DNA from: Candidatus Poseidoniales archaeon
GTDB lineage: Archaea; Thermoplasmatota; Poseidoniia; Poseidoniales; Poseidoniaceae
NCBI GenBank assembly: GCA_038106355.1
Contig: JAYODQ010000003.1
Span: forward strand, 2,534 to 66,533
Length of the DNA stretch: 64,000 nt
Direction of reading: 5' to 3'
The translations under genes and the position numbers were made by a program. The notes under the pieces are model-generated. The model was given only the letters and a program-made list of their open reading frames with translations, did not search any database and was not told the origin of the DNA. Shown piece by piece: positions 1 to 64,000 of this stretch (position 1 is its first letter; every line of letters starts with the position of its first letter).

Positions 1-1
1 T

Positions 2-3000
2 GACACAAACAACGGATCTGCTCAGGTATGGGTCATCACAGAAGATGGTGATGGTACAACCTACACCAAGCACAACTTGCGAGCATCAGGACCCGCTGGT
101 GTAAACGAGACCCTTGTTGGTGACGCATGGTACTCAGCGACCACCAACTCTGGTACGTTTGGAGTTGGCGACAGTGCAGCACTACGATTGTACCCTGCTC
201 CACTTACCTTCGAAGACCCTAACCTTGATTGTGCAGCACTCGCTGGTAATTCGACTCTGGAACCAAATTATGTTGATACTGACGGGGACGGAGTCAAAGA
301 CACCTTCCGATTCCAAGAGACCACCATTTCGGTCCTTGAATCGTTTGAAATCGATGGATGTACTATCGTGATTGAGGGCGGTGTGCTTCGAGTGACAAGT
401 ACTTCGACCACTCAACCAGTCATCACCATCTCACAAGGTGGAGAATTGCGTCTCACCGATTCACCAGATATTACTGGACTCGATGGAACCATTGTCCGAG
501 CATCCTCATCTGCCAATCCACTTCGATTTAACATGGCTGGCGGAACCCTCAATGTCATGAACGGTTCACAAATCAAAGATTTGTATCAAGATGGAACCAC
601 AGACAGTGCATTGTATGTCGGCGACGGCTCAACCCTGAAGATGAGCAACAGTGCTACCATCTTTGGTGCTCAAGCATCCTCTGATGACATGGCAACGGTG
701 AAAATCGACGGCGGTTCTCTTGACATCGACGCTTCTACCATCCAAAACACTGGCCAAACAGGAACAGCGCTCTGGGTTGAGGCTTCAGGTGCATCCATTA
801 GTAGCATCACTGTAAAGAATGCTGCAGTAGGTATTCAATCCTACAACGGTGCCCCTCAAGTTGATGGATTTACACTCTCCAACAACGATGTTGGAATTGC
901 TGTTTACGGCGGTATGTCACTACCATCCATTTACCGAAGCACATTGTTGTCAGGTCAAAACTCTGGTTGGAAGACGTACGCAATTGATGCATCGACCTTC
1001 CTAGGAAGCGGAAACAACTACCTCCAAATTGGTGCAAACGCCATCTACGGTGGAGGTGACGCTCACCCGTACTATTCCTACAGTACATCTCACTGGTACC
1101 TTATCTTCGACCGACTCAACATTGAGTTGACAGACACATCAGGAAACAAGTGGAACGTTACCAACCCAAGCCAAATTGGATACTACCCATACAGTTCAAG
1201 CGACCCAGCGATCAGCACCTACTCCCACGTTGGAAATTACGACGGTGGAAACGGTGGTGCTCCATCATGGCATTGTAACTACTACGGCTACAACTATGGT
1301 CCAAATTACCAATACTACGACGGTTACTTCTACTACATGTATTACTATTGGCTCGGACAAGGTGTAAGCTATCCAGGTTACTACAGTGCTCCAGATAAGT
1401 TTGGATTCGACTGGGAAGACATTGGTAATGGCGTCACACCAAGTGGAACCTATGCTTACTACCCATACATGTGGTGGGGATACTACTCTCCTTCGTTCAT
1501 GTTCAGTGGTGCAAACACACCACCTGAAGGCTCGAACGGACAAGGTTCGTGGCCAGGTAACGTCGGCAACCCGCCTAGCTATGCAGCAAATGGATACCCA
1601 ACCAACTACGGTCTATGTATGACATACGCATACACTTACTACATGTCCAGCGGTCAAGGTGCTCGACTCACCTTCCCAATCGTTGACATTTCAGCAAGCA
1701 ACCTGTCCAAGGTCACCATTTACATGGACTTCCTCCACAATGGTGCAGACAACTATCAAGACCGAATGGACTTCGTTGCACGTGCAGCATCATCTGCATC
1801 CGACCTTCTCGATGAAGCATACGTTCGTGAGTCAGGTACGCCAATGTTCCAAAACGGTGAAATCACCGGCGCAGACAATGGAATCGACATCGGTGGTAAC
1901 TTCGCTGCTGCGAACTTCAAGAACATCGATGTGACCAGTCCAACAAACGCAGGTCTACTCGTTTCTGGTCAATCTAAAGGTAGTGCAGATGCAGTCAATG
2001 TGACTGGCGGAGATTACGGTGTTCTCGTTTCCACAAGTGGTTCAGGAACAATGGATTTGACCAACCTTGATTTGGACGGTCAAAACAAGGCTGGTGTCTA
2101 CTATGCAAAGGATATCAATGGCGATCTCACTGGTACCTTTGCAAACATCGGAGGTGCAGCCGTTGAATATGGTGCAAGTACATCCGCTGATGTTGAATTC
2201 TCAGATTTGTTAATCCAAGGAAACGATGTTGGTATCGAAACTGCAGGTTCCGGAAAAATTACTATCAAAGATTCGACATTCGCCAACACAAACAATGACT
2301 TCGTCATAACTGGTTCGTCAATCATCGATTTCATTGAAGGCGACTTGGTTCTCTCAAGCGTTGATGTTTCAGGCTCGGGTAAATTCAACAGAATGCGAAT
2401 TGCGAACATCACCGTAACTGCAGATTCATCTGCTGTTTCTGGAACATCTGTTGTCGTGCGTGATGGCGATGGAAAAATTCAGGGTGTTCAAACCACAGAT
2501 TCGAATGGTAAAGCATCAGGAATTACTTTCGTGACTGCATATGTGACGAGCATAGGAACTACAACCCCATCGCTCTCAGGATATACTGCCTCCACGACCG
2601 CTGAGGTTGAATACACATCCTCAACTGCTGATTTCAGATACGCTAAGGACACGCTTTCATTGGTTGATGATGCGTACAACAACGAAGAAACGGTAGACTT
2701 AGTCAATCAATTCGAAGGTCGAATTTGTTATCCTGGTTCAAGCAGTTCATTCGTCATGGTGTCGGCCTGTCGATCAGGTCTCGGTACAGGTTCGAGCCGA
2801 ACCTACAGTTCTCCTTCAGGATTTGAAGAATTCAGCTATTATCAAGGCCACTCCGGTAGTGATTTCGCTGGAAAAACCATCATGATGGATACACCATACT
2901 GGTACATGGGCTCTGGTGACCACAATTGGAATGGTACGGACCTTATCTTTACCGCATCATATGCTGGCAACCTCGCTAACTACATGTATCCGTACTACTA

Positions 3001-6000
3001 TTATGGTGAAGTTTCAGTTTGGATGAACGATGGTTCAGTCACAGCAGCAGCTGTAAGTTCCGATGGAGTCCTTAACGGAGCAAGTATGGGATACATGTAC
3101 TACGCATGGAACTTCCAAGCCAACAACACCACCTTTGATGGAATTGAAACCCTGAGTTCCGGTGTTGGATATGGATACTATTCTGACTACATGCCAGACT
3201 TCTTTGATGTGACAAACAGTACAATTACCCACTTTAAGGGATACACGCAACTCAACAACGCAATTCAAATTTCAGACATTTGTATCGTCTTGAATGGTGT
3301 TGAAGGAACTGACATCAACGACAACACCTTCAACAATTGTGGTGTTGGTGTGTTCTCACAACGTTCAGGATACTATTACACTCACTCCTCGAGTGAAATT
3401 GGTTCAGACAACTTGACCATCAACCGAAACACATTCAACGATGGTGGAGAAATTGCAGACATTTGGCTCTACACGACCAACGAAATCCAAGGTGCAGAAA
3501 TTGACGGAAATACGTTCCACACCACTGCAGGTGGTTCGGCGATATCTGTCTATCCAGGTAACACAAAGGATGTTGACATCACCAACAACGACATTAACGG
3601 TGGTGGAGATGACCTCATCTTCCTGTACCAAACCCACAACTTCAATGTTTCAGGCAACGATATTACTGGTATCACTCAACAAGATGAAACCACTGGTATT
3701 TACACCTACCAAGGTAGTGGAAGTGTGACTGACAACACCATCACTGACGCTGAATACTCCGGTATTTACATGGAACAAATCAGTACACCACCTGCAAGTG
3801 GCAATTCACTCTGTAGCATCGGTCGAACTGACTACCGATATAGCGACACCTGTGATTGGAACTTGGGAAGTGGAAAGAAGGCAACCCTCGGTCTTGACAC
3901 CGACAGTTGGGGTTACGAGATCAGCATCGCTGTTGTTCTCAACAACACCACCGTGGTTAACTCTTGGTCAACCTACACCTTCAACAGCAATGCTGGATAC
4001 CACCCGCTTGCAACCTACACCACACCAGGATACTACAAGCTGTATGTCAACGATTCATACGGGGATGGTGGTGCAACCATTGAGGTCACAGAAACCTCAT
4101 CCACTGCATCCACTGCATCCGACGCTGTCATTTCAGGAAACACCATTGGTTTGTCAACTGGTCGACAGGCACCTTCTGCGGTCGGAATGACCCTAGCAGA
4201 TTGTGATTCGATTGCGATTGCTTCGAGTTCAAACACAATTACCCTCGAAGACAATGCTATGGTGATCGATGATTGTGATGTGAGTGACGTCGGTTCTGTA
4301 CTGACCGGTGCAGGAGCCAGTGGTACCACTGGTATCTTCTCTGACTCAGCATACAATGGACTTGTCTTGAACGGAACAACCATCTCCGGATACGATACTG
4401 GTGTTCACAAGGAACTCGGTGTCCTCACCCTCAAGGGTGATGCCGACATCACGGGTGACGAGTACGGTATCTACACCGATGATGTTGATGTCATCTCCCT
4501 TGGTGCAAGTGTTGATGCAGATGACACCGATGGTGTTGCACTCTACTTGCTCAACAGCGATGACACCTGGATTTACCCACTCGATGTCGACGGAAACATT
4601 GGTGTGTTTGCAAACAACTCAGTCTTCCGATGGGACAACCTCGGAACTGGTGTATCAGATGCAACAACTGCACTCAAGACCGAAGACTCAACAGGTTCCA
4701 TCGAGAACATGACCTTCGGTAGCACAACCACGTACCAAATCGATGCTGGAAGCAATTCCCATATCACATCCATTGGTCATACGCTCAACTCTGGTGAGTT
4801 GATGGTTCATTCCACCGCAGTGATTGACGAGGCAAACTTGTTCAACATTGAAACCACTCATCTTGGTGCAGCACCAACAAACGATGTGGCATTGATGATC
4901 ATGTCAAGTGACAACAGCCGTGCATCCTATGTTTCAACATCCTTCCAACCAGAAGTCATGAACATTGATGGTTCAACTGACGACTGGTTTGGCGGAAATG
5001 AACTCAACCCAGCAGGATATGCCATGCCAGGTAACATGAGCGGTGATGGAACAGACAACATGTATGTCACATACAATGTTGCAGACAGCCTCTATGTTGG
5101 TTTGACTGGTGTCGACCTCAGCAGTGCAGATGTTCTCATCTACCTCAGTGTTGACGGTAGTGGCTCAAGCACAGGTTACAACGGAATGGGTGGATCACAC
5201 GACCTACCATTCAGTGCAAACTACGTGCTCTGGGCAGACAGTACCACCTCCTTTGATTTGTACAGTTATGGATTCCTTGGATGGGGACCAAGTTCACTCA
5301 GCACTGAATCCGTCGGAGCTGCACAAGGAACTGAAATCCTCGAATTCGAGATTCCATTCAGCCGAATCGGTGGTACGCCAGATGCAGTTGACATCATCGC
5401 AATCGTTCAAGCAGAAACTTCAGCAGACGTAAGCACTGTTCACCCAACTCAAACCATCGATTCTGCTCAAACAGCACAATCCTTTGAGAAATACGTGAGC
5501 GTTGAACTCAAGCACGGTGACCTCAACAGTGGTTCACTCTATGATGAAGTTCTTGTGTATCAATCCTACAAGGGATCAACCACACCTTCAGGTGCAACTG
5601 ATTACAACGTCATGGTCATGACAGATGCTGACTGTGCTATCGATTGGACAGTCGTCTCTGATGTCTCACTTGCAAACAACGTCTACCTCACATCAAGTGG
5701 AACAGGTGTTGTGAACATCGCAAGAGCATGTCCAGTGATTCAAACCACACTCACTGACATCTCCATCCTTGAGGACTACGATACTGATTCAGACGGTTCA
5801 ATCGATACCTACTCATTCAGTTTGACCGACCTCGCAGACGATGTGCAAGATGAAGAGAGCACACTCACTTGGCAAGTTGATGATTCAAACCTCGATGCTT
5901 ACGACAATGTCTTGTTGGGATACTCACTCAACGGCCAGACATTCTCCGTCGTTCCTGTCGAAGATGCATTCGGTACCATTGAATTCACATTCAATGTCAC

Positions 6001-8221
6001 TGACAGCAATGGACTCATGGACGAGAAGACCATTGTCTTCACCATCGAGAACGTCAACGACCCACCAGTGATTTGTAACGTCAATGAAGTTGATTGTATG
6101 CCTATCTTCTCAACCGATGACGGATTTGACAACATCCTTCCAGAAGGATTTGGTGTCCACAAGAAGTACCTCGGTGCTCTTGCAAACCAATCACAATCCT
6201 ACATCCGAGATAAGGCAAACGAGCAAGTTCCATACCGACAATCGTACTCATGGGCTGCTTCAGTCCCATCATCATGTACAGCGTTCGGTGTTGCAATCGA
6301 CGGATATGAACTCGTCATTACTGAAAACACCAGCAACGAACTTGGTGGTGCTTGTGATGTCACCCTCGTTGTGACTGACAATGGAACGGAGAACCAAGAC
6401 TCCATTCCATTCGATGTGACCTTCTCGGTCTCACCAGTCAACGATGCACCAGTCATTCTTGACTGGGACCGACAGAACGAAGTGGTGATGAAGGCAGACA
6501 ATGGATCGATTCCAAACGTTCCATGGATGCTCACCTTGATGGAAGATGACACAAGTGCAAGCAACTTGACCTACGACCTTTCTGCAATCAAGTACGACAT
6601 TGACCACAACCTCGGTGACCTCTACTGGACAGTCGAATCTACCGACCAATGTGACTACGAGAACTACTTCACGACAACCATCTCAGGTGATGACCTCATC
6701 TTCGATCTCGTCCCAGATGCAACAACCAACGCAAGAATTTGGGAAATTGATTACCTCAACGACAACGGTATTCACCAGACTCCACCTGTTGGTTCAGAGT
6801 TCTGTCAAATCAGACTCGTGCTTCGAGACACATTGAACGCACCATCCTATGTGCCAAACTATGACACTTCGATTATGCCAATTGCAAACTATCAGCAAGG
6901 CATGGTCACAAAGGAGATTGGTGTCCGTGTTGACAACGTTCCAGAACTTGTCCCTGACTACTACTTCGCATCCGACTCTGGATTTAGCTGGAACGGTATT
7001 ACATCGGTCATGACCGGTACCTACCTCCCAGTGACTGTCACAGTCGGTGGCGGCGGTGACGAAGGTCCATACACCTACGACCACATGCTCAAGGTGACCT
7101 TCCATTCAGATGGTCACACCGAATCTGAAACTGCACGATACTACACTGTGCCAGATTATGGTGGCGAGATTTCAATCACAGATTACGTGTACATCACTCG
7201 TGATACCACTGAAGTTTGGGTTGAAATGGATGTCTTGACATGTCTCTCGAACCCATGTGACTTGACAGCGACCATCGACACAAGATTCCAGATCGACGAG
7301 CCAGGTTCACACCGAGCAACCAACAGCGGTCTACAAGGCGAAATGTGGTCCAAGCCAGGTCAATACGGTTCCAATGGAACAGCGACCTCACAACGACGAC
7401 CACTCCTTGAAGACAGCAACTGGTGTAACAACGTCATGTCAACCGATGCAACCGCTGACATCTGCAACCATGCGAACCAACCAGCAAGCGAATTCCTCGC
7501 AACCAACCAATCCCTCCCAATCGTGGTAGGTCAAATTGGTGCATCTGCGGTTCCATCGTTTGCTCCAAGTATTATTGCAGTCGCACTTGCAGGATTGTTT
7601 GTCAGTGCTCTCTCCTTCACATCTCGCCGAGATGAAGACGAAGAAGAAGTTGTGAAGACCATGTCTGACGACGAAGGTGCTGTGAGCCCAGTGATCGCTA
7701 CCATTCTGATGGTTGCTATCACCGTGGTTCTCTCTGGTGTCATTTACGTGTGGGCATCAAGCCTCGCTGAAACCGATGTGAAAGGCGTCCCTCGAGTGAC
7801 CTTCACCATTGAAGACCACGACGGCGGAGACCCAGACAACGGACACTGGAGAATCACCGTTGGCCAAACTGAAACTGACCTTGCAACCCAAGCGGTCATT
7901 GTCAGAGTCATGTATGCCAACGCAAGTGGTGGATTGGTGACCTTCAATGCGAACCTCGCAGACAGCAACGGCGTCTATGGTTTCAACCCTGAAAACAGTG
8001 ATGCATTCGTCACGTTCGTCGATTCAACACTACGTCTTGAAGGAACTTCATACAAGTCAACCTTCAGTGCTGGTGACACAATCTTCATTCGAACACATGA
8101 TGCAGAAGGAACTCCTCTCGTCGATGCAAGAATTGACTTGATCTATCAACCAAATCTTGCTGGTGCTCAGGGAACTCTTCTCAAATCCTACAGCGACTTG
8201 TCATACAACAAGGCTGCTTGA
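2..8221 (+). CDS. Giant surface protein, 5' end cut by the window edge (at least 2739 aa). Contains parallel beta-helix-type repeats, Tyr/Gly-rich low-complexity blocks, cadherin-like repeats and a C-terminal TM anchor, followed in frame by a pilin-like module.
   Basis: Frame 2 is open from nt 2 (no stop upstream of the listed TTG at 77) to TGA at 8219-8221. Beta-helix-like turns recur (NNDVGIAVYGG, GNDVGIETAGSG, NNCGVGVFS, INGGGDDLIFL). VNDPPVI (~6052-6072) and VNDAPVI (~6438-6458) look like cadherin/Ig-type repeat boundaries. N-x-S/T sequons are dense. A hydrophobic helix IIAVALAGLFVSALSF (~7570-7620) is followed by RRDEDEEE. Confidence 0.85.
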   Translation, partial: DTNNGSAQVWVITEDGDGTTYTKHNLRASGPAGVNETLVGDAWYSATTNSGTFGVGDSAALRLYPAPLTFEDPNLDCAALAGNSTLEPNYVDTDGDGVKDTFRFQETTISVLESFEIDGCTIVIEGGVLRVTSTSTTQPVITISQGGELRLTDSPDITGLDGTIVRASSSANPLRFNMAGGTLNVMNGSQIKDLYQDGTTDSALYVGDGSTLKMSNSATIFGAQASSDDMATVKIDGGSLDIDASTIQNTGQTGTALWVEASGASISSITVKNAAVGIQSYNGAPQVDGFTLSNNDVGIAVYGGMSLPSIYRSTLLSGQNSGWKTYAIDASTFLGSGNNYLQIGANAIYGGGDAHPYYSYSTSHWYLIFDRLNIELTDTSGNKWNVTNPSQIGYYPYSSSDPAISTYSHVGNYDGGNGGAPSWHCNYYGYNYGPNYQYYDGYFYYMYYYWLGQGVSYPGYYSAPDKFGFDWEDIGNGVTPSGTYAYYPYMWWGYYSPSFMFSGANTPPEGSNGQGSWPGNVGNPPSYAANGYPTNYGLCMTYAYTYYMSSGQGARLTFPIVDISASNLSKVTIYMDFLHNGADNYQDRMDFVARAASSASDLLDEAYVRESGTPMFQNGEITGADNGIDIGGNFAAANFKNIDVTSPTNAGLLVSGQSKGSADAVNVTGGDYGVLVSTSGSGTMDLTNLDLDGQNKAGVYYAKDINGDLTGTFANIGGAAVEYGASTSADVEFSDLLIQGNDVGIETAGSGKITIKDSTFANTNNDFVITGSSIIDFIEGDLVLSSVDVSGSGKFNRMRIANITVTADSSAVSGTSVVVRDGDGKIQGVQTTDSNGKASGITFVTAYVTSIGTTTPSLSGYTASTTAEVEYTSSTADFRYAKDTLSLVDDAYNNEETVDLVNQFEGRICYPGSSSSFVMVSACRSGLGTGSSRTYSSPSGFEEFSYYQGHSGSDFAGKTIMMDTPYWYMGSGDHNWNGTDLIFTASYAGNLANYMYPYYYYGEVSVWMNDGSVTAAAVSSDGVLNGASMGYMYYAWNFQANNTTFDGIETLSSGVGYGYYSDYMPDFFDVTNSTITHFKGYTQLNNAIQISDICIVLNGVEGTDINDNTFNNCGVGVFSQRSGYYYTHSSSEIGSDNLTINRNTFNDGGEIADIWLYTTNEIQGAEIDGNTFHTTAGGSAISVYPGNTKDVDITNNDINGGGDDLIFLYQTHNFNVSGNDITGITQQDETTGIYTYQGSGSVTDNTITDAEYSGIYMEQISTPPASGNSLCSIGRTDYRYSDTCDWNLGSGKKATLGLDTDSWGYEISIAVVLNNTTVVNSWSTYTFNSNAGYHPLATYTTPGYYKLYVNDSYGDGGATIEVTETSSTASTASDAVISGNTIGLSTGRQAPSAVGMTLADCDSIAIASSSNTITLEDNAMVIDDCDVSDVGSVLTGAGASGTTGIFSDSAYNGLVLNGTTISGYDTGVHKELGVLTLKGDADITGDEYGIYTDDVDVISLGASVDADDTDGVALYLLNSDDTWIYPLDVDGNIGVFANNSVFRWDNLGTGVSDATTALKTEDSTGSIENMTFGSTTTYQIDAGSNSHITSIGHTLNSGELMVHSTAVIDEANLFNIETTHLGAAPTNDVALMIMSSDNSRASYVSTSFQPEVMNIDGSTDDWFGGNELNPAGYAMPGNMSGDGTDNMYVTYNVADSLYVGLTGVDLSSADVLIYLSVDGSGSSTGYNGMGGSHDLPFSANYVLWADSTTSFDLYSYGFLGWGPSSLSTESVGAAQGTEILEFEIPFSRIGGTPDAVDIIAIVQAETSADVSTVHPTQTIDSAQTAQSFEKYVSVELKHGDLNSGSLYDEVLVYQSYKGSTTPSGATDYNVMVMTDADCAIDWTVVSDVSLANNVYLTSSGTGVVNIARACPVIQTTLTDISILEDYDTDSDGSIDTYSFSLTDLADDVQDEESTLTWQVDDSNLDAYDNVLLGYSLNGQTFSVVPVEDAFGTIEFTFNVTDSNGLMDEKTIVFTIENVNDPPVICNVNEVDCMPIFSTDDGFDNILPEGFGVHKKYLGALANQSQSYIRDKANEQVPYRQSYSWAASVPSSCTAFGVAIDGYELVITENTSNELGGACDVTLVVTDNGTENQDSIPFDVTFSVSPVNDAPVILDWDRQNEVVMKADNGSIPNVPWMLTLMEDDTSASNLTYDLSAIKYDIDHNLGDLYWTVESTDQCDYENYFTTTISGDDLIFDLVPDATTNARIWEIDYLNDNGIHQTPPVGSEFCQIRLVLRDTLNAPSYVPNYDTSIMPIANYQQGMVTKEIGVRVDNVPELVPDYYFASDSGFSWNGITSVMTGTYLPVTVTVGGGGDEGPYTYDHMLKVTFHSDGHTESETARYYTVPDYGGEISITDYVYITRDTTEVWVEMDVLTCLSNPCDLTATIDTRFQIDEPGSHRATNSGLQGEMWSKPGQYGSNGTATSQRRPLLEDSNWCNNVMSTDATADICNHANQPASEFLATNQSLPIVVGQIGASAVPSFAPSIIAVALAGLFVSALSFTSRRDEDEEEVVKTMSDDEGAVSPVIATILMVAITVVLSGVIYVWASSLAETDVKGVPRVTFTIEDHDGGDPDNGHWRITVGQTETDLATQAVIVRVMYANASGGLVTFNANLADSNGVYGFNPENSDAFVTFVDSTLRLEGTSYKSTFSAGDTIFIRTHDAEGTPLVDARIDLIYQPNLAGAQGTLLKSYSDLSYNKAA
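7661..8221 (+). other. Archaeal type IV pilin-like module (class III signal peptide plus ~160 aa domain), in frame with the giant ORF. It may be a separate gene starting at the internal ATG at 7661.
   Basis: The translation reads MSDDEG|AVSPVIATILMVAITVVLSGVIYVWASSL. The (G/A)VSPVI(A/G)xILMVAITVVL pattern is the conserved N-terminus of archaeal pilin/DUF1628-type proteins. Gly is at 7676-7678 and Ala at 7679-7681. No stop codon separates it from the upstream TM anchor. Confidence 0.6.
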
Positions 8222-8250
8222 AGATTCTGAAGAAGTCAATGCTTTGCCTT

Positions 8251-8293
8251 CGAACCACACCGTGGTTCGGGTTGGAGGTGTAGCGTATGCTAC
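8251..8293 (+). terminator. Two small hairpins 30-70 nt downstream of the giant ORF stop (candidate terminator or RNA structure).
   Basis: cgaaccac-acc-gtggttcg is a perfect 8-bp stem (8251-8269). gtagc-gtat-gctac is a 5-bp stem (8280-8293). No long T-tract follows, so terminator function is uncertain. Confidence 0.25.
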
Positions 8294-8347
8294 GCGTTCA
8301 ATCTGTTGGAGCGTGAATGCTTTGAATGTCGTGCGGTTGGGCTGTAC

Positions 8348-9031
8348 ATGGAGTTGACAAAACCAAAAGTCGTCGTCTTTGACTGCGATGGTGTGCTTGT
8401 TGATTCTGTAAGCTCTTGGAAGACTCTCCACGATCATTTCGGTACGGACAACAATGCGAACCTTCATCGGTTTATCCGTGGCGAGATTAGCGATGTAGAA
8501 TTCATGCAACTTGACATCCAACTTTGGAAATCTGTGCAGGATGAAATCCATCAGGATGATTTGTTTCGAGCCTATGCTGGAATCAAATTAATGGCAGGAG
8601 CACGTGAGACCATATCTGTTCTCAAGGAACATGGTATCTTTGTTGCCATCGTCAGCGCTGGTGTCGATATCTTTGTGCAATCGATTGCCGGAATGCTCAA
8701 GGTCGATGACTGGATTGCGAATGGACTTGAATTCAACGATGATGGCTTCTTGGCAAACGATGGAGTATGCAGACTCCACGCTTCAAAGAAAGGTGTGATC
8801 GTTGAGAAATTGCTCAACATGCACGGCTTTGAAGCACACGAATGCGTAAGCGTTGGTGATTCAGAAATGGACCTATCAATGCAAATCGAAGGGAGTCATT
8901 TCATTGGGTTTTGCCCAACGAGAGAGAGTTCAAGACAGGCATTTGAAGCGTTGGAGATCCCAATTGTGACACAAAAGAACTTGACGGCGATTCTGCCCAT
9001 TCTTGGATTTGAATCAAGCGAAGGGAATTGA
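8348..9031 (+). CDS. HAD-superfamily hydrolase, phosphoserine phosphatase-like (HAD-IB).
   Basis: HAD motif I is VVVFDCDGVLVD, motif II is VSAGV, and motifs III/IV are KKG...VGDSEMDL. ATG at 8348 is preferred over the upstream listed start at 8306. Confidence 0.7.
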   Translation: MELTKPKVVVFDCDGVLVDSVSSWKTLHDHFGTDNNANLHRFIRGEISDVEFMQLDIQLWKSVQDEIHQDDLFRAYAGIKLMAGARETISVLKEHGIFVAIVSAGVDIFVQSIAGMLKVDDWIANGLEFNDDGFLANDGVCRLHASKKGVIVEKLLNMHGFEAHECVSVGDSEMDLSMQIEGSHFIGFCPTRESSRQAFEALEIPIVTQKNLTAILPILGFESSEGN

Positions 9032-10618
9032 AACCGATTTATGACTCTGCAAATTGATGACTGTGAGCATACAAGGCTTCGGTTGGAAACCGAGCATCCG
9101 CTGATACGATGTTTGGTCCTGCCAAGTGCTTGAACACACCAATGTCGTACCTCGAAAATCGACGCAGGCATGTCCATGTACGTGTCCGGTCACGAAAATA
9201 TCAGGGACGGTCTGTATCACGAGTCCATCTTCTGGTTCGGGGGAGAGTGGAGTTTTTCCACCCCATTGGGGAGCTAGATGTCGTCTTCGTAACATCTCAC
9301 GCATTGCTTCAACGGGGTCGCTGTAGGTGACTGTGCGTAATCCAGCAACGAAATCGTCGATTGATTTACCATGGTACGAAAGGAGTCGTACACCGTGAAG
9401 GGAAAAATCACATGGGTTTCCAACAAATGTTGTTGAATTGTAATCGAGTTGAATGTCTTTCTCAAACGTAGGTTGTGGTTCTGCAGGACGTACTGCATCG
9501 TGGTTTCCTGGGAGCATGACACATTCAACCCAATCAGGCAAGAGCGAAAGAAGTCGTGCAAATTCAGAATATTGCTTGAACAAATCTGTAATTGAAAGTT
9601 CTCTGTCTTGATCAGGATAAATCCCTACACCATCGACACAATCGCCTGATAAAATGAGGTATTTGATGGTCTTTGCAAGCGGGTCTGAATGGAACCACCT
9701 TACCATTTTATGCCATTGGCCTTCGAGAAATGTTTTCGAACCAACGTGGATATCCGAAAGAAATGCAACACTCACGCCAACCTCTGCTGACTTCTTTTTA
9801 TGCTGGTGTTCGAGAGGGAAATGAAGGTCGTTGACATAAAAGATGTCTCCTGATTGGCTAAAAGTACCTGAAACCCCAAGAACATCATCTGGCATAAGAC
9901 CCGCTTCTAAGACCGCCTCTTGTTCTCTGTCTCTGTCATCCCCTGTTCGCTTGGTCAACAAGCATGGTAATTCCCCTGTTTCATCTTCAATGCTAAACAA
10001 CAGATGACCATTTTTTGTGTATCTTGGTTCATTGACCAGTCCAATGGCTACGGCGATGTTTTCGTATCCTTGATATCTGTAGGTTTCTTGAAGAAGTTTT
10101 GAAATCTCTTGCGATTTTCGTGGCAGGTTTGAATTTGCTTCAATCATTTTCCGAATTCTTGTCAAACGATCGTTAAAACATGCCGCAATATCACTCATTT
10201 TACCCTCGGTCAGTGATTGTCCTGTGATATCATAATGTATGGTGACATCAGTTTCAACATCACTCGCAAGTGTTGGGAAATCTCCTTGATTCCAATCGGG
10301 AAGATTATTTCGAAATTCTACATCAAGTGGTTCAGGTTCGTGAAGTGGTGCAATGGTTCGTGCGAGGTCTTTTGGCTGAGATTTGAGGAGAGGTGGTTCG
10401 ATGGTTGGAGCCTCTCGACTTGATGGCATTGTAGAGTTTGATTGAATAACTTGAATATCGGCAACCGTCAAGAGCCCTGTGCCAAGTTCATGTTGAAGCA
10501 GTCGTTGAACAAACTTCAACGGATACTCCTGCTCAAGAATGAATGCTCTTGCATCTCTGGTTGCAGCGAGTGACCGACTTCGCAAAAGTGCGAAAATTTC
10601 CGGCCACTGGTCACCCAT
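9014..10618 (-). CDS. polB: DNA polymerase II (PolD) small subunit DP1.
   Basis: Calcineurin-like phosphoesterase motifs occur in PolD-DP1 order: FLSDIHVGS, LSGDCVDGVGIYP, LPGNHD, GHVHGH. Start is set at ATG 10618 (MGDQWPEIF...) because the longer listed ORF would overlap the upstream gene, which ends at 10671. Confidence 0.85.
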   Translation of the reverse strand: MGDQWPEIFALLRSRSLAATRDARAFILEQEYPLKFVQRLLQHELGTGLLTVADIQVIQSNSTMPSSREAPTIEPPLLKSQPKDLARTIAPLHEPEPLDVEFRNNLPDWNQGDFPTLASDVETDVTIHYDITGQSLTEGKMSDIAACFNDRLTRIRKMIEANSNLPRKSQEISKLLQETYRYQGYENIAVAIGLVNEPRYTKNGHLLFSIEDETGELPCLLTKRTGDDRDREQEAVLEAGLMPDDVLGVSGTFSQSGDIFYVNDLHFPLEHQHKKKSAEVGVSVAFLSDIHVGSKTFLEGQWHKMVRWFHSDPLAKTIKYLILSGDCVDGVGIYPDQDRELSITDLFKQYSEFARLLSLLPDWVECVMLPGNHDAVRPAEPQPTFEKDIQLDYNSTTFVGNPCDFSLHGVRLLSYHGKSIDDFVAGLRTVTYSDPVEAMREMLRRRHLAPQWGGKTPLSPEPEDGLVIQTVPDIFVTGHVHGHACVDFRGTTLVCSSTWQDQTSYQRMLGFQPKPCMLTVINLQSHKSVSIPFA

Positions 10619-10670
10619 GTGTTGAGTTGAAGGTTCACACTCTAAAAACGAAATGATGGAGAAGGTTGTG

Positions 10671-11363
10671 TCACTCTTCGCTGTCCTTCCATGTGATTTC
10701 TGCTGCGATATCAGATTGTTTTTTGCCCTGCACACTCCATGCTTCATCCTGCCAAGGTGCGGATTCTCTTGCAGCTTGTTCACGAGCCAAACGCTGTTGT
10801 TCAAACTGGATGGCTTGTTGCTTCAGTTCTTCTTCTTTCTTGATTGCAGCCTCTTTTGCCTTCTTTGCGTTTTCCATCGCTTGGTCAAAGTGTTCAATCG
10901 CTTTGAGTAAGGCAAAATAAACGAACCCCTCTTTGTTTTCTGAACGAGTTCCTCCAATTTGTGTATGTTCAGCATTTGTCCAAGAGTGTGATGCAATACC
11001 TACATAGACGCTACCGACTTGTTTTGCAGTCAAATCTGCGGTTGGCCCTGCAATACCCGTGATGGAAATGGCGTAATCAGCGTGGGCACGCTCCAGAGCA
11101 CCTTTGGCCATTTCAATTGCGACGTGGGCTGAAACCGCTCCATGCTTTGCAAGTGTTGCTTCTTGAACGCCAAGTTCCTTCATTTTAGCATCGTTTGCGT
11201 ATGTGATCCATGATTGGTTAAACCACTCACTTGAACCAGCGATGTCGGTCAGTGTGCTCGCAAGGAGCCCGCCAGTGCATGACTCTGCGAGGGTGATGGT
11301 ATGACCCCCTGCTTTCAACCGACGAGCGAGTCGGGCTGCAGTCCCATGGACATCAGCATCCAT
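10671..11363 (-). CDS. CinA C-terminal domain / PncC-like nicotinamide-nucleotide amidohydrolase with a ~70 aa K/E-rich coiled-coil and Trp-containing C-terminal extension.
   Basis: ITLAESCTGGLLASTLTDIAGSSEWF...GAVSAHVAIEMAKGA...AISITGIAGP is the CinA/PncC signature. The extension is AKKAKEAAIKKEEELKQQAIQFEQQRLAREQAARESAPWQDEAWSVQ...ITWKDSEE. Confidence 0.8.
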   Translation of the reverse strand: MDADVHGTAARLARRLKAGGHTITLAESCTGGLLASTLTDIAGSSEWFNQSWITYANDAKMKELGVQEATLAKHGAVSAHVAIEMAKGALERAHADYAISITGIAGPTADLTAKQVGSVYVGIASHSWTNAEHTQIGGTRSENKEGFVYFALLKAIEHFDQAMENAKKAKEAAIKKEEELKQQAIQFEQQRLAREQAARESAPWQDEAWSVQGKKQSDIAAEITWKDSEE

Positions 11364-11442
11364 GTGTCGTCGTGTAAAAGGTATGTTTTGAGGTTATTGG
11401 AGGGAACGCATTCTTGAAAAAGGCGAGCCTTCAGCAAGGCAT

Positions 11443-11516
11443 GGGTCTGTGGTCTAGGGGTTTATGACGTCGCCCTTACAAGGCGAAGATCGAGGGTTCA
11501 ATTCCCTCCGGACCCA
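11443..11516 (+). tRNA. tRNA-Val (anticodon UAC), 74 nt, no intron, CCA not encoded.
   Basis: Manual cloverleaf: acceptor GGGTCTG/CGGACCC (one G-U pair), anticodon stem TCGCC/GGCGA with loop CTTACAA, T-arm GAGGG-TTCAATT-CCCTC, discriminator A. Confidence 0.9.
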
Positions 11517-11519
11517 TCC

Positions 11520-11825
11520 TTACCAGAGTTCCCCAAGGAGGTCAATTTCATCGCCTTGGAGGACGACTGAGATGCTCGTTTTGCTTCGAATGCGTTCGAT
11601 TGATTCCGATGTGTCAAGAATACAAAGATGAGTTGCTCGTTCCCATAATCCTTGTTCAAACGTATGGCCTCGAAGATCTACAGCAACGAGAATATCCTCG
11701 AGTTCTGAAAACATGAGTGCAGACGTTGCTCTCTTGAGGTCGCTTCCTTGAATGATAAGCCATCGATGACCAAGGAGAGAGGCTCGAACATCCTCTTTTA
11801 GATTCTCAAAGTGAATGTACATCAT
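11520..11825 (-). CDS. Hypothetical small protein (101 aa), 8 nt downstream of Pelota.
   Basis: ORF starts MMYIHFENLKEDV at ATG 11825. It is tightly linked to the upstream gene. No motif recognised. Confidence 0.5.
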   Translation of the reverse strand: MMYIHFENLKEDVRASLLGHRWLIIQGSDLKRATSALMFSELEDILVAVDLRGHTFEQGLWERATHLCILDTSESIERIRSKTSISVVLQGDEIDLLGELW

Positions 11826-11833
11826 ATGAACAC

Positions 11834-12892
11834 CTAAAAACGAAGGAGAGCAGCAACACCGCCGAATCCTAACAATTGTTGCCCAGCATCGTGGTCTGCG
11901 GAACATTGAACAATTTGAGCACCGATGTCGTTGAGTTGTTCAGCCCAGACGAACCAAGAGGTTCCAAAGGAGCGAACTTGAGGGTCGCGTAATGTATCAG
12001 CGATAATGAGCAATGTTTCAATCGCCCCTCTTTGCAATGCATCATCCAATTCTTGTTCTCCAATAGCGATGAGGTTGTTGGTCGCCATACGAGTCCACGC
12101 CTCTTCAAGCAAGAGAATTTCTTTGCTCATCTGGTGTTCTGAAAGGATGCTTCCCGCTAAGCCTTGGCTTAACACCTCGTTGGCAGCCCCTCTGCCTCCC
12201 ATGCTCGTCCCAACTGATTTGACGGTGCGTAGCCCAGAATGTTTGGAAAACAATTTCGCCACATCATCACGAAAATGTCCAGGTCCACATAGGATAAGAG
12301 GCATGGAATCGTCGATTTGTTCAAGAATTTTCTCAACCACATTGGCTTGAAATTGGGATAGAATTGAGCCTGATTCCTTTGATGCAATCCGTTTCCCTCC
12401 ACCGCGCATGGTCCATTGTGCACTTTCTCGTAACCCCCGATTGGTCACAAAATACAGAATGATTTCATCCTGTTCAACGACGAGCAATCCGACTTGGGGG
12501 GTATTCGATGCGTGAATTGCGTTTGTGATTAGTTCTTCATCAAGTTTTGAAAAGCCATGTTCACTTGTCAATGTGATATCGTCTCCTTTTGTGACAAGAT
12601 GTGTGTGGTGTGAACCAATATCGATTGGAGCTTGTCGAATGATACCATGAACTCGAAGTGAATCGGAAAACGACAGATGCTCCACATATTCAATGCTGAG
12701 GGAAATCATCATTTTTTTGCGTTCTGCCTCTTTTGCTCGTTCACCCTCTGCTCCACCTGTAGTTTGGTCGCGTCGTTCACCGAGCATCGTGAACAACAAG
12801 CCTTTGGAGCATAAGCGTGCGAGTACCCATAAATCGTCATCAGAATCGATGTGGATGTTCCACACATTCTCTTCTTTACGATGCAATCTCAT
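11834..12892 (-). CDS. pelA: Pelota (Dom34) ribosome-rescue factor.
   Basis: The N-terminus is MRLHRKEENVWNIHIDSDDDLWVLARL, there is an LILCGPGHFRDD central domain, and the C-terminus is eRF1-like (GFGGVAALLRF). It is collinear with archaeal Pelota as I recall it. ATG 12892 lies 4 nt after the fhs stop. Confidence 0.85.
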   Translation of the reverse strand: MRLHRKEENVWNIHIDSDDDLWVLARLCSKGLLFTMLGERRDQTTGGAEGERAKEAERKKMMISLSIEYVEHLSFSDSLRVHGIIRQAPIDIGSHHTHLVTKGDDITLTSEHGFSKLDEELITNAIHASNTPQVGLLVVEQDEIILYFVTNRGLRESAQWTMRGGGKRIASKESGSILSQFQANVVEKILEQIDDSMPLILCGPGHFRDDVAKLFSKHSGLRTVKSVGTSMGGRGAANEVLSQGLAGSILSEHQMSKEILLLEEAWTRMATNNLIAIGEQELDDALQRGAIETLLIIADTLRDPQVRSFGTSWFVWAEQLNDIGAQIVQCSADHDAGQQLLGFGGVAALLRF

Positions 12893-12896
12893 CCAT

Positions 12897-14612
12897 TCAC
12901 CCAAAGACGCCGGTCAAATTACCGTCTTCGTCCATGTCCATGTTGTTTGCTGCTGGGATTTTTGGCAGGCCAGGCATCGTCATCATGTCCCCTAGGATGG
13001 CGACAATGAAGCCAGCCCCAGCGTTGAGTCTGAATTCCTTGACAGGAAGTGTGAAGCCAGTTGGAGCACCGAGAAGTGTAGCATCATGAGAAAACGAATA
13101 TTGGGTCTTTGCCATGCAAATAGGGAGGTGTCCATAGCCCCACGCTGTGATTTGTTCAGCCATCTTTTGTGCTTGTGGTTCAATGTCGACGGTGCCTGCA
13201 TGATACATTCTTTTCGCAATGTGCTCCACTTTTTCGGTAAAATGTGTTTCAGGCGAAAAAAGAGGAATGAAATTTCGCCCATCTGCTACATGTTCCTGAA
13301 TCGATTTGACCACGGCTTTTGCAAGTGCTTCGCCACCTTTTCCACCGTGAGCAAAGACCTCTGTGACGCAGATCTTTCTTGCACCACTCGCCGTAGCACA
13401 CTCTGTGATGGTCTTGATTTCGGCATCTGTATCGGATGCGAATTTGTTGATGGAGACAACGACTGGTACTCCAAATGCAACCATGTTTCGAATATGGCGG
13501 TCAAGATTTGATTGAGCCCCTTTGCGAACAGCGTCGATATCTTCGGCCTCCAAAACCTCTTTTGGTGGCCGAACACCTCCTTTCGAGCCAAAAGCACCAC
13601 CGTGAAGTTTCATTGAGCGTACGGTGACGTTCATCACGATGCAATCAGGTCGTTTTCCAGAGTAATGTGATTTGATGTGCATGAATTTTTCAGCACCCAT
13701 ATCAGAACCAAATCCGGCTTCCGTGACCACAATATCACAACAAGATAAAGCCACTTTATCGGCAACAATACTCGAATTTCCATGAGCAATGTTCGCAAAT
13801 GGGCCACCATGGATGAAGGCAGCCCCTCCTTCGAGTGTTTGTGCGAGATTTGGAAGAAATGCTTGACGTAATAACAGTGCCATCGCTCCTGCAGCGCCGA
13901 TATGTTTGGCTTTCACGGGATGTCCTTCGATGGATGAACCGATGACGATTTCTCCGAGTCGATGTCGAAGGTCTTTGTAATCCGATGCAAGCACCAAAAT
14001 AGCCATGATTTCACTTGCTGCGGTGATGTCAAAACGTTCAGACCTCGGTATGCCATTGGCGTTGCCTCCGAGGCCGATCACACAATCACGAAGTGCTCTA
14101 TCGTTCATATCAATGACACGCGGCCATGAAATTTTGGTCAAATCGATTTTGCACTCGTTTCCGTGTTTGATGTGGTTATCGACAAGTGCCGAAAGCAGGT
14201 TGTGTGCAGATGTAACTGCATGAAGGTCACCAGTCATGTGAAGATTGATTTCCTCCATTGGGAGAACTTGGGAATAACCGCCACCTGCAGCACCACCTTT
14301 GATGCCAAAGACAGGTCCCATCGAGGGTTCTCGGACGACACATGTCGCATTTTTCCCGATGGCACAAAGGGCTTGAGTGAGCCCGATGGTCGTGACCGTC
14401 TTTCCTTCGCCAAAGGGTGTTGGATTGACGGATGTGACGAGGACTAAATTGCCTTGTGCGTTGTTCAATCTTTTTTTGACACCGTTCCAACTTATCTTCG
14501 CAAGCCCTTGACCGTAAAGCATTAATTCATGTGCTGGAATTCCAATTTTCCAAGCAATGGCTTCGATAGGCTCCATGCTTGCATGACGAGCAATTTCCAA
14601 ATCAGACTTCAT
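12897..14612 (-). CDS. fhs: Formate--tetrahydrofolate ligase.
   Basis: MKSDLEIA..., TPFGEGKTVTTIGL P-loop, and full-length (571 aa) collinearity with FTHFS. Confidence 0.9.
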   Translation of the reverse strand: MKSDLEIARHASMEPIEAIAWKIGIPAHELMLYGQGLAKISWNGVKKRLNNAQGNLVLVTSVNPTPFGEGKTVTTIGLTQALCAIGKNATCVVREPSMGPVFGIKGGAAGGGYSQVLPMEEINLHMTGDLHAVTSAHNLLSALVDNHIKHGNECKIDLTKISWPRVIDMNDRALRDCVIGLGGNANGIPRSERFDITAASEIMAILVLASDYKDLRHRLGEIVIGSSIEGHPVKAKHIGAAGAMALLLRQAFLPNLAQTLEGGAAFIHGGPFANIAHGNSSIVADKVALSCCDIVVTEAGFGSDMGAEKFMHIKSHYSGKRPDCIVMNVTVRSMKLHGGAFGSKGGVRPPKEVLEAEDIDAVRKGAQSNLDRHIRNMVAFGVPVVVSINKFASDTDAEIKTITECATASGARKICVTEVFAHGGKGGEALAKAVVKSIQEHVADGRNFIPLFSPETHFTEKVEHIAKRMYHAGTVDIEPQAQKMAEQITAWGYGHLPICMAKTQYSFSHDATLLGAPTGFTLPVKEFRLNAGAGFIVAILGDMMTMPGLPKIPAANNMDMDEDGNLTGVFG

Positions 14613-14701
14613 TAGAGATTGTTTCGACTTCGTTTAGGCTTTCAACCCTCGCCTAAAATCATCGATTTTGGCAGGATTTTGTTGCTTGTCTTACGAAGCC
14701 A

Positions 14702-16087
14702 TCAATCGTCTTTCATGCTTCCAAGATAGTCCGGTAGGTCGACACCAGCCATCTTTGCAACATCATGAACCGGGGGGAGGCTCTTGATGAGCGATGAGAC
14801 AAAGTTTGCAGTGGAGCCATTTTCAGATTGTCCTGAATCCCAAACGGTAATCTTGTCAATCTTCAAGTTCGCAATGGCTTCAGTTTGTCGTGCAACCAAT
14901 TCTTCAATCTTCTCGACCATCAGCAAGGTTGCTGCAGCCTTTGGATCGCCTCCAGCACTCTTGATAAGTTGAGCATAACCAGATGCCTTTGCCTCGAGAA
15001 CAGCCTTTTGCCCCTCTGCTTCTGCATTGTAGGCTGCAAGAATTGCGTCGGCTTGACCACGTGCAATTCTACGTTGTCGCTCGGCTTCAGCTTCAGCTGC
15101 AATTTCGATTTGTTGTTTTGAAATCTCTTCACGTGCGATTTCTTCAGCACGGAGACGCTGCCCTTCGAGTTCGTATTGAGCCTTCTCAATTTCAACGTCT
15201 GCCATTCTGCGAGCCACTTCAGTTCGTCGCTTGGCTTCGGCTTCTTTTTCTGCAAGTTCTGCATTGTAAGATGCGATTTCTGCTTGCGATTCATTTTCAC
15301 CCTTGACCGCTTCTGCTTCTTGCTGGTTGACATAGACACGACGGTCAGTATCAGCTTGCTTCTGACCCTTGTCTGAAGCAGCTCGGTTGGTAGCGACAGC
15401 AACTTCTCTGTCTTTGTCGGCTTCTGCTTGACCTGTTTCACCACGTCGTAGAGCTTCAGCACGTGCGATGTTGGCTTCTGCAATGGCTTCTGCAGCGGCC
15501 TTTGCTCCGAGCGATTTGATGAAGTCTGCCTCGTCGGTGATGTCGGTGATGTTCACGTTGATGAGGTAAAGCCCGATCTTGTGCAATTCAGTGTCGACGT
15601 TTTCAGAAACTCGACTCAAGAACGCTTCTCGGTCGCTATTGATTTCTTGAATGGAGAGCGAGGCAACCGTTAATCGAAGTTGTCCAAAGATGATTTCCTC
15701 TGCCATTTTTTCCATTTGTTGGGGTTGGTTGGTAAAACTGAGCAATCTCTCCGCAGCGTTCTGCATGATGGATGGCTCAGTTGAGATACCGATGGTAAAC
15801 GATGAAGGTACGTTGATACGAATATTTTCCTTGGACAGGGCATGCTTCAGGTCGATAGCAATGGTCATGGGTTGGAGATTAAGCCATCCAAAATTTTGAA
15901 TGAGCGGCCATACAATTCGGCCACCGCCGTGGTAACACGCTGCGGCTGTCTTACCTTTGACTCGTCCGTAGACGACCAGAATTTTATCTGATGGTGCAAC
16001 TTTATATCTCGACACAGCAACATAAATTGTTGCAAGCAAGACGATGACAAATAATCCCATTCCAATTAATATTAATTCTCCAGCCAT
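14702..16087 (-). CDS. Flotillin-like SPFH/band-7 protein.
   Basis: N-terminal TM, then an SPFH domain, then a long A/E/K/R-rich coiled coil typical of flotillin/YqiK. ATG 16087 lies 1 nt after the NfeD stop. Confidence 0.85.
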   Translation of the reverse strand: MAGELILIGMGLFVIVLLATIYVAVSRYKVAPSDKILVVYGRVKGKTAAACYHGGGRIVWPLIQNFGWLNLQPMTIAIDLKHALSKENIRINVPSSFTIGISTEPSIMQNAAERLLSFTNQPQQMEKMAEEIIFGQLRLTVASLSIQEINSDREAFLSRVSENVDTELHKIGLYLINVNITDITDEADFIKSLGAKAAAEAIAEANIARAEALRRGETGQAEADKDREVAVATNRAASDKGQKQADTDRRVYVNQQEAEAVKGENESQAEIASYNAELAEKEAEAKRRTEVARRMADVEIEKAQYELEGQRLRAEEIAREEISKQQIEIAAEAEAERQRRIARGQADAILAAYNAEAEGQKAVLEAKASGYAQLIKSAGGDPKAAATLLMVEKIEELVARQTEAIANLKIDKITVWDSGQSENGSTANFVSSLIKSLPPVHDVAKMAGVDLPDYLGSMKDD

Positions 16088-16088
16088 G

Positions 16089-16718
16089 TTATTCACTTTC
16101 CATTATTTTGTTTTTGTTTTCTACTGTTGTTACGATGAGTAAATCGCCGATGGTATCAACGACTTGAATGAGCGTTCCAGTTTCGATTTCAACAGTATCG
16201 TCTTCTGCACGAGCCGTCATGGTTCGAAGGGCCCCTTGGAATTCGACCTGGACTTGACCATCTTTACCTTGTGGTATTTTGAGGTACACTCTACCTTTTG
16301 AACCAACAGCGTTTGAATGAACCACATTTCCATCGGATTCAAGTCCACGCATGACATCAAACACTTTTCCAATGACATACATGGAAGTTAAACCCGCAAT
16401 GGTTCCAACAAAAATAGCAACCACTGCATTATCGACTTGGTCGCTTGTACTGACGGCAAGACCAAATATACCGAACATCATGATGAAACTGAGTAAGCCT
16501 TGCAATGTAAGCATGTGGAAAAATCCAGTTGCATCGAGGTCAAAATCTATGCCAAACATGCCTTCAATGGCACCGTCTGCAGCACCTGTGATGACAACGA
16601 GGAGAAAATAGATGAGAAATAAGGCTGTTCCAATGATGGCACAAGCAGCGAATAAAACATCGACACCTGTGATATCGGTGATGCCGAGAGGTTCCAAAAT
16701 AAAGTCAAAAATTCCCAT
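16089..16718 (-). CDS. NfeD-family membrane protein (flotillin partner).
   Basis: Multiple TM helices followed by a C-terminal OB-like segment GSKGRVYLKIPQGKDGQVQVEFQGALRTMTARAED. Operon position is directly upstream of flotillin. Confidence 0.7.
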   Translation of the reverse strand: MGIFDFILEPLGITDITGVDVLFAACAIIGTALFLIYFLLVVITGAADGAIEGMFGIDFDLDATGFFHMLTLQGLLSFIMMFGIFGLAVSTSDQVDNAVVAIFVGTIAGLTSMYVIGKVFDVMRGLESDGNVVHSNAVGSKGRVYLKIPQGKDGQVQVEFQGALRTMTARAEDDTVEIETGTLIQVVDTIGDLLIVTTVENKNKIMESE

Positions 16719-16723
16719 GCCGC

Positions 16724-17005
16724 TCAATCCTTCGTGTTCAATGCTTCGTTTTGAGTGTTTTGTTTTTTCTTTAGTGGTCGAATGTAGATGAAATACAGGT
16801 GGGCATACACAATGGGGCCAAGCGAGAAACCTACCAATAACGCAATGCCCCAAACTGGAAATTCAAACGCAAAGCCGATACCAAGGACTACAAATAGGGA
16901 AATAAGAATCGAAACTTTCTCAAGAACTTGCCAAAATGGACTGACATCGTCGTTGTCCGAGTCTGCTCGTGATTTGAGCAAGACAACATCGTGAAATTCA
17001 GCCAT
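16724..17005 (-). CDS. Small membrane protein (2 TM), hypothetical.
   Basis: Hydrophobic segments ILISLFVVLGIGFAF and WGIALLVGFSLGPIVYA. Stop is 5 nt from the NfeD start. Confidence 0.5.
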   Translation of the reverse strand: MAEFHDVVLLKSRADSDNDDVSPFWQVLEKVSILISLFVVLGIGFAFEFPVWGIALLVGFSLGPIVYAHLYFIYIRPLKKKQNTQNEALNTKD

Positions 17006-17015
17006 AGTAGATCAA

Positions 17016-17396
17016 TCAAAAGAAGACGTCGAACCATGTAAGTTCACTCACAAACAAGATGAAGAGAAATGAGAATACGGTCATAACAGTTGAAGATTTT
17101 CGCTCTTCTATATTGTATTCATGTGGTTGGTAGACTCCATTTTCATCTTTGATGAAATTCATGTAAGGATTTTTCAAATATCCAGATTCAAGGTCGTTTT
17201 TTTGGTCAGCTTTCACAACTTGATACCCAAGGAAGAGGACGGTGAGGATGACCGATGCCACAGCCCAACCCCACAATTCTGTGAGAGCAAGTTCAAATTT
17301 TTTCCACATCGCAAACGAGAAGTATAAACCAAGCAAATTTGTGAGGGTCAAACCAAGTCGATTTTCAGATTGGGTTGCACCTTGCCATTCTGCCAT
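17016..17396 (-). CDS. Small membrane protein (3 TM), hypothetical; first gene of the flotillin operon.
   Basis: Hydrophobic segments; stop is 10 nt from the next gene start. Confidence 0.5.
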   Translation of the reverse strand: MAEWQGATQSENRLGLTLTNLLGLYFSFAMWKKFELALTELWGWAVASVILTVLFLGYQVVKADQKNDLESGYLKNPYMNFIKDENGVYQPHEYNIEERKSSTVMTVFSFLFILFVSELTWFDVFF

Positions 17397-17508
17397 GATG
17401 GTTCATGTGAATTGGTCCTTCTTCAAAATTACGCCAGTATCGTTGCAGTTTTACGAAGCAGTGAACGGAAGGAGGTGGCTTGAAAAGGGTTTGATGTTTG
17501 GTGGTTGT

Positions 17509-18465
17509 ATGGGCTTAATTCGATATGCCGTGGCGGGTGACCCGATTGAGCAAAGCCTTTCTCCACTGTTGTTTGTCCTCGTCAGCAATCATCTGGGTCT
17601 TGAAGAGGTGAGTTCTCCAGACATCGTGCCGGCATCCACGATTGAAAACGCATTGGCATGGGGCTATGCAGGAGCCGTCCCAGTTGAAATCGAATGGTAT
17701 CACACCAGTGCCCCCCTGGGGAAATTCCGTTCAAAGACCCTCATCGAGAAGGCCATCGTGCAAGCCCAAACCATTGAGTCCGTTGACGCTTCTCTCCATG
17801 CCATTCATCCCTTCTCATCGCCTCAGCCAAAAATAGAGGGCCCCAATTTCAAACGGTTTGATTTTGAAGAGATTTGGATGAATTTAACCACGCCACTAAA
17901 ACATCAATTACAATCCATGGCTGTATCAAATCTTGATTGCTCTGACTCCATTCAATCGGTCAATGCTCTGCGTTGGGATGGACAAGGATGGTGGTGCATG
18001 AGTACTGACGGAATCGGTATGGCTGCTGTTTTGCTTCATCGGGGGGTTGGTCTCGGAAGTTGCGTCGGAATGATCGGGGGTGGTAGTGCTGCACGTTCAT
18101 TCGCTCATGCATGGACCACTTTGGGGGGCCATCTCAACTTCCTTGGGGGCCGAAGAGAAATTGAACTCGACGACGTATTATTTTCGAATGAAAAACCCAT
18201 TTGTGTGGTTGAATTTGAAGAGCATGAGCTTGTGGAATTGCCCCAACTTCGATTTAAAGCATCGTATGACCTGTCCATTGACCTTGAACGCATCATGCAA
18301 CCAGACAACCATATTTACGATGGTCGATGGTTACTCGTCGCACAACATCTTGAAGCATGGAGGACCCTTTGGGCACCCCATCTTGCTCAGCAACTTCCAT
18401 CTCTCGAAGTCTTATTGGCACGACTCATCGAATGCGAAAAAGTTCTCAGGTCCTACAAAAGATAA
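17509..18465 (+). CDS. aroE: Shikimate dehydrogenase-like protein (divergent, with an insertion in the N-terminal domain).
   Basis: Motifs appear in AroE order: YAVAGDPIEQSLSP (GxPIxHSxSP-like), NLTTPLK (NVTxPxK with the catalytic Lys), NALRWDGQGWWCMSTDGIG (NTDG-like), IGGGSAARS (dinucleotide-binding loop), DGRWLLVAQ. The start is ambiguous (ATG 17494 or 17509). The listed start at 17242 would overlap the opposite-strand gene. Confidence 0.55.
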   Translation: MGLIRYAVAGDPIEQSLSPLLFVLVSNHLGLEEVSSPDIVPASTIENALAWGYAGAVPVEIEWYHTSAPLGKFRSKTLIEKAIVQAQTIESVDASLHAIHPFSSPQPKIEGPNFKRFDFEEIWMNLTTPLKHQLQSMAVSNLDCSDSIQSVNALRWDGQGWWCMSTDGIGMAAVLLHRGVGLGSCVGMIGGGSAARSFAHAWTTLGGHLNFLGGRREIELDDVLFSNEKPICVVEFEEHELVELPQLRFKASYDLSIDLERIMQPDNHIYDGRWLLVAQHLEAWRTLWAPHLAQQLPSLEVLLARLIECEKVLRSYKR

Positions 18466-18515
18466 GAAGAACATAATATGAGGAAAGCCAGCGTACTTCA
18501 AAGGTGGAGTGAACC

Positions 18516-21239
18516 ATGCGTTTTCTTGCATATGTCCTTTGTTGCATGTTGCTTTTACCTGCGTTTGCTGTTCAAGCGTTGATGGAAGAGGATACCACAT
18601 TTCGTCCTTCACACGCTGGGACAGATTATCCAGTGGGGCAGGAAGATTTTCAAATCAATTTTGGTTTTCAAACCCGTGCCTATCGAATGCTCTATCCTGC
18701 GATGACAGATGGCGACGGTGCCCAAATGGCAGGGAATGGTCCGTTTCCGTGGGTGTTGTTTTGGGGCGATTACAATGAGTTAAGTTCAGGTTACGACGAT
18801 TTTTCTTCCGCCCTTGTTCAACGTGGATTCATCGTCATTGTGGCACCTGAACCGGCGGACATCGACGAACTTGAAGACACTATATTGGAGGCTGAAGCGA
18901 TTGCGAGCATCATGGATGAGCAAAATCAAACCGGTGAATTGGTCGATGGTTCAATTGGAAACGTTGACACACAACATTGGGGAGTTGGTGGCCACGGCAA
19001 AGGTGCATTGCTTGCTTATGCTATGTTTCCATATTGGGAGCACAGCCAAGTGAACTCGTCAATTCAACCACCACGAGCCCTTTTCGGATTAGCCCTTGAT
19101 TCAACAGATTGGCCCGAATCCGTTGGCTGGTTTGAGTTCATAGACAATTCAATGGCGACCATTCCTATACCATCGAGCGGACTGTTCATTACAGGAACCG
19201 TTGATTCAATTTCTCCATCTGCAACCAACAGAGATTTTGTTCAAACCAATGGACAAATCGCATGGCATTGGATGCATTTGTTGGGTGCTGACCATTATCA
19301 GTTTCAAGATACGACCTCTATTTTTGAGAATGACAATACACCGGGAATTAGTCAAGAAGAGCAAATTGAAGAAAGTGCCTATCACATTGTCGCTTATCTT
19401 GATGCCACCCTGCGTGCTGACGTCGAACGATATCAAGTGGCGTTCAATCGTGAAGATAGTCGAGACGAGCCAAGTGATGCCTCCTCATACATCAGTGAAG
19501 ATATGTTGCTCGCCCAATTTGTCAAGGTGGGGCCAACCACAACCTCGCCTGTTGACGTCTCTCAACTTGAAGGCTGGGACAATTTGACCATGATGGCCAA
19601 TATTACCTTACGGGATGGGCGAACACTCTCTGAGGTGCCACAATATTGGGATATTGAAGTCGAATGTGGATGGATGTCTTCCAACCAAAAGGAAAACGGT
19701 ACGGTGCTTGCGAATTCCTCAGTCTCTTGCACATTACCAATGATGAATGTCTCACCCGGACAGCACACATCGTATCTCCGAGTCTTTGTCGATAAAACAC
19801 CCGGTGTAGCGTTTTTTGATGTTGAACGCACCAACACACCCCTTGAACTCAATCAACCACTCGCTGAATTCCGAGTGCCTCAACGAGGTGAAACCACACT
19901 TGATGTTGCCAACATTGCAACGGACCCAGATGGTCAAATCATTCGTGCTCTGCAAGCGAGTGTTGATGGCGCAGATGCCTCCCATTTTACAATTCAAGTC
20001 GGCGAAGGAGGGTTGAGTGTGACAGTCTCTCATAGTATCGATGAAGAATGGATTGGTGAAGCCGATGCTAATATCACGCTTCGAGCCGATGGTGTGTATC
20101 AAGACCAAAGGGATGTATTCGTTCGTATCGTTGTCTTACCTGTTGACGACCCAGTCGTCGTTCGTTCGACTATTCCACAACAAGTGCTTGAAGAAGATGG
20201 ACCAACGATTTCGGTGAATCTCACTGAAATTGTTACCGACCCAGAAGGCGATGAAATTCTTGCCCTCATTCAAGGTAAACCGACGGGTTCGACAAACTTT
20301 GTATCGTACGATATCGTTGACGGCGTGTTGTATCTCACGCCCCTCGCCAACACCAACGGTGCTGAAATCATCTCTCTACTCCTTGGAGATGGAACAAATC
20401 CAGGTGTTACCGTTGACCTACCCATCCGAATCAACCCCGTCGATGATATTCCCATCATCAACCAATCTGCATGGGTTGACATCAGCCTCGCTGAAGATGA
20501 GCAATTGGTCGTGGAATTATCTTCATTGGCCTACGATATCGATGGTGATCTGCTCGCTTGGTCATTCGAGATCGAATCCACAACGTTAAGCGGTGTTCTC
20601 GAAAACAACAGGCTCGTTCTGACCCCCAAAGAACATGCAAATGGGGATGCAGGGAAACTCACCCTGCGAGTTTCTGATGGTACGACGGTGTTCGAAGAAA
20701 ATTTGACTTTGCAGATTTCTTCGGTTCCCGACGCGCCCATCATTTCGATTCAATCTTCGACATTGTTGGACACTTCATCTGCTACCATTCAATGGCTCGT
20801 CATGGATGTCGATGGCCTTCCACGTCAAGAAGTTGAAATCATCATCAACGGCGAAACATTGCAGAATGTGTCGCATTCATGCCTGACCTCAAATATGAAC
20901 ACTATTTCTTGTGTTTCGATGGTACCTCTCCCTTTTAACGAAGAGGAAATATATGGAATTGAAGTCAAGTATTTTGACGAAGAATTGCAATCGTATTACA
21001 CTGCGAGCCTCGTGTTCGACGGAGGTACAGTTGAGGATAACACGAACCTCCCAACAAATGCAGAAGAAACTTCAACAGGACTTCCCGTCGAAGTTGTTGG
21101 ACTTGTTGTAGGTGCCTGCATCGTTCTCGCTGGAGTGTTTCGATTGTTCATAGGACGTGAATCAACCATCGAGGTGGTCGAAGAACAAACCAAAGAAACG
21201 CCGAGTGGACTGCTTGCTCGTGCTCAAAAGAAACAATAG
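18516..21239 (+). CDS. Secreted, C-terminally anchored surface protein: signal peptide, alpha/beta-hydrolase-like domain with a degenerate nucleophile motif, and cadherin-like repeats.
   Basis: Signal peptide MRFLAYVLCCMLLLPAFAVQA. FPWVLFWGDY...FIVIVAPEP...WGVGGHGKGALLAY resembles a lipase/dienelactone-hydrolase core. Repeat boundaries are LPVDDPVVV, NPVDDIPII and VPDAPIIS. The TM is VVGLVVGACIVLAGVF, followed by a short basic tail. Confidence 0.8.
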   Translation: MRFLAYVLCCMLLLPAFAVQALMEEDTTFRPSHAGTDYPVGQEDFQINFGFQTRAYRMLYPAMTDGDGAQMAGNGPFPWVLFWGDYNELSSGYDDFSSALVQRGFIVIVAPEPADIDELEDTILEAEAIASIMDEQNQTGELVDGSIGNVDTQHWGVGGHGKGALLAYAMFPYWEHSQVNSSIQPPRALFGLALDSTDWPESVGWFEFIDNSMATIPIPSSGLFITGTVDSISPSATNRDFVQTNGQIAWHWMHLLGADHYQFQDTTSIFENDNTPGISQEEQIEESAYHIVAYLDATLRADVERYQVAFNREDSRDEPSDASSYISEDMLLAQFVKVGPTTTSPVDVSQLEGWDNLTMMANITLRDGRTLSEVPQYWDIEVECGWMSSNQKENGTVLANSSVSCTLPMMNVSPGQHTSYLRVFVDKTPGVAFFDVERTNTPLELNQPLAEFRVPQRGETTLDVANIATDPDGQIIRALQASVDGADASHFTIQVGEGGLSVTVSHSIDEEWIGEADANITLRADGVYQDQRDVFVRIVVLPVDDPVVVRSTIPQQVLEEDGPTISVNLTEIVTDPEGDEILALIQGKPTGSTNFVSYDIVDGVLYLTPLANTNGAEIISLLLGDGTNPGVTVDLPIRINPVDDIPIINQSAWVDISLAEDEQLVVELSSLAYDIDGDLLAWSFEIESTTLSGVLENNRLVLTPKEHANGDAGKLTLRVSDGTTVFEENLTLQISSVPDAPIISIQSSTLLDTSSATIQWLVMDVDGLPRQEVEIIINGETLQNVSHSCLTSNMNTISCVSMVPLPFNEEEIYGIEVKYFDEELQSYYTASLVFDGGTVEDNTNLPTNAEETSTGLPVEVVGLVVGACIVLAGVFRLFIGRESTIEVVEEQTKETPSGLLARAQKKQ

Positions 21240-21240
21240 T

Positions 21241-22803
21241 TTACAATGGAATATTTCCATGTTTTTTGGGCGGCGACCATTCGCGCTTCGATTTCAAGAT
21301 GGAGAGTGCTCGACATAACCTCAAACGGCTTTCTTGCGGTTCAATCACATCGTCAAGCCAACCATTTCGTGCCGCAACATACGGGTCACCAAATTTTCGT
21401 TTGTACGAATCGACGAGTTCGGCTCTCACCATTTCTTTTTGGTCCTCGGTTGCTTCCTGAATTTCTCTGCGATGGATGATGTTGACTGCACCTTCTGCAC
21501 CCATGACTGCGAGTTCAGCCGTTGGCCATGCAACATTGTAATCGCTTCTCAGATGTTTGCATGACATAGCCAAATATGCCCCTCCGTATGCTTTTCTTGT
21601 CACGAGTGTCAATTTTGGAACGGTTGCTTCTGCGTATGCAAACAAGAGTTTTGCACCATGCCGAATGATGCCGCCCCATTCTTGAACGACACCCGGTAAA
21701 AATCCAGGAACATCTTCAAAGGTAACGAGGGGAATATTGAGAGCGTCGCATGTTCGAATAAATCGAGCTGCTTTGACCGAGGCGTCAATGTCCAAACAAC
21801 CTGCAAGGATCTTTGGTTGGTTACCCACGACGCCGATGGTTTGACCGTTTAATCTAGCAAATCCAATGATAATGTTGTCTGCGTACGCTTCAAACAACTC
21901 AAGGAATTCGCCATCATCAACAACTTCCTTGACAACTTGAACCATATCGTATGGTTTGTTTGGATTGTCTGGTACCAGGGATTCAAGTTCAGTATTCAAA
22001 CGGTCTATTGGGTCGTCGGTGGGAACTGTTGGAGGTTCAGCATCATTGTGGTCTGGTAGATACGAGAGCAAAAGTGAAGCAAGTTCACAAGCGTCTAACT
22101 CATCCTCGGCAATGAGGCAAGCAATACCCGAACGCGAAGCATGCAAAGTTGCTCCGCCAAGGCCCTCTGCATCGATTTCACCTTCGATGACTTCTGGTGT
22201 TTCAAGAGGCGAGGAGAGGAACAACTGTCCATGTTCTTGACCAAGAATCGTGAAGTCCGCTAGGGTGGCTGCGAGAGCAGATACACCCACGACCGGGCCG
22301 AGAACCAGACTGATCACAGGAATCCGTCCGCTGCATTGAACAAGACGGTCGAGGAGTTCACCAGTTCCCCCAAGTGAGGCGATGCCATCATGTGCACGCT
22401 GACCGCCTCCATCCCACATGGCGATCAATGGAGCTTTGACACGTTCAGCCATCTCAACGATTTTTGCAATTTTTTTGGCGTGCATTTCGCCCATACTCCC
22501 ACCATGAACACTGAAGTCTTGAGCAAAACAATACACTCTTCGTCCATCTATTGTACCGTGGCCTGTGACCACGCCGTCGCCGAGAGTTTTGTGAAGGAAC
22601 ATGTTGTGGTCATCAGTTCTGTGGGTGACAAAGGCATCAATTTCAACAAAAGATTCCACGTCGAGAAGCAAGCCAATACGATCTCTTGCCGTTCCTCGAC
22701 CCGTAGCACGAATGGCTTCTTGTTTTTTGATGCCCCCACCAACACGTGCGAGTTCTCGCTTGTGCCGCAGGTCCTCAAGAGCCCGTTGAGCGTGATGCGC
22801 CAT
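21241..22803 (-). CDS. pccB: Acyl-CoA (propionyl/methylmalonyl-CoA) carboxyltransferase beta subunit.
   Basis: 520 aa, collinear with PccB/MmdA. Includes ARDRIGLLLD, the GGSMGE region and the GGAY...ELAVMG motif. Confidence 0.85.
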   Translation of the reverse strand: MAHHAQRALEDLRHKRELARVGGGIKKQEAIRATGRGTARDRIGLLLDVESFVEIDAFVTHRTDDHNMFLHKTLGDGVVTGHGTIDGRRVYCFAQDFSVHGGSMGEMHAKKIAKIVEMAERVKAPLIAMWDGGGQRAHDGIASLGGTGELLDRLVQCSGRIPVISLVLGPVVGVSALAATLADFTILGQEHGQLFLSSPLETPEVIEGEIDAEGLGGATLHASRSGIACLIAEDELDACELASLLLSYLPDHNDAEPPTVPTDDPIDRLNTELESLVPDNPNKPYDMVQVVKEVVDDGEFLELFEAYADNIIIGFARLNGQTIGVVGNQPKILAGCLDIDASVKAARFIRTCDALNIPLVTFEDVPGFLPGVVQEWGGIIRHGAKLLFAYAEATVPKLTLVTRKAYGGAYLAMSCKHLRSDYNVAWPTAELAVMGAEGAVNIIHRREIQEATEDQKEMVRAELVDSYKRKFGDPYVAARNGWLDDVIEPQESRLRLCRALSILKSKREWSPPKKHGNIPL

Positions 22804-22841
22804 GAACGATGTCTATTCAAAGACGGTTTTTGATTCATTGC

Positions 22842-24236
22842 CTACTCAAAAAGCACATCAGTTTGTTCACCGCACAATGGTTTTGCAATGTTTTCATTGA
22901 GCGAGAGATTGTTGGACAACAGCCAGTGTGCTTTGATAGCAACGGTATCCGGTGCACCTGCGATACCATGGCCGAGAAGACCGATCTTCTGTTGTTCTCG
23001 ACCTTTGGAATACACATTCATATTCACAGGTCCAAAGATACATTGATTGCACACAATGATGGGAATTTCGCGATTGACACACCGAACGAGTGTTCTCCAA
23101 AGGTTCTGATTTTCTGGAGCATCGCCCATACTATCTTCAATTGGCAAATGACCAAGGCCAGTGCCATGAATGATGATGGCATCGCAACCATCCTTGACCG
23201 TAGCTTCGATGTGTTCACCATGAAGATAAGGACCGGCAATGAATTGAAGAATTTTCAAATGAGGCAAAAACCCGTTGACATTGGTAGCGACTTTTCGGCC
23301 TCCTGCTACAATGGCTTCGCTGTAAGCAACTGTGGTTGTGTGGGAACAATCTGACCCATCGTACGAAATTGTTGCAAGAGGTTGGGCGTTGACCGCTTGA
23401 AAAGCATCCCGTCTTGAGGAATGCAACTTTCTCGTACTCATACCAGGCAACACCACACACTCGCCGTCGTTGGATGTATGGTGCATGATGACAACTGTTG
23501 AATCGCCTACATCACCGCACGGTGCTTCTCCATGGGCAGCCCAATATACCGCAGACAACAAGTTCTCAGGTGCGTCTGATGAACCTCGGTCGCTCGAGCG
23601 TTGTGAACCAACAAAGGCAATAGGCCCCGGAGCTTTTTCTCCTCGACCAGCCCATGCGAAACCTACGGCTGCTGCGGACAAGTGAAGTGTATCTGTACCG
23701 TGAGCAACAACCACACCTCGACATCCTTCGTCGAAAGCCTGTTTTGTCGCATTGACGATTTGATTCCAGTGCTGAGGGCGAATATCATCGCTAAACATGT
23801 TTCCAATTTTGAATGTTTCAAGTTGGGCAATGTTCGTGAGTTCGGGCAATTCTGCAACGAGTTCTTCTGGTTCAAAGCGTGCAATGACCGCACCTGTCTT
23901 GTAGTCGACTTTGGATGCGATGGTACCGCCTGTATGAATGAGGCGAACCCTCGGAAGATCTTTTGCAAAGGCTGCTGCTCCTTGATTGTCAGGTTTTTGT
24001 TGTAAAGGAGATGAACTCAAAGATTCCCATGAAACGATACCATCGATGGTGTAACTCGCATTGTAACCATTATCAAGTTTCAACGTAATGAAATCTTGAT
24101 TCATAAATGGGAGAACGAGTCCAACATGCTCGACTTCGTTCTCGAGTGATTGAACTCGAATACGAATACGCTCGCCTACATTCGGCAGTTCATCCATGGC
24201 ATGACCAACTCGGCCAAGCACATGAACATCACGCAT
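22842..24236 (-). CDS. gatD: Glutamyl-tRNA(Gln) amidotransferase subunit D.
   Basis: Asparaginase-type motifs HTGGTIAS and HGTDTL follow an archaeal GatD-type N-terminal domain (GERIRIRV...LKLDNGYN). An alternative ATG is at 24197. Confidence 0.85.
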   Translation of the reverse strand: MRDVHVLGRVGHAMDELPNVGERIRIRVQSLENEVEHVGLVLPFMNQDFITLKLDNGYNASYTIDGIVSWESLSSSPLQQKPDNQGAAAFAKDLPRVRLIHTGGTIASKVDYKTGAVIARFEPEELVAELPELTNIAQLETFKIGNMFSDDIRPQHWNQIVNATKQAFDEGCRGVVVAHGTDTLHLSAAAVGFAWAGRGEKAPGPIAFVGSQRSSDRGSSDAPENLLSAVYWAAHGEAPCGDVGDSTVVIMHHTSNDGECVVLPGMSTRKLHSSRRDAFQAVNAQPLATISYDGSDCSHTTTVAYSEAIVAGGRKVATNVNGFLPHLKILQFIAGPYLHGEHIEATVKDGCDAIIIHGTGLGHLPIEDSMGDAPENQNLWRTLVRCVNREIPIIVCNQCIFGPVNMNVYSKGREQQKIGLLGHGIAGAPDTVAIKAHWLLSNNLSLNENIAKPLCGEQTDVLFE

Positions 24237-24249
24237 TGCGAGTCATGAA

Positions 24250-24377
24250 TGGTGCCGAGAGCGGGACTCGAACCCGCGGCCTTCGGATGTCTCAGACATC
24301 GCAAGGTACGCACGTCATACGATTGCCTTGTGGGCTGCCCTATGAGTCCGACGCGCTACCAACTACGCCACCTCGGC
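24250..24377 (-). tRNA. tRNA with CAU anticodon (elongator Met, or Ile2 if modified). It has a 52-nt intron at the canonical 37/38 position and an encoded 3' CCA.
   Basis: Manual fold: acceptor GCCGAGG/TCTCGGC, D-arm GCGT-AGTTGGTA-GCGC, anticodon stem TCGGA/TCCGA, loop CTCATA|intron|A, T-arm GCGGG-TTCGAGT-CCCGC, then A-CCA. Exon 1 is 24341-24377, the intron is 24289-24340, and exon 2 is 24250-24288. Confidence 0.85.
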
Positions 24378-24491
24378 TTAGTTCGTGGGGGAAGCATTGA
24401 CTCTTTGAACCATACGGATGAGATTCCAACTTGAACAGAGTTGAGGGAAGTCTTCCGCATTCTTCTTTTAATGCGTTCATGACCAACGGTC

Positions 24492-25406
24492 ATGGTCGAC
24501 CTCAAGACGGCAATGGCAGCCGCCCAAGCCGAGCAACGCAAGAAGGCCGCCTCATCCATGGAAGAAAAAAAGAAGCGAAGAAGTGGACCTGATTTGGGTA
24601 TTGAACCATTTGACCCAGTCAAGTACGTCACAAAGGAACGGGCAGAAACCGCCTCGATGTGGCTTGTCATCGCCTATGCAATCATCATTACGATGATCAT
24701 GCGGTATTTGTTGATGCCCGGAACAGACAGAAACAACGCAGATATTCTTTACATGTTCCCTCTTGTTATGATTATACTGATTCCTCAAATTCATCGCATG
24801 GTGATGCCCAAAAAGTTTGTCGAGGTGTACGGTAAAGGAACGTGGTTCAAAGCAGCATTTTTACACACTTTCACATTTCTCTCGGTCGCATTTCTCTTGA
24901 CCAACCCGCCATTTGCAGATGTGGTCGCCCCTCAAATCTCAAGCACTTGGGTCATAGGAATCGAAGGCGAAGACGGGCTAGTCTACTCCAATGATTCAGG
25001 AAAGGGAGGAATCACTCATTGGCAACTCTCCGATTCAGAAAATGTCCTTGAGGGGCCAATTTGGCTTTTCTTTGGGCTTGCCGACAATGTGAATTCAGAT
25101 GGGGCATCTGTTGAAGTCACCTTGACCAACAACAATGGTGAATCAACATTGATGATGAACAATACCTATTGGGATACCCATTTCGATGACATTGTGAATG
25201 GTAAACGTATGGATAATTCGTCACTTCCAAACCTTCTGCCCCACGGTACTTTAGACCAACCAGTTGCAGTCTTACTCGGTTCTCAATTGGCACCAGGTAC
25301 GCACACCATCGAAGTCAAAATTATCGAGGATGGAAATCCTTGGGAAAACACTCGAACATACACATGGAAACTTGAAATTGCATCATCGCAAACATCAGTT
25401 CAATAA
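24492..25406 (+). CDS. Hypothetical membrane protein: basic N-terminus, about 3 TM helices, extracytoplasmic beta-rich C-terminal domain.
   Basis: The ORF has a K/R-rich N-terminus and hydrophobic helices (WLVIAYAIIITMIM, LYMFPLVMIILIP, FLHTFTFLSVAFLL). No motif recognised. Confidence 0.55.
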   Translation: MVDLKTAMAAAQAEQRKKAASSMEEKKKRRSGPDLGIEPFDPVKYVTKERAETASMWLVIAYAIIITMIMRYLLMPGTDRNNADILYMFPLVMIILIPQIHRMVMPKKFVEVYGKGTWFKAAFLHTFTFLSVAFLLTNPPFADVVAPQISSTWVIGIEGEDGLVYSNDSGKGGITHWQLSDSENVLEGPIWLFFGLADNVNSDGASVEVTLTNNNGESTLMMNNTYWDTHFDDIVNGKRMDNSSLPNLLPHGTLDQPVAVLLGSQLAPGTHTIEVKIIEDGNPWENTRTYTWKLEIASSQTSVQ

Positions 25407-25628
25407 TTCGCGATGTTGAACGACGATTGAATCCAGCAGTGTGGAAATTTGCTTGCACTGATAGGACCAGACGGTTTCGTTTGAGATTCGGTATTGTCGG
25501 TATTTTCTAATGATTCCAACACATGGTGTCCAACACAATGCATCAATGATGATCTGAATGTTCATAGCCGTAGGAATCTATGGTTCGATTTAAGTCGATG
25601 AAACAGAGCGAACGAAAAGTGAATGTGT

Positions 25629-26585
25629 TCACGAATTTAAGTGTTTGACAAGTCGAGCTGTCATGGCATCAAGTTGAATCTGTTCGCCACCGCCCTCAAC
25701 CAATCTGTAGTCGATTTCAGCCATCCACTCAGTCAGTTCCAATTTTGAATTTTCAGAAAGAAAATCGATATTATACAATTCGCGATGCAATTGATTGACG
25801 AAATCGGTACCTGCGAGTCCGTATGTATCGAGCAATTCCCTTAATCTGCGTCGAGCAGCATGAAAGCCATCATCTCGACACGAAGCAATGTACCGTTGTA
25901 ATTCCTCTGGCGGGGCGGTAGCACTGGTTTCGTAAATGAGGTCCCTTGTCACTTTGGGTTGTAATGCAGCAGCCACTTGAAGTCCAGTAATTGCTTTTCG
26001 CAAATCACCTTGGGAGATAAGGGTCAGTGCCTCAATAGCTTCCTCGGTAATGTCCAATTTTTCATCTTTGGAAACCTTGATGATTTGTTCGGTGACCTCG
26101 CTGCTTGACAATGGGCGAAAACGGAACACCGCACATCTCGATTGAATGGGTTCGATGATTTTTGATGAATAGTTACACGAGAGAATGAATCGGCATGTTT
26201 CTGCATATTGTTCCATAATACGTCGAAGGGCACCTTGAGCATCGGTGGTCAACGCATCGGCTTCGTCAAGAAAGATAATTTTGAACGCTGCCTTGCCATA
26301 AGGTGCAGTTCTTGCGAATTGTTTCACCTTTGAACGGATGCTATCAAGGCCGCGCTCATCGCTTGCGTTCATTTCAAGGAGATTTTCACGAAAATGTTCG
26401 CCAAAAATATCCTTCGTGAGTGCCATCGCAGCCGTGGTTTTTCCTGTGCCCGGCGGCCCGGAAAAGAGAAGATGAGGAAACGATTTCTTCCCTGCATACG
26501 TCGCTAATCGTTGAACGACAGCGGCTTGGCCCCTGATGTCCCCGACAGTACGAGGACGGTGTTTTTCAACCCACAATTCGCTCAT
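25629..26585 (-). CDS. rfcS: Replication factor C small subunit.
   Basis: WVEKHRPRTVGDIRGQ, Walker A GPPGTGKTT, DEAD-like box FLDEADALT, and SRC motif QSRC. 318 aa with no intein. A GGTGGTGA Shine-Dalgarno-like element sits directly upstream of the ATG. Confidence 0.9.
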   Translation of the reverse strand: MSELWVEKHRPRTVGDIRGQAAVVQRLATYAGKKSFPHLLFSGPPGTGKTTAAMALTKDIFGEHFRENLLEMNASDERGLDSIRSKVKQFARTAPYGKAAFKIIFLDEADALTTDAQGALRRIMEQYAETCRFILSCNYSSKIIEPIQSRCAVFRFRPLSSSEVTEQIIKVSKDEKLDITEEAIEALTLISQGDLRKAITGLQVAAALQPKVTRDLIYETSATAPPEELQRYIASCRDDGFHAARRRLRELLDTYGLAGTDFVNQLHRELYNIDFLSENSKLELTEWMAEIDYRLVEGGGEQIQLDAMTARLVKHLNS

Positions 26586-26691
26586 TCACCACCTGCTTTC
26601 GACGAGTGTCTTTCAACATTGGCATCAACAATTTTGAGTCGGGTTGTTCAAATACGAAATTCAAATTCTAAACATTCGATAGAAAAAACAG

Positions 26692-26697
26692 TATAAG
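26692..26697 (+). promoter_or_regulatory. Candidate TATA box for the 9.2 kb surface-protein gene.
   Basis: TATAAG lies 27-32 nt upstream of ATG 26724. This is consistent with an archaeal promoter driving a leaderless or short-leader mRNA. Confidence 0.3.
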
Positions 26698-26723
26698 TGG
26701 GGTGCGTGTAGGGGTTGAGCCCC

Positions 26724-29700
26724 ATGCTGTTGAGGAAAGATACTTCGTCGAAATTGACTGTTTTTTTATTGGTATCATTGTTTCTTTGTGCCGATTTACT
26801 TTTACCACAAACGCAGGACGGGTGGGAAGTTCTCGAAACAAAAAATCAAGTTTCGCATGCAATAAGCAATCATTATGTCATCGCAGATACGTACATCAAC
26901 GAATCCTCACCCGGCACCAATTACAACGGTTCTGATACTGGATATTTGATTCCGACCGACGGAGAAGAAACACGAATTCTTCTCGATTTCCCCATGAATT
27001 TCACTTCGAGTGATATCATTTACAATGCAAGTGTCGAATTGACATGCACCATTCTCTCCGGTCAATCCACAAGCGAAATTTCTGTCTACCCAGCACGAAT
27101 GAGCCAGGGGTGGAATTCAACAATCGTTTCATGGAGTTATTATGCAAACAACTTGTTGTGGGCTCAAGGAGGTGCAGATGGTGCATCGGATCGCTTTGAC
27201 TGGGAGCCGCCAAGCCTTGCAACCTCTACTGGTGTCTTGGCCATCAACGTGACATCATTAGCCCAGCAAGCCGCTAAAAACAATCTTGGAAAATTGCGCC
27301 TCATTCTTGCCGCTACAGGAACCTCATATGCTTGTGATTTGTCTGAAACACAGAATTCAAACAGTCAACCGGTTCTCGTCATTGATTCATCCACAGGAAC
27401 TCCGACAAGTGGTGGGGCTGTTGAATTTAATCTTCCAATCGAAGATGGTGCCCCATGGATGACCTCAGATTTCATCCTCACCGCCGAAACAACACCAACG
27501 ATTGCTTACAAAAATCATACGGCAAGCGATGTTGAACTTCAACTGAGCCACTCCTCTGACTGGAAAGATGGTGTTGTGGTGACCAACGAACGACATTATT
27601 CGACGCTGTGGAACTCATTCCAAACTTCTGGGTCATCTGGTTCGTTTACCATCCCATCATCCGATGAGTTTTCCAATGGAACCAATGTGTACGCTCGTAT
27701 TCGTTCCATCGATACAAATCTACAGATGAGTGCTTGGAAAGAAACAAGTTTCATTCTTCCATCGCATTCCATTACCGATAATGGCGATGGTACAGCTACA
27801 TTGACGATCGAAACAAACGACCTCGGGCTTGAGTTGGATTTCATCGAAGATGCAACTGTTTCTCAAACATCTGTCACCTCAAACTTTGGTACCTCTCAAA
27901 CTCTTGATACAAGCATGACCGCATCAAAGGAAGTTCTCGGTCATATTCGACTGCGATTGAACCAACTCGGATTGCATGACAACCTGACCATCGTCGAGTC
28001 ATCGATGTCGTACGTTCGTTCCTCGTACAGTGGTAATTCCATCGTTTCACTACACGGGATGGAAGAATCAGGTGTATGGTTGGAAGATGAAATAACATGG
28101 AATCAAATGTCGAATTCTGGAGTGAATTGGTACGATGGCGGGCGCAGCAATGGTACAGCAACCATTGACGTGCTCAATGTCAACCAGTCTTCCTCAACCT
28201 TTGAGTTCAATCTTACCCAAGCTGTTCAAAATTATCTCGATGATTCAGACGCAGACCCTATGGACATGTTTGTTGCCCTTCGAGGAAAATTCGAATCATA
28301 TTCCAACGGAGAAAGTCTTGTCTTACATTCCTCGGATACCTCAACTGGGAACGACCCCTCATTCCAACTTACCTACAAATGGGGTAGCGGTGCCCCTTCA
28401 CCCGTGACCATTACTGCCCCAGAAGATGGCCTAGCGATGTGGAATAAAACTGGAGACAACCTCTCGGGCAACACTCAACCATCGCTCAACTGGTCCATTT
28501 CTTCAAGTTCTGATAACATTCTGTTCCAAATTGCAAGGGATGAAGATTTCAGATTGCGAGACCTCGTCCTCGACACTCGAGTGGACAATGATTTCTCACC
28601 TACGGATGGAACATTCACAATGAACGGCTCGAGAACCCTTTCAAAAGGAAACATGTACTTTTGGAGAATGGCCACCGTCGATTCGGCAGGGCATTATGGT
28701 ACCTGGATTTCATCAAGTTTCATGGTCAGTAACCTTGAGAGCACATACCTTGGTAACGACAGGTATGAATTTAGAATCCGTCACGGGAATGGAACCAACG
28801 ATAATCAATACCCAGAATGTATGGACACCTTCATCGACAGTTCGTCGGTCAATGCAAATTACAATGGCGACTCGGAAATGTCCATCGAATACAACAACCC
28901 AGATAAAACAACTATTCTGATGGGTTGCAACTTGGTTTCAAACCTCTTACCAGCGGGATATGCAGTCGAATCTGCACAGTTGCACGTCACCTTAACAGAT
29001 GCACCGTACAATGCCCCGGTGATTGGTGCATGGGAGAGCCGTCAACACAACTGGTCCGATGATGATGCGACGTGGTCGAGTTACGATGCTTCGAATTCAT
29101 GGGCGACTGCTGGAGCAAATGGATGGGAACGTGGAGCCCTGCTGTCAAGTTTGACACTTGGTAGCTCCTACTTTGGAAACGATGTTGTTGAGTTCAATGT
29201 CACTCAAGCCGTTCAAAATGCAATGCGTGAAGGACGTCGAGTTGACTTTATCATCGATCAAATCGGTGTTCCCTCGGGTGGTTTTAGCAGTGCATACTTT
29301 AACACTGCTGAGTCGTCAACCGAAGCCTATCGGCCTGAGATTACCTTTGTGTACATGCCCGGTTCCAACGCTGTACCGCAGAATCCAACCCTCACCTCAC
29401 CATTGAATGGTTCATGGTCCATTGGAACAGGAGTGGACCTTACACCGATTTCGACACCACAATTTGAATGGAATTTTACCGGAAGTATGGCCATTGGTGG
29501 TTGGGTTGTTCAACTTGATAACGTATCTACTTTCGACTCAGGTAACGCCGTGACATACACCTCTTGGAACGATGCAGGCTTTGATGTTCAAAATGAAACA
29601 TTTACTCCATCATCGTCCCTCACAACCGGAAAAACCTACCACTGGCGTGTCCGAGCAATTTCCTCGACAAATCAAATCGGAAATTGGTCTTCAGTGAACT

Positions 29701-32700
29701 CATTCCACCTACCAGACCTCACAACTTGGGTTGAGAATTCAACCACAGCAGCCGTTGAAATCCATCACCATGATGCCTTGCCACATCTCCAGATACCACA
29801 CCTCTATGACACCTATATCATCGAGAACGGAAGTGGTGCCTCTTCCACATATGCAACTTCACAAACATTGCGAGTCGGTCGTCACAGCAATGGATACAAT
29901 GCTGTGGCTTTGCTCAAAATACCTCTCAGCGCCATTCCACAACCAGCGAACGCTCGAGTTGTTAACGCTGAATTGAATGTGTTTTCAGATTTGAATTCGG
30001 ACCAATCCCTCCCTATCGCAGTCCGCCCGGTGCTTGTGAATTGGAATGAATCTGCAAATTCAACTACGTACGATGGAGTCAACAATTGGACCCAACTTGG
30101 CGGACGTTCAATTGGTAACGATGTTGGTTTGTATTCCGATATCGTTGAGACGGTCACCGACGATTGGATGAATTGGGATGTTACGGAACTTGTCCAACTT
30201 GCCATTGCAAACAGTCAGACTCATTTGTCCGTCATGCTGTATGCACCATCTTCAACCACGAGCGATGCCTTGTTGTATTCAACATCCTACCCAACCGCTT
30301 CAAAGCGACCGTGGTTGAATCTTACTTGGTCGGCAGGTGCAGCATCCACACCAACAACTGCAGCAATCAACAGTCTACCTGCCAACAATGCGGTCATGTG
30401 GGATACGAATTCTCATGCAGTCCAAGCGAACTTCAGGCCTACGATGAGTTGGACATACTCCGGTTCGAACATTACCGCCTGGCGAGTGTTCATCCTTCAA
30501 GATTCAAACGATGACATGCAAGGGCTGTACACCTACGACTCCAGAGTCAATACTTCGGCGTTCGACTTACAAAATTTACAATTCACCCCACCTGCTGACC
30601 TTGACTTTTCCGAAGAAATTCGATGGATAGTTCAACCTGTCCGTGATGGGATGATTGGCCCTCGTAGTTCATCCACCATCTTTTACATCCCGACCGTTGT
30701 TGGTGGAGAGGTCAATTCAACGGATGCACATTTGATGATTCAGGAAGGTTCGATGATCGATGCGTTGAATTATCCAACTGCAACACAAGATACGTACCTT
30801 GACAGTGGTAACACGCAGGCAAACCAAGGCAGTTCGGATTCGTTGTTCGCAGGGCGAAGTGCCAATTCATACAACACCGCATCCTTGAGATCAAGTTCAC
30901 TCATCTCAATTCAACTCTCATCCGTGCCATTGCCTACAACGTACGAAGTTGTGAATGCCACACTTGATGTGGATGTCACTTCGTTTACAGGAAACGCTAT
31001 TTCCATCTCCGTTTCAGAAATGCTTTCTACATGGAGCGAGTCTTCATCATGGGCGTACCCTGCAGGAAATACAAGTGCTTGGCAAGGTATAGGTGCATAT
31101 CATTCAGCAGACTCAGATGGCATCAACGATATACAAATTGTGAATTCAACCGGGTTGGTTCAATTTAACATCACTGCCATTTTACAACACGCGCTTGCAT
31201 CAGGGCAAACGTCACTGAATGTCATTTTACAGCCCGAAGAAGATTCAAACGGCAATGTCGTTGGACGTGCACAATTTGCAAGTTCAGAGCATAACAACAT
31301 CACCATTCGCCCCCGAATCAACATGACATACAGAACAAACCCAAGTTGGGCTATGCCAGCTCCCGGTAGTTTGCTTCCCGCAGACGGCACAATTCTATGG
31401 GATGCAACTTCCTCACTCCCAGCGGGCCAAGATACATCCTACTTCTCCATCACACCCGCTGTATCAAACGAAACCAGATTCGTGTACTGCAAGAGCAATG
31501 AACCCCGATTTTCCGTTGAAACAGAATGTTTTGATACCAATGACCCTGGTCAAGGTCAAACGTTCTATTCCTCGAACAACACCCTTGAAATCAACAATAT
31601 GGACAAAGGCGATTTCTGGACGTATTGGCGAGTACGTTCGGACCAAGACCATCGAATAGGTGAATGGTCTGCTGTTCATTCATTCCGAAATCCAAACAAC
31701 ATCGGAACGAACAATTCGGGTAACTACACCGTGAATCTTAGCCGCGGAACTGTGTTCAGTGTTTCTGGCTTATTGCCAGAAGCACAGGATGTTTCACTCT
31801 CAACCAATCAAACATCGACAGCAGGAGCAGCAGCATCGATGAACCTCGGATTTTCAAGCAGTGGAGAAGCGCAAATCTTTGTTGAATTTGATTTGAGCGA
31901 TATCCATTTCCCAGCAAATGCCATGCCAACCAATGTCATATTGAAACTGTACAGAAGTTCACTCACAGGAAACTCTGCCTCCACCATATCTGCTCATGCA
32001 TGCAATAGTTTTGATGAATCGACAGTTGTATGGTCAACAAAACCAACGTGCTCACCAACGGAAATTACACGAACAACATTGACTTTGTTACCACCGAATC
32101 AATGGATTGATTGGGATATAACAGGTCTTGCTCAAGACAATTTTGCGAATGGAAATTACACCTTTTCCATCATGCTCAAATCGGTGGGTACACCCTTGAC
32201 GACCCATACCTTTGCCTCGGCAGAATCGTCGTCCTCTCAATTTTGGCCAACGTTGTCCTTTGAATACGTTGACAATGTCAACAACATCACTCCTCCAAGC
32301 CAACCATCGTTGAATTCACCCAACGACGGTGAGGTGTTGTATAACCTTACAAATGGATTGTTGAGTTCCAACCAGTACCCAACATTGTCTTGGAATGCGG
32401 TTTCTGGTGCATCTGGTTACATGTTGACCATTTCAAACGAAACCGGAGTCTACAAATTCCGCTCATGGGAACAAAATTCAGGAATTTCTGGAACAACATT
32501 CCAATTTACCAACGCCTTGACCCCAGGAGAAATTTTCACTTGGTGGGTGTCAGCGTTCAACCAAAGCATCCCCGGTGCATCTTCTGCACGTTGGACCTTT
32601 GCCATCGGTGACCCAAGCCATACATACAATTCCAACACTGAGATCTTTACCTACGAATTCCAAACTGGAAATGAGGTGGAGTCCTTTGGTCATACGAACA

Positions 32701-35700
32701 TTCAAGATTCCACGCTGAACTCTGAATTTGCTGATGTGAACCTCGGCGATAGTGCCTACTTGCAAAGTGGAACATTCTGTGGGACCTTGTATGCACATCA
32801 GTGCCGACTTGTTTTCAGCCTTGACCCTTCACAGGTTCCATTCGACGCCAATCAAAGTGTTCATTCAGCAGCCCTCGGATTGTACGTCGACGACTGGGAG
32901 AGCGCTCAATCGGCAACATTGATGACATTCAGAGTCTATCCTCTGCTCACAACCGCTTGGTCTCAATCTGGTTCGACATGGAATGAATCCTCCAGCGGTG
33001 TTGGATGGTCAACACCAGGTCTTGGCTCAGGTGTGGAGTATGGTTCAACCCCAATCTCCACCATTACGATGTCTGTGGGTCAAACTGGATGGATTTGGTT
33101 TGATATTGGTGCACCAGGAATGAATCTTGCGAACACCCAAGGGTGGGTCATCATCGGTTCATCGAATGTGGGCGTAGCACATGCTCAATTCTATTCCAGT
33201 GAGTATCAAGGCAACAGTGCCCTTCGGCCGAAAATATTGTTCAACACAACCAATATTTCGACCATTACCGTGACCCCAGGTGGTACAACAATTGACGCAG
33301 ATTCCACCCAGCTCTTTGCAGCCGTTGCAAAAGATTTCAACAGCGTCACAAAGTCTGTTCTGCTTGAATGGTCTTCGAGCAGCGGTAACATTGGGAGCAA
33401 TGGTCTCTTCACCCCAAGTGCAGCAGGTACGCAAACCGTGCAAGCATGTTTTGGCCTTGTTTGTGGAACACAAACCATCATTGTCACCGCCGGTGCACCC
33501 GTTACACTGCAAGTCACTCCGTTGACTGCGACCATCACCGCCGATGAGACACTTACCCTGACTGCAAACATGGTTGACCAACATGGTAACCCTGTAACAG
33601 GCGTTTCACTCACCTATACTCCATCCAATGGAAGTATGAGTGCGGTGATGCCTAATATTTTCCAACCATATGCCGTCGGTCAACATACCATCCTTGTGTC
33701 ACATCCAGCATCGGGCAATTCAGTAACCATCGATGTCACCGTCACCAATGGTGCACCTGCTTATTTTGAAGTGAGTGGCTGCGAAGGAACCGTTGCTGCA
33801 GGTGTTTGGTGCGAGATTACAACGCGACTGTTTGATCAGTTTGGCAATCTGCTCGACATTGAAGATGCAGGAGCATTAACTTGGACAACGACCAATGGAA
33901 ATTATTCTGATGTCAACGATGAGTATTTCCCTGACCATGTCGGTTCATGGCATCTGAACCTTTCTTCAGCCGTAGGCTTGACATATTCTCTTCCAATTAC
34001 AGTTGGTCATGGTGAAATGGCATACCTTGAGATTACATCCTCAGGTTTGGAAATTACAGCGGATGAAATCATTTACCTCAACACAACTCGAATTGATGTA
34101 CGAGGAAATAGATTACCAGTGTACCTGCCGAGTAACAATTGGACGAAGATTCAAGATGGTATCCTGACCCCTGGTCAGCCGGCTTCTTGGGAACCAAAAT
34201 CCAGAGGTTCCAAGGTGCTTGAAGCACGTTATGAAGATAAATCCACTCAAATCACCATCGTGGTTTTGGACGGTCAAATTCAGCGTTTGATTCTCCTTGT
34301 CGATGGTGAAGAAGTATCAGGTACGTCACAAGAAATGACAGCGGATGATTCGATGGAAGTTAAGGTTCGAGCAACGGATAGCAAAGGAAATATTTGGGAA
34401 TTGAATGCTGAATGGATTGTCAATCACCCATCGATTGCTTCTGCATCATCATCCCTTGAAGAATATCAGGGCGGCGTTGTGATCGAACGTTCTGTCATTT
34501 TCAGTCCATACAAAGCAAGCAGTTCCTCTTACACGATTCGTGCATCGTTTACGCAAGACAATACAACTCACACAACACAATTTGAAGTGAAGGTGTCTGC
34601 TGGTGTTCTTGAATCTGTCATCATCAATGCCATGGCGGGTGATGGTGTACCCAATACTCAATTTGAGATATCTGCGGACGATTCTATCCAATTTGCGATT
34701 ACGCTGACCGATGCCAAGGAAAATCCAGTGGATTCATCAAATGTTCGATGGTTGCTCTACAACCGAGACACAGATGCTGTTAGTGACATCACTGTGGCCA
34801 TGTTGTATCATGGTTTGATGTGGAACGCAACAAAGGTTGGAAATTACGAGATTGTTGCCTATGACGTCAGTTCAACCAACTACAACATTTCTGACAGTGT
34901 TCTCATTACGGTGTACCATGGAGAGGCCATTGAATTGATTCTCTCCTCAACGAACAAAACCATCGTTGCTGGCTCAATTGTTGAATTATCGGTCACTGGC
35001 AAAGACGCTGATGGTAATTTGTTCGCCCAAAATGTCGATTGGTATGAAGGTGGTGATGTTGTCGAAGGACTTGAATCAAATGAGGATGAAGACGGAGCGT
35101 ACCAATACACAGGGACGATAGCAGTAATTCATACCCTTACATTTGAATATGGTATCGCCCAATCGAGTGTTGAGATTACTGTCTTACCACAAGCCATCAC
35201 TGCACGACTCGAAGTCGAGTTAAGCACAACGACCGTTGAGCAACTTGGTTCGTTTGAGGTATACATTCGTGCCTTTGACATGTACGACAACGAAATTGAA
35301 GTTCCTTCAAGTGTTCAAGTCGATGCATCTGGAAGGGGTACTGTGATGATGATCAACACCTCCACATGGAAAGTTACGACGCTCGATGAAGGCACTCAGA
35401 GTGTCACCATCAGTGTTGGCCCAGTGCTTGAAAAAGTCGAATTTTCAGTCACAGGTACACTCGAAGGCTTCTTTGAAGCCGGCGGTACGCTGTATTATGT
35501 TGGAGCAGTCCTTGGTGCAATTGCTTTGCTTGGAGCGATCATTGGTCTGGTTATCTTCATGCGGTCAAACAAAACAGACTGGGACCTTGAAGACGAGGAA
35601 GACGATGATGATGATGATGATACACCAGTCCAAAAGCCAACACCGGCAGGTCTCAAAACTGGTCCAACCGGTGCTCCACCAGCAGCCGGTCCTTCAGGAC

Positions 35701-35909
35701 CACCACCCTCGGGCGGCCCAAGTGGACCACCGCCAGCCGATGTTGAAGAGGTGCCCGAAGACGTCGAAGAAGAGGAGGAGGCTTGGGATTATACCCAAGA
35801 TGAAAGTTACCGAGTCGATGAAGCTGGCACTGAGTGGTACCAAGACGATGAAGGTACGTGGTGGTACAGGGAAGAGAATCAAGAAGATTGGAGCGCGTGG
35901 GAAGAGTGA
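26724..35909 (+). CDS. Giant surface protein (~3061 aa): signal/anchor, at least 7 alternating FN3-like and DNRLRE/CBM-like modules, about 10 Ig-like (Big_2-type) repeats, a TM helix, and an acidic/Pro-rich cytoplasmic tail ending in a Trp-rich motif.
   Basis: The N-terminal hydrophobic segment is LTVFLLVSLFLCADLLL. Recurrent module starts are DTYI/DTFI/DTYL...N-Y/F-G/N...L. Recurrent motifs of the form tYhWRVRA...WS..F appear. C-terminal repeats look like ITVTPGGTTIDADSTQLFAAV and LQVTPLTATITADETLTLTA. The TM is LYYVGAVLGAIALLGAIIGLVIFM (~35488-35561). The listed TTG at 26715 is possible, but ATG 26724 is preferred. Confidence 0.85.
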   Translation: MLLRKDTSSKLTVFLLVSLFLCADLLLPQTQDGWEVLETKNQVSHAISNHYVIADTYINESSPGTNYNGSDTGYLIPTDGEETRILLDFPMNFTSSDIIYNASVELTCTILSGQSTSEISVYPARMSQGWNSTIVSWSYYANNLLWAQGGADGASDRFDWEPPSLATSTGVLAINVTSLAQQAAKNNLGKLRLILAATGTSYACDLSETQNSNSQPVLVIDSSTGTPTSGGAVEFNLPIEDGAPWMTSDFILTAETTPTIAYKNHTASDVELQLSHSSDWKDGVVVTNERHYSTLWNSFQTSGSSGSFTIPSSDEFSNGTNVYARIRSIDTNLQMSAWKETSFILPSHSITDNGDGTATLTIETNDLGLELDFIEDATVSQTSVTSNFGTSQTLDTSMTASKEVLGHIRLRLNQLGLHDNLTIVESSMSYVRSSYSGNSIVSLHGMEESGVWLEDEITWNQMSNSGVNWYDGGRSNGTATIDVLNVNQSSSTFEFNLTQAVQNYLDDSDADPMDMFVALRGKFESYSNGESLVLHSSDTSTGNDPSFQLTYKWGSGAPSPVTITAPEDGLAMWNKTGDNLSGNTQPSLNWSISSSSDNILFQIARDEDFRLRDLVLDTRVDNDFSPTDGTFTMNGSRTLSKGNMYFWRMATVDSAGHYGTWISSSFMVSNLESTYLGNDRYEFRIRHGNGTNDNQYPECMDTFIDSSSVNANYNGDSEMSIEYNNPDKTTILMGCNLVSNLLPAGYAVESAQLHVTLTDAPYNAPVIGAWESRQHNWSDDDATWSSYDASNSWATAGANGWERGALLSSLTLGSSYFGNDVVEFNVTQAVQNAMREGRRVDFIIDQIGVPSGGFSSAYFNTAESSTEAYRPEITFVYMPGSNAVPQNPTLTSPLNGSWSIGTGVDLTPISTPQFEWNFTGSMAIGGWVVQLDNVSTFDSGNAVTYTSWNDAGFDVQNETFTPSSSLTTGKTYHWRVRAISSTNQIGNWSSVNSFHLPDLTTWVENSTTAAVEIHHHDALPHLQIPHLYDTYIIENGSGASSTYATSQTLRVGRHSNGYNAVALLKIPLSAIPQPANARVVNAELNVFSDLNSDQSLPIAVRPVLVNWNESANSTTYDGVNNWTQLGGRSIGNDVGLYSDIVETVTDDWMNWDVTELVQLAIANSQTHLSVMLYAPSSTTSDALLYSTSYPTASKRPWLNLTWSAGAASTPTTAAINSLPANNAVMWDTNSHAVQANFRPTMSWTYSGSNITAWRVFILQDSNDDMQGLYTYDSRVNTSAFDLQNLQFTPPADLDFSEEIRWIVQPVRDGMIGPRSSSTIFYIPTVVGGEVNSTDAHLMIQEGSMIDALNYPTATQDTYLDSGNTQANQGSSDSLFAGRSANSYNTASLRSSSLISIQLSSVPLPTTYEVVNATLDVDVTSFTGNAISISVSEMLSTWSESSSWAYPAGNTSAWQGIGAYHSADSDGINDIQIVNSTGLVQFNITAILQHALASGQTSLNVILQPEEDSNGNVVGRAQFASSEHNNITIRPRINMTYRTNPSWAMPAPGSLLPADGTILWDATSSLPAGQDTSYFSITPAVSNETRFVYCKSNEPRFSVETECFDTNDPGQGQTFYSSNNTLEINNMDKGDFWTYWRVRSDQDHRIGEWSAVHSFRNPNNIGTNNSGNYTVNLSRGTVFSVSGLLPEAQDVSLSTNQTSTAGAAASMNLGFSSSGEAQIFVEFDLSDIHFPANAMPTNVILKLYRSSLTGNSASTISAHACNSFDESTVVWSTKPTCSPTEITRTTLTLLPPNQWIDWDITGLAQDNFANGNYTFSIMLKSVGTPLTTHTFASAESSSSQFWPTLSFEYVDNVNNITPPSQPSLNSPNDGEVLYNLTNGLLSSNQYPTLSWNAVSGASGYMLTISNETGVYKFRSWEQNSGISGTTFQFTNALTPGEIFTWWVSAFNQSIPGASSARWTFAIGDPSHTYNSNTEIFTYEFQTGNEVESFGHTNIQDSTLNSEFADVNLGDSAYLQSGTFCGTLYAHQCRLVFSLDPSQVPFDANQSVHSAALGLYVDDWESAQSATLMTFRVYPLLTTAWSQSGSTWNESSSGVGWSTPGLGSGVEYGSTPISTITMSVGQTGWIWFDIGAPGMNLANTQGWVIIGSSNVGVAHAQFYSSEYQGNSALRPKILFNTTNISTITVTPGGTTIDADSTQLFAAVAKDFNSVTKSVLLEWSSSSGNIGSNGLFTPSAAGTQTVQACFGLVCGTQTIIVTAGAPVTLQVTPLTATITADETLTLTANMVDQHGNPVTGVSLTYTPSNGSMSAVMPNIFQPYAVGQHTILVSHPASGNSVTIDVTVTNGAPAYFEVSGCEGTVAAGVWCEITTRLFDQFGNLLDIEDAGALTWTTTNGNYSDVNDEYFPDHVGSWHLNLSSAVGLTYSLPITVGHGEMAYLEITSSGLEITADEIIYLNTTRIDVRGNRLPVYLPSNNWTKIQDGILTPGQPASWEPKSRGSKVLEARYEDKSTQITIVVLDGQIQRLILLVDGEEVSGTSQEMTADDSMEVKVRATDSKGNIWELNAEWIVNHPSIASASSSLEEYQGGVVIERSVIFSPYKASSSSYTIRASFTQDNTTHTTQFEVKVSAGVLESVIINAMAGDGVPNTQFEISADDSIQFAITLTDAKENPVDSSNVRWLLYNRDTDAVSDITVAMLYHGLMWNATKVGNYEIVAYDVSSTNYNISDSVLITVYHGEAIELILSSTNKTIVAGSIVELSVTGKDADGNLFAQNVDWYEGGDVVEGLESNEDEDGAYQYTGTIAVIHTLTFEYGIAQSSVEITVLPQAITARLEVELSTTTVEQLGSFEVYIRAFDMYDNEIEVPSSVQVDASGRGTVMMINTSTWKVTTLDEGTQSVTISVGPVLEKVEFSVTGTLEGFFEAGGTLYYVGAVLGAIALLGAIIGLVIFMRSNKTDWDLEDEEDDDDDDDTPVQKPTPAGLKTGPTGAPPAAGPSGPPPSGGPSGPPPADVEEVPEDVEEEEEAWDYTQDESYRVDEAGTEWYQDDEGTWWYREENQEDWSAWEE
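35604..35621 (+). repeat. (GAT)6 trinucleotide microsatellite encoding a poly-Asp run in the cytoplasmic tail.
   Basis: Read directly: gac gat gat gat gat gat gat, which translates to D7. Confidence 0.9.
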
Positions 35910-35930
35910 AAGGTCATTGGAGGATTGTGA

Positions 35931-38555
35931 ATGCTCAACAAAGTCTTCACATCTTCATTGCTGATTGCCCTTTTCCTTTGTTCGACAATGCTCAGCGTAG
36001 GTCCTCAAGAATTTCTTGAAGACTCTTCCACCAATTCAAAGTCAAATGTTGTGAATCGAGTTAATGTGACAAGCGATAGCATGACTATGACAGCTGATGA
36101 AATCATGCAATTTTCAGCGACATTGTACACCACAACCAACACCACCATTCAAGACGATGTCAATTGGTCTTCATCGAATGGTACCATCACAAGCGATGGT
36201 ATTTTCTATCCTTGGACGGCTGGAGTTGTTCAAATTGAAGCCGAATATGGCGGAGTTCGTGGTGAGTTCAATATCACAGTCACGCCAGGTGCGGCAACCT
36301 CAATATCCATTGTTTCAACAACAGCCTCAGTCCTTGAACAAAATCAACTTCAAGCACAAGTAACGGATGGTCGTGGCAACATAAAACCAGCCTCAGCACA
36401 GACGGTGTGGGATATCGAGGGAGAATACATTGGGACTGGTTCACCTGTATGGATTCCAGAAGAAACTGGTGACTTTTCGATTCGAGCCAGATTGTATCAA
36501 CTTGAAGCGGATTCGACCATCACTGTGGTTGCCGGCTCACCTCATTCCTTCGTCTTCCCAGATTATATGACGGTCATTGCGGGTCAGTCCTACACGCTGA
36601 ATCCTCAACTGCTCGATATGAATGATTATTCCATGCCACTTACTTCCGCAGGATCTCTGTCATGGTGGGCTGAGCGTGGAGCTATCAATGAATTCGGTAA
36701 TTATTCCTCGACCGATACAGGAATTTGGAATGTGACTGTGACAGCAGGAAATGTTACTGGGGTGGGACAAATTCACGTTGTGCCAGGTACTGCAGTCGTT
36801 TCTCAAGTCATCATTGTCGACCAAAGGGAGGTGTATGTAGCCGGGCAACCCTATGAGGTGGCAGTTGAGCGACGAGACGTCAATGGATACATTGGCCTCG
36901 TGACCCCCGAACTTGGATATTGGAGCGTGTCCTCTGGCGGACTATCACTGAACGAAAATAAGGTGATGTGGACACCTTCGAGGACTGGAATAGCCACAGT
37001 GAGTACAACCGATGATGGCATTTCCTCGAGCATTCAAGTTGAAGTTGTCCATGGTAACGCTTTCGAAGTTTCAATTCGTTCAAGTCATGTGGCTCCTCAC
37101 GCTGGTGACCAAGTCGTCTTGGAGATGATTGCTGTCGATATTAAAGGAAATGTTTGGGTCGTGAATGGCAGCCTCGATTTCCTCAAAGGAAACACCAACG
37201 AATTGACAACATACGAAACCTACACACTCCTTCAGGCCGCTTCGACAGGTCAATGGGATATCGAGGGAACATGGTTTGATACCTCCACCAACTCCGAATT
37301 TATCGCTACCCTCGATTTTGAGGTCACCGCCGGTCGATTGGCTTTTATTGCTCTTGAAGGCGATGGGCAAATTCTCCCTGCTGACCAAACCTTTGACCTC
37401 AATCCTCAATTTTACGATGCTTACGGAAACCAACTCACCTCAATTGAATTGAATTGGAGCATTGATGGCAAAGACGCAACATTACAGATGCGTCTCAACG
37501 ATAATGTTTGGGCATCATCGGTTCTCGGTGGTCACGAAATTCGAGTGAACGCCGACGGTATTTTTGGAACCGTGCGACTCAATGTCGTCCCTGGAGCAGC
37601 ACACTCTTTACTGACTGATGCAGAAGGTGGACTCGTCGTGTTTGCTGGTGTTCCAGTCGATTTGTTTGTTGAGGTCGTTGATATTCATGGAAATGTAGGT
37701 GAGTCTTCTTTGCTTTCCACTTCAATTGATGCATCCATTGGTGAACTCGAAGCCTCATCCACCGGTGTGGGGTATTGGTCCTTCACTGGAAAAATAAGCG
37801 GGTCGTATGGACTTCAACTCATCGAAGGGGATGCAAGCCACACGATACCACTCACCGTTCTTCCAGGCGAGCCTATTCGTATTCGAACAAACCTTCAATC
37901 TTCATCAATATCTCAAGGCGATATTATTCTCCTCGATGTTTGGGGGGTTGACGCGTATGATAATATCGTTGAAATTGACCATCAAAACACCACAATTACA
38001 TGCACTGCTGGTGATGCCATCCACGTGACATCTGGAACTTGGGAAATTGAAGTTTCACAATCGGGTAACGACCGATCTTGTACCATTCTTTGGCAAGGTT
38101 TGCTTGCGCAGAACTTTTTCGACGTTGATGAAGTTCTGTTTGGTGGTGCAGTGGGTTCAACCAACACAGCCATAGGCATCTTGACATTTCTGCTCCTGCT
38201 CATTTTGGTGGTGATGATCGTCCTTGTTAGGAAGGCCAGTGCAGTCCCCCTCAATAATTGGGTTGAAGATGAGTTTGAACAGGCCCCCACTCAACAAGAT
38301 ATGCCCGCACCATCGCCCCCAGTGGAGACACCGGTTGCTTCCCAACCACAACAAAAAGCAAATCACATAGCAGGTCCAAGGCCCGACCTTGAGATTACCG
38401 TTCGCGACGACTTAGCACGAAAGGCAGTTGAAGTCGGTGTCATGCAAGCAGCTCCAGGAACCGAACAAGGTTCAACAGGTTGGTATGTCAACACGAAGTC
38501 AGGACTTGAAGCATGGGAAGTGACTGCGGACGGTGCTTGGAATAAATTGGAATAA
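35931..38555 (+). CDS. Surface protein made of Ig-like (Big_2-type) repeats, with a TM anchor and a cytoplasmic tail bearing a Trp-rich motif. Probably co-transcribed with the upstream giant gene.
   Basis: Signal peptide MLNKVFTSSLLIALFLCSTMLSVG. Repeats look like NITVTPGAATSISI, ITVVAGSPHSF, IHVVPGTAVVS and LNVVPGAAHSL. The TM is IGILTFLLLLILVVMIVLV (~38170-38228). It starts 21 nt after the previous stop, with GGAGG at 35918-35922. Confidence 0.85.
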   Translation: MLNKVFTSSLLIALFLCSTMLSVGPQEFLEDSSTNSKSNVVNRVNVTSDSMTMTADEIMQFSATLYTTTNTTIQDDVNWSSSNGTITSDGIFYPWTAGVVQIEAEYGGVRGEFNITVTPGAATSISIVSTTASVLEQNQLQAQVTDGRGNIKPASAQTVWDIEGEYIGTGSPVWIPEETGDFSIRARLYQLEADSTITVVAGSPHSFVFPDYMTVIAGQSYTLNPQLLDMNDYSMPLTSAGSLSWWAERGAINEFGNYSSTDTGIWNVTVTAGNVTGVGQIHVVPGTAVVSQVIIVDQREVYVAGQPYEVAVERRDVNGYIGLVTPELGYWSVSSGGLSLNENKVMWTPSRTGIATVSTTDDGISSSIQVEVVHGNAFEVSIRSSHVAPHAGDQVVLEMIAVDIKGNVWVVNGSLDFLKGNTNELTTYETYTLLQAASTGQWDIEGTWFDTSTNSEFIATLDFEVTAGRLAFIALEGDGQILPADQTFDLNPQFYDAYGNQLTSIELNWSIDGKDATLQMRLNDNVWASSVLGGHEIRVNADGIFGTVRLNVVPGAAHSLLTDAEGGLVVFAGVPVDLFVEVVDIHGNVGESSLLSTSIDASIGELEASSTGVGYWSFTGKISGSYGLQLIEGDASHTIPLTVLPGEPIRIRTNLQSSSISQGDIILLDVWGVDAYDNIVEIDHQNTTITCTAGDAIHVTSGTWEIEVSQSGNDRSCTILWQGLLAQNFFDVDEVLFGGAVGSTNTAIGILTFLLLLILVVMIVLVRKASAVPLNNWVEDEFEQAPTQQDMPAPSPPVETPVASQPQQKANHIAGPRPDLEITVRDDLARKAVEVGVMQAAPGTEQGSTGWYVNTKSGLEAWEVTADGAWNKLE

Positions 38556-38556
38556 T

Positions 38557-40209
38557 CTATTGTTCCTCAACGGCTGCTTCGTAAGCTTGGATAAAGTCAT
38601 CGATATCGATGACGCCGTCATCGTCGTCATCCACAACGTGAAAAATTCTTCTTAACTCATCGTTGGTAAATTCAAAATTGAGCGTTTTCATCGCATGGCG
38701 GAACTCTTGATAATTTAGGTGATTTTTCTCACCCATATCAGCAGCATGGAAGACTTTGATGCGCAACTCGTGCTCGGTAGGTGAGGGGTTTGCAAAGAGT
38801 GTTCTGAATGATTGAAAAGGCGTGACTCGGTCAATTGAATGCTTTTTGCCGTACAAAGAATAGGTGACCGATCCAACCAAGATGGCAATGCCAGCCCCCA
38901 TGATGCCTTTCGAGCCCATGATGTAAAGGAGATAGAAACCTGCTATGATGCCCCAAAATTGCATGAGTGGATAGAGTGGGGAGGAAAAGCTGGGGTGGTA
39001 ATTGCCGTGGATTTTGTTTGCTCTTCGAAAGATGAAAATTGTTCCACACATGAGAATGTAGACCATGATTTGGAATCCTGATGCCAATTTGGCAACATCT
39101 TCAACGGGTAGTTGTAAAATTGCAATCGCCATGAGGCCACCTGTGATGAGGATTGGCCAGTGTGGTGTCTCATATCTAGCATTTACATTTTCGAGGGCTG
39201 TCGGGAGGAGGTTATCTCTTGCCATCGCAAAAAGGAATCGAGATGAGGCGAGCAATCCAGCAAGGGCACCTGAAATCATGGTCAGAACGGCGAGAGCTGC
39301 GATAAAGATGGCAATTTCATTGCTCAACACCTGGTCAACAAAGACATAGATAGGGGCTTCGTTGGTGCTCCTATCATCGTTCAACCACCACTCGCCTGGA
39401 ACAGCAGCCATCATAATGAAGGTGAGAACACAATACAAGAAAGTCGCAATCAAAAGTGAAATGAGGATACTTGAGGGCAAATTTCGTTCTGGTTCTTGCA
39501 CTTCGCCTCCAATAGCGGTGACTTTGATGACGCCAGCATAGGCTACGAAGACAAAAGCTGCGGCACTTGCTACGTCTGTAAACTGAGCATCCATTGCACC
39601 GCGCCAAGGTCTTTGAACGTCAGTGGAATCGAGAAAGAGAGCGTACAATGCCACCAAAATGACGGCAATCATGGTGACCACCAGAATTGGTGCTTGTACG
39701 TTTTTGATTTTCTTCACGCCAAAGATATTGAGAATCGTAATGAGCACAAGTGCATAAAGTGCCACAGTCATGGTGTTGATGGTGATATCAAAATAATACG
39801 AAACGGCATGCAAATATGCTGAAAAACCAATCAAAGCGAAGGCTGATTTGAGCAAAAACGACGCCCATAGGCCCAGCCCAGAGATGGTTCCAAACCATGG
39901 CCCGTAAGCACGTTCAAGGTACACATAGGTGCCACCTGTTTTTGGAATTGCACTCGAAATTTCTGCTTTTGAAATCGCGCCTGGAAGAACAACAAGAGCG
40001 GCTAACGCATAGGCCAGCCAGATGCCTGGACCCATGATGGCTGCGGCAAAACCAGGCAAAACAAAGATGCCAGAACCGACCATGGAGGCCAAGGAAATGA
40101 TGATGACCCCAACGAGCGTTAGGCTACGTTCAAGTTTTCCTGAGATGTCCTTCGCGACCCCTTTGATGTCACCACGCATGAGTTTGCCTGTGGTTGATTT
40201 CAAATCCAT
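38557..40209 (-). CDS. APC-superfamily amino acid permease fused to a C-terminal EF-hand pair.
   Basis: About 12 hydrophobic helices with APC-type organisation (SLASMVGSGIFVLPG near TM1). The C-terminal ~75 aa contain DMGEKNHLNYQEF and the canonical loop DDDDDGVIDIDDF (38593-38631). Confidence 0.8.
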   Translation of the reverse strand: MDLKSTTGKLMRGDIKGVAKDISGKLERSLTLVGVIIISLASMVGSGIFVLPGFAAAIMGPGIWLAYALAALVVLPGAISKAEISSAIPKTGGTYVYLERAYGPWFGTISGLGLWASFLLKSAFALIGFSAYLHAVSYYFDITINTMTVALYALVLITILNIFGVKKIKNVQAPILVVTMIAVILVALYALFLDSTDVQRPWRGAMDAQFTDVASAAAFVFVAYAGVIKVTAIGGEVQEPERNLPSSILISLLIATFLYCVLTFIMMAAVPGEWWLNDDRSTNEAPIYVFVDQVLSNEIAIFIAALAVLTMISGALAGLLASSRFLFAMARDNLLPTALENVNARYETPHWPILITGGLMAIAILQLPVEDVAKLASGFQIMVYILMCGTIFIFRRANKIHGNYHPSFSSPLYPLMQFWGIIAGFYLLYIMGSKGIMGAGIAILVGSVTYSLYGKKHSIDRVTPFQSFRTLFANPSPTEHELRIKVFHAADMGEKNHLNYQEFRHAMKTLNFEFTNDELRRIFHVVDDDDDGVIDIDDFIQAYEAAVEEQ

Positions 40210-40301
40210 GGGTTCACTTCCGGAAAAAGACAGTTTTGATTCTTAATTTCCTAAGCAAAAGTCGATGATTGATATTCTTTCCTCCGTAGAGTGAGAGGTT
40301 A

Positions 40302-40319
40302 TTTTCCGTAAACCGGAAA
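40302..40319 (-). terminator. Hairpin immediately downstream of the dioxygenase-RidA gene stop.
   Basis: The minus-strand sequence is TTTCCG-GTTTA-CGGAAA (6-bp stem) and begins 1 nt after the TAA stop at 40320-40322. Its CCGGAAA half-site resembles the TTCCGGAA palindrome at 40218-40225. Confidence 0.25.
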
Positions 40320-41723
40320 TTATGCTTGAGCGATGACCTTCATTTCGACGGCAATCGGTGTTGGTAATGCATCGATAGCAATCGTCGTTCGCGTTGGTCC
40401 AACTTGGCCAAGTGTTTTGGCCCAAACTTCATTGTATCCCTTGAAATCACGGTCCATATCAATAAGAAACGTTGTGACGTCGAGAACCTTGTCAATCGAT
40501 GAACCGGCTTCAATCAAAATGCGTTCAATATTATCGATGACGGCTTGGGTTTGTGCCTTGATGTCGTAATCAAGTGGTTGTCCGTTTTCATCATGAATGG
40601 GTCCACCAGGAATGGCGTTGGTTCCAGGTTGCCTTGGCCCTACACCAGAAAGATAGAGCAGGTCACCAACTTTTCTTGCGTGAGGATATGCACCTACAGG
40701 TTTCGGTGCTGCATCGGAATTCACTGAACCTTCAGCTTTGGTTGGCTCCCATAATTCCGGGCCGTTTTTTGAAGAAGGTGCCTGCTCTCCACTGATTTGG
40801 TCAGAGGCATCATCTGCATCCAACACGTTTCGGTCACCAGAATAGGTCTCAACATCATCCTCATCGTATTCTTTGTCACCCATGCCCGTGGGTGTAGGAT
40901 CGATGTAGACCACAGCCCCACCAGCACCGTGCAATGCTTCGTAGGCAAGCACCCGTCCGGAAAGGTCGTTTCGATTTCCGTTCATCGCCGATAACCACCA
41001 CATCGGTTTGAACGTCACAACCTTTTGTACACGGATTTGCTGATGAATTGTCCTCGATAATTGACCGACATCCTCAAGTCTTCCTTCTTCAAGAAATTCG
41101 AGGATTTTTCGGTTCCATTCGTCGTCCTTGAGCGAGTGGATTCGGTCTTCTTCTGGAGCGATAAAATCGGTAAACATTCGATTTGAAAGGGACATTGCTG
41201 TGATGGCAACCGCTTTCCTTCCTTGTTGTCGAAGCACATCGAGACATGCTTTTGCAAGCACCGTGGTTTCAGCACGGTTTGCATACACATTGGAGGAGAC
41301 GATGACCGCAGGGATTTTGTTACCAGGATTGAGCAGAGTCAGAGCAACAACTGAACCAACATCGATTGGAAATCCTTTGTAATTGACGCATCGACTTTGT
41401 AGGCCTCGTTTTTTGTTGGCCTCGTTCCATGCATGGGCAAAATCAGCATCGATGTTGAACGAGTAGGGAATGCTGCCTAGGTCATGAAAATCGTGGTCGA
41501 CCATGACCCATTCTGGATTTGGGTCTGCCTGAATTTGATGACCGATAATGCTCGGCCACGTGGTGGAGTAAATGATGAGGAGGTCTGCACCCGAGTCTGC
41601 AATCATGTTCGCTGCTTCATCGTAGGCATCTCGGAGTCGACGCCAACCTTCGTTCATGTCTGGGGCAAGAACGGTATGAGGATGGACAGGAACGACAAGA
41701 TTGCCTACGATGACATCACTCAT
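40320..41723 (-). CDS. Fusion protein: LigB-family extradiol dioxygenase-like domain with degenerate active site (AmnA-like non-catalytic subunit), acidic linker, then RidA/YjgF/TdcF-family (deaminase-type) domain.
   Basis: Aa 1-278 parallel the adjacent LigB-type protein, but SPHW is replaced by STTW and SLSHRHF by SLSNRMF. Aa 279-340 form an acidic, low-complexity linker. Aa 341-467 read VGAYPHARKVGDLLYLSGVGP...DKVLDVTTFLIDMDRDFKGYNEVWAK...PTRTTIAIDALPTPIAVEM, the RidA/YjgF pattern. Confidence 0.7.
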   Translation of the reverse strand: MSDVIVGNLVVPVHPHTVLAPDMNEGWRRLRDAYDEAANMIADSGADLLIIYSTTWPSIIGHQIQADPNPEWVMVDHDFHDLGSIPYSFNIDADFAHAWNEANKKRGLQSRCVNYKGFPIDVGSVVALTLLNPGNKIPAVIVSSNVYANRAETTVLAKACLDVLRQQGRKAVAITAMSLSNRMFTDFIAPEEDRIHSLKDDEWNRKILEFLEEGRLEDVGQLSRTIHQQIRVQKVVTFKPMWWLSAMNGNRNDLSGRVLAYEALHGAGGAVVYIDPTPTGMGDKEYDEDDVETYSGDRNVLDADDASDQISGEQAPSSKNGPELWEPTKAEGSVNSDAAPKPVGAYPHARKVGDLLYLSGVGPRQPGTNAIPGGPIHDENGQPLDYDIKAQTQAVIDNIERILIEAGSSIDKVLDVTTFLIDMDRDFKGYNEVWAKTLGQVGPTRTTIAIDALPTPIAVEMKVIAQA

Positions 41724-42622
41724 GCATTTGCCTCCTCATGTTTGTGCACTGGCCACTCAACGATGGCATTGCCAGTTCCGATGATGGTGCCATAGCCGTG
41801 CAAAATTGCTGGATATTGTGGTATGCCGAGGGTGGAAAGAAGCCATGTGAGTCCGCCGCCGTCACTTTCTGCAATGGCTTGCTCGGTGAATTCGGGCATC
41901 TCATCGATGATACGCTGTGCTTGACCGCTTCGCATGTAGTCGATCATTCGCATGTCCCAAAGATGCATGGCGTGGCTCGTGATGTGTTCTTTGCTCATAT
42001 CTTCAGGCATGTCGGATTCCGATGTGAAGTGCCTGTGCGAGAGCGAATTACTGGCGAGGACAACCACACGCTTGCCACTGGCAAGAATTGCTTTACGCGT
42101 AATTCGACCAAGTTCGAGCATCATCTCTTGCATCACTTCGACCGAATAGTAGTGGGTTGAGCGGTTGCTCGAAATGACCACAAACGGTTTATCCCAAGTT
42201 GGATTGAACATGTGCCCGGTGGTGATGGTACCATAATCCACTCGAAAGTCGGGATTGGTCATCATCTTGGTCGGCAAACCAGCCTCGGCAGCAGCGTCGC
42301 AAATGGCTTGTGAAAGTTCGATATCGATGTTAATGTCGTAATGGTAGCGGAAGAGGTTTGGAAAAATGGGGTCAACGGACAAACTTTTGAAATTTTCAAG
42401 ACCGAGAAAATGAGTGCCAACATAGGTTTGCCAGTGCGGTGAGAGAAGCACAATCGAATCGTATTCGATGTCTTTGAGTGACTCTCGAAGACGTTCATAG
42501 CCCCATCGAAGTTGCTCCCAACCCCCTTCAGCAACGGGTTCGTTTTGTGGAGGGTTTTCTGCATAGACAAGATGTGGAGGATGTGGTGCAAGGCAACCAG
42601 CGACAATCTTTCCTTCGCCCAT
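41720..42622 (-). CDS. Class III (LigB-type) extradiol ring-cleavage dioxygenase catalytic subunit, AmnB-like.
   Basis: GCLAPHPPHL, LLSPHWQT and NSLSHRHF match the LigB-family His ligand and catalytic His contexts. Its TGA overlaps the ATG of the downstream gene (ATGA at 41720-41723). The listed GTG at 42637 is an alternative start. Confidence 0.75.
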   Translation of the reverse strand: MGEGKIVAGCLAPHPPHLVYAENPPQNEPVAEGGWEQLRWGYERLRESLKDIEYDSIVLLSPHWQTYVGTHFLGLENFKSLSVDPIFPNLFRYHYDINIDIELSQAICDAAAEAGLPTKMMTNPDFRVDYGTITTGHMFNPTWDKPFVVISSNRSTHYYSVEVMQEMMLELGRITRKAILASGKRVVVLASNSLSHRHFTSESDMPEDMSKEHITSHAMHLWDMRMIDYMRSGQAQRIIDEMPEFTEQAIAESDGGGLTWLLSTLGIPQYPAILHGYGTIIGTGNAIVEWPVHKHEEANA

Positions 42623-42692
42623 GATACCTCGAAACACACGTGCCCTAAAGCCCCATCGCTGTAATTTTCAACAGACTTCATTCATGTGCTTT

Positions 42693-43607
42693 TCATTCCG
42701 CAGCAACATTGTTAATCGTATAGAGTACTCTACCTTCACGAGTGTCGGTAATGGTCACGTCAATGGTACAAGCAGTGTTACAAAGGTCTTGGCCGTTTTC
42801 CTTGATTCGGAAACCGTCACCAGCACTGAGAACAGTGTTGGTGATGTCTGTACCAAACTCTTCAAGCACACAAGGTCCGGTACCGTCGATACCTGGGTTG
42901 TCGCATGTTTGTGGTACGCCGCCATTCACTTCGATCTTGACCGAAATGGCTGACCAGCCGATGTCGTTGCCTTGGTCCATTGTAATTCGGATGAGGTAGT
43001 CAGTTGTGTCTGTACCTGGGTTTCCAGTGTCGTCTTCACCTGTAAATTGGTACAAGGCATAATTTGGGGTATATGCATCATCATGCCACCAACGTAGTGG
43101 TGATATACTAATGCCGCTATCAACAAAGGCTGAAGACCCGTGACCATGTTCATCGAGAGCAATAAATGCAAATGAAATTCGGTAGGATGTATTTGACATT
43201 GGGTGTGGATTCCACAGCGAGGTAGGAATCGATACATTGGTGTAACCACTGTGCTGACTCACACTTACATCGATGTGGCCATCCAAATCCACATCGTAAC
43301 CCATTGTAAGATTATCACCATCGATATCGACAACAGCATGGTAGACAACAATCGTTGTGTAGTTGATCATTGTGAGTGAGATGGGTAAACTTTGATTGAA
43401 AGATGAAGAATAATTGACAGAAGGGTCATCGGTGTATGCGTGGTCTAAGAGAATTGAAGGTGCGTGATTTGGTGGAACAACAGACGTCGAAGGGGAAGCA
43501 CTTACGCTGCCATCTTCTGGATTGACACACCCCGCAAGTAAAGAGGTTGAAACAAGCATCATGAGAATCAATAGGTTTCGCATGAGAAGTGCTAACTTTT
43601 TGTTCAT
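42693..43607 (-). CDS. Secreted lipoprotein-like protein with DxDxDG-type acidic (Ca-binding-like) motifs.
   Basis: MNKKLALLMRNLLILMMLVSTSLLAGC carries a lipobox-like L-A-G-C. It also contains VVDIDGDNL and DVDLDGHID. Confidence 0.6.
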   Translation of the reverse strand: MNKKLALLMRNLLILMMLVSTSLLAGCVNPEDGSVSASPSTSVVPPNHAPSILLDHAYTDDPSVNYSSSFNQSLPISLTMINYTTIVVYHAVVDIDGDNLTMGYDVDLDGHIDVSVSQHSGYTNVSIPTSLWNPHPMSNTSYRISFAFIALDEHGHGSSAFVDSGISISPLRWWHDDAYTPNYALYQFTGEDDTGNPGTDTTDYLIRITMDQGNDIGWSAISVKIEVNGGVPQTCDNPGIDGTGPCVLEEFGTDITNTVLSAGDGFRIKENGQDLCNTACTIDVTITDTREGRVLYTINNVAAE

Positions 43608-43669
43608 ATTATGATTTCTGCACAACATCAACCTACAGGGCTTTTGAAGGCGCAGTTTGAGGGGTCCTC

Positions 43670-44164
43670 ATGACCGAGGAGGGGGGGCTCATCGCCGAGG
43701 AGCAAGTGGCTATCGAAGTCGCTGGCCCAGTCGGACATGGTCAACGAGATGTCGCATTGCATAGCCTTGTGCCATTTGTGATTGGAGGATTGCTCGGTGG
43801 ATACTGGCAAGCCTACCACTTCGATTCGATGACCTATGGACTGCCAACTCCGCCACAATTTGCACTTTTGTGTTGGATTGTCCTTTCGACGATTTCGTTT
43901 CCAGTGTTGTGGAAAGAGCAACCGGGTCGGTGGCCTGAGTATTTGGCTGGTACCTGTTCGCTCGCCCTCCCTTTGTTGCTTGTTTGGGTCACTGGTTACG
44001 GCAGTTTACTGTGCGGTGCGTACCTTGCTGGCATAGGATGGATTGTCGTGAGTGCTTCTTGGCCAAGGCTGACCTATCCACCGTTTCGCTACGGTATCTG
44101 GCACGTTTTGAGCGTCAACATCGGTGCGTTTTTTTGCTCCATTCTCGTTTATCAAACGTTTTGA
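43670..44164 (+). CDS. Hypothetical membrane protein (~4 TM).
   Basis: The ORF has several hydrophobic helices. No motif recognised. Confidence 0.45.
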   Translation: MTEEGGLIAEEQVAIEVAGPVGHGQRDVALHSLVPFVIGGLLGGYWQAYHFDSMTYGLPTPPQFALLCWIVLSTISFPVLWKEQPGRWPEYLAGTCSLALPLLLVWVTGYGSLLCGAYLAGIGWIVVSASWPRLTYPPFRYGIWHVLSVNIGAFFCSILVYQTF

Positions 44165-44986
44165 TTACGAAGTATAGGATTCATCTTCGCTCGGGAAAGA
44201 GCCACTTCGCACATCATCGCAATAGGATTTGATGGCCGAATCAATCTCTTCGGCAAGGTTGAGGTAGCGTCGAAGGAATCGAGGTGAGAAATCCATGGTG
44301 ATCCCAAGCAGGTCATGGAGCACGAGCACTTGACCATCGCAATCAGGGCCAGCCCCGATACCGATGGTTGGAATGGTGATGGACTCACTCACTCTTTTGG
44401 CGAGGTCACGTGGAATCTTTTCAAGAACGATGGCAAAGCATCCTGCTTGCTCGAGAATTTTTGCATCTTCGATGAGTTTCTCCGCTTCCTCCTCCTCCTT
44501 CGCTCGAACGGTGTAGGTTCCAAATTTGTAAATGGATTGAGGTGTGAGTCCGAGGTGACCCATCACAGGGATGCCGGCGGTGAGAATGCGCTGAATTGAT
44601 TCAACAATCTCAGCCCCACCTTCGAGTTTGACTGCATGCCCATTGGCTTCTTTCATGATTCGAATAGCACTTTCAAGAGCTTGACGAGAATTACCCTGGT
44701 ACGTTCCAAACGGCATGTCGACCACAAGCAGAGCCCTATCGATAGCACGTTCAACGCACTGAGCATGGTAAATCATATGGTCGAGGGTCATGGGTACAGT
44801 GGTGACTTGGCCAGCCATGACATTCGATGCCGAATCGCCGACGAGGATGACGTCGATACCCGCCTTATCGACGAGTTTTCCGAGCGAATAATCATAAGCA
44901 GTCAACATGGTGATTTTTTCACCAGCACGTTTCATCTCTTGCAAAGTGTTGGTGGTCACCTTGCGAGCACTTCCATGCACGGACAT
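44165..44986 (-). CDS. panB: 3-methyl-2-oxobutanoate hydroxymethyltransferase.
   Basis: [10 protein letters not shown]...VILVGDS...VVDMPFGTY...VKLEGG...GHLGLTPQS...IGIGAG is collinear with PanB. The listed GTG at 45001 is an alternative start. Confidence 0.9.
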
Positions 44987-45022
44987 GGAGGGGGCTTGCA
45001 CCTCCTCGTTTTCAATGCCTCG

Positions 45023-45757
45023 CTATTGAAACGATTCCTCTTCTTCAAAAATTTCAGTGTGAATCATGAATTCCTGATAGGCTTCCTCAACCGTATCGCA
45101 AGCGAGCAGTTGTTGCTTCATTTCAAGTTCGGGAAGGAATAGTGAAGCCATGAGGTACAAGGTGGACGGCTCACGAGATATGGTCGAAGTGATGTATTTC
45201 TCAATCCATTCTTCCATGATGTCATCCTCAAAACCCATCCTGCTACCAAAACGCTTGAGCATGGACTGGGCAAACAAGGTAAGGGCTGCTTGCTGTGCTT
45301 CATCGAGTTGACCTTCAATGTCATCGAACTTCACATCGGCAGCGATGTACAACCGTTGGTGGTCCACATCCTCAGGAATGAGTTCAAACAATGTTTCCAA
45401 ATCTGGAAACATGTCCTCATCCAATTTCTCTGCTATCGAGGGATGGGTGAGAGGAGGCAAGGCGGGTCCATACATGCGGTCAATTTTGAATCGGCGACCA
45501 CCTCGAATGGTCAAAAAGTGGTTGGAGCCACGGGTTTCATGTTCGAGAATTTCAGCTTCGCAACCAACCATTCGTGGTCCGTCCCAGAAATTGATGGGGC
45601 GAAAAGGGTCGCTCATCACCAGACCAAAATTTCGTTCATCGAGGATGCAGGTGTCGAGCATTTGTTTGTAACGTGGCTCAAAAATTCGCAGTTCCTGTTG
45701 TTCGCCTGGAAACAAGACCATAGGGAGGACAAAAAGTGGAAATTGCTCTTCGTCCAT
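45023..45757 (-). CDS. LON N-terminal substrate-binding domain protein (no ATPase or protease domain).
   Basis: FPLFVLPMVLFPGEQQELRIFEPRYKQML is the signature start of the Lon N-terminal (PUA-like) domain. Confidence 0.7.
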   Translation of the reverse strand: MDEEQFPLFVLPMVLFPGEQQELRIFEPRYKQMLDTCILDERNFGLVMSDPFRPINFWDGPRMVGCEAEILEHETRGSNHFLTIRGGRRFKIDRMYGPALPPLTHPSIAEKLDEDMFPDLETLFELIPEDVDHQRLYIAADVKFDDIEGQLDEAQQAALTLFAQSMLKRFGSRMGFEDDIMEEWIEKYITSTISREPSTLYLMASLFLPELEMKQQLLACDTVEEAYQEFMIHTEIFEEEESFQ

Positions 45758-45823
45758 GAGTTGAGGTTGATGTGGGGGTTCTTAGGATTTGCACTTGCTC
45801 CAGCACATGAACTCGAACGTGTC

Positions 45824-46813
45824 TCATTGAACGCTGTATTCAATCGATACCCCTTCGCTTCTCATCGTTTCGATGATGAATTCAATGGTTTTGGTGGACA
45901 GCGATTCGGGAGCATACACGCCATGTTGTGGAAACAACGGTTCGTTCAACCATGCCATTGCACAGCAGTAGGTCACAAGTCCGGTTGTTCTTGCCATACT
46001 TGAATCACCATCTTTGCCTCCGTCTTCAATCACCCACACGTGTGTAGCACCACCCGCTTCGACTCGGACTTCCATCCACGTGAATTCGGCTCGGGTTGGG
46101 TCAAATTTCCACGCATCCACGAGTTCATCGGGTGTGAGATTCGTGTTTTGGTACCGCCCAATGTGACCAGGCCATCTCACGGTGTATTCACCCATCGAGG
46201 TTGCTGGAACGTCCATGAGTGACCGCAGTCCATCAGTCAAAAACGCCTCCATGATTCGGCCATTGGCATCGATGGTGTGAAGGTCGGACATCGCTGGTAC
46301 GATGGTTTGCATCCCTTCGGCAATGATTCTTGCAGGTCGAGTGTATTCTGCAATGACATCGTGAGGTGAAAACGGTGCCATGTACGACCAAGCATCATCA
46401 GGCTCGGCAGGGTTCCCACCCACTTTGATGGTGACCTTGTCGAGGTGGCCAAACTGCCGTTGAGCGAGGGCGACAAGCATGTTTGAAAGTCCGGGTGCAA
46501 TACCAACATCCCACAAAATCTGACATTGAACCGTGGCATGTCGGTCAGGGGTTTCTTCACTGAAGGATAAATCGATGATTCGCTGGTTTGAATCTTTCAG
46601 GGCATTGATGATGAGATGGCCAATGGAGCCTGGAACCATGTTGATGATAAGGTCGGCCGATGCGTGGTCTGCATCGAGTGCTGACATGTGGTGGAAATGT
46701 GCAAGCGTGTCGCGCTGGACCACATCGAACAAATGCACTTCGACACCTGCTTCGACGAGTTTGCGGGTCACATACGAACCGACGAGCCCTCCGCCCAAAC
46801 AGTGCACACGCAT
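45824..46813 (-). CDS. Saccharopine dehydrogenase-family NAD(P) oxidoreductase.
   Basis: The N-terminal Rossmann segment is MRVHCLGGGLVGSYVTRKLVEAG. DVGIAPGLSNML and the C-terminal domain layout are typical of Sacchrp_dh proteins. Confidence 0.6.
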   Translation of the reverse strand: MRVHCLGGGLVGSYVTRKLVEAGVEVHLFDVVQRDTLAHFHHMSALDADHASADLIINMVPGSIGHLIINALKDSNQRIIDLSFSEETPDRHATVQCQILWDVGIAPGLSNMLVALAQRQFGHLDKVTIKVGGNPAEPDDAWSYMAPFSPHDVIAEYTRPARIIAEGMQTIVPAMSDLHTIDANGRIMEAFLTDGLRSLMDVPATSMGEYTVRWPGHIGRYQNTNLTPDELVDAWKFDPTRAEFTWMEVRVEAGGATHVWVIEDGGKDGDSSMARTTGLVTYCCAMAWLNEPLFPQHGVYAPESLSTKTIEFIIETMRSEGVSIEYSVQ

Positions 46814-46831
46814 GAGGACCTCTCAACCTAG

Positions 46832-46845
46832 TTTAATTTTAAATA
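46832..46845. promoter_or_regulatory. AT-rich element (TTTAATTTTAAATA) between divergent genes; candidate bidirectional TATA boxes.
   Basis: It lies 19 nt from ATG 46813 (minus strand) and 22 nt from ATG 46867 (plus strand). This spacing suggests leaderless transcripts in both directions. Confidence 0.35.
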
Positions 46846-46866
46846 GACTCAAAGGTAGTTCTCAAC

Positions 46867-47187
46867 ATGACGACACAAAATACACGCCCTGCTGAAGAAA
46901 TTGATTTGAAGATTCCAAACGATGTCCATCCATTTGACCCGAATGCATCGACAGAACCTCCACAATTGTTCAAAGTCCTCATCGATGGCAAACCCGGTCT
47001 TGCGGGTATTGGTTCACTCGGAGGCTACAGCGATCGAATTCTCTTGGTTTTTGATGAACCTCATCCCGAATTTGGAGAAGAGTTCGTAACGAAATATTTC
47101 ATGTTTGACAACAATGAACCAGGTCTGCTCCTGTGGGGGCACGAAAATCGCAGTTTCAAAATCGATTTGGTCATTGAAAACGAATGA
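46867..47187 (+). CDS. Hypothetical small protein (106 aa).
   Basis: The ORF has a plausible promoter. No motif recognised. Confidence 0.45.
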   Translation: MTTQNTRPAEEIDLKIPNDVHPFDPNASTEPPQLFKVLIDGKPGLAGIGSLGGYSDRILLVFDEPHPEFGEEFVTKYFMFDNNEPGLLLWGHENRSFKIDLVIENE

Positions 47188-47532
47188 TCACTGACCGATG
47201 AGTTGGTAATCCTCGCTCAGTGGTGTAGCACCTGTTTCGACTCGGATGATTTTTCCTTCTGAAAATTCGTAGAATGTAAGCACTGCTTCCGACGTTGAGC
47301 CGTTGGCAAAGTGTGCGAGACAATGGTCGACGCCCACTTCAGTGTTTTCAAAGAGAATTCGAATTCCTTCAGTTCTGACCATGCCGGAACCAGCGAAGGC
47401 CATGATGTCGTTCTTGGTCATGACTGCACCGCCGACATGGGGGTAGAATTTACAATCGTCATGGATCACTTCATCCATGAGTTCTTTATTTCCGGTTTCA
47501 AATGCTTGATGGTATCGTTCTAGGATGCTCAT
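47188..47532 (-). CDS. SnoaL-like / NTF2-fold protein.
   Basis: MSILERYHQAFETGNKELMDEVIHDDCKFY is a typical SnoaL_2/NTF2-like N-terminus. The size (114 aa) fits. Confidence 0.55.
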   Translation of the reverse strand: MSILERYHQAFETGNKELMDEVIHDDCKFYPHVGGAVMTKNDIMAFAGSGMVRTEGIRILFENTEVGVDHCLAHFANGSTSEAVLTFYEFSEGKIIRVETGATPLSEDYQLIGQ

Positions 47533-47598
47533 GTTGTGAGTGAATCGGGTTGAACCGTTAACTGTTTGCCATGGTTATCTTGGACCGACCATCCATGG

Positions 47599-49044
47599 TC
47601 ACTCATGAACACAAACATTGAGAAGTTCGCTAAAGAAATTGAGCGACCAGTCGCCACCTTCCCTACCAACACCCGAGTTTTTGACGCCACCAAATGGCGT
47701 TCGAAGGTCTCGGTGGAGCCAAGTGTTGACCCAAAGGATACCGGTTTCAACCTTGGTGGCGAGTTGATGACCACGCTCTTTGTCACCTGTCCATATTGAA
47801 CCAGCAAGGCCATACGTTGTGCCATTGACCATCTCAAGCAGGTCGGTCTCCGTATCGTAGGTATGGAGTGTGACCACGGGCCCAAAAATTTCCTCGGTAG
47901 CACAGCGAGAGGTTGCTGACAAACCACCAATGACCGTTGGGCGAAGGAAGGCTGAACCTGTTGGAACATTGGCCACAGGATGTTGTTCTGAAGTGCCTCC
48001 TGTGAGGATGTGCCCGCCCTCCTCGACAGCGAGCTTGATGTAGGATTCGACTTTGCTTCGATGCTCAACCGAGATAAGTGAGCCCATGTTGGTGGTTTCA
48101 TCGCGTGGATTGCCTACCTTGAGTTGCTCAACATGCCATGTGAATGAACTTGCAAATTCATCGTATCTGCTGTTGTGGACAAAGATTCTCGAGCCACACA
48201 AACAGATTTGGCCAGAATTGGCAAACGATGCACGAACGATGCCGTTCATCATCTCGTCGAGAGGGGCATCGTCTAGGACGATGGTCGCATTTTTTCCGCC
48301 GAGTTCAAGCGAGAGTTTCTTGAACATGGGTGCGGCTGTTGTGGCGACTATTTTCCCAGTTGCCGTGCCACCGGTAAACGAGATACCCTGTATGTCAGGA
48401 TGCTCAATGATGGCTTGACCTGCTTGAGGGCCAAGTCCGTGTACGAGATTGAACACCCCTTTTGGCAGACCGATGTCGTCCAACACCTTGGCAAGGAATG
48501 TAGCCGTTTGAGGGGTCATTTCCGAAGGCTTTGCAACGATGGTGTTGCCCATGAGCAGGGCGGGTGCTACTTTCCATGACAGCAAATAGAGCGGAAGATT
48601 CCAAGGCGTGATGAGCCCAACCACTCCGATTGGTTTTCGATGAACATAATTGGTGGCTTGGTCCATTTCATATTTGAGATCGGGCAGTTGTCTGCCGTGG
48701 TCGGCAAAAAATCGGAAATTAGCAACCGAGCGGTAAGCATCGATGTTTCTCGCAAGTGAAATTGGTTTTCCCGTATCTTCCATTTCAAGAGCAATGATGG
48801 TGTGAGATTGTGCTTGAAGAGCATCAGCGATGGAGTAGAGCCAATTGATCCGTTCTTCAAACGACGTTGCCTTCCAAGAGGGAAGTGCCCGAAGAGCCGC
48901 TTTGGTAGCGAGGTCAACATCGGTTGCATCACTTGCAGGAACCGAACCAATGAGCGTCCCAGTGGCTGGGTTGATGTTGTCGATGGTAGCGTTCGAGTGT
49001 GCTGCTACAAATTCACCATCGATGTAATTGAGTACATCAGCCAT
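47599..49044 (-). CDS. NAD-dependent aldehyde dehydrogenase, 2-hydroxy/2-aminomuconic semialdehyde dehydrogenase-like (ALDH8/XylG/AmnC-like).
   Basis: General ALDH motifs are ITPWNLPL, VAKPSE, ELGGKN, the catalytic Cys context GQICLCGSR and EEIFGPV. The C-terminal VWVNTWLHRDLRTPFGGVKNSGVGREGG...SLNFFSE..NVCV resembles the muconic-semialdehyde dehydrogenase subfamily as I recall it. ATG 49044 lies 2 nt after the upstream stop. Confidence 0.75.
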   Translation of the reverse strand: MADVLNYIDGEFVAAHSNATIDNINPATGTLIGSVPASDATDVDLATKAALRALPSWKATSFEERINWLYSIADALQAQSHTIIALEMEDTGKPISLARNIDAYRSVANFRFFADHGRQLPDLKYEMDQATNYVHRKPIGVVGLITPWNLPLYLLSWKVAPALLMGNTIVAKPSEMTPQTATFLAKVLDDIGLPKGVFNLVHGLGPQAGQAIIEHPDIQGISFTGGTATGKIVATTAAPMFKKLSLELGGKNATIVLDDAPLDEMMNGIVRASFANSGQICLCGSRIFVHNSRYDEFASSFTWHVEQLKVGNPRDETTNMGSLISVEHRSKVESYIKLAVEEGGHILTGGTSEQHPVANVPTGSAFLRPTVIGGLSATSRCATEEIFGPVVTLHTYDTETDLLEMVNGTTYGLAGSIWTGDKERGHQLATKVETGILWVNTWLHRDLRTPFGGVKNSGVGREGGDWSLNFFSELLNVCVHE

Positions 49045-49046
49045 GA

Positions 49047-50159
49047 TTACACCTCGGTGTTGTAATGCCAACGGTCTCGGTCGGGGTCCCATTCGTCCCA
49101 CGTTGGCACGGTTTCAAGCTCGTCAAGATACGATTCAGGAACGATGCCTGGAACGATGAAGGCCTTTTGACGATGGAGTGGGTATGGGTTTCGAAGTTCG
49201 ATGCCAAGGACGCCGAGAAGAGCACGAGCGATGTACCAGGTTGCTTGTGCATTCCAACCATGTGCGATTTTTACCACAATACCAAGACCCTTTGGATAAT
49301 CAGGGTGGACAATGGCCATGCCGAGTAAGCCATCTGCTCCTTCTTTTGCAATGACTTTACCTTCGCCCGCTTTGAGAATCGTGGAATCGAGGCGGTTGAA
49401 CCCTCCAACGAGGTCAGGATGTCGAATCATGGCCTCCCAAATCCAATCGTCGTCTTTGTCGCGAACGAGTCCAGCGTAAATTTTGGCAAGTTCGTTGACG
49501 GTGTTGGAGACCGTTGGAAGGCCACAACCGTCTTTGGCAATACGCAAAGGGGTCCAATCTTTGCCAAGATAGGTTCGTAGTTGCTCCATGTAGGCTTGGA
49601 ACACTTCGTGACCTGGCAAGGTGTAGCCAGCACGCTTCCAACCTTTTTTGCGACAACCTCGTAGAATGGCTGCGTGTTCTCCTGAACACGTGTGATACCA
49701 TCGACGAGGTCTTCGTACTTGCCGTCCAAATTGAATCAGTGGTACATCCAGAGGCGTGAGCATGAGTGGCCATTCCGATTCAGAAAGGAGTGATTGGGCA
49801 GTTGCAACGTGTTCGGTATCGCCGTTGTGGGAGGCGACTGCAATGGCCTTTTGTTCCCACGAACACTCTGCGAGTTCGTCGGTGAACGCCTTGAGCATGA
49901 ACGGTTTCATCATCGACCTACCATAACACAACACATTGCCTCCAAAGGAGTGAATCACCTCATCCCCGTGTGCCCACGCCACGGCTCCATGAATCGTGGT
50001 CTCAGAAACACCATTTCGTCGATAATCAACAAGTGGTTCCCAATCGACATCGCGCCCAGTTGGAATGCCTTCGATTTTTTCGCCCACCGGCGAAGTCGGG
50101 TACAAGCCTGACCCAGGCTTTCCAGGTTTGACAGCAGAGGGTTGCTGGTGTTTGACCAT
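49047..50159 (-). CDS. Asparaginase II-family (PF06089-like) protein.
   Basis: YGRSMMKPFM (R-S-x-x-K-P context) and DGCGLPT are motifs characteristic of the Rhizobium-type asparaginase II family. ATG 50159 lies 1 nt after the upstream stop. Confidence 0.55.
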   Translation of the reverse strand: MVKHQQPSAVKPGKPGSGLYPTSPVGEKIEGIPTGRDVDWEPLVDYRRNGVSETTIHGAVAWAHGDEVIHSFGGNVLCYGRSMMKPFMLKAFTDELAECSWEQKAIAVASHNGDTEHVATAQSLLSESEWPLMLTPLDVPLIQFGRQVRRPRRWYHTCSGEHAAILRGCRKKGWKRAGYTLPGHEVFQAYMEQLRTYLGKDWTPLRIAKDGCGLPTVSNTVNELAKIYAGLVRDKDDDWIWEAMIRHPDLVGGFNRLDSTILKAGEGKVIAKEGADGLLGMAIVHPDYPKGLGIVVKIAHGWNAQATWYIARALLGVLGIELRNPYPLHRQKAFIVPGIVPESYLDELETVPTWDEWDPDRDRWHYNTEV

Positions 50160-50160
50160 T

Positions 50161-51411
50161 TCAATCCCTCCCAAGCAGTGCTTCAACACGTGGTGCGACC
50201 TTGTGCATGTAAGCGGTCATGTTGCGGCACACCCTTGCCGAATCATGATTGAAAAAATCAAACCAAGCCATAATTCTGTCATCGGGGTGGAATCGTTCAA
50301 CAATTTGTTGAGCTACCTCCTCAACATTACCAATGAGTGCATTGTTGGCAGCATTGTTGACCTTGTTTGGGTCAATGGTGCCCTCAAGGGCATTCCAGTA
50401 TGCACCCAGTGCTTCTTGCGCTTCGTGTTGAGCTGCTTGTGATTGTTGTTCTGGGCTCAAGCCTTCCTCATCGTTGAGGAACACAAAGGAAGTACGAGGC
50501 ATGTCTCGACGTTGCCATGGCTTTCCTTCAGCGTGAAGATGTTCGCTCATGCGTTCATGTGTCGCTTCAATGGCCTCAGGGTTTGTGATGGAGAGGTTGA
50601 ACACTTTGACTGGATGGATTGAATTGAAGAACAATTGGGCACTTGGGTCGTGCGTACCAGCGACGACTTCGAGGAGTTCTCGACGGAAATCCTGTGGTAT
50701 GATTTTCAAGTCTTCAAAGGAGTACCTGTTGTCGATGACCACTTCTTCTGGTGGGGCATCAAGGCCACGAACTTCCATGGCGACCGATTGAACATGCTGC
50801 CAATCCTCATCGCTTCGAAACAACGAGCGGTTGAGGACGGTTGTTCGTATGTCGTTTGAGGAGATCACTTCACCTCGAAGGAGCCGCAGGAATATTTCTC
50901 CTGCTTCGAGAAAAATTTGACCACGAAGTGCTGGCCAAGATGCTTCCTCGATTGCATCTCGAGGAACAATGCCGTACGGTCGAGCCATGAATTCAAAGCG
51001 TCCGGCAGAAAAACCGATGTTCAACTTACGTTGTTCTTGGTCATCAAATCCGTGGAGCGAGAGTACATTTGCAATGCGCTCCGCTTGAGCAATTGGGCCA
51101 CCTGAAGCGAGAATAGAAATCACAGCACAGCCAATTTCAATCGAAGTCGTACGCCTGAAGGACTCGAGAGCAAGTTGTGGAAAATCCGTGCACAATCCCA
51201 CTTCACCTTGCCAGTATGGGACCACAGGTTTGCTGTTTTGTTTTTGAATTTCCGTGGAAAGATGGGCTTGAGCAATCCATCCTACACCAAAACCAAGTTG
51301 GTCTGCACACTCGAGTTGCTCAAAATAATTGGCCATCATTTGCTTCTCAGTGGGCATGTAACCACTTGCATCGGGCGTTTGCGAAATTGAGAAGAAAATG
51401 TCGTGTTCCAT
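50161..51411 (-). CDS. Luciferase-like (LLM-class) flavin-dependent oxidoreductase.
   Basis: MEHDIFFSISQTP...YFEQLECADQLGFGVGWIAQAHL is a typical LLM N-terminus in a TIM-barrel-length protein. GGTGG lies 9-13 nt upstream of ATG 51411. Confidence 0.6.
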   Translation of the reverse strand: MEHDIFFSISQTPDASGYMPTEKQMMANYFEQLECADQLGFGVGWIAQAHLSTEIQKQNSKPVVPYWQGEVGLCTDFPQLALESFRRTTSIEIGCAVISILASGGPIAQAERIANVLSLHGFDDQEQRKLNIGFSAGRFEFMARPYGIVPRDAIEEASWPALRGQIFLEAGEIFLRLLRGEVISSNDIRTTVLNRSLFRSDEDWQHVQSVAMEVRGLDAPPEEVVIDNRYSFEDLKIIPQDFRRELLEVVAGTHDPSAQLFFNSIHPVKVFNLSITNPEAIEATHERMSEHLHAEGKPWQRRDMPRTSFVFLNDEEGLSPEQQSQAAQHEAQEALGAYWNALEGTIDPNKVNNAANNALIGNVEEVAQQIVERFHPDDRIMAWFDFFNHDSARVCRNMTAYMHKVAPRVEALLGRD

Positions 51412-51460
51412 CGCTCCCGCCACCTTCTTCCAATCGTTGTATGCTCATAATGAGTGTGGC

Positions 51461-52285
51461 TTATGATGATGATGGCCCCTGATTGAGGGTTGTGAGTGCC
51501 TCGATTCTTGCGAGCAAGGCTTGAGGAGCTGGTTGTTGCCTCGACATGAATTCTTGCACACATGTTGAGAGCAGAATCATCGCTTGTTCGTATTGTTCGT
51601 GTATTTCTGCAATGTCCGCAAGTCCCCATGAAGCCACCAACAAGCCACTGACGTCGTCAAGGTCGTTTGCGAGTTCAAGGGAATGTTGGAGAGCATCTTT
51701 GGCTGCATCAAATGAACCGACGGTGGCTTGAATATGGCCGATATCGGCATAAGCTTCCATTTTTTGTTCGTCGTTGGAATCCCGAATCGCTGCTTCGAGA
51801 ATTCGTGTAGCGTAAGCAAGTGCACCTTGACTATCGTTGAGTCGCTTGCAAACTGTGCAAAGCAATTGAAGGCCATACCTCAGGCCGGTTGGGTCACCGT
51901 TCTTTTCTCGGAATCGTAGAGCACGTAGTGCGATGGTATGAGCATCGTCAAATCGTGCATTCGACAAATGAAGGAGACCTACATGATGGTAGACTGCTGC
52001 TACAAATGGGCCCATTGATTCATCGGATTCATACTGGATGGCGAGTTCAAAAAATTGCTCAGCCTCACCATGGTCGTACTTGAGTTGTTCAAACAAACTC
52101 CACGCTGTTTCCGACGTCGACGATGCTTCACGTTTGGCGATGGAAAGAAGTTCAAGCACAAGTTCATCCCTGCCGAGTTCTTTTGCAAGCGGAATAAGAT
52201 TGAGGGCAAGAGAAGTGTTTACACCTTGAATTTCTTTACCCTCGGTGAGCATGGTCAAAAACGAGTTTGCTTGCTCCACGGTCAT
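51461..52285 (-). CDS. Tetratricopeptide-repeat protein.
   Basis: Repeated 34-aa A/L/Y-rich helical pairs, for example AEQFFELAIQY..., AAVYHHVGLLHLSNARFDDA and GALAYATRILEAA. Confidence 0.6.
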   Translation of the reverse strand: MTVEQANSFLTMLTEGKEIQGVNTSLALNLIPLAKELGRDELVLELLSIAKREASSTSETAWSLFEQLKYDHGEAEQFFELAIQYESDESMGPFVAAVYHHVGLLHLSNARFDDAHTIALRALRFREKNGDPTGLRYGLQLLCTVCKRLNDSQGALAYATRILEAAIRDSNDEQKMEAYADIGHIQATVGSFDAAKDALQHSLELANDLDDVSGLLVASWGLADIAEIHEQYEQAMILLSTCVQEFMSRQQPAPQALLARIEALTTLNQGPSSS

Positions 52286-52306
52286 TTCAGAGTCCACGAG
52301 CTCACC

Positions 52307-53122
52307 TCAAATCGAACGTAGGCGGCCACCATCGACAGCAAGGCTGACGCCTCGAATGCCGCCCGATGCGGGTAGGGAAAGGAAGACGATTGCACTTGCC
52401 GTTTCAAAAGGGTCGATAAGTCGCTTGATGGGAACTTGACTCAACCAACTCTCCATCACGTCCTCAGAAGATTTCCCCGTTCGCTCTTGAATCGAAGTTG
52501 AGAGGGATTGAAGCCGTGATGTATCGGTAAAGCCCGGGAGGACGTTGTTGATGGTGATGCACGGGGCGAGTTCATTTGACAAGGATTTGGCCCATGACGC
52601 CATGGCTCCTCGGAGGGTGTTGGACAGTCCGATGTTGGGAATCGGTTCTTTGACAGAGGTCGAAATGATCTGAATGATTCTTCCAAAGTTCTCTTGCTCC
52701 ATATGTGGGGCGAATGCCTGAACAAGAAGATGGGATGCATGAAGGTGTCTTCGAAATGGAGCATCAAAATCTTCGGTTGTGTTGTTGAGGAGTGGTCCGC
52801 CGGGAGGACCTCCTGCATTGTTGATGAGAATATGCACTGGCCCTCGACTTTCAAGAACCGAGTTTGCTGTTTCTCGTACATCTTCTTCGTTTTCGAGGTC
52901 CACCACGACCATGCCGTGAACACCTGAGCCCAGTTCTGATAAGGAGAGAACCAAGGCCTCGAGGGCTTGTTCATCGCGGGCGGCGACCGTTACATTAGCA
53001 CCACATTTTGCGAGCAGTTGGGCGGTAGCGGCGCCTATGCCTTTGCTTGCACCGCACACGAACGCATGTTTTCCTGCCAAAGAGGTGGGTGAGTACGGAA
53101 AATCAGTACCGAGAAGGTCCAT
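52307..53122 (-). CDS. Short-chain dehydrogenase/reductase (FabG-like).
   Basis: The cofactor loop is VCGASKGIGAA, followed by NNAG. In place of the classical SDR YxxxK there is SNTLRGAMASWAK (no Tyr), followed by PG.T.T. Confidence 0.8.
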   Translation of the reverse strand: MDLLGTDFPYSPTSLAGKHAFVCGASKGIGAATAQLLAKCGANVTVAARDEQALEALVLSLSELGSGVHGMVVVDLENEEDVRETANSVLESRGPVHILINNAGGPPGGPLLNNTTEDFDAPFRRHLHASHLLVQAFAPHMEQENFGRIIQIISTSVKEPIPNIGLSNTLRGAMASWAKSLSNELAPCITINNVLPGFTDTSRLQSLSTSIQERTGKSSEDVMESWLSQVPIKRLIDPFETASAIVFLSLPASGGIRGVSLAVDGGRLRSI

Positions 53123-53161
53123 GGTTCAAGCCACAAAGTGGTTGGTCATAGGCCTTCGCAT

Positions 53162-53908
53162 TCACAACCAGTCACAAATGGCGCTGAGTTGAACAAGCCA
53201 ATCATCGCTTGCTGCATCGATGACTGAGAAATGGTCACCGGGCACAAACACCGATTGAATATCGCAACCGCGTGCCTTCATGACCCTTGCATAGGTTTCA
53301 GATTGAGCTAGAGGGACATCGGTATCTTCTTCGCCGTGAAACAAGACCACTGTGGTCTGAGGGGTATTGTTGACGGGATTGAGTTTGGACCACACTTCAG
53401 GCAATGCTTCTGGGGAACCTCCAATCCATCGCCGAACGGCATCACCGTCATCCGAAAGGCGAGCGACATCTGCAGATATGAGGTCAGCAAGTGGTGCCTG
53501 AGCAAAGACGAGCCAAGGTTTGCGTTCAGCGACGGCAGCGAGAAGAAGGGCGAGTTGTCCACCTGCTGAGTGCCCCATGACCATAGTTCGCATGATATCG
53601 ATGGAGGGTAAAAGTGCGAGTTGTCCCCAGGCTCTCATCACGTCCGACAATGTGTCCATCCATACTCCCTCGTCGCCTTCGCTCCAGCGTTTGAATTCAA
53701 TATTCCATGACGCAATTCCTGCATCGGCGAGGTCAAGGGCAAGGGGTCTCATGAGATCAAGTGTGTATTCTTCTTTCCAAAAGCCACCGTGAATGAGCAT
53801 GATGCATGGTACACCTTCATCCCGTTGGAACGGTGAAGGTTCGTCGGGCATGTAGAGGTCGGCAAATTGCCATGGCTCTGCACCCCATTGCATTCTGTCG
53901 ACTGCCAT
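53162..53908 (-). CDS. Alpha/beta hydrolase, HGG-type esterase or arylformamidase-like.
   Basis: The oxyanion motif is LIHGGFW and the nucleophile elbow is GHSAGG. The distal Asp/His region (GEEDTDV...PGDHFS) fits the esterase/kynurenine-formamidase-like fold. ATG 53908 avoids overlap with aspS. Confidence 0.7.
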   Translation of the reverse strand: MAVDRMQWGAEPWQFADLYMPDEPSPFQRDEGVPCIMLIHGGFWKEEYTLDLMRPLALDLADAGIASWNIEFKRWSEGDEGVWMDTLSDVMRAWGQLALLPSIDIMRTMVMGHSAGGQLALLLAAVAERKPWLVFAQAPLADLISADVARLSDDGDAVRRWIGGSPEALPEVWSKLNPVNNTPQTTVVLFHGEEDTDVPLAQSETYARVMKARGCDIQSVFVPGDHFSVIDAASDDWLVQLSAICDWL

Positions 53909-53942
53909 GTTATTGACACGATGAAGAAACCTATGAGCCTTG

Positions 53943-55349
53943 TCAAGGGACAACTCGACGGCGGTCACGAGGGAAGAGCACGGTTTCACGAACATTCTTT
54001 GCCCCTGTGAGTTTCATCAAAATACGTTCAACACCGAGGCCCCAGCCTGCGTGTGGAGGGACGCCGTGTCGGAATCCTGCGACGTAAAATTCGAATTCCT
54101 CAGGGTCGAGATTCATCTTTCGCAAATTATCGCACAAGGTGTCGATTCGATGTTCACGTTGACCACCGGATGTCATTTCATCTCGACCAAAATTGAGGTC
54201 AAATCCTCGGCTCAATTGCTTGCCAGTGGAACCAATTTGGCCTTCCACATGATGGATGTAAAAGGGCTTGAGTGACATTGGCCATCGTGGTATGAAGTAA
54301 AATTGTGGAAGGTCTTGAGCTAGGAGGTCGGAATTCTCTGCGTCAATATCGTCGCCCCATTCAATCTTCCCGCCTTTTTCTTTGATGATTCGAATAGCAT
54401 CGCAGTATTCGACCCTTGGAAATGGCAATTGTGGTACGATGATTTCGATAGGAGCTTCATCGTGAGCAGCACGGTAGGCGTTGATTGCGCCCACATATCT
54501 CTGACTTTCTTCATCTTCTGAAATTGATGACCAAATGTGATGAATCATCCGCTCGAGGACACCCATCACATCATCATCGTTGGCCCAAGAACATTCAATA
54601 TCAAAGGAGATAAATTCGTTCAAATGTCGATATGTGTCGTGTTTTTCTGCTCGAAATGCAGGGCCAATTTCAAACACTCGTTCTAGACCGCCACTCATGC
54701 ACAATTGCTTGAACAATTGCGGTGACTGATTGAGATAGGCTGGGGTTTCAAAATATTGCATAGGAAACAAGTCTGTACCGCCTTCCGTTGCGGTAGCGAC
54801 AATTTTTGGCGTATGGGTTTCAACAAAGCCCTCTTCGATGAGGTGTCGACGACCATATTCGAGGACTTTGCCACGAAGTCGAAACATGGCATTGACGTGT
54901 GCTCTTCGCAAATCGAGAAATCGATTATCGAGTCGGGTGTCGAGTTCGACATGGACAGTATCGGTCACGCCAAGTGGCAAGGGAGCTTCTGCTTTAGCGA
55001 TGAAGGTCACTGAGTCGGCAAGAATCTCATAAGCAGGTGGAGGGGTTGGCTCACCTTCGGCGACCTTTGGGGGACGCTTCAGTGCGACTTCGCCAGTGAA
55101 TTGCACCGTCGATTCACGTGTGCATCGTTGGACTGCATCGAGTTGTTCGGCTCCAATGCGGTCATCTTTGAGGAAGATTTGCGTTGTTCCTGTACCATCT
55201 CGAAGGTCGACAAAACAAATGGCTCCTTTGCCTCGGTTTGCCTCCATAAAGCCAGCGACGGTGACGGTTGTGCCGAGCAGAGCCTCACCTTTGGATTGAA
55301 TTTCACCAAGGGTGTGAGTTCGATATGCAGTTGAATGCCATGTGGTCAT
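53943..55349 (-). CDS. aspS: Aspartyl-tRNA synthetase, archaeal/eukaryotic type.
   Basis: N-terminal OB fold (VTVAGFMEANRGKGAICFVDLRDGTG) and class II motifs (FRAE, the GGQREHR region, GWGLGVERL). Confidence 0.9.
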   Translation of the reverse strand: MTTWHSTAYRTHTLGEIQSKGEALLGTTVTVAGFMEANRGKGAICFVDLRDGTGTTQIFLKDDRIGAEQLDAVQRCTRESTVQFTGEVALKRPPKVAEGEPTPPPAYEILADSVTFIAKAEAPLPLGVTDTVHVELDTRLDNRFLDLRRAHVNAMFRLRGKVLEYGRRHLIEEGFVETHTPKIVATATEGGTDLFPMQYFETPAYLNQSPQLFKQLCMSGGLERVFEIGPAFRAEKHDTYRHLNEFISFDIECSWANDDDVMGVLERMIHHIWSSISEDEESQRYVGAINAYRAAHDEAPIEIIVPQLPFPRVEYCDAIRIIKEKGGKIEWGDDIDAENSDLLAQDLPQFYFIPRWPMSLKPFYIHHVEGQIGSTGKQLSRGFDLNFGRDEMTSGGQREHRIDTLCDNLRKMNLDPEEFEFYVAGFRHGVPPHAGWGLGVERILMKLTGAKNVRETVLFPRDRRRVVP

Positions 55350-55576
55350 GTTGCTTCGGTTTCGCTGGAGGACATGAACCATTCGGAGATGAGATACGGC
55401 CGAGAAGTGCAATTGAAGCGAGGAATGAACTTAGGTCAACCTAGCCATTCGAGATTCACGTTGCCATGACCTTTGATGGTCCATGGAACGCCCTTCAAAT
55501 TCAACGAAGCGGAAATGAGAGCATTTTAACATTGTACGGTCATAAGAATCATGAAGACATAGCGGTTGGACAGGGT

Positions 55577-58500
55577 ATGGCCAGAAGGCAAATCGATGCA
55601 ACTTTACTTCTGTGTTGCATTCTCTTTAGTGTCGTAGCACCTCTCTTCTCAATGACAGTGCAAGCCAGTAACGCAATTCTGCTCTCGGTGGATAGAAACC
55701 ATGTTCAACTCGAACCGGGCGATTCGACCAACATCACACTCACCATTGAAAACAACGGTTCGATCATTGATGATTACAATCTCAGTATCGATTTCTCATC
55801 GCTTGACATGGTTTGGGATGTAAATTTGACCCAGCACAACGTGACGAATGTGGTTCCAACCACCTCGACCACGACAACGATTGTCATACGACTTTCAAGT
55901 TTGGCGAGTTCAGAGAATTCCTCTTCCTTTGTCATTTATGTGGAAGAAACCGATACAGGTGACACTTCAACCATCGAAGTTTTTGTCAGTGTGATTCCGT
56001 CGTATTTGCCTGAAATTCGCCACCAATCTCCAAATTCATCGCTTAAAAATATGTCAAGTGGCACCTCCCAAACCTTTACTCTCGATGTGCATAATTTGGG
56101 TTCGGTCAATGACTCCATCCTCCTCGATGTCGGCCAAGAGCCTGATTTATCGGGATGGTGGGCCAATGTTTCAACGAATTCGAGTGGAAACTCTTCAGGA
56201 AACAGTTCTGGCAACAACTCCTCGATCAGTATGCCCGCTCCAAGTGGGCGATCTTACAATAGTCCTCCATACCCAATACCTGCTGGTTGGTCGCTACAGT
56301 ATGATGCTGACTTCTTGTCCAACATGGCGAGTATGGAGTCGAGAGAAGTTGAACTTACGGTCACGGTGCCTTCGGATGCCCTGCCAGAATTCTACGGGTT
56401 CAGATTGTACGCAGGTTCACTCAATGGCAATGTGTCAACTTCGACCTTACTCGTGATTCAAGTAACAGAATCGCCAGAGGTCGTGGCGAATTTCCTTCGT
56501 CAGGGTGATGATTTTATTGCCGGTCAAACGACCGAAACCCACATTCAAGTCAGCAATGTTGGAAATGTACAGTTGAACATGACATGGTCGGTTCAATCCA
56601 CGAATGGTCCATGCGATGCTACATTGCCGGTCCAGCAATCCATAGATTTCGGTGTTTCGGACATCATCAACATTTCAGTCAATGTCACTGTGGATGAGAC
56701 TGCATCAAAAGATGACACTTGCGAAATCATGTTTTCAGGTCAAAGGGCGGGAGGTTCGTACCAATTAAACGCCGTGTATTTCGACATCGAAATTGATGAA
56801 CTGGTACTGTTTGAACTCGTTACCCCATCACAAACCATCGACCTTGTTCCAGGAACGGCAGAATCCTTTGACATTCGATTGTACAACAATGGAAGCGATA
56901 CAGCCGTGTTTTATCTCGATTTCATCGATGTCTCTGGCCTTTCGAACACCGTTGTTTCATCGACCTCCTCAACCACTCAACTTCGGCAACTTTCGATAGA
57001 AGCAGGCACCTTCGGTATCTGGGGAATTTCAATTGAAGCCGATGTGACACTTGCTGGCCTTGTTCAACAATCGTACGAAGTCACCTATGGAGGTCAAACT
57101 GTCCAAACCCACGTGACCCTTGACGTTGCTGAAGTACCGATGTTCACAATGGAGGGCCCAGATGACCAACGAATACTTGTGACTCCTGGTTCAAATGCTT
57201 CGACATCGTTTGAGGTGGAAAACACAGGAAGCAAAAATCTGAGTTTAAGTTCATCCATATCGGGATTGCCTACAGGCGTGACTGCCTCGTTTTCATTTGG
57301 TAGTGGTTCACTTGATGTCACCGCCGGTACCTCCTCAGCCTTCGTGCTTGATGTAAGGGCCAGTGCATCAGCCTACCCCGGCACCTATTCGATTGATATC
57401 ATGCTCATGGATGGTTCAGCATCCGAAACAATCACCATCGATTTAATCATCGAACAGAGGTATGATGTTGAAATTTCAAGTCTTGAAAGTTCTGTATCTC
57501 CATCTCCTCTTTACACCACCAATATGACGCTTGAAGTGACGAACATCGGGACATCGACGGACACCTACCTTATCGAACTCGATACATCTGAATCCTCTGG
57601 ATATTATTCAACAACACTTTCCCGAACCACCGTGACCGTTTCACCTGCTTCGACACAACTGGTCGTCTTGGGTATTCGTGAAGGGAACAATGGTGCTCCA
57701 AGTTCAAGTTTAACCTTGACCATCACAGCTACTTCGACCACTGATTACACTTCGACCGATAGTGCAACCATCACAATCGTGCCTCTATCTGTTTCAAGTG
57801 AAGTCACCATTTTCAAAGACAACGATGTTGTCGCTCCAGGAGGTGCGATTTACGGCAATGTGATTTTGACCAACACTGGTAGTTCTCTTGATTCGCTCTA
57901 CATTACAACCGTTGGCCTCTCCTGCGGAATCGGTTCAACGCTTGAACTCGGACCCGGCTCCTCTTCAGCACCGATCCTTTGGCGTTGCGATGTTCCAGAA
58001 TCCTCATCTGCTGGTGCCCATCAATTGACGTTCAGAGTTTCCAGTGCAGCACGAAGCAACATTGTGATGGAACAATCCGTGGTTTACACCGTTCTTCCAA
58101 CATGGTCAAGTCAACATGCCATTTCCATTGAAACCGATGTCAACGAACTGTCCATGGCCTTCGAGGGTGGGGCTTCGTTCATCGTTCGATTGACCAACGA
58201 TGCAAATGCTGAAGCGACTGGCAACATCGAACTTTTTGGTAATGGTGAGGCAAATTTCGAAGTTTCATGGCTTCAAATTCAAGGTTCCGTCGCAACCAAT
58301 GAATTCACGCTTGCTCAAGGAGAATCAGTTGATTTCAAGGTGACACTTCATTCATTGCTTCGAAATTCTGCTACCGCCGAACTCAACCTTCGAGTGACCA
58401 GTGAAATTTCAAACATCGTCGTTCAAGATGAATATTCATCCATCTTTGTCACCGTTGAGGGCCCAGACCTAGCCCCAACTGGTTTGTCCCTACCGCTTGG

Positions 58501-58822
58501 TTTCGAAGTTACCCAATCACAAACCATCGGTTTTGCATCCTTAGGATGGTTGGCTGCCGTGGTCTTCTTCATGTTGCTAAGGCGCCGAAAGGATTCAACC
58601 CCTGCCCTCATCGAAGAGGATGAAATTGAAGAGGTCAAAGAAACAAAAGAAGAAGTCCTCGGTTTCAACGAATGTCGAATTGATGATGACAACAAAGTGC
58701 GCTGCCCTTCCTGCGAAACCAAACTTGGGGTCCCAAGGAACTCTACTCCACCGTTCAAATTCACATGTCCGAAGTGTGATTCAATGATTCGTGTTGTTGG
58801 ACCGCCATCACAGAAGTTCTAA
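55577..58822 (+). CDS. Surface protein of about 13 CARDB/NEW3-like beta-sandwich repeats, with a TM anchor and a cytoplasmic zinc-ribbon tail.
   Basis: Signal peptide MARRQIDATLLLCCILFSVVAPLFSMTVQA. Repeats look like LEPGDSTNITLTIENNGS, LVPGTAESFDIRLYNNGS, VTPGSNASTSFEVENTGS and TNMTLEVTNIGT. There is an NSSGNSSGNSSGNNSS run. The TM is ~58526-58580 followed by RRRKD. The tail has CPSC (58703-58714) and CPKC (58766-58777). Confidence 0.85.
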   Translation: MARRQIDATLLLCCILFSVVAPLFSMTVQASNAILLSVDRNHVQLEPGDSTNITLTIENNGSIIDDYNLSIDFSSLDMVWDVNLTQHNVTNVVPTTSTTTTIVIRLSSLASSENSSSFVIYVEETDTGDTSTIEVFVSVIPSYLPEIRHQSPNSSLKNMSSGTSQTFTLDVHNLGSVNDSILLDVGQEPDLSGWWANVSTNSSGNSSGNSSGNNSSISMPAPSGRSYNSPPYPIPAGWSLQYDADFLSNMASMESREVELTVTVPSDALPEFYGFRLYAGSLNGNVSTSTLLVIQVTESPEVVANFLRQGDDFIAGQTTETHIQVSNVGNVQLNMTWSVQSTNGPCDATLPVQQSIDFGVSDIINISVNVTVDETASKDDTCEIMFSGQRAGGSYQLNAVYFDIEIDELVLFELVTPSQTIDLVPGTAESFDIRLYNNGSDTAVFYLDFIDVSGLSNTVVSSTSSTTQLRQLSIEAGTFGIWGISIEADVTLAGLVQQSYEVTYGGQTVQTHVTLDVAEVPMFTMEGPDDQRILVTPGSNASTSFEVENTGSKNLSLSSSISGLPTGVTASFSFGSGSLDVTAGTSSAFVLDVRASASAYPGTYSIDIMLMDGSASETITIDLIIEQRYDVEISSLESSVSPSPLYTTNMTLEVTNIGTSTDTYLIELDTSESSGYYSTTLSRTTVTVSPASTQLVVLGIREGNNGAPSSSLTLTITATSTTDYTSTDSATITIVPLSVSSEVTIFKDNDVVAPGGAIYGNVILTNTGSSLDSLYITTVGLSCGIGSTLELGPGSSSAPILWRCDVPESSSAGAHQLTFRVSSAARSNIVMEQSVVYTVLPTWSSQHAISIETDVNELSMAFEGGASFIVRLTNDANAEATGNIELFGNGEANFEVSWLQIQGSVATNEFTLAQGESVDFKVTLHSLLRNSATAELNLRVTSEISNIVVQDEYSSIFVTVEGPDLAPTGLSLPLGFEVTQSQTIGFASLGWLAAVVFFMLLRRRKDSTPALIEEDEIEEVKETKEEVLGFNECRIDDDNKVRCPSCETKLGVPRNSTPPFKFTCPKCDSMIRVVGPPSQKF

Positions 58823-59601
58823 TGCCGAACAGCGATGATGAGGAAGGCTGTGTGGCCAAATGGACCATTGACAGGTCGCATACCGCCTTTTGATGCTCTG
58901 CCCCATTGTCGTTCCATGATCTCGCCTGCCCATTCAATTGTAAGTCCACTGTTCTCACATGCGAGCCATGCTTGTTCGAGTTGGTTTGAAACCGGACAAT
59001 AACAAGCCATTCGCCCTCCTACCTGAAGCAATGTAGCGGTTGATTCGATGGCAGGAGGGTGGTCGGGCAAATCGAGAATCACAGCATCTGCTTGTACACC
59101 TTGAGCCAACAATTGGGGTGCAATTGATTCGATGGTTCCTTTGTGATGAATGTGAGTTGGAAAACCTATCCACGTTTGTTTTGCTCGTTCGAGATTTTCA
59201 AGTCCGACTTGAGCATGTTCCTCTCTTGCTTCGATGGTCACCAGTGTTCCGTGCCTACCGAGGACACGTGCCAAGTGCATCGATAGCCCCCCACTTCCAA
59301 GGCCCGCTTCAACAACGGTATCTCCATCTCCAAGGCCAAGTTTTGCAATAAGAACCCCCGCATCTTTGTCAGAAATGGTTTGTGCTCTTCGTTTCATCGA
59401 GCGGATTAGGGTTGGTAGTCGAGGAGGGATTCGGCGTAGAGGTTTGCCACAAACATCGATGACTTGCCCCATTTCAACCGCTCCAAAGTGCTCCATTGGA
59501 TTGATGATGCCGAGGCCTTTGATTTTCATCGATTCATCGATGAGTTGGACGCAGTACATCTTCCCGCTTTCTTCTTCGAGAAGGATATAGTTGTCCACCA
59601 T
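58819..59601 (-). CDS. trmI: tRNA (adenine-N1)-methyltransferase TrmI/Gcd14 family.
   Basis: The SAM-binding motif is VVEAGLGSGGLSMHLA. The N-terminal beta domain (GKMYCVQLIDE...) and the acidic loop VILDLPD are typical of TrmI. ATG 59601 is preferred over the longer listed ORF. Confidence 0.75.
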   Translation of the reverse strand: MVDNYILLEEESGKMYCVQLIDESMKIKGLGIINPMEHFGAVEMGQVIDVCGKPLRRIPPRLPTLIRSMKRRAQTISDKDAGVLIAKLGLGDGDTVVEAGLGSGGLSMHLARVLGRHGTLVTIEAREEHAQVGLENLERAKQTWIGFPTHIHHKGTIESIAPQLLAQGVQADAVILDLPDHPPAIESTATLLQVGGRMACYCPVSNQLEQAWLACENSGLTIEWAGEIMERQWGRASKGGMRPVNGPFGHTAFLIIAVRH

Positions 59602-59699
59602 GAAATTGCCAAAAATCCATGGTTTATGGAGGATTCTAAGGATTTTAGAACAAACCTGTAATCGCTTTGTTCTTAAACTATGAAGGACCTCGCAAGAAT

Positions 59700-62600
59700 A
59701 TGAAGAGTAGCCCAGCCTATATCTCAGTTCTTCTTGTGAGTCTATTTCTCGCAAGTTTGTTTGCAAGTATACCTTCAGGCACACAAGTTGAACTTGAAGT
59801 CGAACAAAATAATGTTGAACTAGCGTCCTCAGCAACAAGTCCCGGACACGTCGTGTTTGCACAATACATCTCCTCGGATAATTGTGGACACTGTTCCAAG
59901 ACGGGTGGAGGGTCAGACACCCACCATACCCTCAAGGTTAATTTCCCAGATGAATATGTGTATGTAACGTACATGTCAGCATCTTACGGCGATACCGATA
60001 CTGCACGAGCTGGAAACGTTGCACCATACAACTGGGTGTGGTCAACAGGTGGTGCTCCCGATGCTTACTTTGGTGACCGAACCGACAAGCGACAGTCTGG
60101 TGCAAGTGCGAATTACGACACCTACGATGCTCTGTTCTCTTCGGGTGGAGGTATGCACTCAACCGTCAATGATTACTCCATGTCTGCATCCGTCAGTCAA
60201 AATGGAAACAATTACGACATCAGCATCGGTTACCGATACATTGGTTCAGGCTCACCTGCTTCAAACATGAAACTCTACGCAGCTCTTGTTGACAAGGACT
60301 GTACTGGATACTCCTACTCTTCAGGTATCCCACACGGTTACAACTGCTGGATGGCTTGGCTCACCTCAGGTGATACCTACAAAGCAAAGGCTTCCGGAAG
60401 CGGAACTGCATTCCATAGCGTCACCGTTTCTGGTTCCGAGCAATTCCAAACATGGACCTCTGTTCCAACAAGCGTTGTTCCTGGTGGAATCAACAAAGCA
60501 GTCGTGGTGGCTGCACTCATGTCCGGCAACCAAGTTTCCGTCGGAGGTTCATCAGCTCACGTGTACCACGCCATCGACTCCACCATGGGTCCAAAGATGG
60601 ATCTGGCTGTGACTGATTTTTCAATCACCAACACCAATTCACCCAATTCCTACGTGCGAGGCGATGTCCTCACACTTGAGGCAGAATTGAGCAATACAGG
60701 TGACCTTGACTACAGCGATGGCGGAACCGTCGAATTTTTCTACAAGAGCGGAGTCACTGAAGTCGCCATTGATTCAACCAATTCCGTTCCATCTCTTGTC
60801 AGTGGGTCAAGCGGTCAACCTGCAACATTCTCAACAACATTCGACACATCAAATCTTCCAGTGAATTCCTGGACAACACAATTTGGGGTACGAATGAAGA
60901 ATTTGGTCGGCGATATTCGAGCAACAAACAACTTTGCTACCATCGAATACGACCATGATAGAGCTCCCATGTCCATGTCGCCAACCATAACTGGTCCAAA
61001 TGTGATTGAACGTGGTGAATACATCACTGTGCTCGCACGCGGCGATGCAAACGACAATGTCGATACGATTGAAAGCATGTCGTTTGAAGTCGAAGTTTCT
61101 CCATCTGGTGCAAACCAATGGGACGGCTCCCTCACCGCAGGAGGGGAGAACATTGTCTATGCAGGAACCATCAACGAAGGCCGAGAATACATCATTACCC
61201 CAAGCGCAGAAATGGGTTCAGGTATGTACGATGTTCGAGCAAGAACCGTTGACGGCCGTGGGCAAACAAGCGAATGGAGCGTGGCTTCAGGTTCAAATGG
61301 ATTTGAGCTTGCAAATGGTAGGCCAACTGTAACTGCCGAACCAATTCCATCGGTCATGTGTGATATCCCTACACGAGTCGACATGACTGGGCACATTTAC
61401 GACCCAGAAACACCACTTGGTGACCTTACCGTTTCTTCAACTCATGAAGCCTTCCTAGGTTGGTATCCTTCAACAACTGAAATCGAAGTCTTGTTCGAAT
61501 GGGACGAAATTCAAGGATGCCCAATCGGTCGACAAGGTATCGAAGTGACAGTTGATGACGGCGGAGATTATACCGACACCGGTATTTTGCCATACGGGAC
61601 GCTTCTTTTCAACGTGATTGAAAATGGTCAGCCACGTTGGCAAGGTTTGCCAACTCAACTTGTCGACGAAGGTGGCAGCGGAATTCTCTCTGTGCTCAAC
61701 TATCTATCGGACACTGATGATACAGGTCAACCCGTAAGCGTTGATGGATTGTCGCTCCAAATTATGGAGAACACAAACCCTGAAGCAATTTCAGTTGAAC
61801 TCAAGAACAACATCCTCGGTTTCGAGACCGTCGATGATGATGTGAATGGTGAAACCATCGTGACCATCCGTGCAAGTGATGGCGAGCAATATGCTGACCA
61901 AACCGTCCGTATTCAAATCACACCATCCAACGATGCCCCTCGAATTGACATGACCGATATCGAAAACTTTGACCTCAAGAGAGGCAAACAAATGGTCATC
62001 AATCTCAACAACAGACTTACCGATGTCGATGACCCAGCAAATGAGGCCTTCATCACCGTCACACCATCCGAGCCAGGTGCTGCACGATACAACCTTCTCG
62101 ATGGTAGTTTGACGCTCCTGTTTGACAAAGCTGGCATGCAAACTGTGACCATTAGCGCATCGGACAAGTATGATACAAATACCTACACAATGAACGTGAA
62201 CATCTTCGATGCTTATCCATTCTACATTTCAAAGGAAGATGATGGCAGTGGGCACCTTTACATCAACCTCGAAGACACATACATTTCTCAAACACCAACT
62301 GCACATATCTTCAAAGTCGGTGCGGAACCAAATTTCGTATTGATTGAGATCACATGGAGCCTATGCAACGACATTAGCGGAACCTGTGACGGATTCTGGA
62401 CCCAAGAACTGGACATGTCCAAAACCAACGTTGGATGGTCCCAACTCATGGTCGTGCCCTCGGCGTATGACGGCGGAGTTACCGACGCTCGACCCTATGG
62501 TGTTCGTTACATGGACTACATTTCAGCATCAGCTATGGCTGTTGACACGAATGGGGACGAATACAAATTACTCGGACCCGCTATCAAGTGGCAATTTACC

Positions 62601-63200
62601 GAAGAATTACCTGCAGTAGCCGATATGGATGATGAACTCCTCACCAAATACTTGGATGACTTGAACGCAAAGAAAGAATCCTACAAAGAGCAAATCGCAA
62701 ACGCTGAGGGTGATACCACGTTGCTTGAAGATGAACTCGCTGATATTGAAGACCAACTCTCGGTCGCTTGCGATGACCCCCGAGCAGACTGCCCAAGTGA
62801 CGATGTACAAGGATCAACCAACACAGATGAAACCGGTGGCTCCATCGACATGAACATCGTCTACATCATCCTCGCCGTTCTCGTCATATCTGCCCTCTTG
62901 GGTGTCATGATGATGCGAAAGGGTGGTAGCAATGCACCTGAAGTACAAGTGTGGGATGATTCAATGCTGCCTGCCTACGACCAAACTGCAAATTCAATGT
63001 ATGGAGGTGCAGCAGATATCTTCCAGAAACAATTGGTGAGTATTCCACAAGCAGCACCAGCACCAGCACCACTCCCACCTGCTCCACCTGTGATGATGGC
63101 AGGCCCACCACTTCCACCAGGTGGCCTACCAGCCGGATGGACCATGGAACAATGGCAATACTATGGACAACAGTACCTAGATACCATGGGTCAGTTGTAA
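59700..63200 (+). CDS. Surface protein: signal peptide, N-terminal domain with a CGHC motif, CARDB-like and cadherin-like repeats, coiled-coil stalk, TM helix, and a Pro-rich cytoplasmic tail ending in a W/Y/Q-rich motif.
   Basis: Signal peptide MKSSPAYISVLLVSLFLASLFASIPSG. NCGHCSK is at 59883-59894. DLAVTDFSITNTNSPNSYVRGDVLTLEAELSNTGD is CARDB-like. ITPSNDAPRI is a cadherin-like boundary. The TM is ~62854-62915. The tail reads APAPAPLPPAPPVMMAGPPLPPGGLPAGWTMEQWQYYGQQYL. Confidence 0.85.
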   Translation: MKSSPAYISVLLVSLFLASLFASIPSGTQVELEVEQNNVELASSATSPGHVVFAQYISSDNCGHCSKTGGGSDTHHTLKVNFPDEYVYVTYMSASYGDTDTARAGNVAPYNWVWSTGGAPDAYFGDRTDKRQSGASANYDTYDALFSSGGGMHSTVNDYSMSASVSQNGNNYDISIGYRYIGSGSPASNMKLYAALVDKDCTGYSYSSGIPHGYNCWMAWLTSGDTYKAKASGSGTAFHSVTVSGSEQFQTWTSVPTSVVPGGINKAVVVAALMSGNQVSVGGSSAHVYHAIDSTMGPKMDLAVTDFSITNTNSPNSYVRGDVLTLEAELSNTGDLDYSDGGTVEFFYKSGVTEVAIDSTNSVPSLVSGSSGQPATFSTTFDTSNLPVNSWTTQFGVRMKNLVGDIRATNNFATIEYDHDRAPMSMSPTITGPNVIERGEYITVLARGDANDNVDTIESMSFEVEVSPSGANQWDGSLTAGGENIVYAGTINEGREYIITPSAEMGSGMYDVRARTVDGRGQTSEWSVASGSNGFELANGRPTVTAEPIPSVMCDIPTRVDMTGHIYDPETPLGDLTVSSTHEAFLGWYPSTTEIEVLFEWDEIQGCPIGRQGIEVTVDDGGDYTDTGILPYGTLLFNVIENGQPRWQGLPTQLVDEGGSGILSVLNYLSDTDDTGQPVSVDGLSLQIMENTNPEAISVELKNNILGFETVDDDVNGETIVTIRASDGEQYADQTVRIQITPSNDAPRIDMTDIENFDLKRGKQMVINLNNRLTDVDDPANEAFITVTPSEPGAARYNLLDGSLTLLFDKAGMQTVTISASDKYDTNTYTMNVNIFDAYPFYISKEDDGSGHLYINLEDTYISQTPTAHIFKVGAEPNFVLIEITWSLCNDISGTCDGFWTQELDMSKTNVGWSQLMVVPSAYDGGVTDARPYGVRYMDYISASAMAVDTNGDEYKLLGPAIKWQFTEELPAVADMDDELLTKYLDDLNAKKESYKEQIANAEGDTTLLEDELADIEDQLSVACDDPRADCPSDDVQGSTNTDETGGSIDMNIVYIILAVLVISALLGVMMMRKGGSNAPEVQVWDDSMLPAYDQTANSMYGGAADIFQKQLVSIPQAAPAPAPLPPAPPVMMAGPPLPPGGLPAGWTMEQWQYYGQQYLDTMGQL

Positions 63201-63261
63201 ATTTGACCTCTGTTGTTGCCATGGCAACAACCATAGCAATAAATGGGAGCACCACCGAGGA

Positions 63262-64000
63262 ATGATTGTGTCTGATGAAGATGTTGCCGTGAGCGATGCT
63301 CAGGAAGAAGAGGTCATCGACGAAGTTGACCTCGAAGAGCCTGAGTCATCAGCCAGTGAAGTACCTGTGACCATCTGGTCCCCAGACAATCAATCTGAAG
63401 GCGATGAAGTGCTTACTCAAAGTGTCGAAGATTGGATTGAGGAAGTCAATTTTGAATCCACAGCTGATGTTCCAATTCCTGAGCGACTTGTCGACCAAGT
63501 CATTGGCCAAGAGGCCGGTTCAGTGGTGATCAAGAAAGCTGCAGAGCAACGCCGACATATGTTGATGATCGGCGACCCAGGAACGGGCAAATCCATGCTC
63601 GCTCGTTCAATGACCGATTTGCTTCCAAGGGACGCCATGGAAGACGTACTCGTCTATCCCAATGAGGATGATGAAAACGAACCCCGAGTTCGAACTGTTC
63701 CAGCAGGACGTGGTGACCGAATCGTCAAAATCCAAAAAGAAGCCATTCGCATGCAGCGAGAAAAATCCCAAAAAGTTCTCCTCGTTGCCTTTGCTGCAAT
63801 CGGATTTTTACTCCTCATCGCTGCGCTTCAAAGCGGGGATTTCTTCACCCTCCTGTTTGGAGGATTCCTCCTTGCCTTTGGATACATGTTCATACGTAGC
63901 CGACTTGGTGCTGCTGATGAAAGTCGAATACCTAAGGTCCTTGTCAAACACGACCCCAACGATTTACCACCGTTTGTCGATGCAACGGCAACATTGTCAG
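63262..64000 (+). CDS. lon: Archaeal membrane-bound Lon protease (LonB), 3' end cut by the window edge.
   Basis: Translated by hand from ATG 63262. It contains ...IPERLVDQVIGQEAGSVVIKKAAEQRRHMLMIGDPGTGKSMLARSM (Walker A), followed by a hydrophobic insertion VLLVAFAAIGFLLLIAALQSGDFFTLLFGGFLLAFGYMF, as in LonB. The frame is open to the window end. Confidence 0.85.
   Translation, partial: MIVSDEDVAVSDAQEEEVIDEVDLEEPESSASEVPVTIWSPDNQSEGDEVLTQSVEDWIEEVNFESTADVPIPERLVDQVIGQEAGSVVIKKAAEQRRHMLMIGDPGTGKSMLARSMTDLLPRDAMEDVLVYPNEDDENEPRVRTVPAGRGDRIVKIQKEAIRMQREKSQKVLLVAFAAIGFLLLIAALQSGDFFTLLFGGFLLAFGYMFIRSRLGAADESRIPKVLVKHDPNDLPPFVDATATLS

Follow-up and report, generated by a model that had tools for sequence, protein, structure and literature searches.

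A giant surface protein of a Candidatus Poseidoniales archaeon runs, in one uninterrupted reading frame, through a transmembrane helix (TM1) and an acidic loop into a type IV pilin-like module, and this fusion is real, not an artefact. The gene fusion is anciently fixed and translated as one polypeptide. Based on the evidence assembled here, we favour, with a probability of roughly 0.45, a reading in which fusion, membrane topology and cleavage by a class III signal peptidase would together give an anchored giant protein and a pilin-like subunit; this polyprotein reading leads, and an uncut helical hairpin serving as anchor is nearly as likely. A possible implication of the layout is internal cutting by a pilin-processing enzyme, away from the start of the protein. 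To our knowledge, a class III signal peptidase cutting at an internal site behind another transmembrane helix has no precedent, and our literature search found no account of a giant surface protein ending in a transmembrane helix, an acidic loop and a type IV pilin in one frame. Poseidoniales, or Marine Group II, are abundant ocean archaea. If the more elaborate polyprotein reading set out below is true, the surface ocean's most abundant planktonic archaea would couple an adhesin of ~4,500 aa to the machinery of type IV filaments or of the archaellum; the internal class III signal would be the first of its kind, and giant surface proteins would have a new means of delivery or anchoring.

Architecture of the giant open reading frame

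The window, i.e. the whole stretch of 64,000 nucleotides analysed, contains an open reading frame that translates without a stop from position 2 to a terminal TGA (2,739 codons; frame 77+3k). The frame is already open at position 2, so the 5' end of the gene lies beyond the left edge of the window. The following features are distinguished.

2..8221, plus strand: giant surface-protein ORF, from stop-free translation; 5' end outside the window
7394..7549, plus strand: conserved stalk segment near the membrane, RRPLLEDSNWCNN...C.H...LP.VV, two cysteines being invariant (78-locus codon alignment)
7550..7570, plus strand: juxtamembrane motif VPSFAPS, consensus [PAT]-[SG]-F-x-P-[SG] (78-locus codon alignment)
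7571..7618, plus strand: TM1, IIAVALAGLFVSALSF, stop-transfer helix, predicted out-to-in
7619..7630, plus strand: TSRR, basic pair flanking TM1, predicted cytoplasmic side
7631..7678, plus strand: acidic linker DEDEEEVVKTMSDDEG, predicted cytoplasmic, its last residues resembling a stand-alone prepilin leader
7661..7663, plus strand: in-frame internal ATG
7679..7684, plus strand: predicted cleavage site for class III signal peptidase, Ala(-1)/Val(+1), from sequence conservation
7679..7756, plus strand: pilin N-terminal hydrophobic helix AVSPVIATILMVAITVVLSGVIYVWA
7787..8218, plus strand: Ig-like beta-sandwich domain of the pilin module, predicted extracellular (AF2 model, Foldseek)
8219..8221, plus strand: TGA stop codon of the giant ORF (sequence check)

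The frame passes without a stop from the TM helix (7571-7618) through SRR and a 16-residue acidic loop into the pilin N-terminal helix, which confirms an earlier reading of this DNA from sequence alone (the sequence-only reading), and the coordinates were checked against the sequence. That reading was right in its anatomy and its identification of the pilin; it overlooked the VPSFAPS motif, the modularity of the hairpin and the crossing of the window edge by the gene. Its feature start at 7549 is off-frame by one base, the codon beginning at 7550, and the ectodomain it proposed stands, though not at the size of >2700 aa given for it: ~2,500 aa lie within the window and the complete orthologue P0121 has 4,595 aa. 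In the window ORF the pilin motif starts at residue 2,560; in P0121 it starts near residue 4,410.

The hydropathy maxima over 19 residues are 2.05 (TM1) and 2.54 (pilin helix). Within VPSFAPS, all 78 loci have the same S, F and second P, and 99% have the A; the mean pairwise identity of the motif is 0.79 in a representative set chosen independently of the pattern. The RR after TM1, likewise identical in 78/78 loci, would be placed on the cytoplasmic side by the positive-inside rule.

Conservation of the fusion

The junction is open in all fetched loci with complete sequence there, including 80/80 species-representative loci from GTDB (Poseidonia/Poseidoniaceae), and relatives are encoded on 539 stretches of GTDB representative genomes; the layout is thus shared by hundreds of species. 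Complete fused orthologues, as predicted by gene callers, comprise 2,785-5,559 aa with the TM1-pilin module at the extreme C-terminus; P0121 and P0124 (4,572 aa) have Sec-type, signal-peptide-like N-termini. The sequence-only reading had allowed for a lost stop codon or an assembly artefact, i.e. two ordinary genes joined by a lost stop, a frameshift or mis-assembly, and on two scaffolds (L002 and L088) the giant gene and the pilin do appear to be broken apart. Both breaks, however, are runs of N, within TM1 or just upstream of it. The remaining loci, from independent assemblies and different species, are all open across the junction, with no true stop in any that is fully sequenced. Together with the complete fused orthologues, this refutes an artefact, the residual probability of which we consider negligible.

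Pilin helix and globular domain

The second hydrophobic segment, earlier likened to the N-terminal helix of archaeal pilins, passes the curated cut-offs of both relevant models: Pilin_N PF07790 (E 3.9e-9; 37.7 bits vs a gathering score of 25.2) and TIGR02537 (E 6.9e-9; 35.1 bits vs a cut-off of 20). There is no second pilin-type N-terminus in the window. Mean pairwise identity is 0.92 for this helix vs 0.36 for the beta domain and 0.49 for TM1, and each of the invariant helix residues is encoded by 4-5 synonymous codons in the 78-locus codon alignment. Judged from that alignment, conservation of the helix with free synonymous change exceeds the constraint needed for simple anchoring.

Structure prediction of the terminal region agrees with the expectation of a pilin-like module. 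The AF2 model (mean pLDDT 78.6) has TM1 as a helix at 16-39 with low pLDDT, the linker at pLDDT <50 and strands at 92-226, where ten-residue blocks of the beta domain lie mostly at 83-94 and one at 68. In this model, an N-terminal helix is followed by a confidently modelled Ig-like beta-sandwich, as in archaeal type IV filament subunits. The best solved structures in Foldseek are 8rey (a Cuniculiplasma filament) and the archaellins 5z1l, 9eq7 and 7ofq, with top-match E values of 1.6e-4 to 4.5e-3 and TM-scores of only 0.28-0.41.

Acidic linker and predicted class III site

Across the 78 loci the linker varies in length in frame (15-19 aa) and contains on average 9.7 acidic and 0.45 basic residues. 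It leads into the site A/VSPVIATILMVAITVVLSGVIYVWA (the slash marking the predicted scissile bond; GGT GCT codons at 7676-7681), where a small residue at -1 precedes the hydrophobic helix. A(-1) and V(+1) are identical in the 78 loci and in 19 pattern-independent representatives; in a second family, P0210 has G at -1, and P0230, P0254 and P0239 have A there. The context [DE][DE]xA/VSPVIAT is that of the leaders of 104 stand-alone pilins with the same helix, and the solved pilin 8fj5 (NDDSA-VSPVIG) is likewise acidic before the site. Acidity ahead of the cleavage site, held to be an oddity in the sequence-only reading, is therefore the rule for pilins of this type.

FlaFind-type motifs, [KR][GA][ALIFQMVED][ILMVTAS], place a basic residue at -2. 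The window has E-G-A/V, and position -2 in the 78 loci is A/M/T/S/Q/L/G/V/H, with R in only 2. The basic -2 is also missing from 83/102 stand-alone relatives with this helix; at this position 50 of the 104 stand-alone pilins have E, 16 have K and 3 have R. Stand-alone leaders usually have K/R at about -5/-6, and the linker is nearly without basic residues. Moreover, the class III signal is found not at the precursor N-terminus behind a short leader, but internally, after TM1 and the acidic loop.

The hairpin as a module and its genomic context

Sequence comparison marks out the TM1-loop-helix hairpin as a discrete module. In P0145, stalk (the segment 7394-7549) and beta domain are the same, with a 75-residue gap exactly over TM1, linker and helix. 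In the hairpin-less P0145, P0150 and P0156 the stalk is covalently continuous with the beta domain and the anchor is a different, C-terminal TM helix; because these variants keep stalk and beta domain continuous, the beta domain works while attached. Conversely, P0230 has unrelated flanks and shares only the PSFAPS-TM1-linker-helix part that lies in between (50% identity over 76 aa). That PSFAPS-TM1 and the pilin helix move together in an unrelated family could point to an uncut hairpin as the functional unit. Within 1.06 Mb of sampled DNA, every PSFAPS-TM-RR motif lies upstream of a pilin and none occurs without one.

As the sequence-only reading had noted, no pilus assembly ATPase or platform gene lies in the window: a Pfam scan of 29 of its ORFs gave no domain of a T4P ATPase, a platform protein or an A24 peptidase, five more of the window ORFs being assigned by synteny with annotated orthologous loci alone. 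Nor was a pilus assembly or peptidase gene found near the giant gene in the gene calls extending beyond the window at L001, L003, L004, L085 and L086. Stand-alone proteins with a class III signal exist among Poseidoniales-annotated entries, and Poseidoniaceae genomes have an archaellum-type FlaHIJ operon (PMC6461757, PMC6336850).

Proposed mechanism and alternatives

In the mechanism that we propose, a giant surface protein exported by Sec (its close orthologues have ~4,500 aa) would pass outward through the membrane and end in the stop-transfer TM1 with its RR, followed by the acidic cytoplasmic loop of 15-19 residues. The chain would then re-enter the membrane via the N-terminal helix of a complete prepilin, leaving the Ig-like pilin domain outside, beside the base of the giant protein. 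A class III signal (prepilin) peptidase would cut the invariant Ala/Val-Ser-Pro at the cytoplasmic face, and the products would be a giant protein that is anchored by TM1 and keeps a short acidic tail and, for each such protein, one mature pilin-like subunit. The topology (ectodomain out, TM1 out-to-in, loop cytoplasmic, pilin helix in-to-out), put forward already in the sequence-only reading, is consistent with all findings and appears likely; for cleavage at Ala/Val, as predicted from sequence, the odds are about even. Since one pilin per protein of this size cannot plausibly feed a filament, a role as minor or partner subunit, or as membrane-proximal anchor, is likelier than that of a major pilin. 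A more elaborate form, which we regard as tentative, would be a membrane polyprotein with a dedicated TM1-loop-helix cassette, having the internal class III cut, possibly a second cut at the extracellular VPSFAPS, and one pilin per adhesin.

Cleavage has to be weighed against a helical hairpin that stays intact, in which the acidic loop would keep TM1 connected to the pilin-type helix and both helices would anchor the giant protein, the beta domain would form a membrane-proximal stalk or base, and the class III motif would persist to serve insertion, packing or oligomerisation, not cleavage. That the hairpin behaves as a module argues for this alternative from both directions, P0145 lacking TM1, linker and helix as one unit and P0230 having them between unrelated flanks; so do the strict pairing of PSFAPS-TM-RR with a pilin, a linker nearly devoid of the basic residues of stand-alone leaders, and the lack of linkage to pilus genes. 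The same observations count against cleavage, as does the beta domain that stays joined to the stalk in P0145, P0150 and P0156. However, the small -1 residue and the [DE][DE]xA context recur in every member seen, and an uncut loop needs neither. The leader match to the stand-alone pilins likewise speaks for cleavage, and the excess of helix over TM1 identity, with synonymous change free, tells against mere anchoring. For archaeal class III peptidases such as PibD, a tolerance of varied leaders is reported, which also tells against the intact hairpin. On balance the intact hairpin is a substantial, if not the preferred, possibility.

The polyprotein reading must also be set against a nested gene, raised earlier as an option, in which most of the pilin would come from an internal promoter or start within the giant ORF (here ATG 7661), read-through from the giant gene being incidental. 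A Met is found in 63/78 linkers (positions -7, -2, -9 or -11), often 7 residues ahead of the site, where the leader would have a length like that of stand-alone pilins; at the alignment column of ATG 7661, 41% of loci have Met. Gene callers and NCBI annotate the short pilin alone in some records (P0007; P0024/L001), and L087, one low-coverage contig, has a stand-alone copy with its own SD-like GGAAGGAGGA. A DUF1628 gene, which may not be this locus, has the seventh-most abundant TSS on Red Sea MG-II contigs (PMC5069720). However, Met is absent from 15/78 linkers and in 23 the sole Met is at -2, implying a two-residue leader. SD-like motifs precede just 2/68 internal ATGs, and none was found upstream of the window ATG 7661. 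Synonymous sites vary freely in TM1 and linker and thus give no sign of a conserved promoter or RBS embedded there, and the frame is maintained through in-frame length changes in every locus. As a conserved mechanism the nested gene is thus disfavoured and, in our estimate, improbable; the internal ATG, which is not conserved, may go back to the start codon of an ancestral prepilin.

Relation to known systems

Stand-alone archaeal type IV pilins whose N-terminus is of the conserved DUF1628/Pilin_N kind, among them the PilA adhesion pilins of Haloferax volcanii (Esquivel et al. 2013, as cited in PMC5069720), 8fj5, 8gi2 (Natrinema PilA2) and 8rey (Cuniculiplasma), have in common with the present module the helix AVSPVI[AG].ILMVAITV.L, the small -1 residue, the acidic leader-proximal context and the succession of helix and Ig-like beta-sandwich. 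Their class III signal, however, is N-terminal with a leader of roughly 10-40 residues, whereas here it is internal, >2,500 residues into the window ORF (~4,400 in orthologues).

At flavivirus polyprotein junctions, internal signal/anchor sequences are cut at the membrane face. The likeness to such polyproteins is one of analogy only, in the sequence of stop-transfer helix, short cytoplasmic loop and re-insertion helix, and in a boundary cut that gives two anchored products 1:1; there is no homology, and the protease proposed here is an aspartic class III signal peptidase. Archaeosortase C-terminal sorting signals reportedly include PGF-CTERM (TIGR04126), PEF-CTERM and VPXXXP-CTERM, described by Haft and colleagues in 2012. 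The present element resembles them in its tripartite make-up of motif (VPSFAPS; APGFLPS/TPGFVPS in P0137/P0138), TM helix and basic cluster, but those signals sit at the extreme C-terminus and here 197 residues follow the RR. The window segment had no match to a sorting-signal HMM at E up to 10, and a PGF-CTERM-type signal was rejected for the P0138 segment (PGF_CTERM 8.3 bits vs 24.5; Heimdall-CTERM 15.4 vs 24). No paper joining archaeosortase with MGII/Poseidoniales was found in the literature.

Streptococcus sanguinis PilB and PilC are modular type IV pilins carrying large grafted domains, and Poseidoniales have large proteins that begin with a class III signal, for example P0169 (491 aa, 'lamin tail domain-containing protein') and P0170 (829 aa). 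These share with the giant protein a pilin module tied covalently to a large extracellular module. In modular pilins, however, the effector follows the pilin helix and is still joined to it once the leader has been cut off; here the order is reversed, and because the giant part is N-terminal to the site, cleavage would separate it from the pilin. Large adhesins of the PilY1/PilC type associate with minor-pilin tip complexes of type IV pili. A role of this type has been proposed for DUF2341 proteins in archaeal T4P loci (PMC4858521). Common to these systems and the present ORF is the pairing of a very large adhesin-like protein with a pilin-like subunit, association with a filament being a proposal here; the PilY1/PilC-type components are separate genes within pilus loci, whereas a single ORF is found here, with pilus genes not nearby. 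Adhesin-type matches of the window ORF are sub-threshold (Cadherin_5, E 0.37; tandem-95 repeat, 30.4 bits vs 90), P0138 has Beta_helix/NosD matches, and the giant protein is probably adhesin-like.

C-terminal anatomy of the giant surface protein

The giant surface-protein reading frame (window 2-8221, plus strand; frame 77+3k) is open from window position 2 onwards and continues stop-free over 2,739 codons to the TGA at 8219-8221, so the left window edge truncates the gene. The arrangement of its C-terminus outlined in the sequence-only reading agrees with the sequence in its coordinates, and is given below with mean pairwise identities from a pattern-independent representative set.

C-terminal features of the giant reading frame
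7550-7570, plus strand: VPSFAPS motif (identity 0.79)
7571-7618, plus strand: first transmembrane helix, TM1, IIAVALAGLFVSALSF (identity 0.49)
7619-7630, plus strand: TSRR (identity of RR 0.79)
7631-7678, plus strand: acidic linker DEDEEEVVKTMSDDEG, with an in-frame ATG at 7661 (identity 0.42)
7679-7756, plus strand: pilin helix AVSPVIATILMVAITVVLSGVIYVWA (identity 0.92)
up to 8218, plus strand: beta-rich domain of ~150 aa (identity 0.36)

As had been proposed, the hydrophobic segment that follows TM1 and the linker is truly the N-terminus of an archaeal pilin: it scores 37.7 bits with PF07790 (gathering score 25.2) and 35.1 bits with TIGR02537 (cut-off 20), above threshold in both cases, and it is the sole pilin-type N-terminus in the 64 kb window. 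TM1 (2.05) and the pilin helix (2.54) are both strongly hydrophobic in a 19-residue Kyte-Doolittle window. The AlphaFold2 model of 7523-8218, built with 84 homologues (mean pLDDT 78.6), comprises the TM1 helix (residues 16-39, low confidence), a disordered loop (40-55, with pLDDT <50 at 40-50), the pilin helix (56-84) and a beta-sandwich (strands within 92-226, ten-residue blocks mostly at pLDDT 83-94). When the PDB is searched with this model, Foldseek ranks subunits of archaeal type IV filaments highest, namely the Cuniculiplasma divulgatum filament 8rey and the archaellins 5z1l, 9eq7 and 7ofq, with E-values of 1.6e-4 to 4.5e-3 and modest TM-scores (0.28-0.41). By sequence, the closest solved proteins are the pilins 8fj5, 8gi2 (Natrinema PilA2) and 9myg together with the Ignicoccus adhesion filament protein Iho670. 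The membrane-proximal stalk segment (7394-7549) holds an invariant W-C-N-N motif and, ~24 residues on, a second invariant Cys; these cysteines may form a disulfide or a metal site beside the membrane.

Reality and spread of the fusion

Among 1.84 billion representatives, searched exhaustively with phmmer, there are complete giant proteins that carry the TM1-linker-pilin module at their very C-terminus, for example P0121 (4,595 aa, module at 4372-4595), P0124 (4,572 aa), P0125 (5,559 aa), P0132 (4,640 aa), P0134 (4,539 aa), P0137 (4,372 aa) and P0138 (2,785 aa); both P0121 and P0124 have a Sec-type signal at the N-terminus. When one genome per GTDB species was scanned, 539 stretches encoding relatives emerged, of which the best 80 loci were fetched, all from Poseidonia, Poseidoniaceae or Poseidoniales MAGs. 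The junction is continuous in 80 of these best 80, the reading frame being open from far upstream via TM1 and linker into the pilin. The earlier suggestion of a lost stop codon or assembly artefact is thereby refuted: the only apparently split loci, L002 and L088, carry runs of N in TM1 or just upstream. Among fetched loci, L005 is 97% identical to the window. The fusion is translated as a single polypeptide, its pilin module is genuine and its conservation is deep; the layout is kept across hundreds of Poseidoniales species-level genomes.

Current annotation obscures this architecture. At L001 (PADF01000011.1, 3612-4160) NCBI annotates only a 182-aa pilin within a frame that is open for 1,381 codons, and many short database records that bear the name 'flagellin-like protein' or 'type IV pilin' are pieces of this fusion, many of them at contig ends. 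One Poseidoniales cassette contig, L047 (NZEQ01000026.1), lies inside a MAG labelled as a Verrucomicrobiales bacterium, which is probably a binning error.

The hairpin as a transferable unit

The segment from TM1 to the pilin helix is missing between the same flanks in one set of proteins and present between unrelated flanks in another, which indicates that the hairpin behaves as one mobile unit. P0145 aligns to the window upstream and downstream of a 75-residue gap, and what it lacks is precisely TM1, linker and helix; the same holds for P0150 and P0156. In these proteins the stalk runs straight into the beta domain, with a separate C-terminal TM as anchor. P0230, with P0210, P0254 and P0239, has only PSFAPS-TM1-linker-helix in common with the giant protein (50% identity over 76 aa), and its cassette, with a basic linker, is flanked by an unrelated ectodomain and an unrelated globular domain.

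The hairpin-less P0145, P0150, P0156 and P0139 are smaller paralogues (416-707 aa) with the same stalk end and pilin beta domain. The anchor is a C-terminal LPSIG-TM-R(R/D) element in the first three; in P0139 it is another C-terminal TM, one that has an acidic tail. The second, unrelated family (P0210, P0230, P0254, P0239 and P0285, up to 2,342 aa) carries the cassette as PSFAP[SG]-TM-linker-[GA]|VSPVIAI; its locus at L085 (124-3810) likewise encodes a basic linker and a different globular domain.

Regarding the VPSFAPS motif, the counterparts in distant members (APGFLPS in P0137, TPGFVPS in P0138) recall PGF-CTERM, although the curated sorting-signal models were not reached. In the sampled loci (1.06 Mb), no VPSFAPS-type motif was found apart from the pilin or on another ORF, and the literature search returned no paper linking an archaeosortase to Marine Group II (MGII, the Poseidoniales). 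An archaeosortase signal of the VPxxxP or PGF-CTERM-like type at TM1 was accordingly set aside and is kept as a lead only.

Leader context and internal start

The acidic region ahead of the cleavage site, regarded as an oddity in the sequence-only reading, turns out to be ordinary. In 104 stand-alone proteins with the identical helix at their true N-terminus, some of them annotated as Poseidoniales, the leader consensus is K/R-N-[DE]-E-A|VSPVIAT, with E or D at position -3 in 90 and E, K or R at position -2 in 50, 16 and 3, respectively. Solved pilins have the same acidic context (NDDSA-VSPVIG in 8fj5, SDEERA-VSPVIG in 8gi2). Since this context is common to both groups, the linker end (DDEGA|V) looks like a retained prepilin leader, and the linker Met looks like the relic of a prepilin start codon. 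The distal K/R residues of the stand-alone leaders are absent from the fusion.

A nested pilin gene starting at ATG 7661 would make internal initiation the main source of pilin, a minor reading that we consider improbable. The linker (15-19 aa; mean of 9.7 acidic and 0.45 basic residues; all length changes in frame) does contain a Met in 63 of 78 cases, but its position shifts (-7 in 32, -2 in 23, -9 and -11 in 4 each) and it is absent in the other 15. Of 68 internal ATGs, only 2 have an SD-like motif upstream. Additionally, the reduced synonymous variation that an embedded promoter or RBS would leave was sought around the internal ATG and none was found: each invariant residue of TM1, linker and helix is encoded by 3-5 synonymous codons, which speaks against an embedded conserved nucleotide element and implies that amino-acid invariance reflects selection on the protein. 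An embedded promoter or RBS is therefore rejected. Independent initiation may occur in some lineages, but the comparison argues that an internal start is not the conserved mechanism.

The sole stand-alone copy of the pilin found (P0016; L087, 727-1287) is preceded by ~360 nt of non-coding DNA with an SD-like GGAAGGAGGA, and its leader, MQNENRNEEA, is canonical. It comes from a single 1.37-kb contig at 1.4x coverage and is a genuine paralogue that stands alone or else a chimera produced by assembly. A highly expressed DUF1628 gene, not tied to this locus, is known from Red Sea dRNA-seq (PMC5069720).

Proposed processing of the module and its implications

The topology is predicted to place the ectodomain outside, TM1 running out-to-in, RR and the acidic loop inside, the pilin helix running in-to-out and the beta domain outside; it is supported by the hairpin-less variants, in which stalk end and beta domain share one side of the membrane. 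In the reading we favour, at a probability of roughly 0.45, a class III signal peptidase would cut at the invariant A|V, leaving the giant protein held by TM1 and releasing a single pilin-like subunit. Because the two products would be made 1:1, a major pilin is unlikely, and a minor, partner or anchor role is the better fit. An uncut hairpin is almost as probable, with TM1, loop and helix never cleaved and serving together as the anchor.

To our knowledge, class III (type IV pilin) signals are regarded as strictly N-terminal, and prediction tools as well as archaeal pilus censuses search for them at the N-terminus only. In the present case the prepilin, which is complete, follows a TM helix at the C-terminal end of a protein that ranks among the largest in Poseidoniales. 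Giant surface protein, TM anchor and archaeal prepilin are known parts; what is new is how they are ordered and the processing that this implies. The literature searched, which covered MGII genomics papers, archaeal T4P censuses and reviews, gave no account of a class III signal placed internally or C-terminally behind a TM anchor, and the censuses PMC4858521 and bioRxiv 10.64898/2026.04.22.720090 do not describe the architecture.

Cleavage at the site would widen the substrate range of the prepilin peptidase and offer a new polyprotein route joining giant adhesins to the pilin machinery; without a cut, a pilin would have been co-opted to form one half of a hairpin membrane anchor. In both cases, annotation must change for genes now split, truncated or named only 'flagellin-like' or 'type IV pilin', and a concrete, testable handle is gained on the cell-surface architecture of MGII. 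The Poseidoniales are globally abundant and uncultured, and their attachment biology is debated.

Genomic context and other window proteins

Consistent with the sequence-only reading, the Pfam scan of the 29 window ORFs found no T4P ATPase, platform or A24 peptidase domain, and none was found around the inspected orthologous loci. The class III peptidase motif GxGD[K/R] had one match in all fetched loci, which was spurious. Poseidoniaceae are reported to possess an archaellum-type operon (FlaHIJ), interpreted as serving adhesion (PMC6461757, PMC6336850). Five further ORFs adjoining the giant gene match housekeeping genes by synteny with annotated orthologous loci. In orthologues, an ABC ATPase, a ~1,500-aa FtsX/MacB-type permease and a ~1,050-aa unannotated protein precede the giant gene, with a HAD hydrolase after it; the first three may act with the giant protein in its export or extraction. 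At L003 (926-9560) and L004 (916-9540), these three conserved genes lie directly upstream of the giant gene, after divergent TatA and ThiS, in a region outside the window.

Three other window proteins were noted:

26715-35909, plus strand: second giant ORF (3,064 aa) with CBM96 (E 8.5e-43), a disaggregatase-related repeat and Big_1, ending in a TM helix and a very acidic Pro-rich cytoplasmic tail with the W/Y-rich motif GTEWYQDDEGTWWYREE
55466-58822, plus strand: 1,118-aa Ig-like-domain surface protein with a C-terminal TM followed by a cytoplasmic CPxC...CPxC tail
38557-40209, minus strand: amino-acid permease with a fused C-terminal EF-hand pair (AA_permease + EF-hand_7)

Given its similarity to the tail of the unrelated surface protein P0139, the W/Y-rich motif may be a shared cytoplasmic docking motif. 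The CPxC...CPxC tail looks like a zinc ribbon, and the EF-hand pair fused to the permease suggests a calcium-regulated transporter.

Follow-up and report, generated by a model that had tools for sequence, protein, structure and literature searches.

A predicted 2-aminomuconate deaminase fused to the non-catalytic subunit of an AmnAB-type dioxygenase in marine group IIa archaea and in bacteria

The enzymes of 2-aminophenol meta-cleavage are known chiefly from bacterial degraders of the pollutants nitrobenzene and aniline. The ring-opening dioxygenase AmnAB is an alpha2beta2 tetramer joined via its beta subunits (PMC10470539), and the 2-aminomuconate 6-semialdehyde formed cyclises spontaneously to picolinate (PMC3790839). 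For the actinobacterial ARO microcompartment, the natural precursor of 2-aminophenol was stated to be unknown (PMC10470539). Among RidA proteins, the generic human RIDA is without activity on 2-aminomuconate and the specialised deaminase is active (bioRxiv 10.64898/2026.06.05.730449); the clefts of the family sit at the interfaces of trimers (PMC6742747). Here we have analyzed a stretch of 64,000 nucleotides (the window) from a Candidatus Poseidoniales archaeon (contig JAYODQ010000003.1), in which an original prediction, made from the sequence alone, had proposed that a deaminase of this kind is fused to one of two LigB-type dioxygenase subunits.

The upstream ORF of the pair (41720..42637, minus strand) has 305 amino acids counted from the GTG at 42637, the ATG at 42622 being the likely start, and its translation contains the expected LigB-family contexts (LAPHPPHL, LSPHW and SLSHRHF). 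Pfam detected LigB with an E-value of 2.8e-20. In the PDB search the matches were 8ihg_A (7e-112), 3vsg_B (1.7e-104) and 7txy_B (2.7e-94), and among other LigB enzymes the HpaD-type 8iq8 reached just 1.6e-9. The alignment places H/H/E and the catalytic H at all four ligand columns, the same as in 3vsg_B and 8ihg_A. These positions we take to be His13, His62 and Glu251 of CnbCb, the 2-His-1-carboxylate Fe(II) site, together with the catalytic His195. Identity to the enzymes characterised on 2-aminophenol (AmnAB and CnbCaCb) was 52-60%, and the NCBIfam score, from a library that has no AmnB model, was under the equivalog cut-off. On these matches the protein belongs with AmnB/CnbCb and apart from other LigB enzymes. 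It is the predicted Fe(II)-binding ring-cleavage (beta) subunit for an o-aminophenol, most likely 2-aminophenol itself.

The downstream ORF (40320-41723, minus strand, stop codon at 40320-40322) has 467 amino acids and starts inside an ATGA stop/start overlap with the beta gene (41720..41723, minus strand): in GCATGAGT the ATG at 41723-41721 overlaps the TGA at 41722-41720. The 4-nt overlap, which had been noticed before, is kept in 60 of 79 related loci and, as read from the sequence, couples translation of the beta and the alpha-fusion genes. Pfam detected in the product LigB plus Ribonuc_L-PSP at residues 338-466. Residues 1-278 (40890..41723, minus strand) make up an AmnA-type alpha-subunit domain that matched the PDB alpha chains (3vsg_A 1.2e-39, 8ihg_B 2.4e-36, 7txy_A 3.6e-34) better than the beta chains (1e-21 to 1e-24). 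The domain is 31-35% identical to its AmnA/CnbCa counterparts, and its AF2 model fits 3vsg_A with a TM of 0.92 and an rmsd of 2.1. STTW and SLSNRMF are present in it, and in the alignment V13, T55 and Q233 stand at the positions of the beta His/His/Glu, with N181 at that of the catalytic His. Across 59 fusion homologues the His/His/Glu set was found in none, the three metal columns being G/V, Q/T and D/Q throughout, and the catalytic-His column had N in 46, S in 7 and His in 4. This contradicts a second catalytic paralogue with all metal ligands, which the original prediction had weighed against its preferred reading of a non-catalytic partner; by these alignments the domain is of the AmnA/CnbCa type, has lost the metal ligands and is encoded directly downstream of its paralogous beta subunit. 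The predicted acidic linker follows at residues 279-340 (40704..40889, minus strand), 62 amino acids long with 17 D/E and 4 K/R. It is disordered, with AF2 pLDDT below 50 over residues 290-320, and across homologues its length is 60-82 aa in marine group IIa (MGIIa) and 23-100 aa in bacteria.

The remaining residues, 341-467 (40323..40703, minus strand), are a full domain of RidA fold that belongs to the 2-aminomuconate deaminase (AmnD/AMD) type and has a Pfam match to PF01042 (6.7e-23). Its top RidA-family match in the PDB was AmnE (6izh_A, 8.8e-24, 87 bits), generic RidA proteins giving at most 66 bits, and Foldseek aligned it to 6izh with a TM of 0.86. Compared with AmnD of P. veronii it showed 39% identity and 100 bits, against 24-28% and 45-50 bits for AmnJ/CnbJ, the second RidA of amn clusters; three related fusion homologues were 41-46% identical to AmnD. 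R445, the substrate-binding Arg, and the Glu E460 are retained and were invariant in the 59 homologues. In a neighbour-joining tree (with no bootstrap) the domain groups with AmnD and with stand-alone homologues linked to aldehyde dehydrogenases (ALDHs). These comparisons clearly set it nearer to AmnD/AmnE than to AmnJ or the generic RidA proteins, and contradict the grouping with generic imine deaminases that would have spoken against the prediction.

At least 80 species-level GTDB genomes of Poseidoniaceae (MGIIa) have the fusion, among them the first MG-II genome (CM001443). On the bacterial side the count is at least 120 protein clusters, with the cultured Oligoflexus tunisiensis among the carriers, as well as Bdellovibrionales-labelled MAGs. 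Because it is conserved across so many genomes, the fusion is no artefact of a frameshift joining an unrelated neighbouring gene. E-values of 7e-112, 1e-39 and 9e-24 to solved AmnB, AmnA and 2-aminomuconate deaminase likewise rule out chance likeness of the sequences. We found no published description of the fusion, of the operon or of the module in Poseidoniaceae, in agreement with the earlier impression that the fusion was undescribed. The suggestion of a module of planktonic archaea stood in that it is conserved in Poseidoniaceae, and failed in that archaea are not alone in having the fusion, which is widespread in bacteria.

On the same strand, 5 kb away, lies the ALDH that had been proposed for the second step (47599..49044/49101, minus strand). 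Its PDB matches were 4u3w (2.6e-146), 4i1w (1.6e-145) and 7bzv (8.7e-139), the top one being a 2-aminomuconate-semialdehyde dehydrogenase, and the translation contains ELGGKN and GQICLC with the catalytic Glu and Cys. From these matches it is an enzyme of the AmnC/AMSDH type and the predicted second step. The ALDH is syntenic with the fusion in 80 MGIIa loci, at 3.7 kb from amnBA in most of them, the 5 kb in the window being occupied by unrelated genes. In bacterial loci (L001, L089, L090 and L091) it directly adjoins AmnB, and in one more (L094) the two are separated by a small DUF4920 gene.

We consider it probable that the AmnAB-type dioxygenase, the deaminase tethered to its alpha chain and the nearby AmnC-type ALDH work on one aminophenol route. 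With its Fe(II), the beta chain would open the ring of an o-aminophenol (most likely 2-aminophenol) to form 2-aminomuconate 6-semialdehyde. Its catalytically dead paralogue, the alpha chain, would stabilise beta and bear the deaminase on a flexible acidic tether. Oxidation of this unstable semialdehyde by the AmnC-type ALDH would yield 2-aminomuconate, from which the tethered deaminase would release ammonium to give 2-oxohex-3-enedioate. The fusion would set a 1:1 stoichiometry and hold the deaminase near the dioxygenase, so that less of the intermediate would be lost to picolinate or spontaneous decay. Since a RidA active site is formed between neighbouring subunits of a trimer, the alpha2beta2 units would have to assemble further, for example as three tetramers around two trimers or around one hexamer. 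The substrate, the reaction order and the oligomeric state we infer. The original prediction that the fusion joins the first and third steps of an aminophenol meta-cleavage route is supported by the identities of the modules. Coupling steps that are not consecutive is unusual for channelling.

An alternative is that the tethered RidA acts before the ALDH, taking the enamine/imine of 2-aminomuconate semialdehyde released by the dioxygenase to 2-hydroxymuconate semialdehyde, which would join consecutive steps, the usual target of fusions, and block the cyclisation directly. Deamination at the semialdehyde stage is found in the 4-amino-3-hydroxybenzoate pathway of Bordetella sp. 10d. The semialdehyde is besides the intermediate that drains to picolinate (PMC3790839), and the top NCBIfam model of the ALDH is 2-hydroxymuconic semialdehyde dehydrogenase (TIGR03216, 564 bits, under the equivalog cut-off of 693), enzymes of which type take both semialdehydes (PMC10470539). 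However, the nearest RidA relatives are coded directly after the ALDH (L087 and L088) or, in P0127, form three domains at the C-terminal end of an ALDH, which fits action after the dehydrogenase, and the characterised substrate of AmnD, with which the domain clusters, is 2-aminomuconate. We regard this order of reactions as unlikely.

Further genes of the window accompany the three enzymes. An asparaginase-II (class 3, ReAV-like) family hydrolase (49047..50159, minus strand; PF06089, 2.8e-48) has its stop codon 2 nt ahead of the ALDH start and sits beside the ALDH in clusters of archaea and of bacteria alike. It matched PDB 8cly/7os3 at 4e-16, with the S-x-x-K, ASH, CSGxH, DGC and K-x-GA motifs aligned (residue roles from PMC8602277). 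The stop codon of the next gene (50161..51423, minus strand) lies 1 nt ahead of the asparaginase-like start. Pfam gave no match for this ORF, and its AF2 model (pLDDT 81) matched in Foldseek, at 7e-14 to 1e-9, luciferase-like (LLM) monooxygenases, luciferase, Mer and a type II Baeyer-Villiger monooxygenase; it is 41-46% identical to the LLM genes of bacterial loci L001, L089 and L094, and we assign it as a luciferase-like flavin-dependent oxidoreductase. A short-chain dehydrogenase/reductase (SDR) kept with the module (52307..53122, minus strand; adh_short_C2, 3e-39) is 52% identical to the gene that opens the Oligoflexus operon and 51% to the SDR beside ALDH-RidA in L087. The alpha/beta hydrolase at 53162..53995 (minus strand; Pfam BD-FAE/Peptidase_S9), with HGGFW and GHSAG motifs and syntenic in MGIIa, is an uncertain candidate substitute for the bacterial arylformamidase; its top PDB match was a carboxylesterase, and kynurenine formamidase 4e11 matched weakly (9e-4). 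Directly downstream of the fusion gene there is an APC-family amino-acid permease that ends in a pair of EF-hands (38557..40209, minus strand; AA_permease 1.9e-45, EF-hand_7); it follows the fusion gene in the majority of the 80 MGIIa loci and may import the substrate.

The Pfam scan covered 33 window ORFs, leaving out the 230-aa ORF at 10671-11363, the 164-aa ORF at 43670-44164, the three largest ORFs (77-8221, 26715-35909 and 35931-38555) and all small ones. Among the ORFs scanned there was no FAA_hydrolase, HMGL-type aldolase or tautomerase, and no tryptophan 2,3-dioxygenase (TDO), Cyclase-type formamidase, 4-oxalocrotonate decarboxylase, hydratase or aldolase; the original prediction, too, had found no decarboxylase, hydratase or aldolase in the window. 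The same five were absent within 10 kb of the fusion in the 80 MGIIa loci, and therefore the archaeal pathway is incomplete as seen in these loci.

In bacteria, the orthologues form one operon of SDR, luciferase-like oxidoreductase, asparaginase-II-like hydrolase, ALDH, AmnB, AmnA-deaminase and arylformamidase. The set of dioxygenase, deaminase and ALDH given originally as the module was correct, and the larger conserved operon around it had been missed. The L094 cluster has TDO besides the arylformamidase, with homologues of 4-oxalocrotonate decarboxylase and hydratase on the opposite strand, and in L092 a frameshifted TDO lies near the operon. No kynureninase, kynurenine 3-monooxygenase, 3-hydroxyanthranilate dioxygenase (3-HAO) or ACMSD was found in the fusion-bearing clusters examined. 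Because TDO and arylformamidase share clusters with the bacterial orthologues, the aminophenol would derive from tryptophan via N-formylkynurenine and kynurenine, and the related operons suggest a tie of the module to an undescribed route of tryptophan breakdown. The same two genes could accompany a dioxygenase that replaces 3-HAO in the ordinary kynurenine pathway, acting on 3-hydroxyanthranilate or another substituted aminophenol or catechol. Indeed the nearest stand-alone relatives found of the RidA domain (56-61% identity by tblastn, adjoining an ALDH), of the ALDH and of the SDR are found in a 3-HAO/ACMSD cluster. Yet the carboxylated product of 3-hydroxyanthranilate needs ACMSD (Amidohydro_2), otherwise cyclising to quinolinate, and no ACMSD, kynurenine 3-monooxygenase or kynureninase was seen in the fusion-bearing clusters examined; this, and the identity of the beta subunit to enzymes characterised on 2-aminophenol, make the replacement of 3-HAO quite improbable. 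A RidA domain acting as a generic scavenger of reactive imines or a mere oligomerisation scaffold, in line with its match in NCBIfam only to a broad Rid family model, under the cut-off, and with its public annotation, is very hard to reconcile with its nearness to AmnD/AmnE, the invariant catalytic Arg and Glu, and a fusion partner and neighbours all of the same pathway.

To return to the aminophenol route, its source can be proposed tentatively, and with considerable doubt: the gene set may represent a way of degrading tryptophan that has not been described and that makes do without kynurenine 3-monooxygenase, kynureninase, 3-HAO and ACMSD. After bacterial TDO and arylformamidase, the luciferase-like flavoenzyme would insert oxygen (Baeyer-Villiger) at the aryl ketone of kynurenine, giving the aspartate beta-(2-aminophenyl) ester; rearrangement of this ester can yield N4-(2-hydroxyphenyl)asparagine. 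L-Aspartate and 2-aminophenol would then be freed by the asparaginase-like serine hydrolase, and AmnB, the AmnA-deaminase fusion and the ALDH would take the 2-aminophenol to 2-oxohex-3-enedioate and ammonium, the SDR completing the set. If true, a natural source of 2-aminophenol would be identified, and MGIIa archaea, abundant in the sunlit ocean, would scavenge kynurenine-type products of tryptophan oxidation. The operons of Oligoflexus tunisiensis and of uncultured bacteria, which link the module to TDO and arylformamidase without kynureninase, make this natural precursor testable. Metabolic reconstructions of Poseidoniaceae miss the module because the fusion is publicly annotated as no more than a 'Rid family hydrolase' or a 'hypothetical protein'.

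As in AmnAB and CnbCaCb (PDB 3VSG-3VSJ, 8IHG, 7TXY), there are here two homologous LigB-fold subunits, with the beta gene before the alpha gene, and the iron site (His/His/Glu) is in beta and absent from alpha; the differences are the archaeal host and an alpha subunit that continues into a linker of 60-82 aa and a deaminase domain. The canonical amn/cnb operon (amnRJBACDFEHG) was considered and rejected for this locus: the scanned window ORFs are without MarR regulator (amnR), amnJ, decarboxylase, hydratase, aldolase and acetaldehyde dehydrogenase, and the contiguous amnC-D-F-E-H-G of the Pseudomonas and Burkholderia clusters is lacking, whereas the bacterial comparators L084 and L085 have the MarR regulator, amnJ and contiguous lower-pathway genes. 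The deaminase domain shares the RidA fold and the Arg and Glu with AmnD/AmnE (6IZH) and with the bacterial and fungal deaminases of the kynurenine pathway, but those proteins, about 140 aa long, stand alone (AmnE as a homohexamer), and the domain in the window is the C-terminal part of a dioxygenase alpha subunit.

The ARO microcompartment of actinobacteria (PMC10470539) has the same three early enzymes (AmnAB, ALDH and deaminase) and the same toxic, unstable semialdehyde. In ARO the steps are enclosed in a protein shell, whereas the system in the window has no shell genes and is coupled by covalent fusion. A deaminase fused to an inactive dioxygenase subunit would thus be a third way of dealing with unstable aminomuconates, besides co-expression in an operon and the microcompartment. 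With the lower branch of the bacterial kynurenine pathway (3-HAO, ACMSD, AMSDH and deaminase, as in L087) the locus shares the ALDH-deaminase pair and the SDR (51-61% identity to the genes in the window), and also the predicted end product, 2-oxohex-3-enedioate. That branch opens the ring with a cupin-type 3-HAO and then uses ACMSD; in the window an AmnAB-type enzyme replaces both, and a luciferase-like oxidoreductase and an asparaginase-II-like hydrolase are found where kynurenine monooxygenase and kynureninase would be.

The gene of the beta subunit (AmnB) and that of the AmnA-RidA fusion are co-directional, both on the minus strand of the window. The beta ORF (41720-42637, minus strand) gives a protein of 305 aa from a GTG, but the likely start is ATG 42622, which fits the N-termini of the solved homologues. 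The fusion ORF (40320-41723, minus strand, 467 aa) starts in GCATGAGT, in which its ATG shares bases with the TGA that ends the beta ORF. All the motifs that the original prediction had cited for both ORFs were found in the translations, and Pfam detected LigB in the two proteins and, over residues 338-466 of the fusion, Ribonuc_L-PSP. PDB searches showed the upstream ORF to code for an AmnB-type subunit: the best matches were beta subunits of 2-aminophenol 1,6-dioxygenases (8ihg_A, E 7e-112; 3vsg_B, 1.7e-104; 7txy_B, 2.7e-94), and the next LigB family, 3,4-dihydroxyphenylacetate dioxygenase, appeared at only 1.6e-9. In an alignment to the solved chains, the four columns of CnbCb His13, His62, Glu251 and His195 hold H, H, E and H in the window beta protein; we take the first three to be the metal ligands and the last the catalytic His.

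Residues 5-272 of the fusion protein had alpha subunits as top PDB matches (3vsg_A, 1.2e-39; 8ihg_B, 2.4e-36; 7txy_A, 3.6e-34). In the alignment, the CnbCb ligand and catalytic-His columns are occupied in this alpha domain by V13, T55, Q233 and N181, and the domain is as degenerate as CnbCa, which has G, Q, D and G at the same columns. Among 59 fusion homologues the metal-ligand columns were G/V, Q/T and D/Q, so that the iron site was kept in none of them, and the catalytic-His column was N in 46, S in 7 and His in 4. With no His/His/Glu in the domain or in these homologues, the 467-aa protein is a degenerate partner, as had been suggested, and the ligand columns rule it out as a second catalytic paralogue. 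An AlphaFold2 model of the fusion (59 sequences, mean pLDDT 83) had two well-folded domains, for which Foldseek retrieved 3vsg_A (N-terminal, TM 0.92) and 6izh (C-terminal, TM 0.86), and linker residues 290-320 were below pLDDT 50. The window linker has 62 aa, 17 acidic and 4 basic; across marine group IIa (MGIIa, Poseidoniaceae) it is 60-82 aa long and strongly acidic, and across bacteria 23-100 aa and less acidic.

The best PDB match of the RidA domain (residues 341-467) was 6izh, AmnE from Pseudomonas sp. AP-3, a 2-aminomuconate deaminase (8.8e-24, 87 bits), ahead of generic RidA proteins at 66 bits or less. Bacterial amn clusters hold two RidA-family genes, the deaminase amnD and amnJ, of unknown role (PMC3790839), and for this reason both were chosen as comparators, taken from pCNB1 and a P. 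veronii plasmid. The window domain was 39% identical to AmnD (100 bits) and just 24-28% identical to AmnJ/CnbJ (45-50 bits). In a neighbor-joining (NJ) tree without bootstrap, all the fused RidA domains grouped with AmnD and ALDH-linked stand-alone homologues, and triple-RidA proteins and AmnJ were found apart from them. Pairwise scores and this tree favour the predicted AmnD type for the domain and rule out an AmnJ-type or a generic RidA. A protein from the transcriptome of the diplonemid Diplonema japonicum (P0122, 430 aa, EukProt) is an apparent tandem triple RidA, judging from three matched stretches in the search and three repeats visible in the sequence; its origin may be the diplonemid itself, its prey or a contaminant.

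At 92-94% identity, the nearest relatives of the fusion gene came from Poseidoniales and Poseidonia MAGs of MGIIa. The best 120 clusters of a large protein collection were all two-domain proteins of 463-488 aa. When each GTDB species was represented by a single genome, a scan gave 453 relatives, the best 80 of which had at least 77% identity and included the 2012 MG-II genome CM001443.1. These 80 were saturated by MGIIa, and the taxonomic spread seen within them covered the labels Poseidoniales, Poseidonia, euryarchaeote or Methanobacteriota, save for one Verrucomicrobiales contig. Catalogued as Verrucomicrobiales bacterium ARS100, this contig (NZEQ01000011.1) shows all of the MGIIa synteny, and its fusion gene shares 79% identity with that of the window; it is probably a Poseidoniaceae contig mis-binned into a bacterial MAG. 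Among 50%-identity representatives, full-length fusions appeared at identities of 54%, 42% and 40%, along with an ALDH that has three RidA domains (P0127). Using the 42% relative (P0123) as query, at least 120 more two-domain clusters appeared (420-501 aa), including the cultured Oligoflexus tunisiensis, an Oligoflexus sp. and one Bdellovibrionales MAG. The fusion is not specific to archaea; bacteria carry it too. A frameshift or assembly artefact is ruled out by the presence of this architecture in 120 of 120 close clusters, 80 GTDB loci and at least 120 bacterial clusters. The NJ tree, which has no support values, placed the MGIIa RidA domain beside the stand-alone protein P0279, hinting that the archaeal and bacterial fusions might be of independent origin; the domain's identities to P0279 (61%) and to the Oligoflexus fusion (58%) are nearly equal.

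Other arrangements were seen among the relatives. In P0127 (873 aa, from a 2.9-kb JGI contig) three RidA domains of deaminase type are attached behind an ALDH, so that steps 2 and 3 are joined in one chain. P0201 (1034 aa), P0220 and P0236 have an AmnA-like LigB domain (30-34% identity) after a branched-chain amino-acid ABC permease domain, followed in P0201 by an alpha/beta hydrolase with HGGYW and GHSAG motifs; they may be genuine fusions or the result of merged gene calls. Around P0146, a stand-alone gene resembling AmnA on a contig of 1 Mb, the inspected neighbours were not informative.

The host-type markers of the window (RFC small subunit, PolD small subunit, GatD and an intron-containing tRNA) are archaeal. 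The tRNA (24253-24377, minus strand) has 125 nt by Rfam and no ARAGORN match in bacterial mode, a length that suggests an intron-containing archaeal tRNA. Six very large ORFs (874-3064 aa) lie on the plus strand at 77-8221, 18516-21239, 26715-35909, 35931-38555, 55466-58822 and 59667-63200. Pfam was run on three of them and found Ig-like, cadherin-like or NPCBM-associated domains in two, which are probably cell-surface proteins, and no hit in 59667-63200.

The MGIIa gene order, read from loci with long enough flanks, is alpha/beta hydrolase, SDR, TPR protein, 420-aa protein, asparaginase-II-like, ALDH, (Lon-N), panB, small membrane protein, AmnB, AmnA-RidA and amino-acid permease. Compared with other MGIIa loci, the window has extra genes between ALDH and AmnB. 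Those at 42693-43631 (312 aa, hydrophobic N-terminus, no Pfam hit), 45824-46813 (saccharopine-dehydrogenase-like), 46867-47187 (106-aa ORF) and 47188-47532 (SnoaL-like) had no tblastn match in the related loci, and look like lineage-specific insertions into an ancestral cluster. In most MGIIa loci examined AmnA-RidA is followed by the permease gene, in the window an APC-family amino-acid permease (38557-40209, minus strand) with a C-terminal EF-hand pair (Pfam EF-hand_7 and EF-hand_1), a fusion unusual for an archaeal transporter.

The ALDH (47599-49044, minus strand) had been assigned to the second step, and its top PDB matches were indeed solved 2-aminomuconate 6-semialdehyde dehydrogenases (4u3w, 2.6e-146; 4i1w; 7bzv). 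Only 2 nt separate it from the asparaginase-like gene (49047-50159, minus strand), and 1 nt separates the latter from the gene of the 420-aa protein (50161-51423, minus strand). This protein had no Pfam hit and no PDB sequence match; its luciferase-like flavin oxidoreductase (LLM) fold was identified by structure prediction (pLDDT 81) and Foldseek only, with matches to LLM monooxygenases, luciferase, Mer and a type II Baeyer-Villiger monooxygenase (E 7e-14 to 1e-9). Aligned to Rhizobium etli ReAV, the asparaginase-like protein retains the two Ser-Lys dyads and the two zinc-binding Cys residues, with Glu (CSGEH) instead of Lys138, also a zinc ligand; the roles of these residues are described in PMC8602277. 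The replacement could point to another metal site or another substrate. The alpha/beta hydrolase (53162-53995, minus strand), syntenic across MGIIa, has HGGFW and GHSAG motifs; for a kynurenine formamidase there are only these suggestive motifs and a weak PDB match to 4e11, and no meaningful similarity links it with the hydrolase domain of P0201. Cyclase-type arylformamidase and tryptophan 2,3-dioxygenase (TDO) were found neither in the window nor within 10 kb of the fusion in 80 MGIIa loci.

The bacterial orthologues are contiguous and on a single strand. O. tunisiensis (L089) has SDR, LLM, asparaginase-II-like, ALDH, AmnB, AmnA-RidA and a PF04199 cyclase-family protein, the latter scoring 209 bits against arylformamidase TIGR03035 (cut-off 223). 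Two uncultured bacteria (L090, L091) have the same order, and the locus of P0123 (L001) lacks only the cyclase-family gene. The window proteins are 46-61% identical to their Oligoflexus counterparts. In GCA_016307145.1 (L094) the forward genes are TDO (TIGR03036, 273 bits; stop overlapping the start of the next gene), LLM, nuclease, asparaginase-II-like, ALDH, DUF4920, AmnB, AmnA-RidA and arylformamidase; homologues of 2-oxo-3-hexenedioate decarboxylase and 2-oxopent-4-enoate hydratase are divergent on the opposite strand. An error-prone contig (L092, GC 65%) has AmnB, AmnA-RidA and the cyclase-family protein, with a frameshifted TDO 3.4 kb off.

With good confidence, the best-supported mechanism is cleavage by AmnB/AmnA followed by the ALDH and the tethered deaminase. 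AmnB with the inactive AmnA domain would convert an o-aminophenol to 2-aminomuconate semialdehyde, the ALDH would oxidize this to 2-aminomuconate, and the tethered deaminase would release ammonium and 2-oxohex-3-enedioate. It is unlikely that the RidA domain, of AmnD type, works on the semialdehyde itself. Also rather improbable is that the dioxygenase substrate is 3-hydroxyanthranilate or another substituted ring. The closest stand-alone RidA relative found (56-61% identity) is in a classical cluster (L087) of ACMSD, 3-hydroxyanthranilate dioxygenase (3-HAO), SDR, ALDH and RidA, with SDR 51% and ALDH 53-56% identical to those of the window; kynurenine 3-monooxygenase, kynureninase, 3-HAO and ACMSD are absent from the L089, L090, L091, L001, L094 and L092 clusters. 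The L087 contig (ENA, 10.6 kb, GC 75%) also has a 205-aa unknown between 3-HAO and SDR, and no decarboxylase or hydratase in view. A generic or purely structural RidA domain is hardly credible, with the RidA-site residues R445 and E460 invariant in the 59 homologues. In the three-step mechanism with a tethered deaminase, the semialdehyde cyclises to picolinate (PMC3790839), and 2-aminomuconate decays slowly unaided, with no help from generic RidA (bioRxiv 10.64898/2026.06.05.730449). Fixing the deaminase to the dioxygenase plausibly maintains the stoichiometry and keeps the two enzymes close. Since RidA sites lie between trimer subunits (PMC6742747) and AmnAB forms an alpha2beta2 tetramer assembled through its beta subunits (PMC10470539), the fusion would imply higher-order assemblies.

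TDO and arylformamidase in the bacterial clusters would tie the module to tryptophan. The only candidates there for the conversion of kynurenine to an aminophenol are the LLM flavoenzyme and the asparaginase-like hydrolase. We propose that a Baeyer-Villiger reaction inserts oxygen at the aryl ketone of kynurenine; this would give a beta-aspartyl aryl ester, and hydrolysis of this ester, or of its anilide after rearrangement, would yield aspartate and 2-aminophenol. Such a route would explain every conserved gene and the absence of ACMSD. The conserved SDR (52307-53122, minus strand, in the window) could catalyse a step later than the deaminase, such as the reduction of 2-oxohex-3-enedioate.

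The natural precursor of 2-aminophenol was stated to be unknown in the ARO microcompartment paper (PMC10470539), and a 2015 survey of Rid fusions did not mention a dioxygenase partner. Our literature search found nothing on the alpha-deaminase fusion, its occurrence in Poseidoniaceae or the seven-gene operon, and nothing relevant on an aminophenol dioxygenase in MGII/Poseidoniales or a link between kynurenine and 2-aminophenol dioxygenase. The enzymes of the locus belong to known families, and their arrangement is not that of a canonical amn operon.
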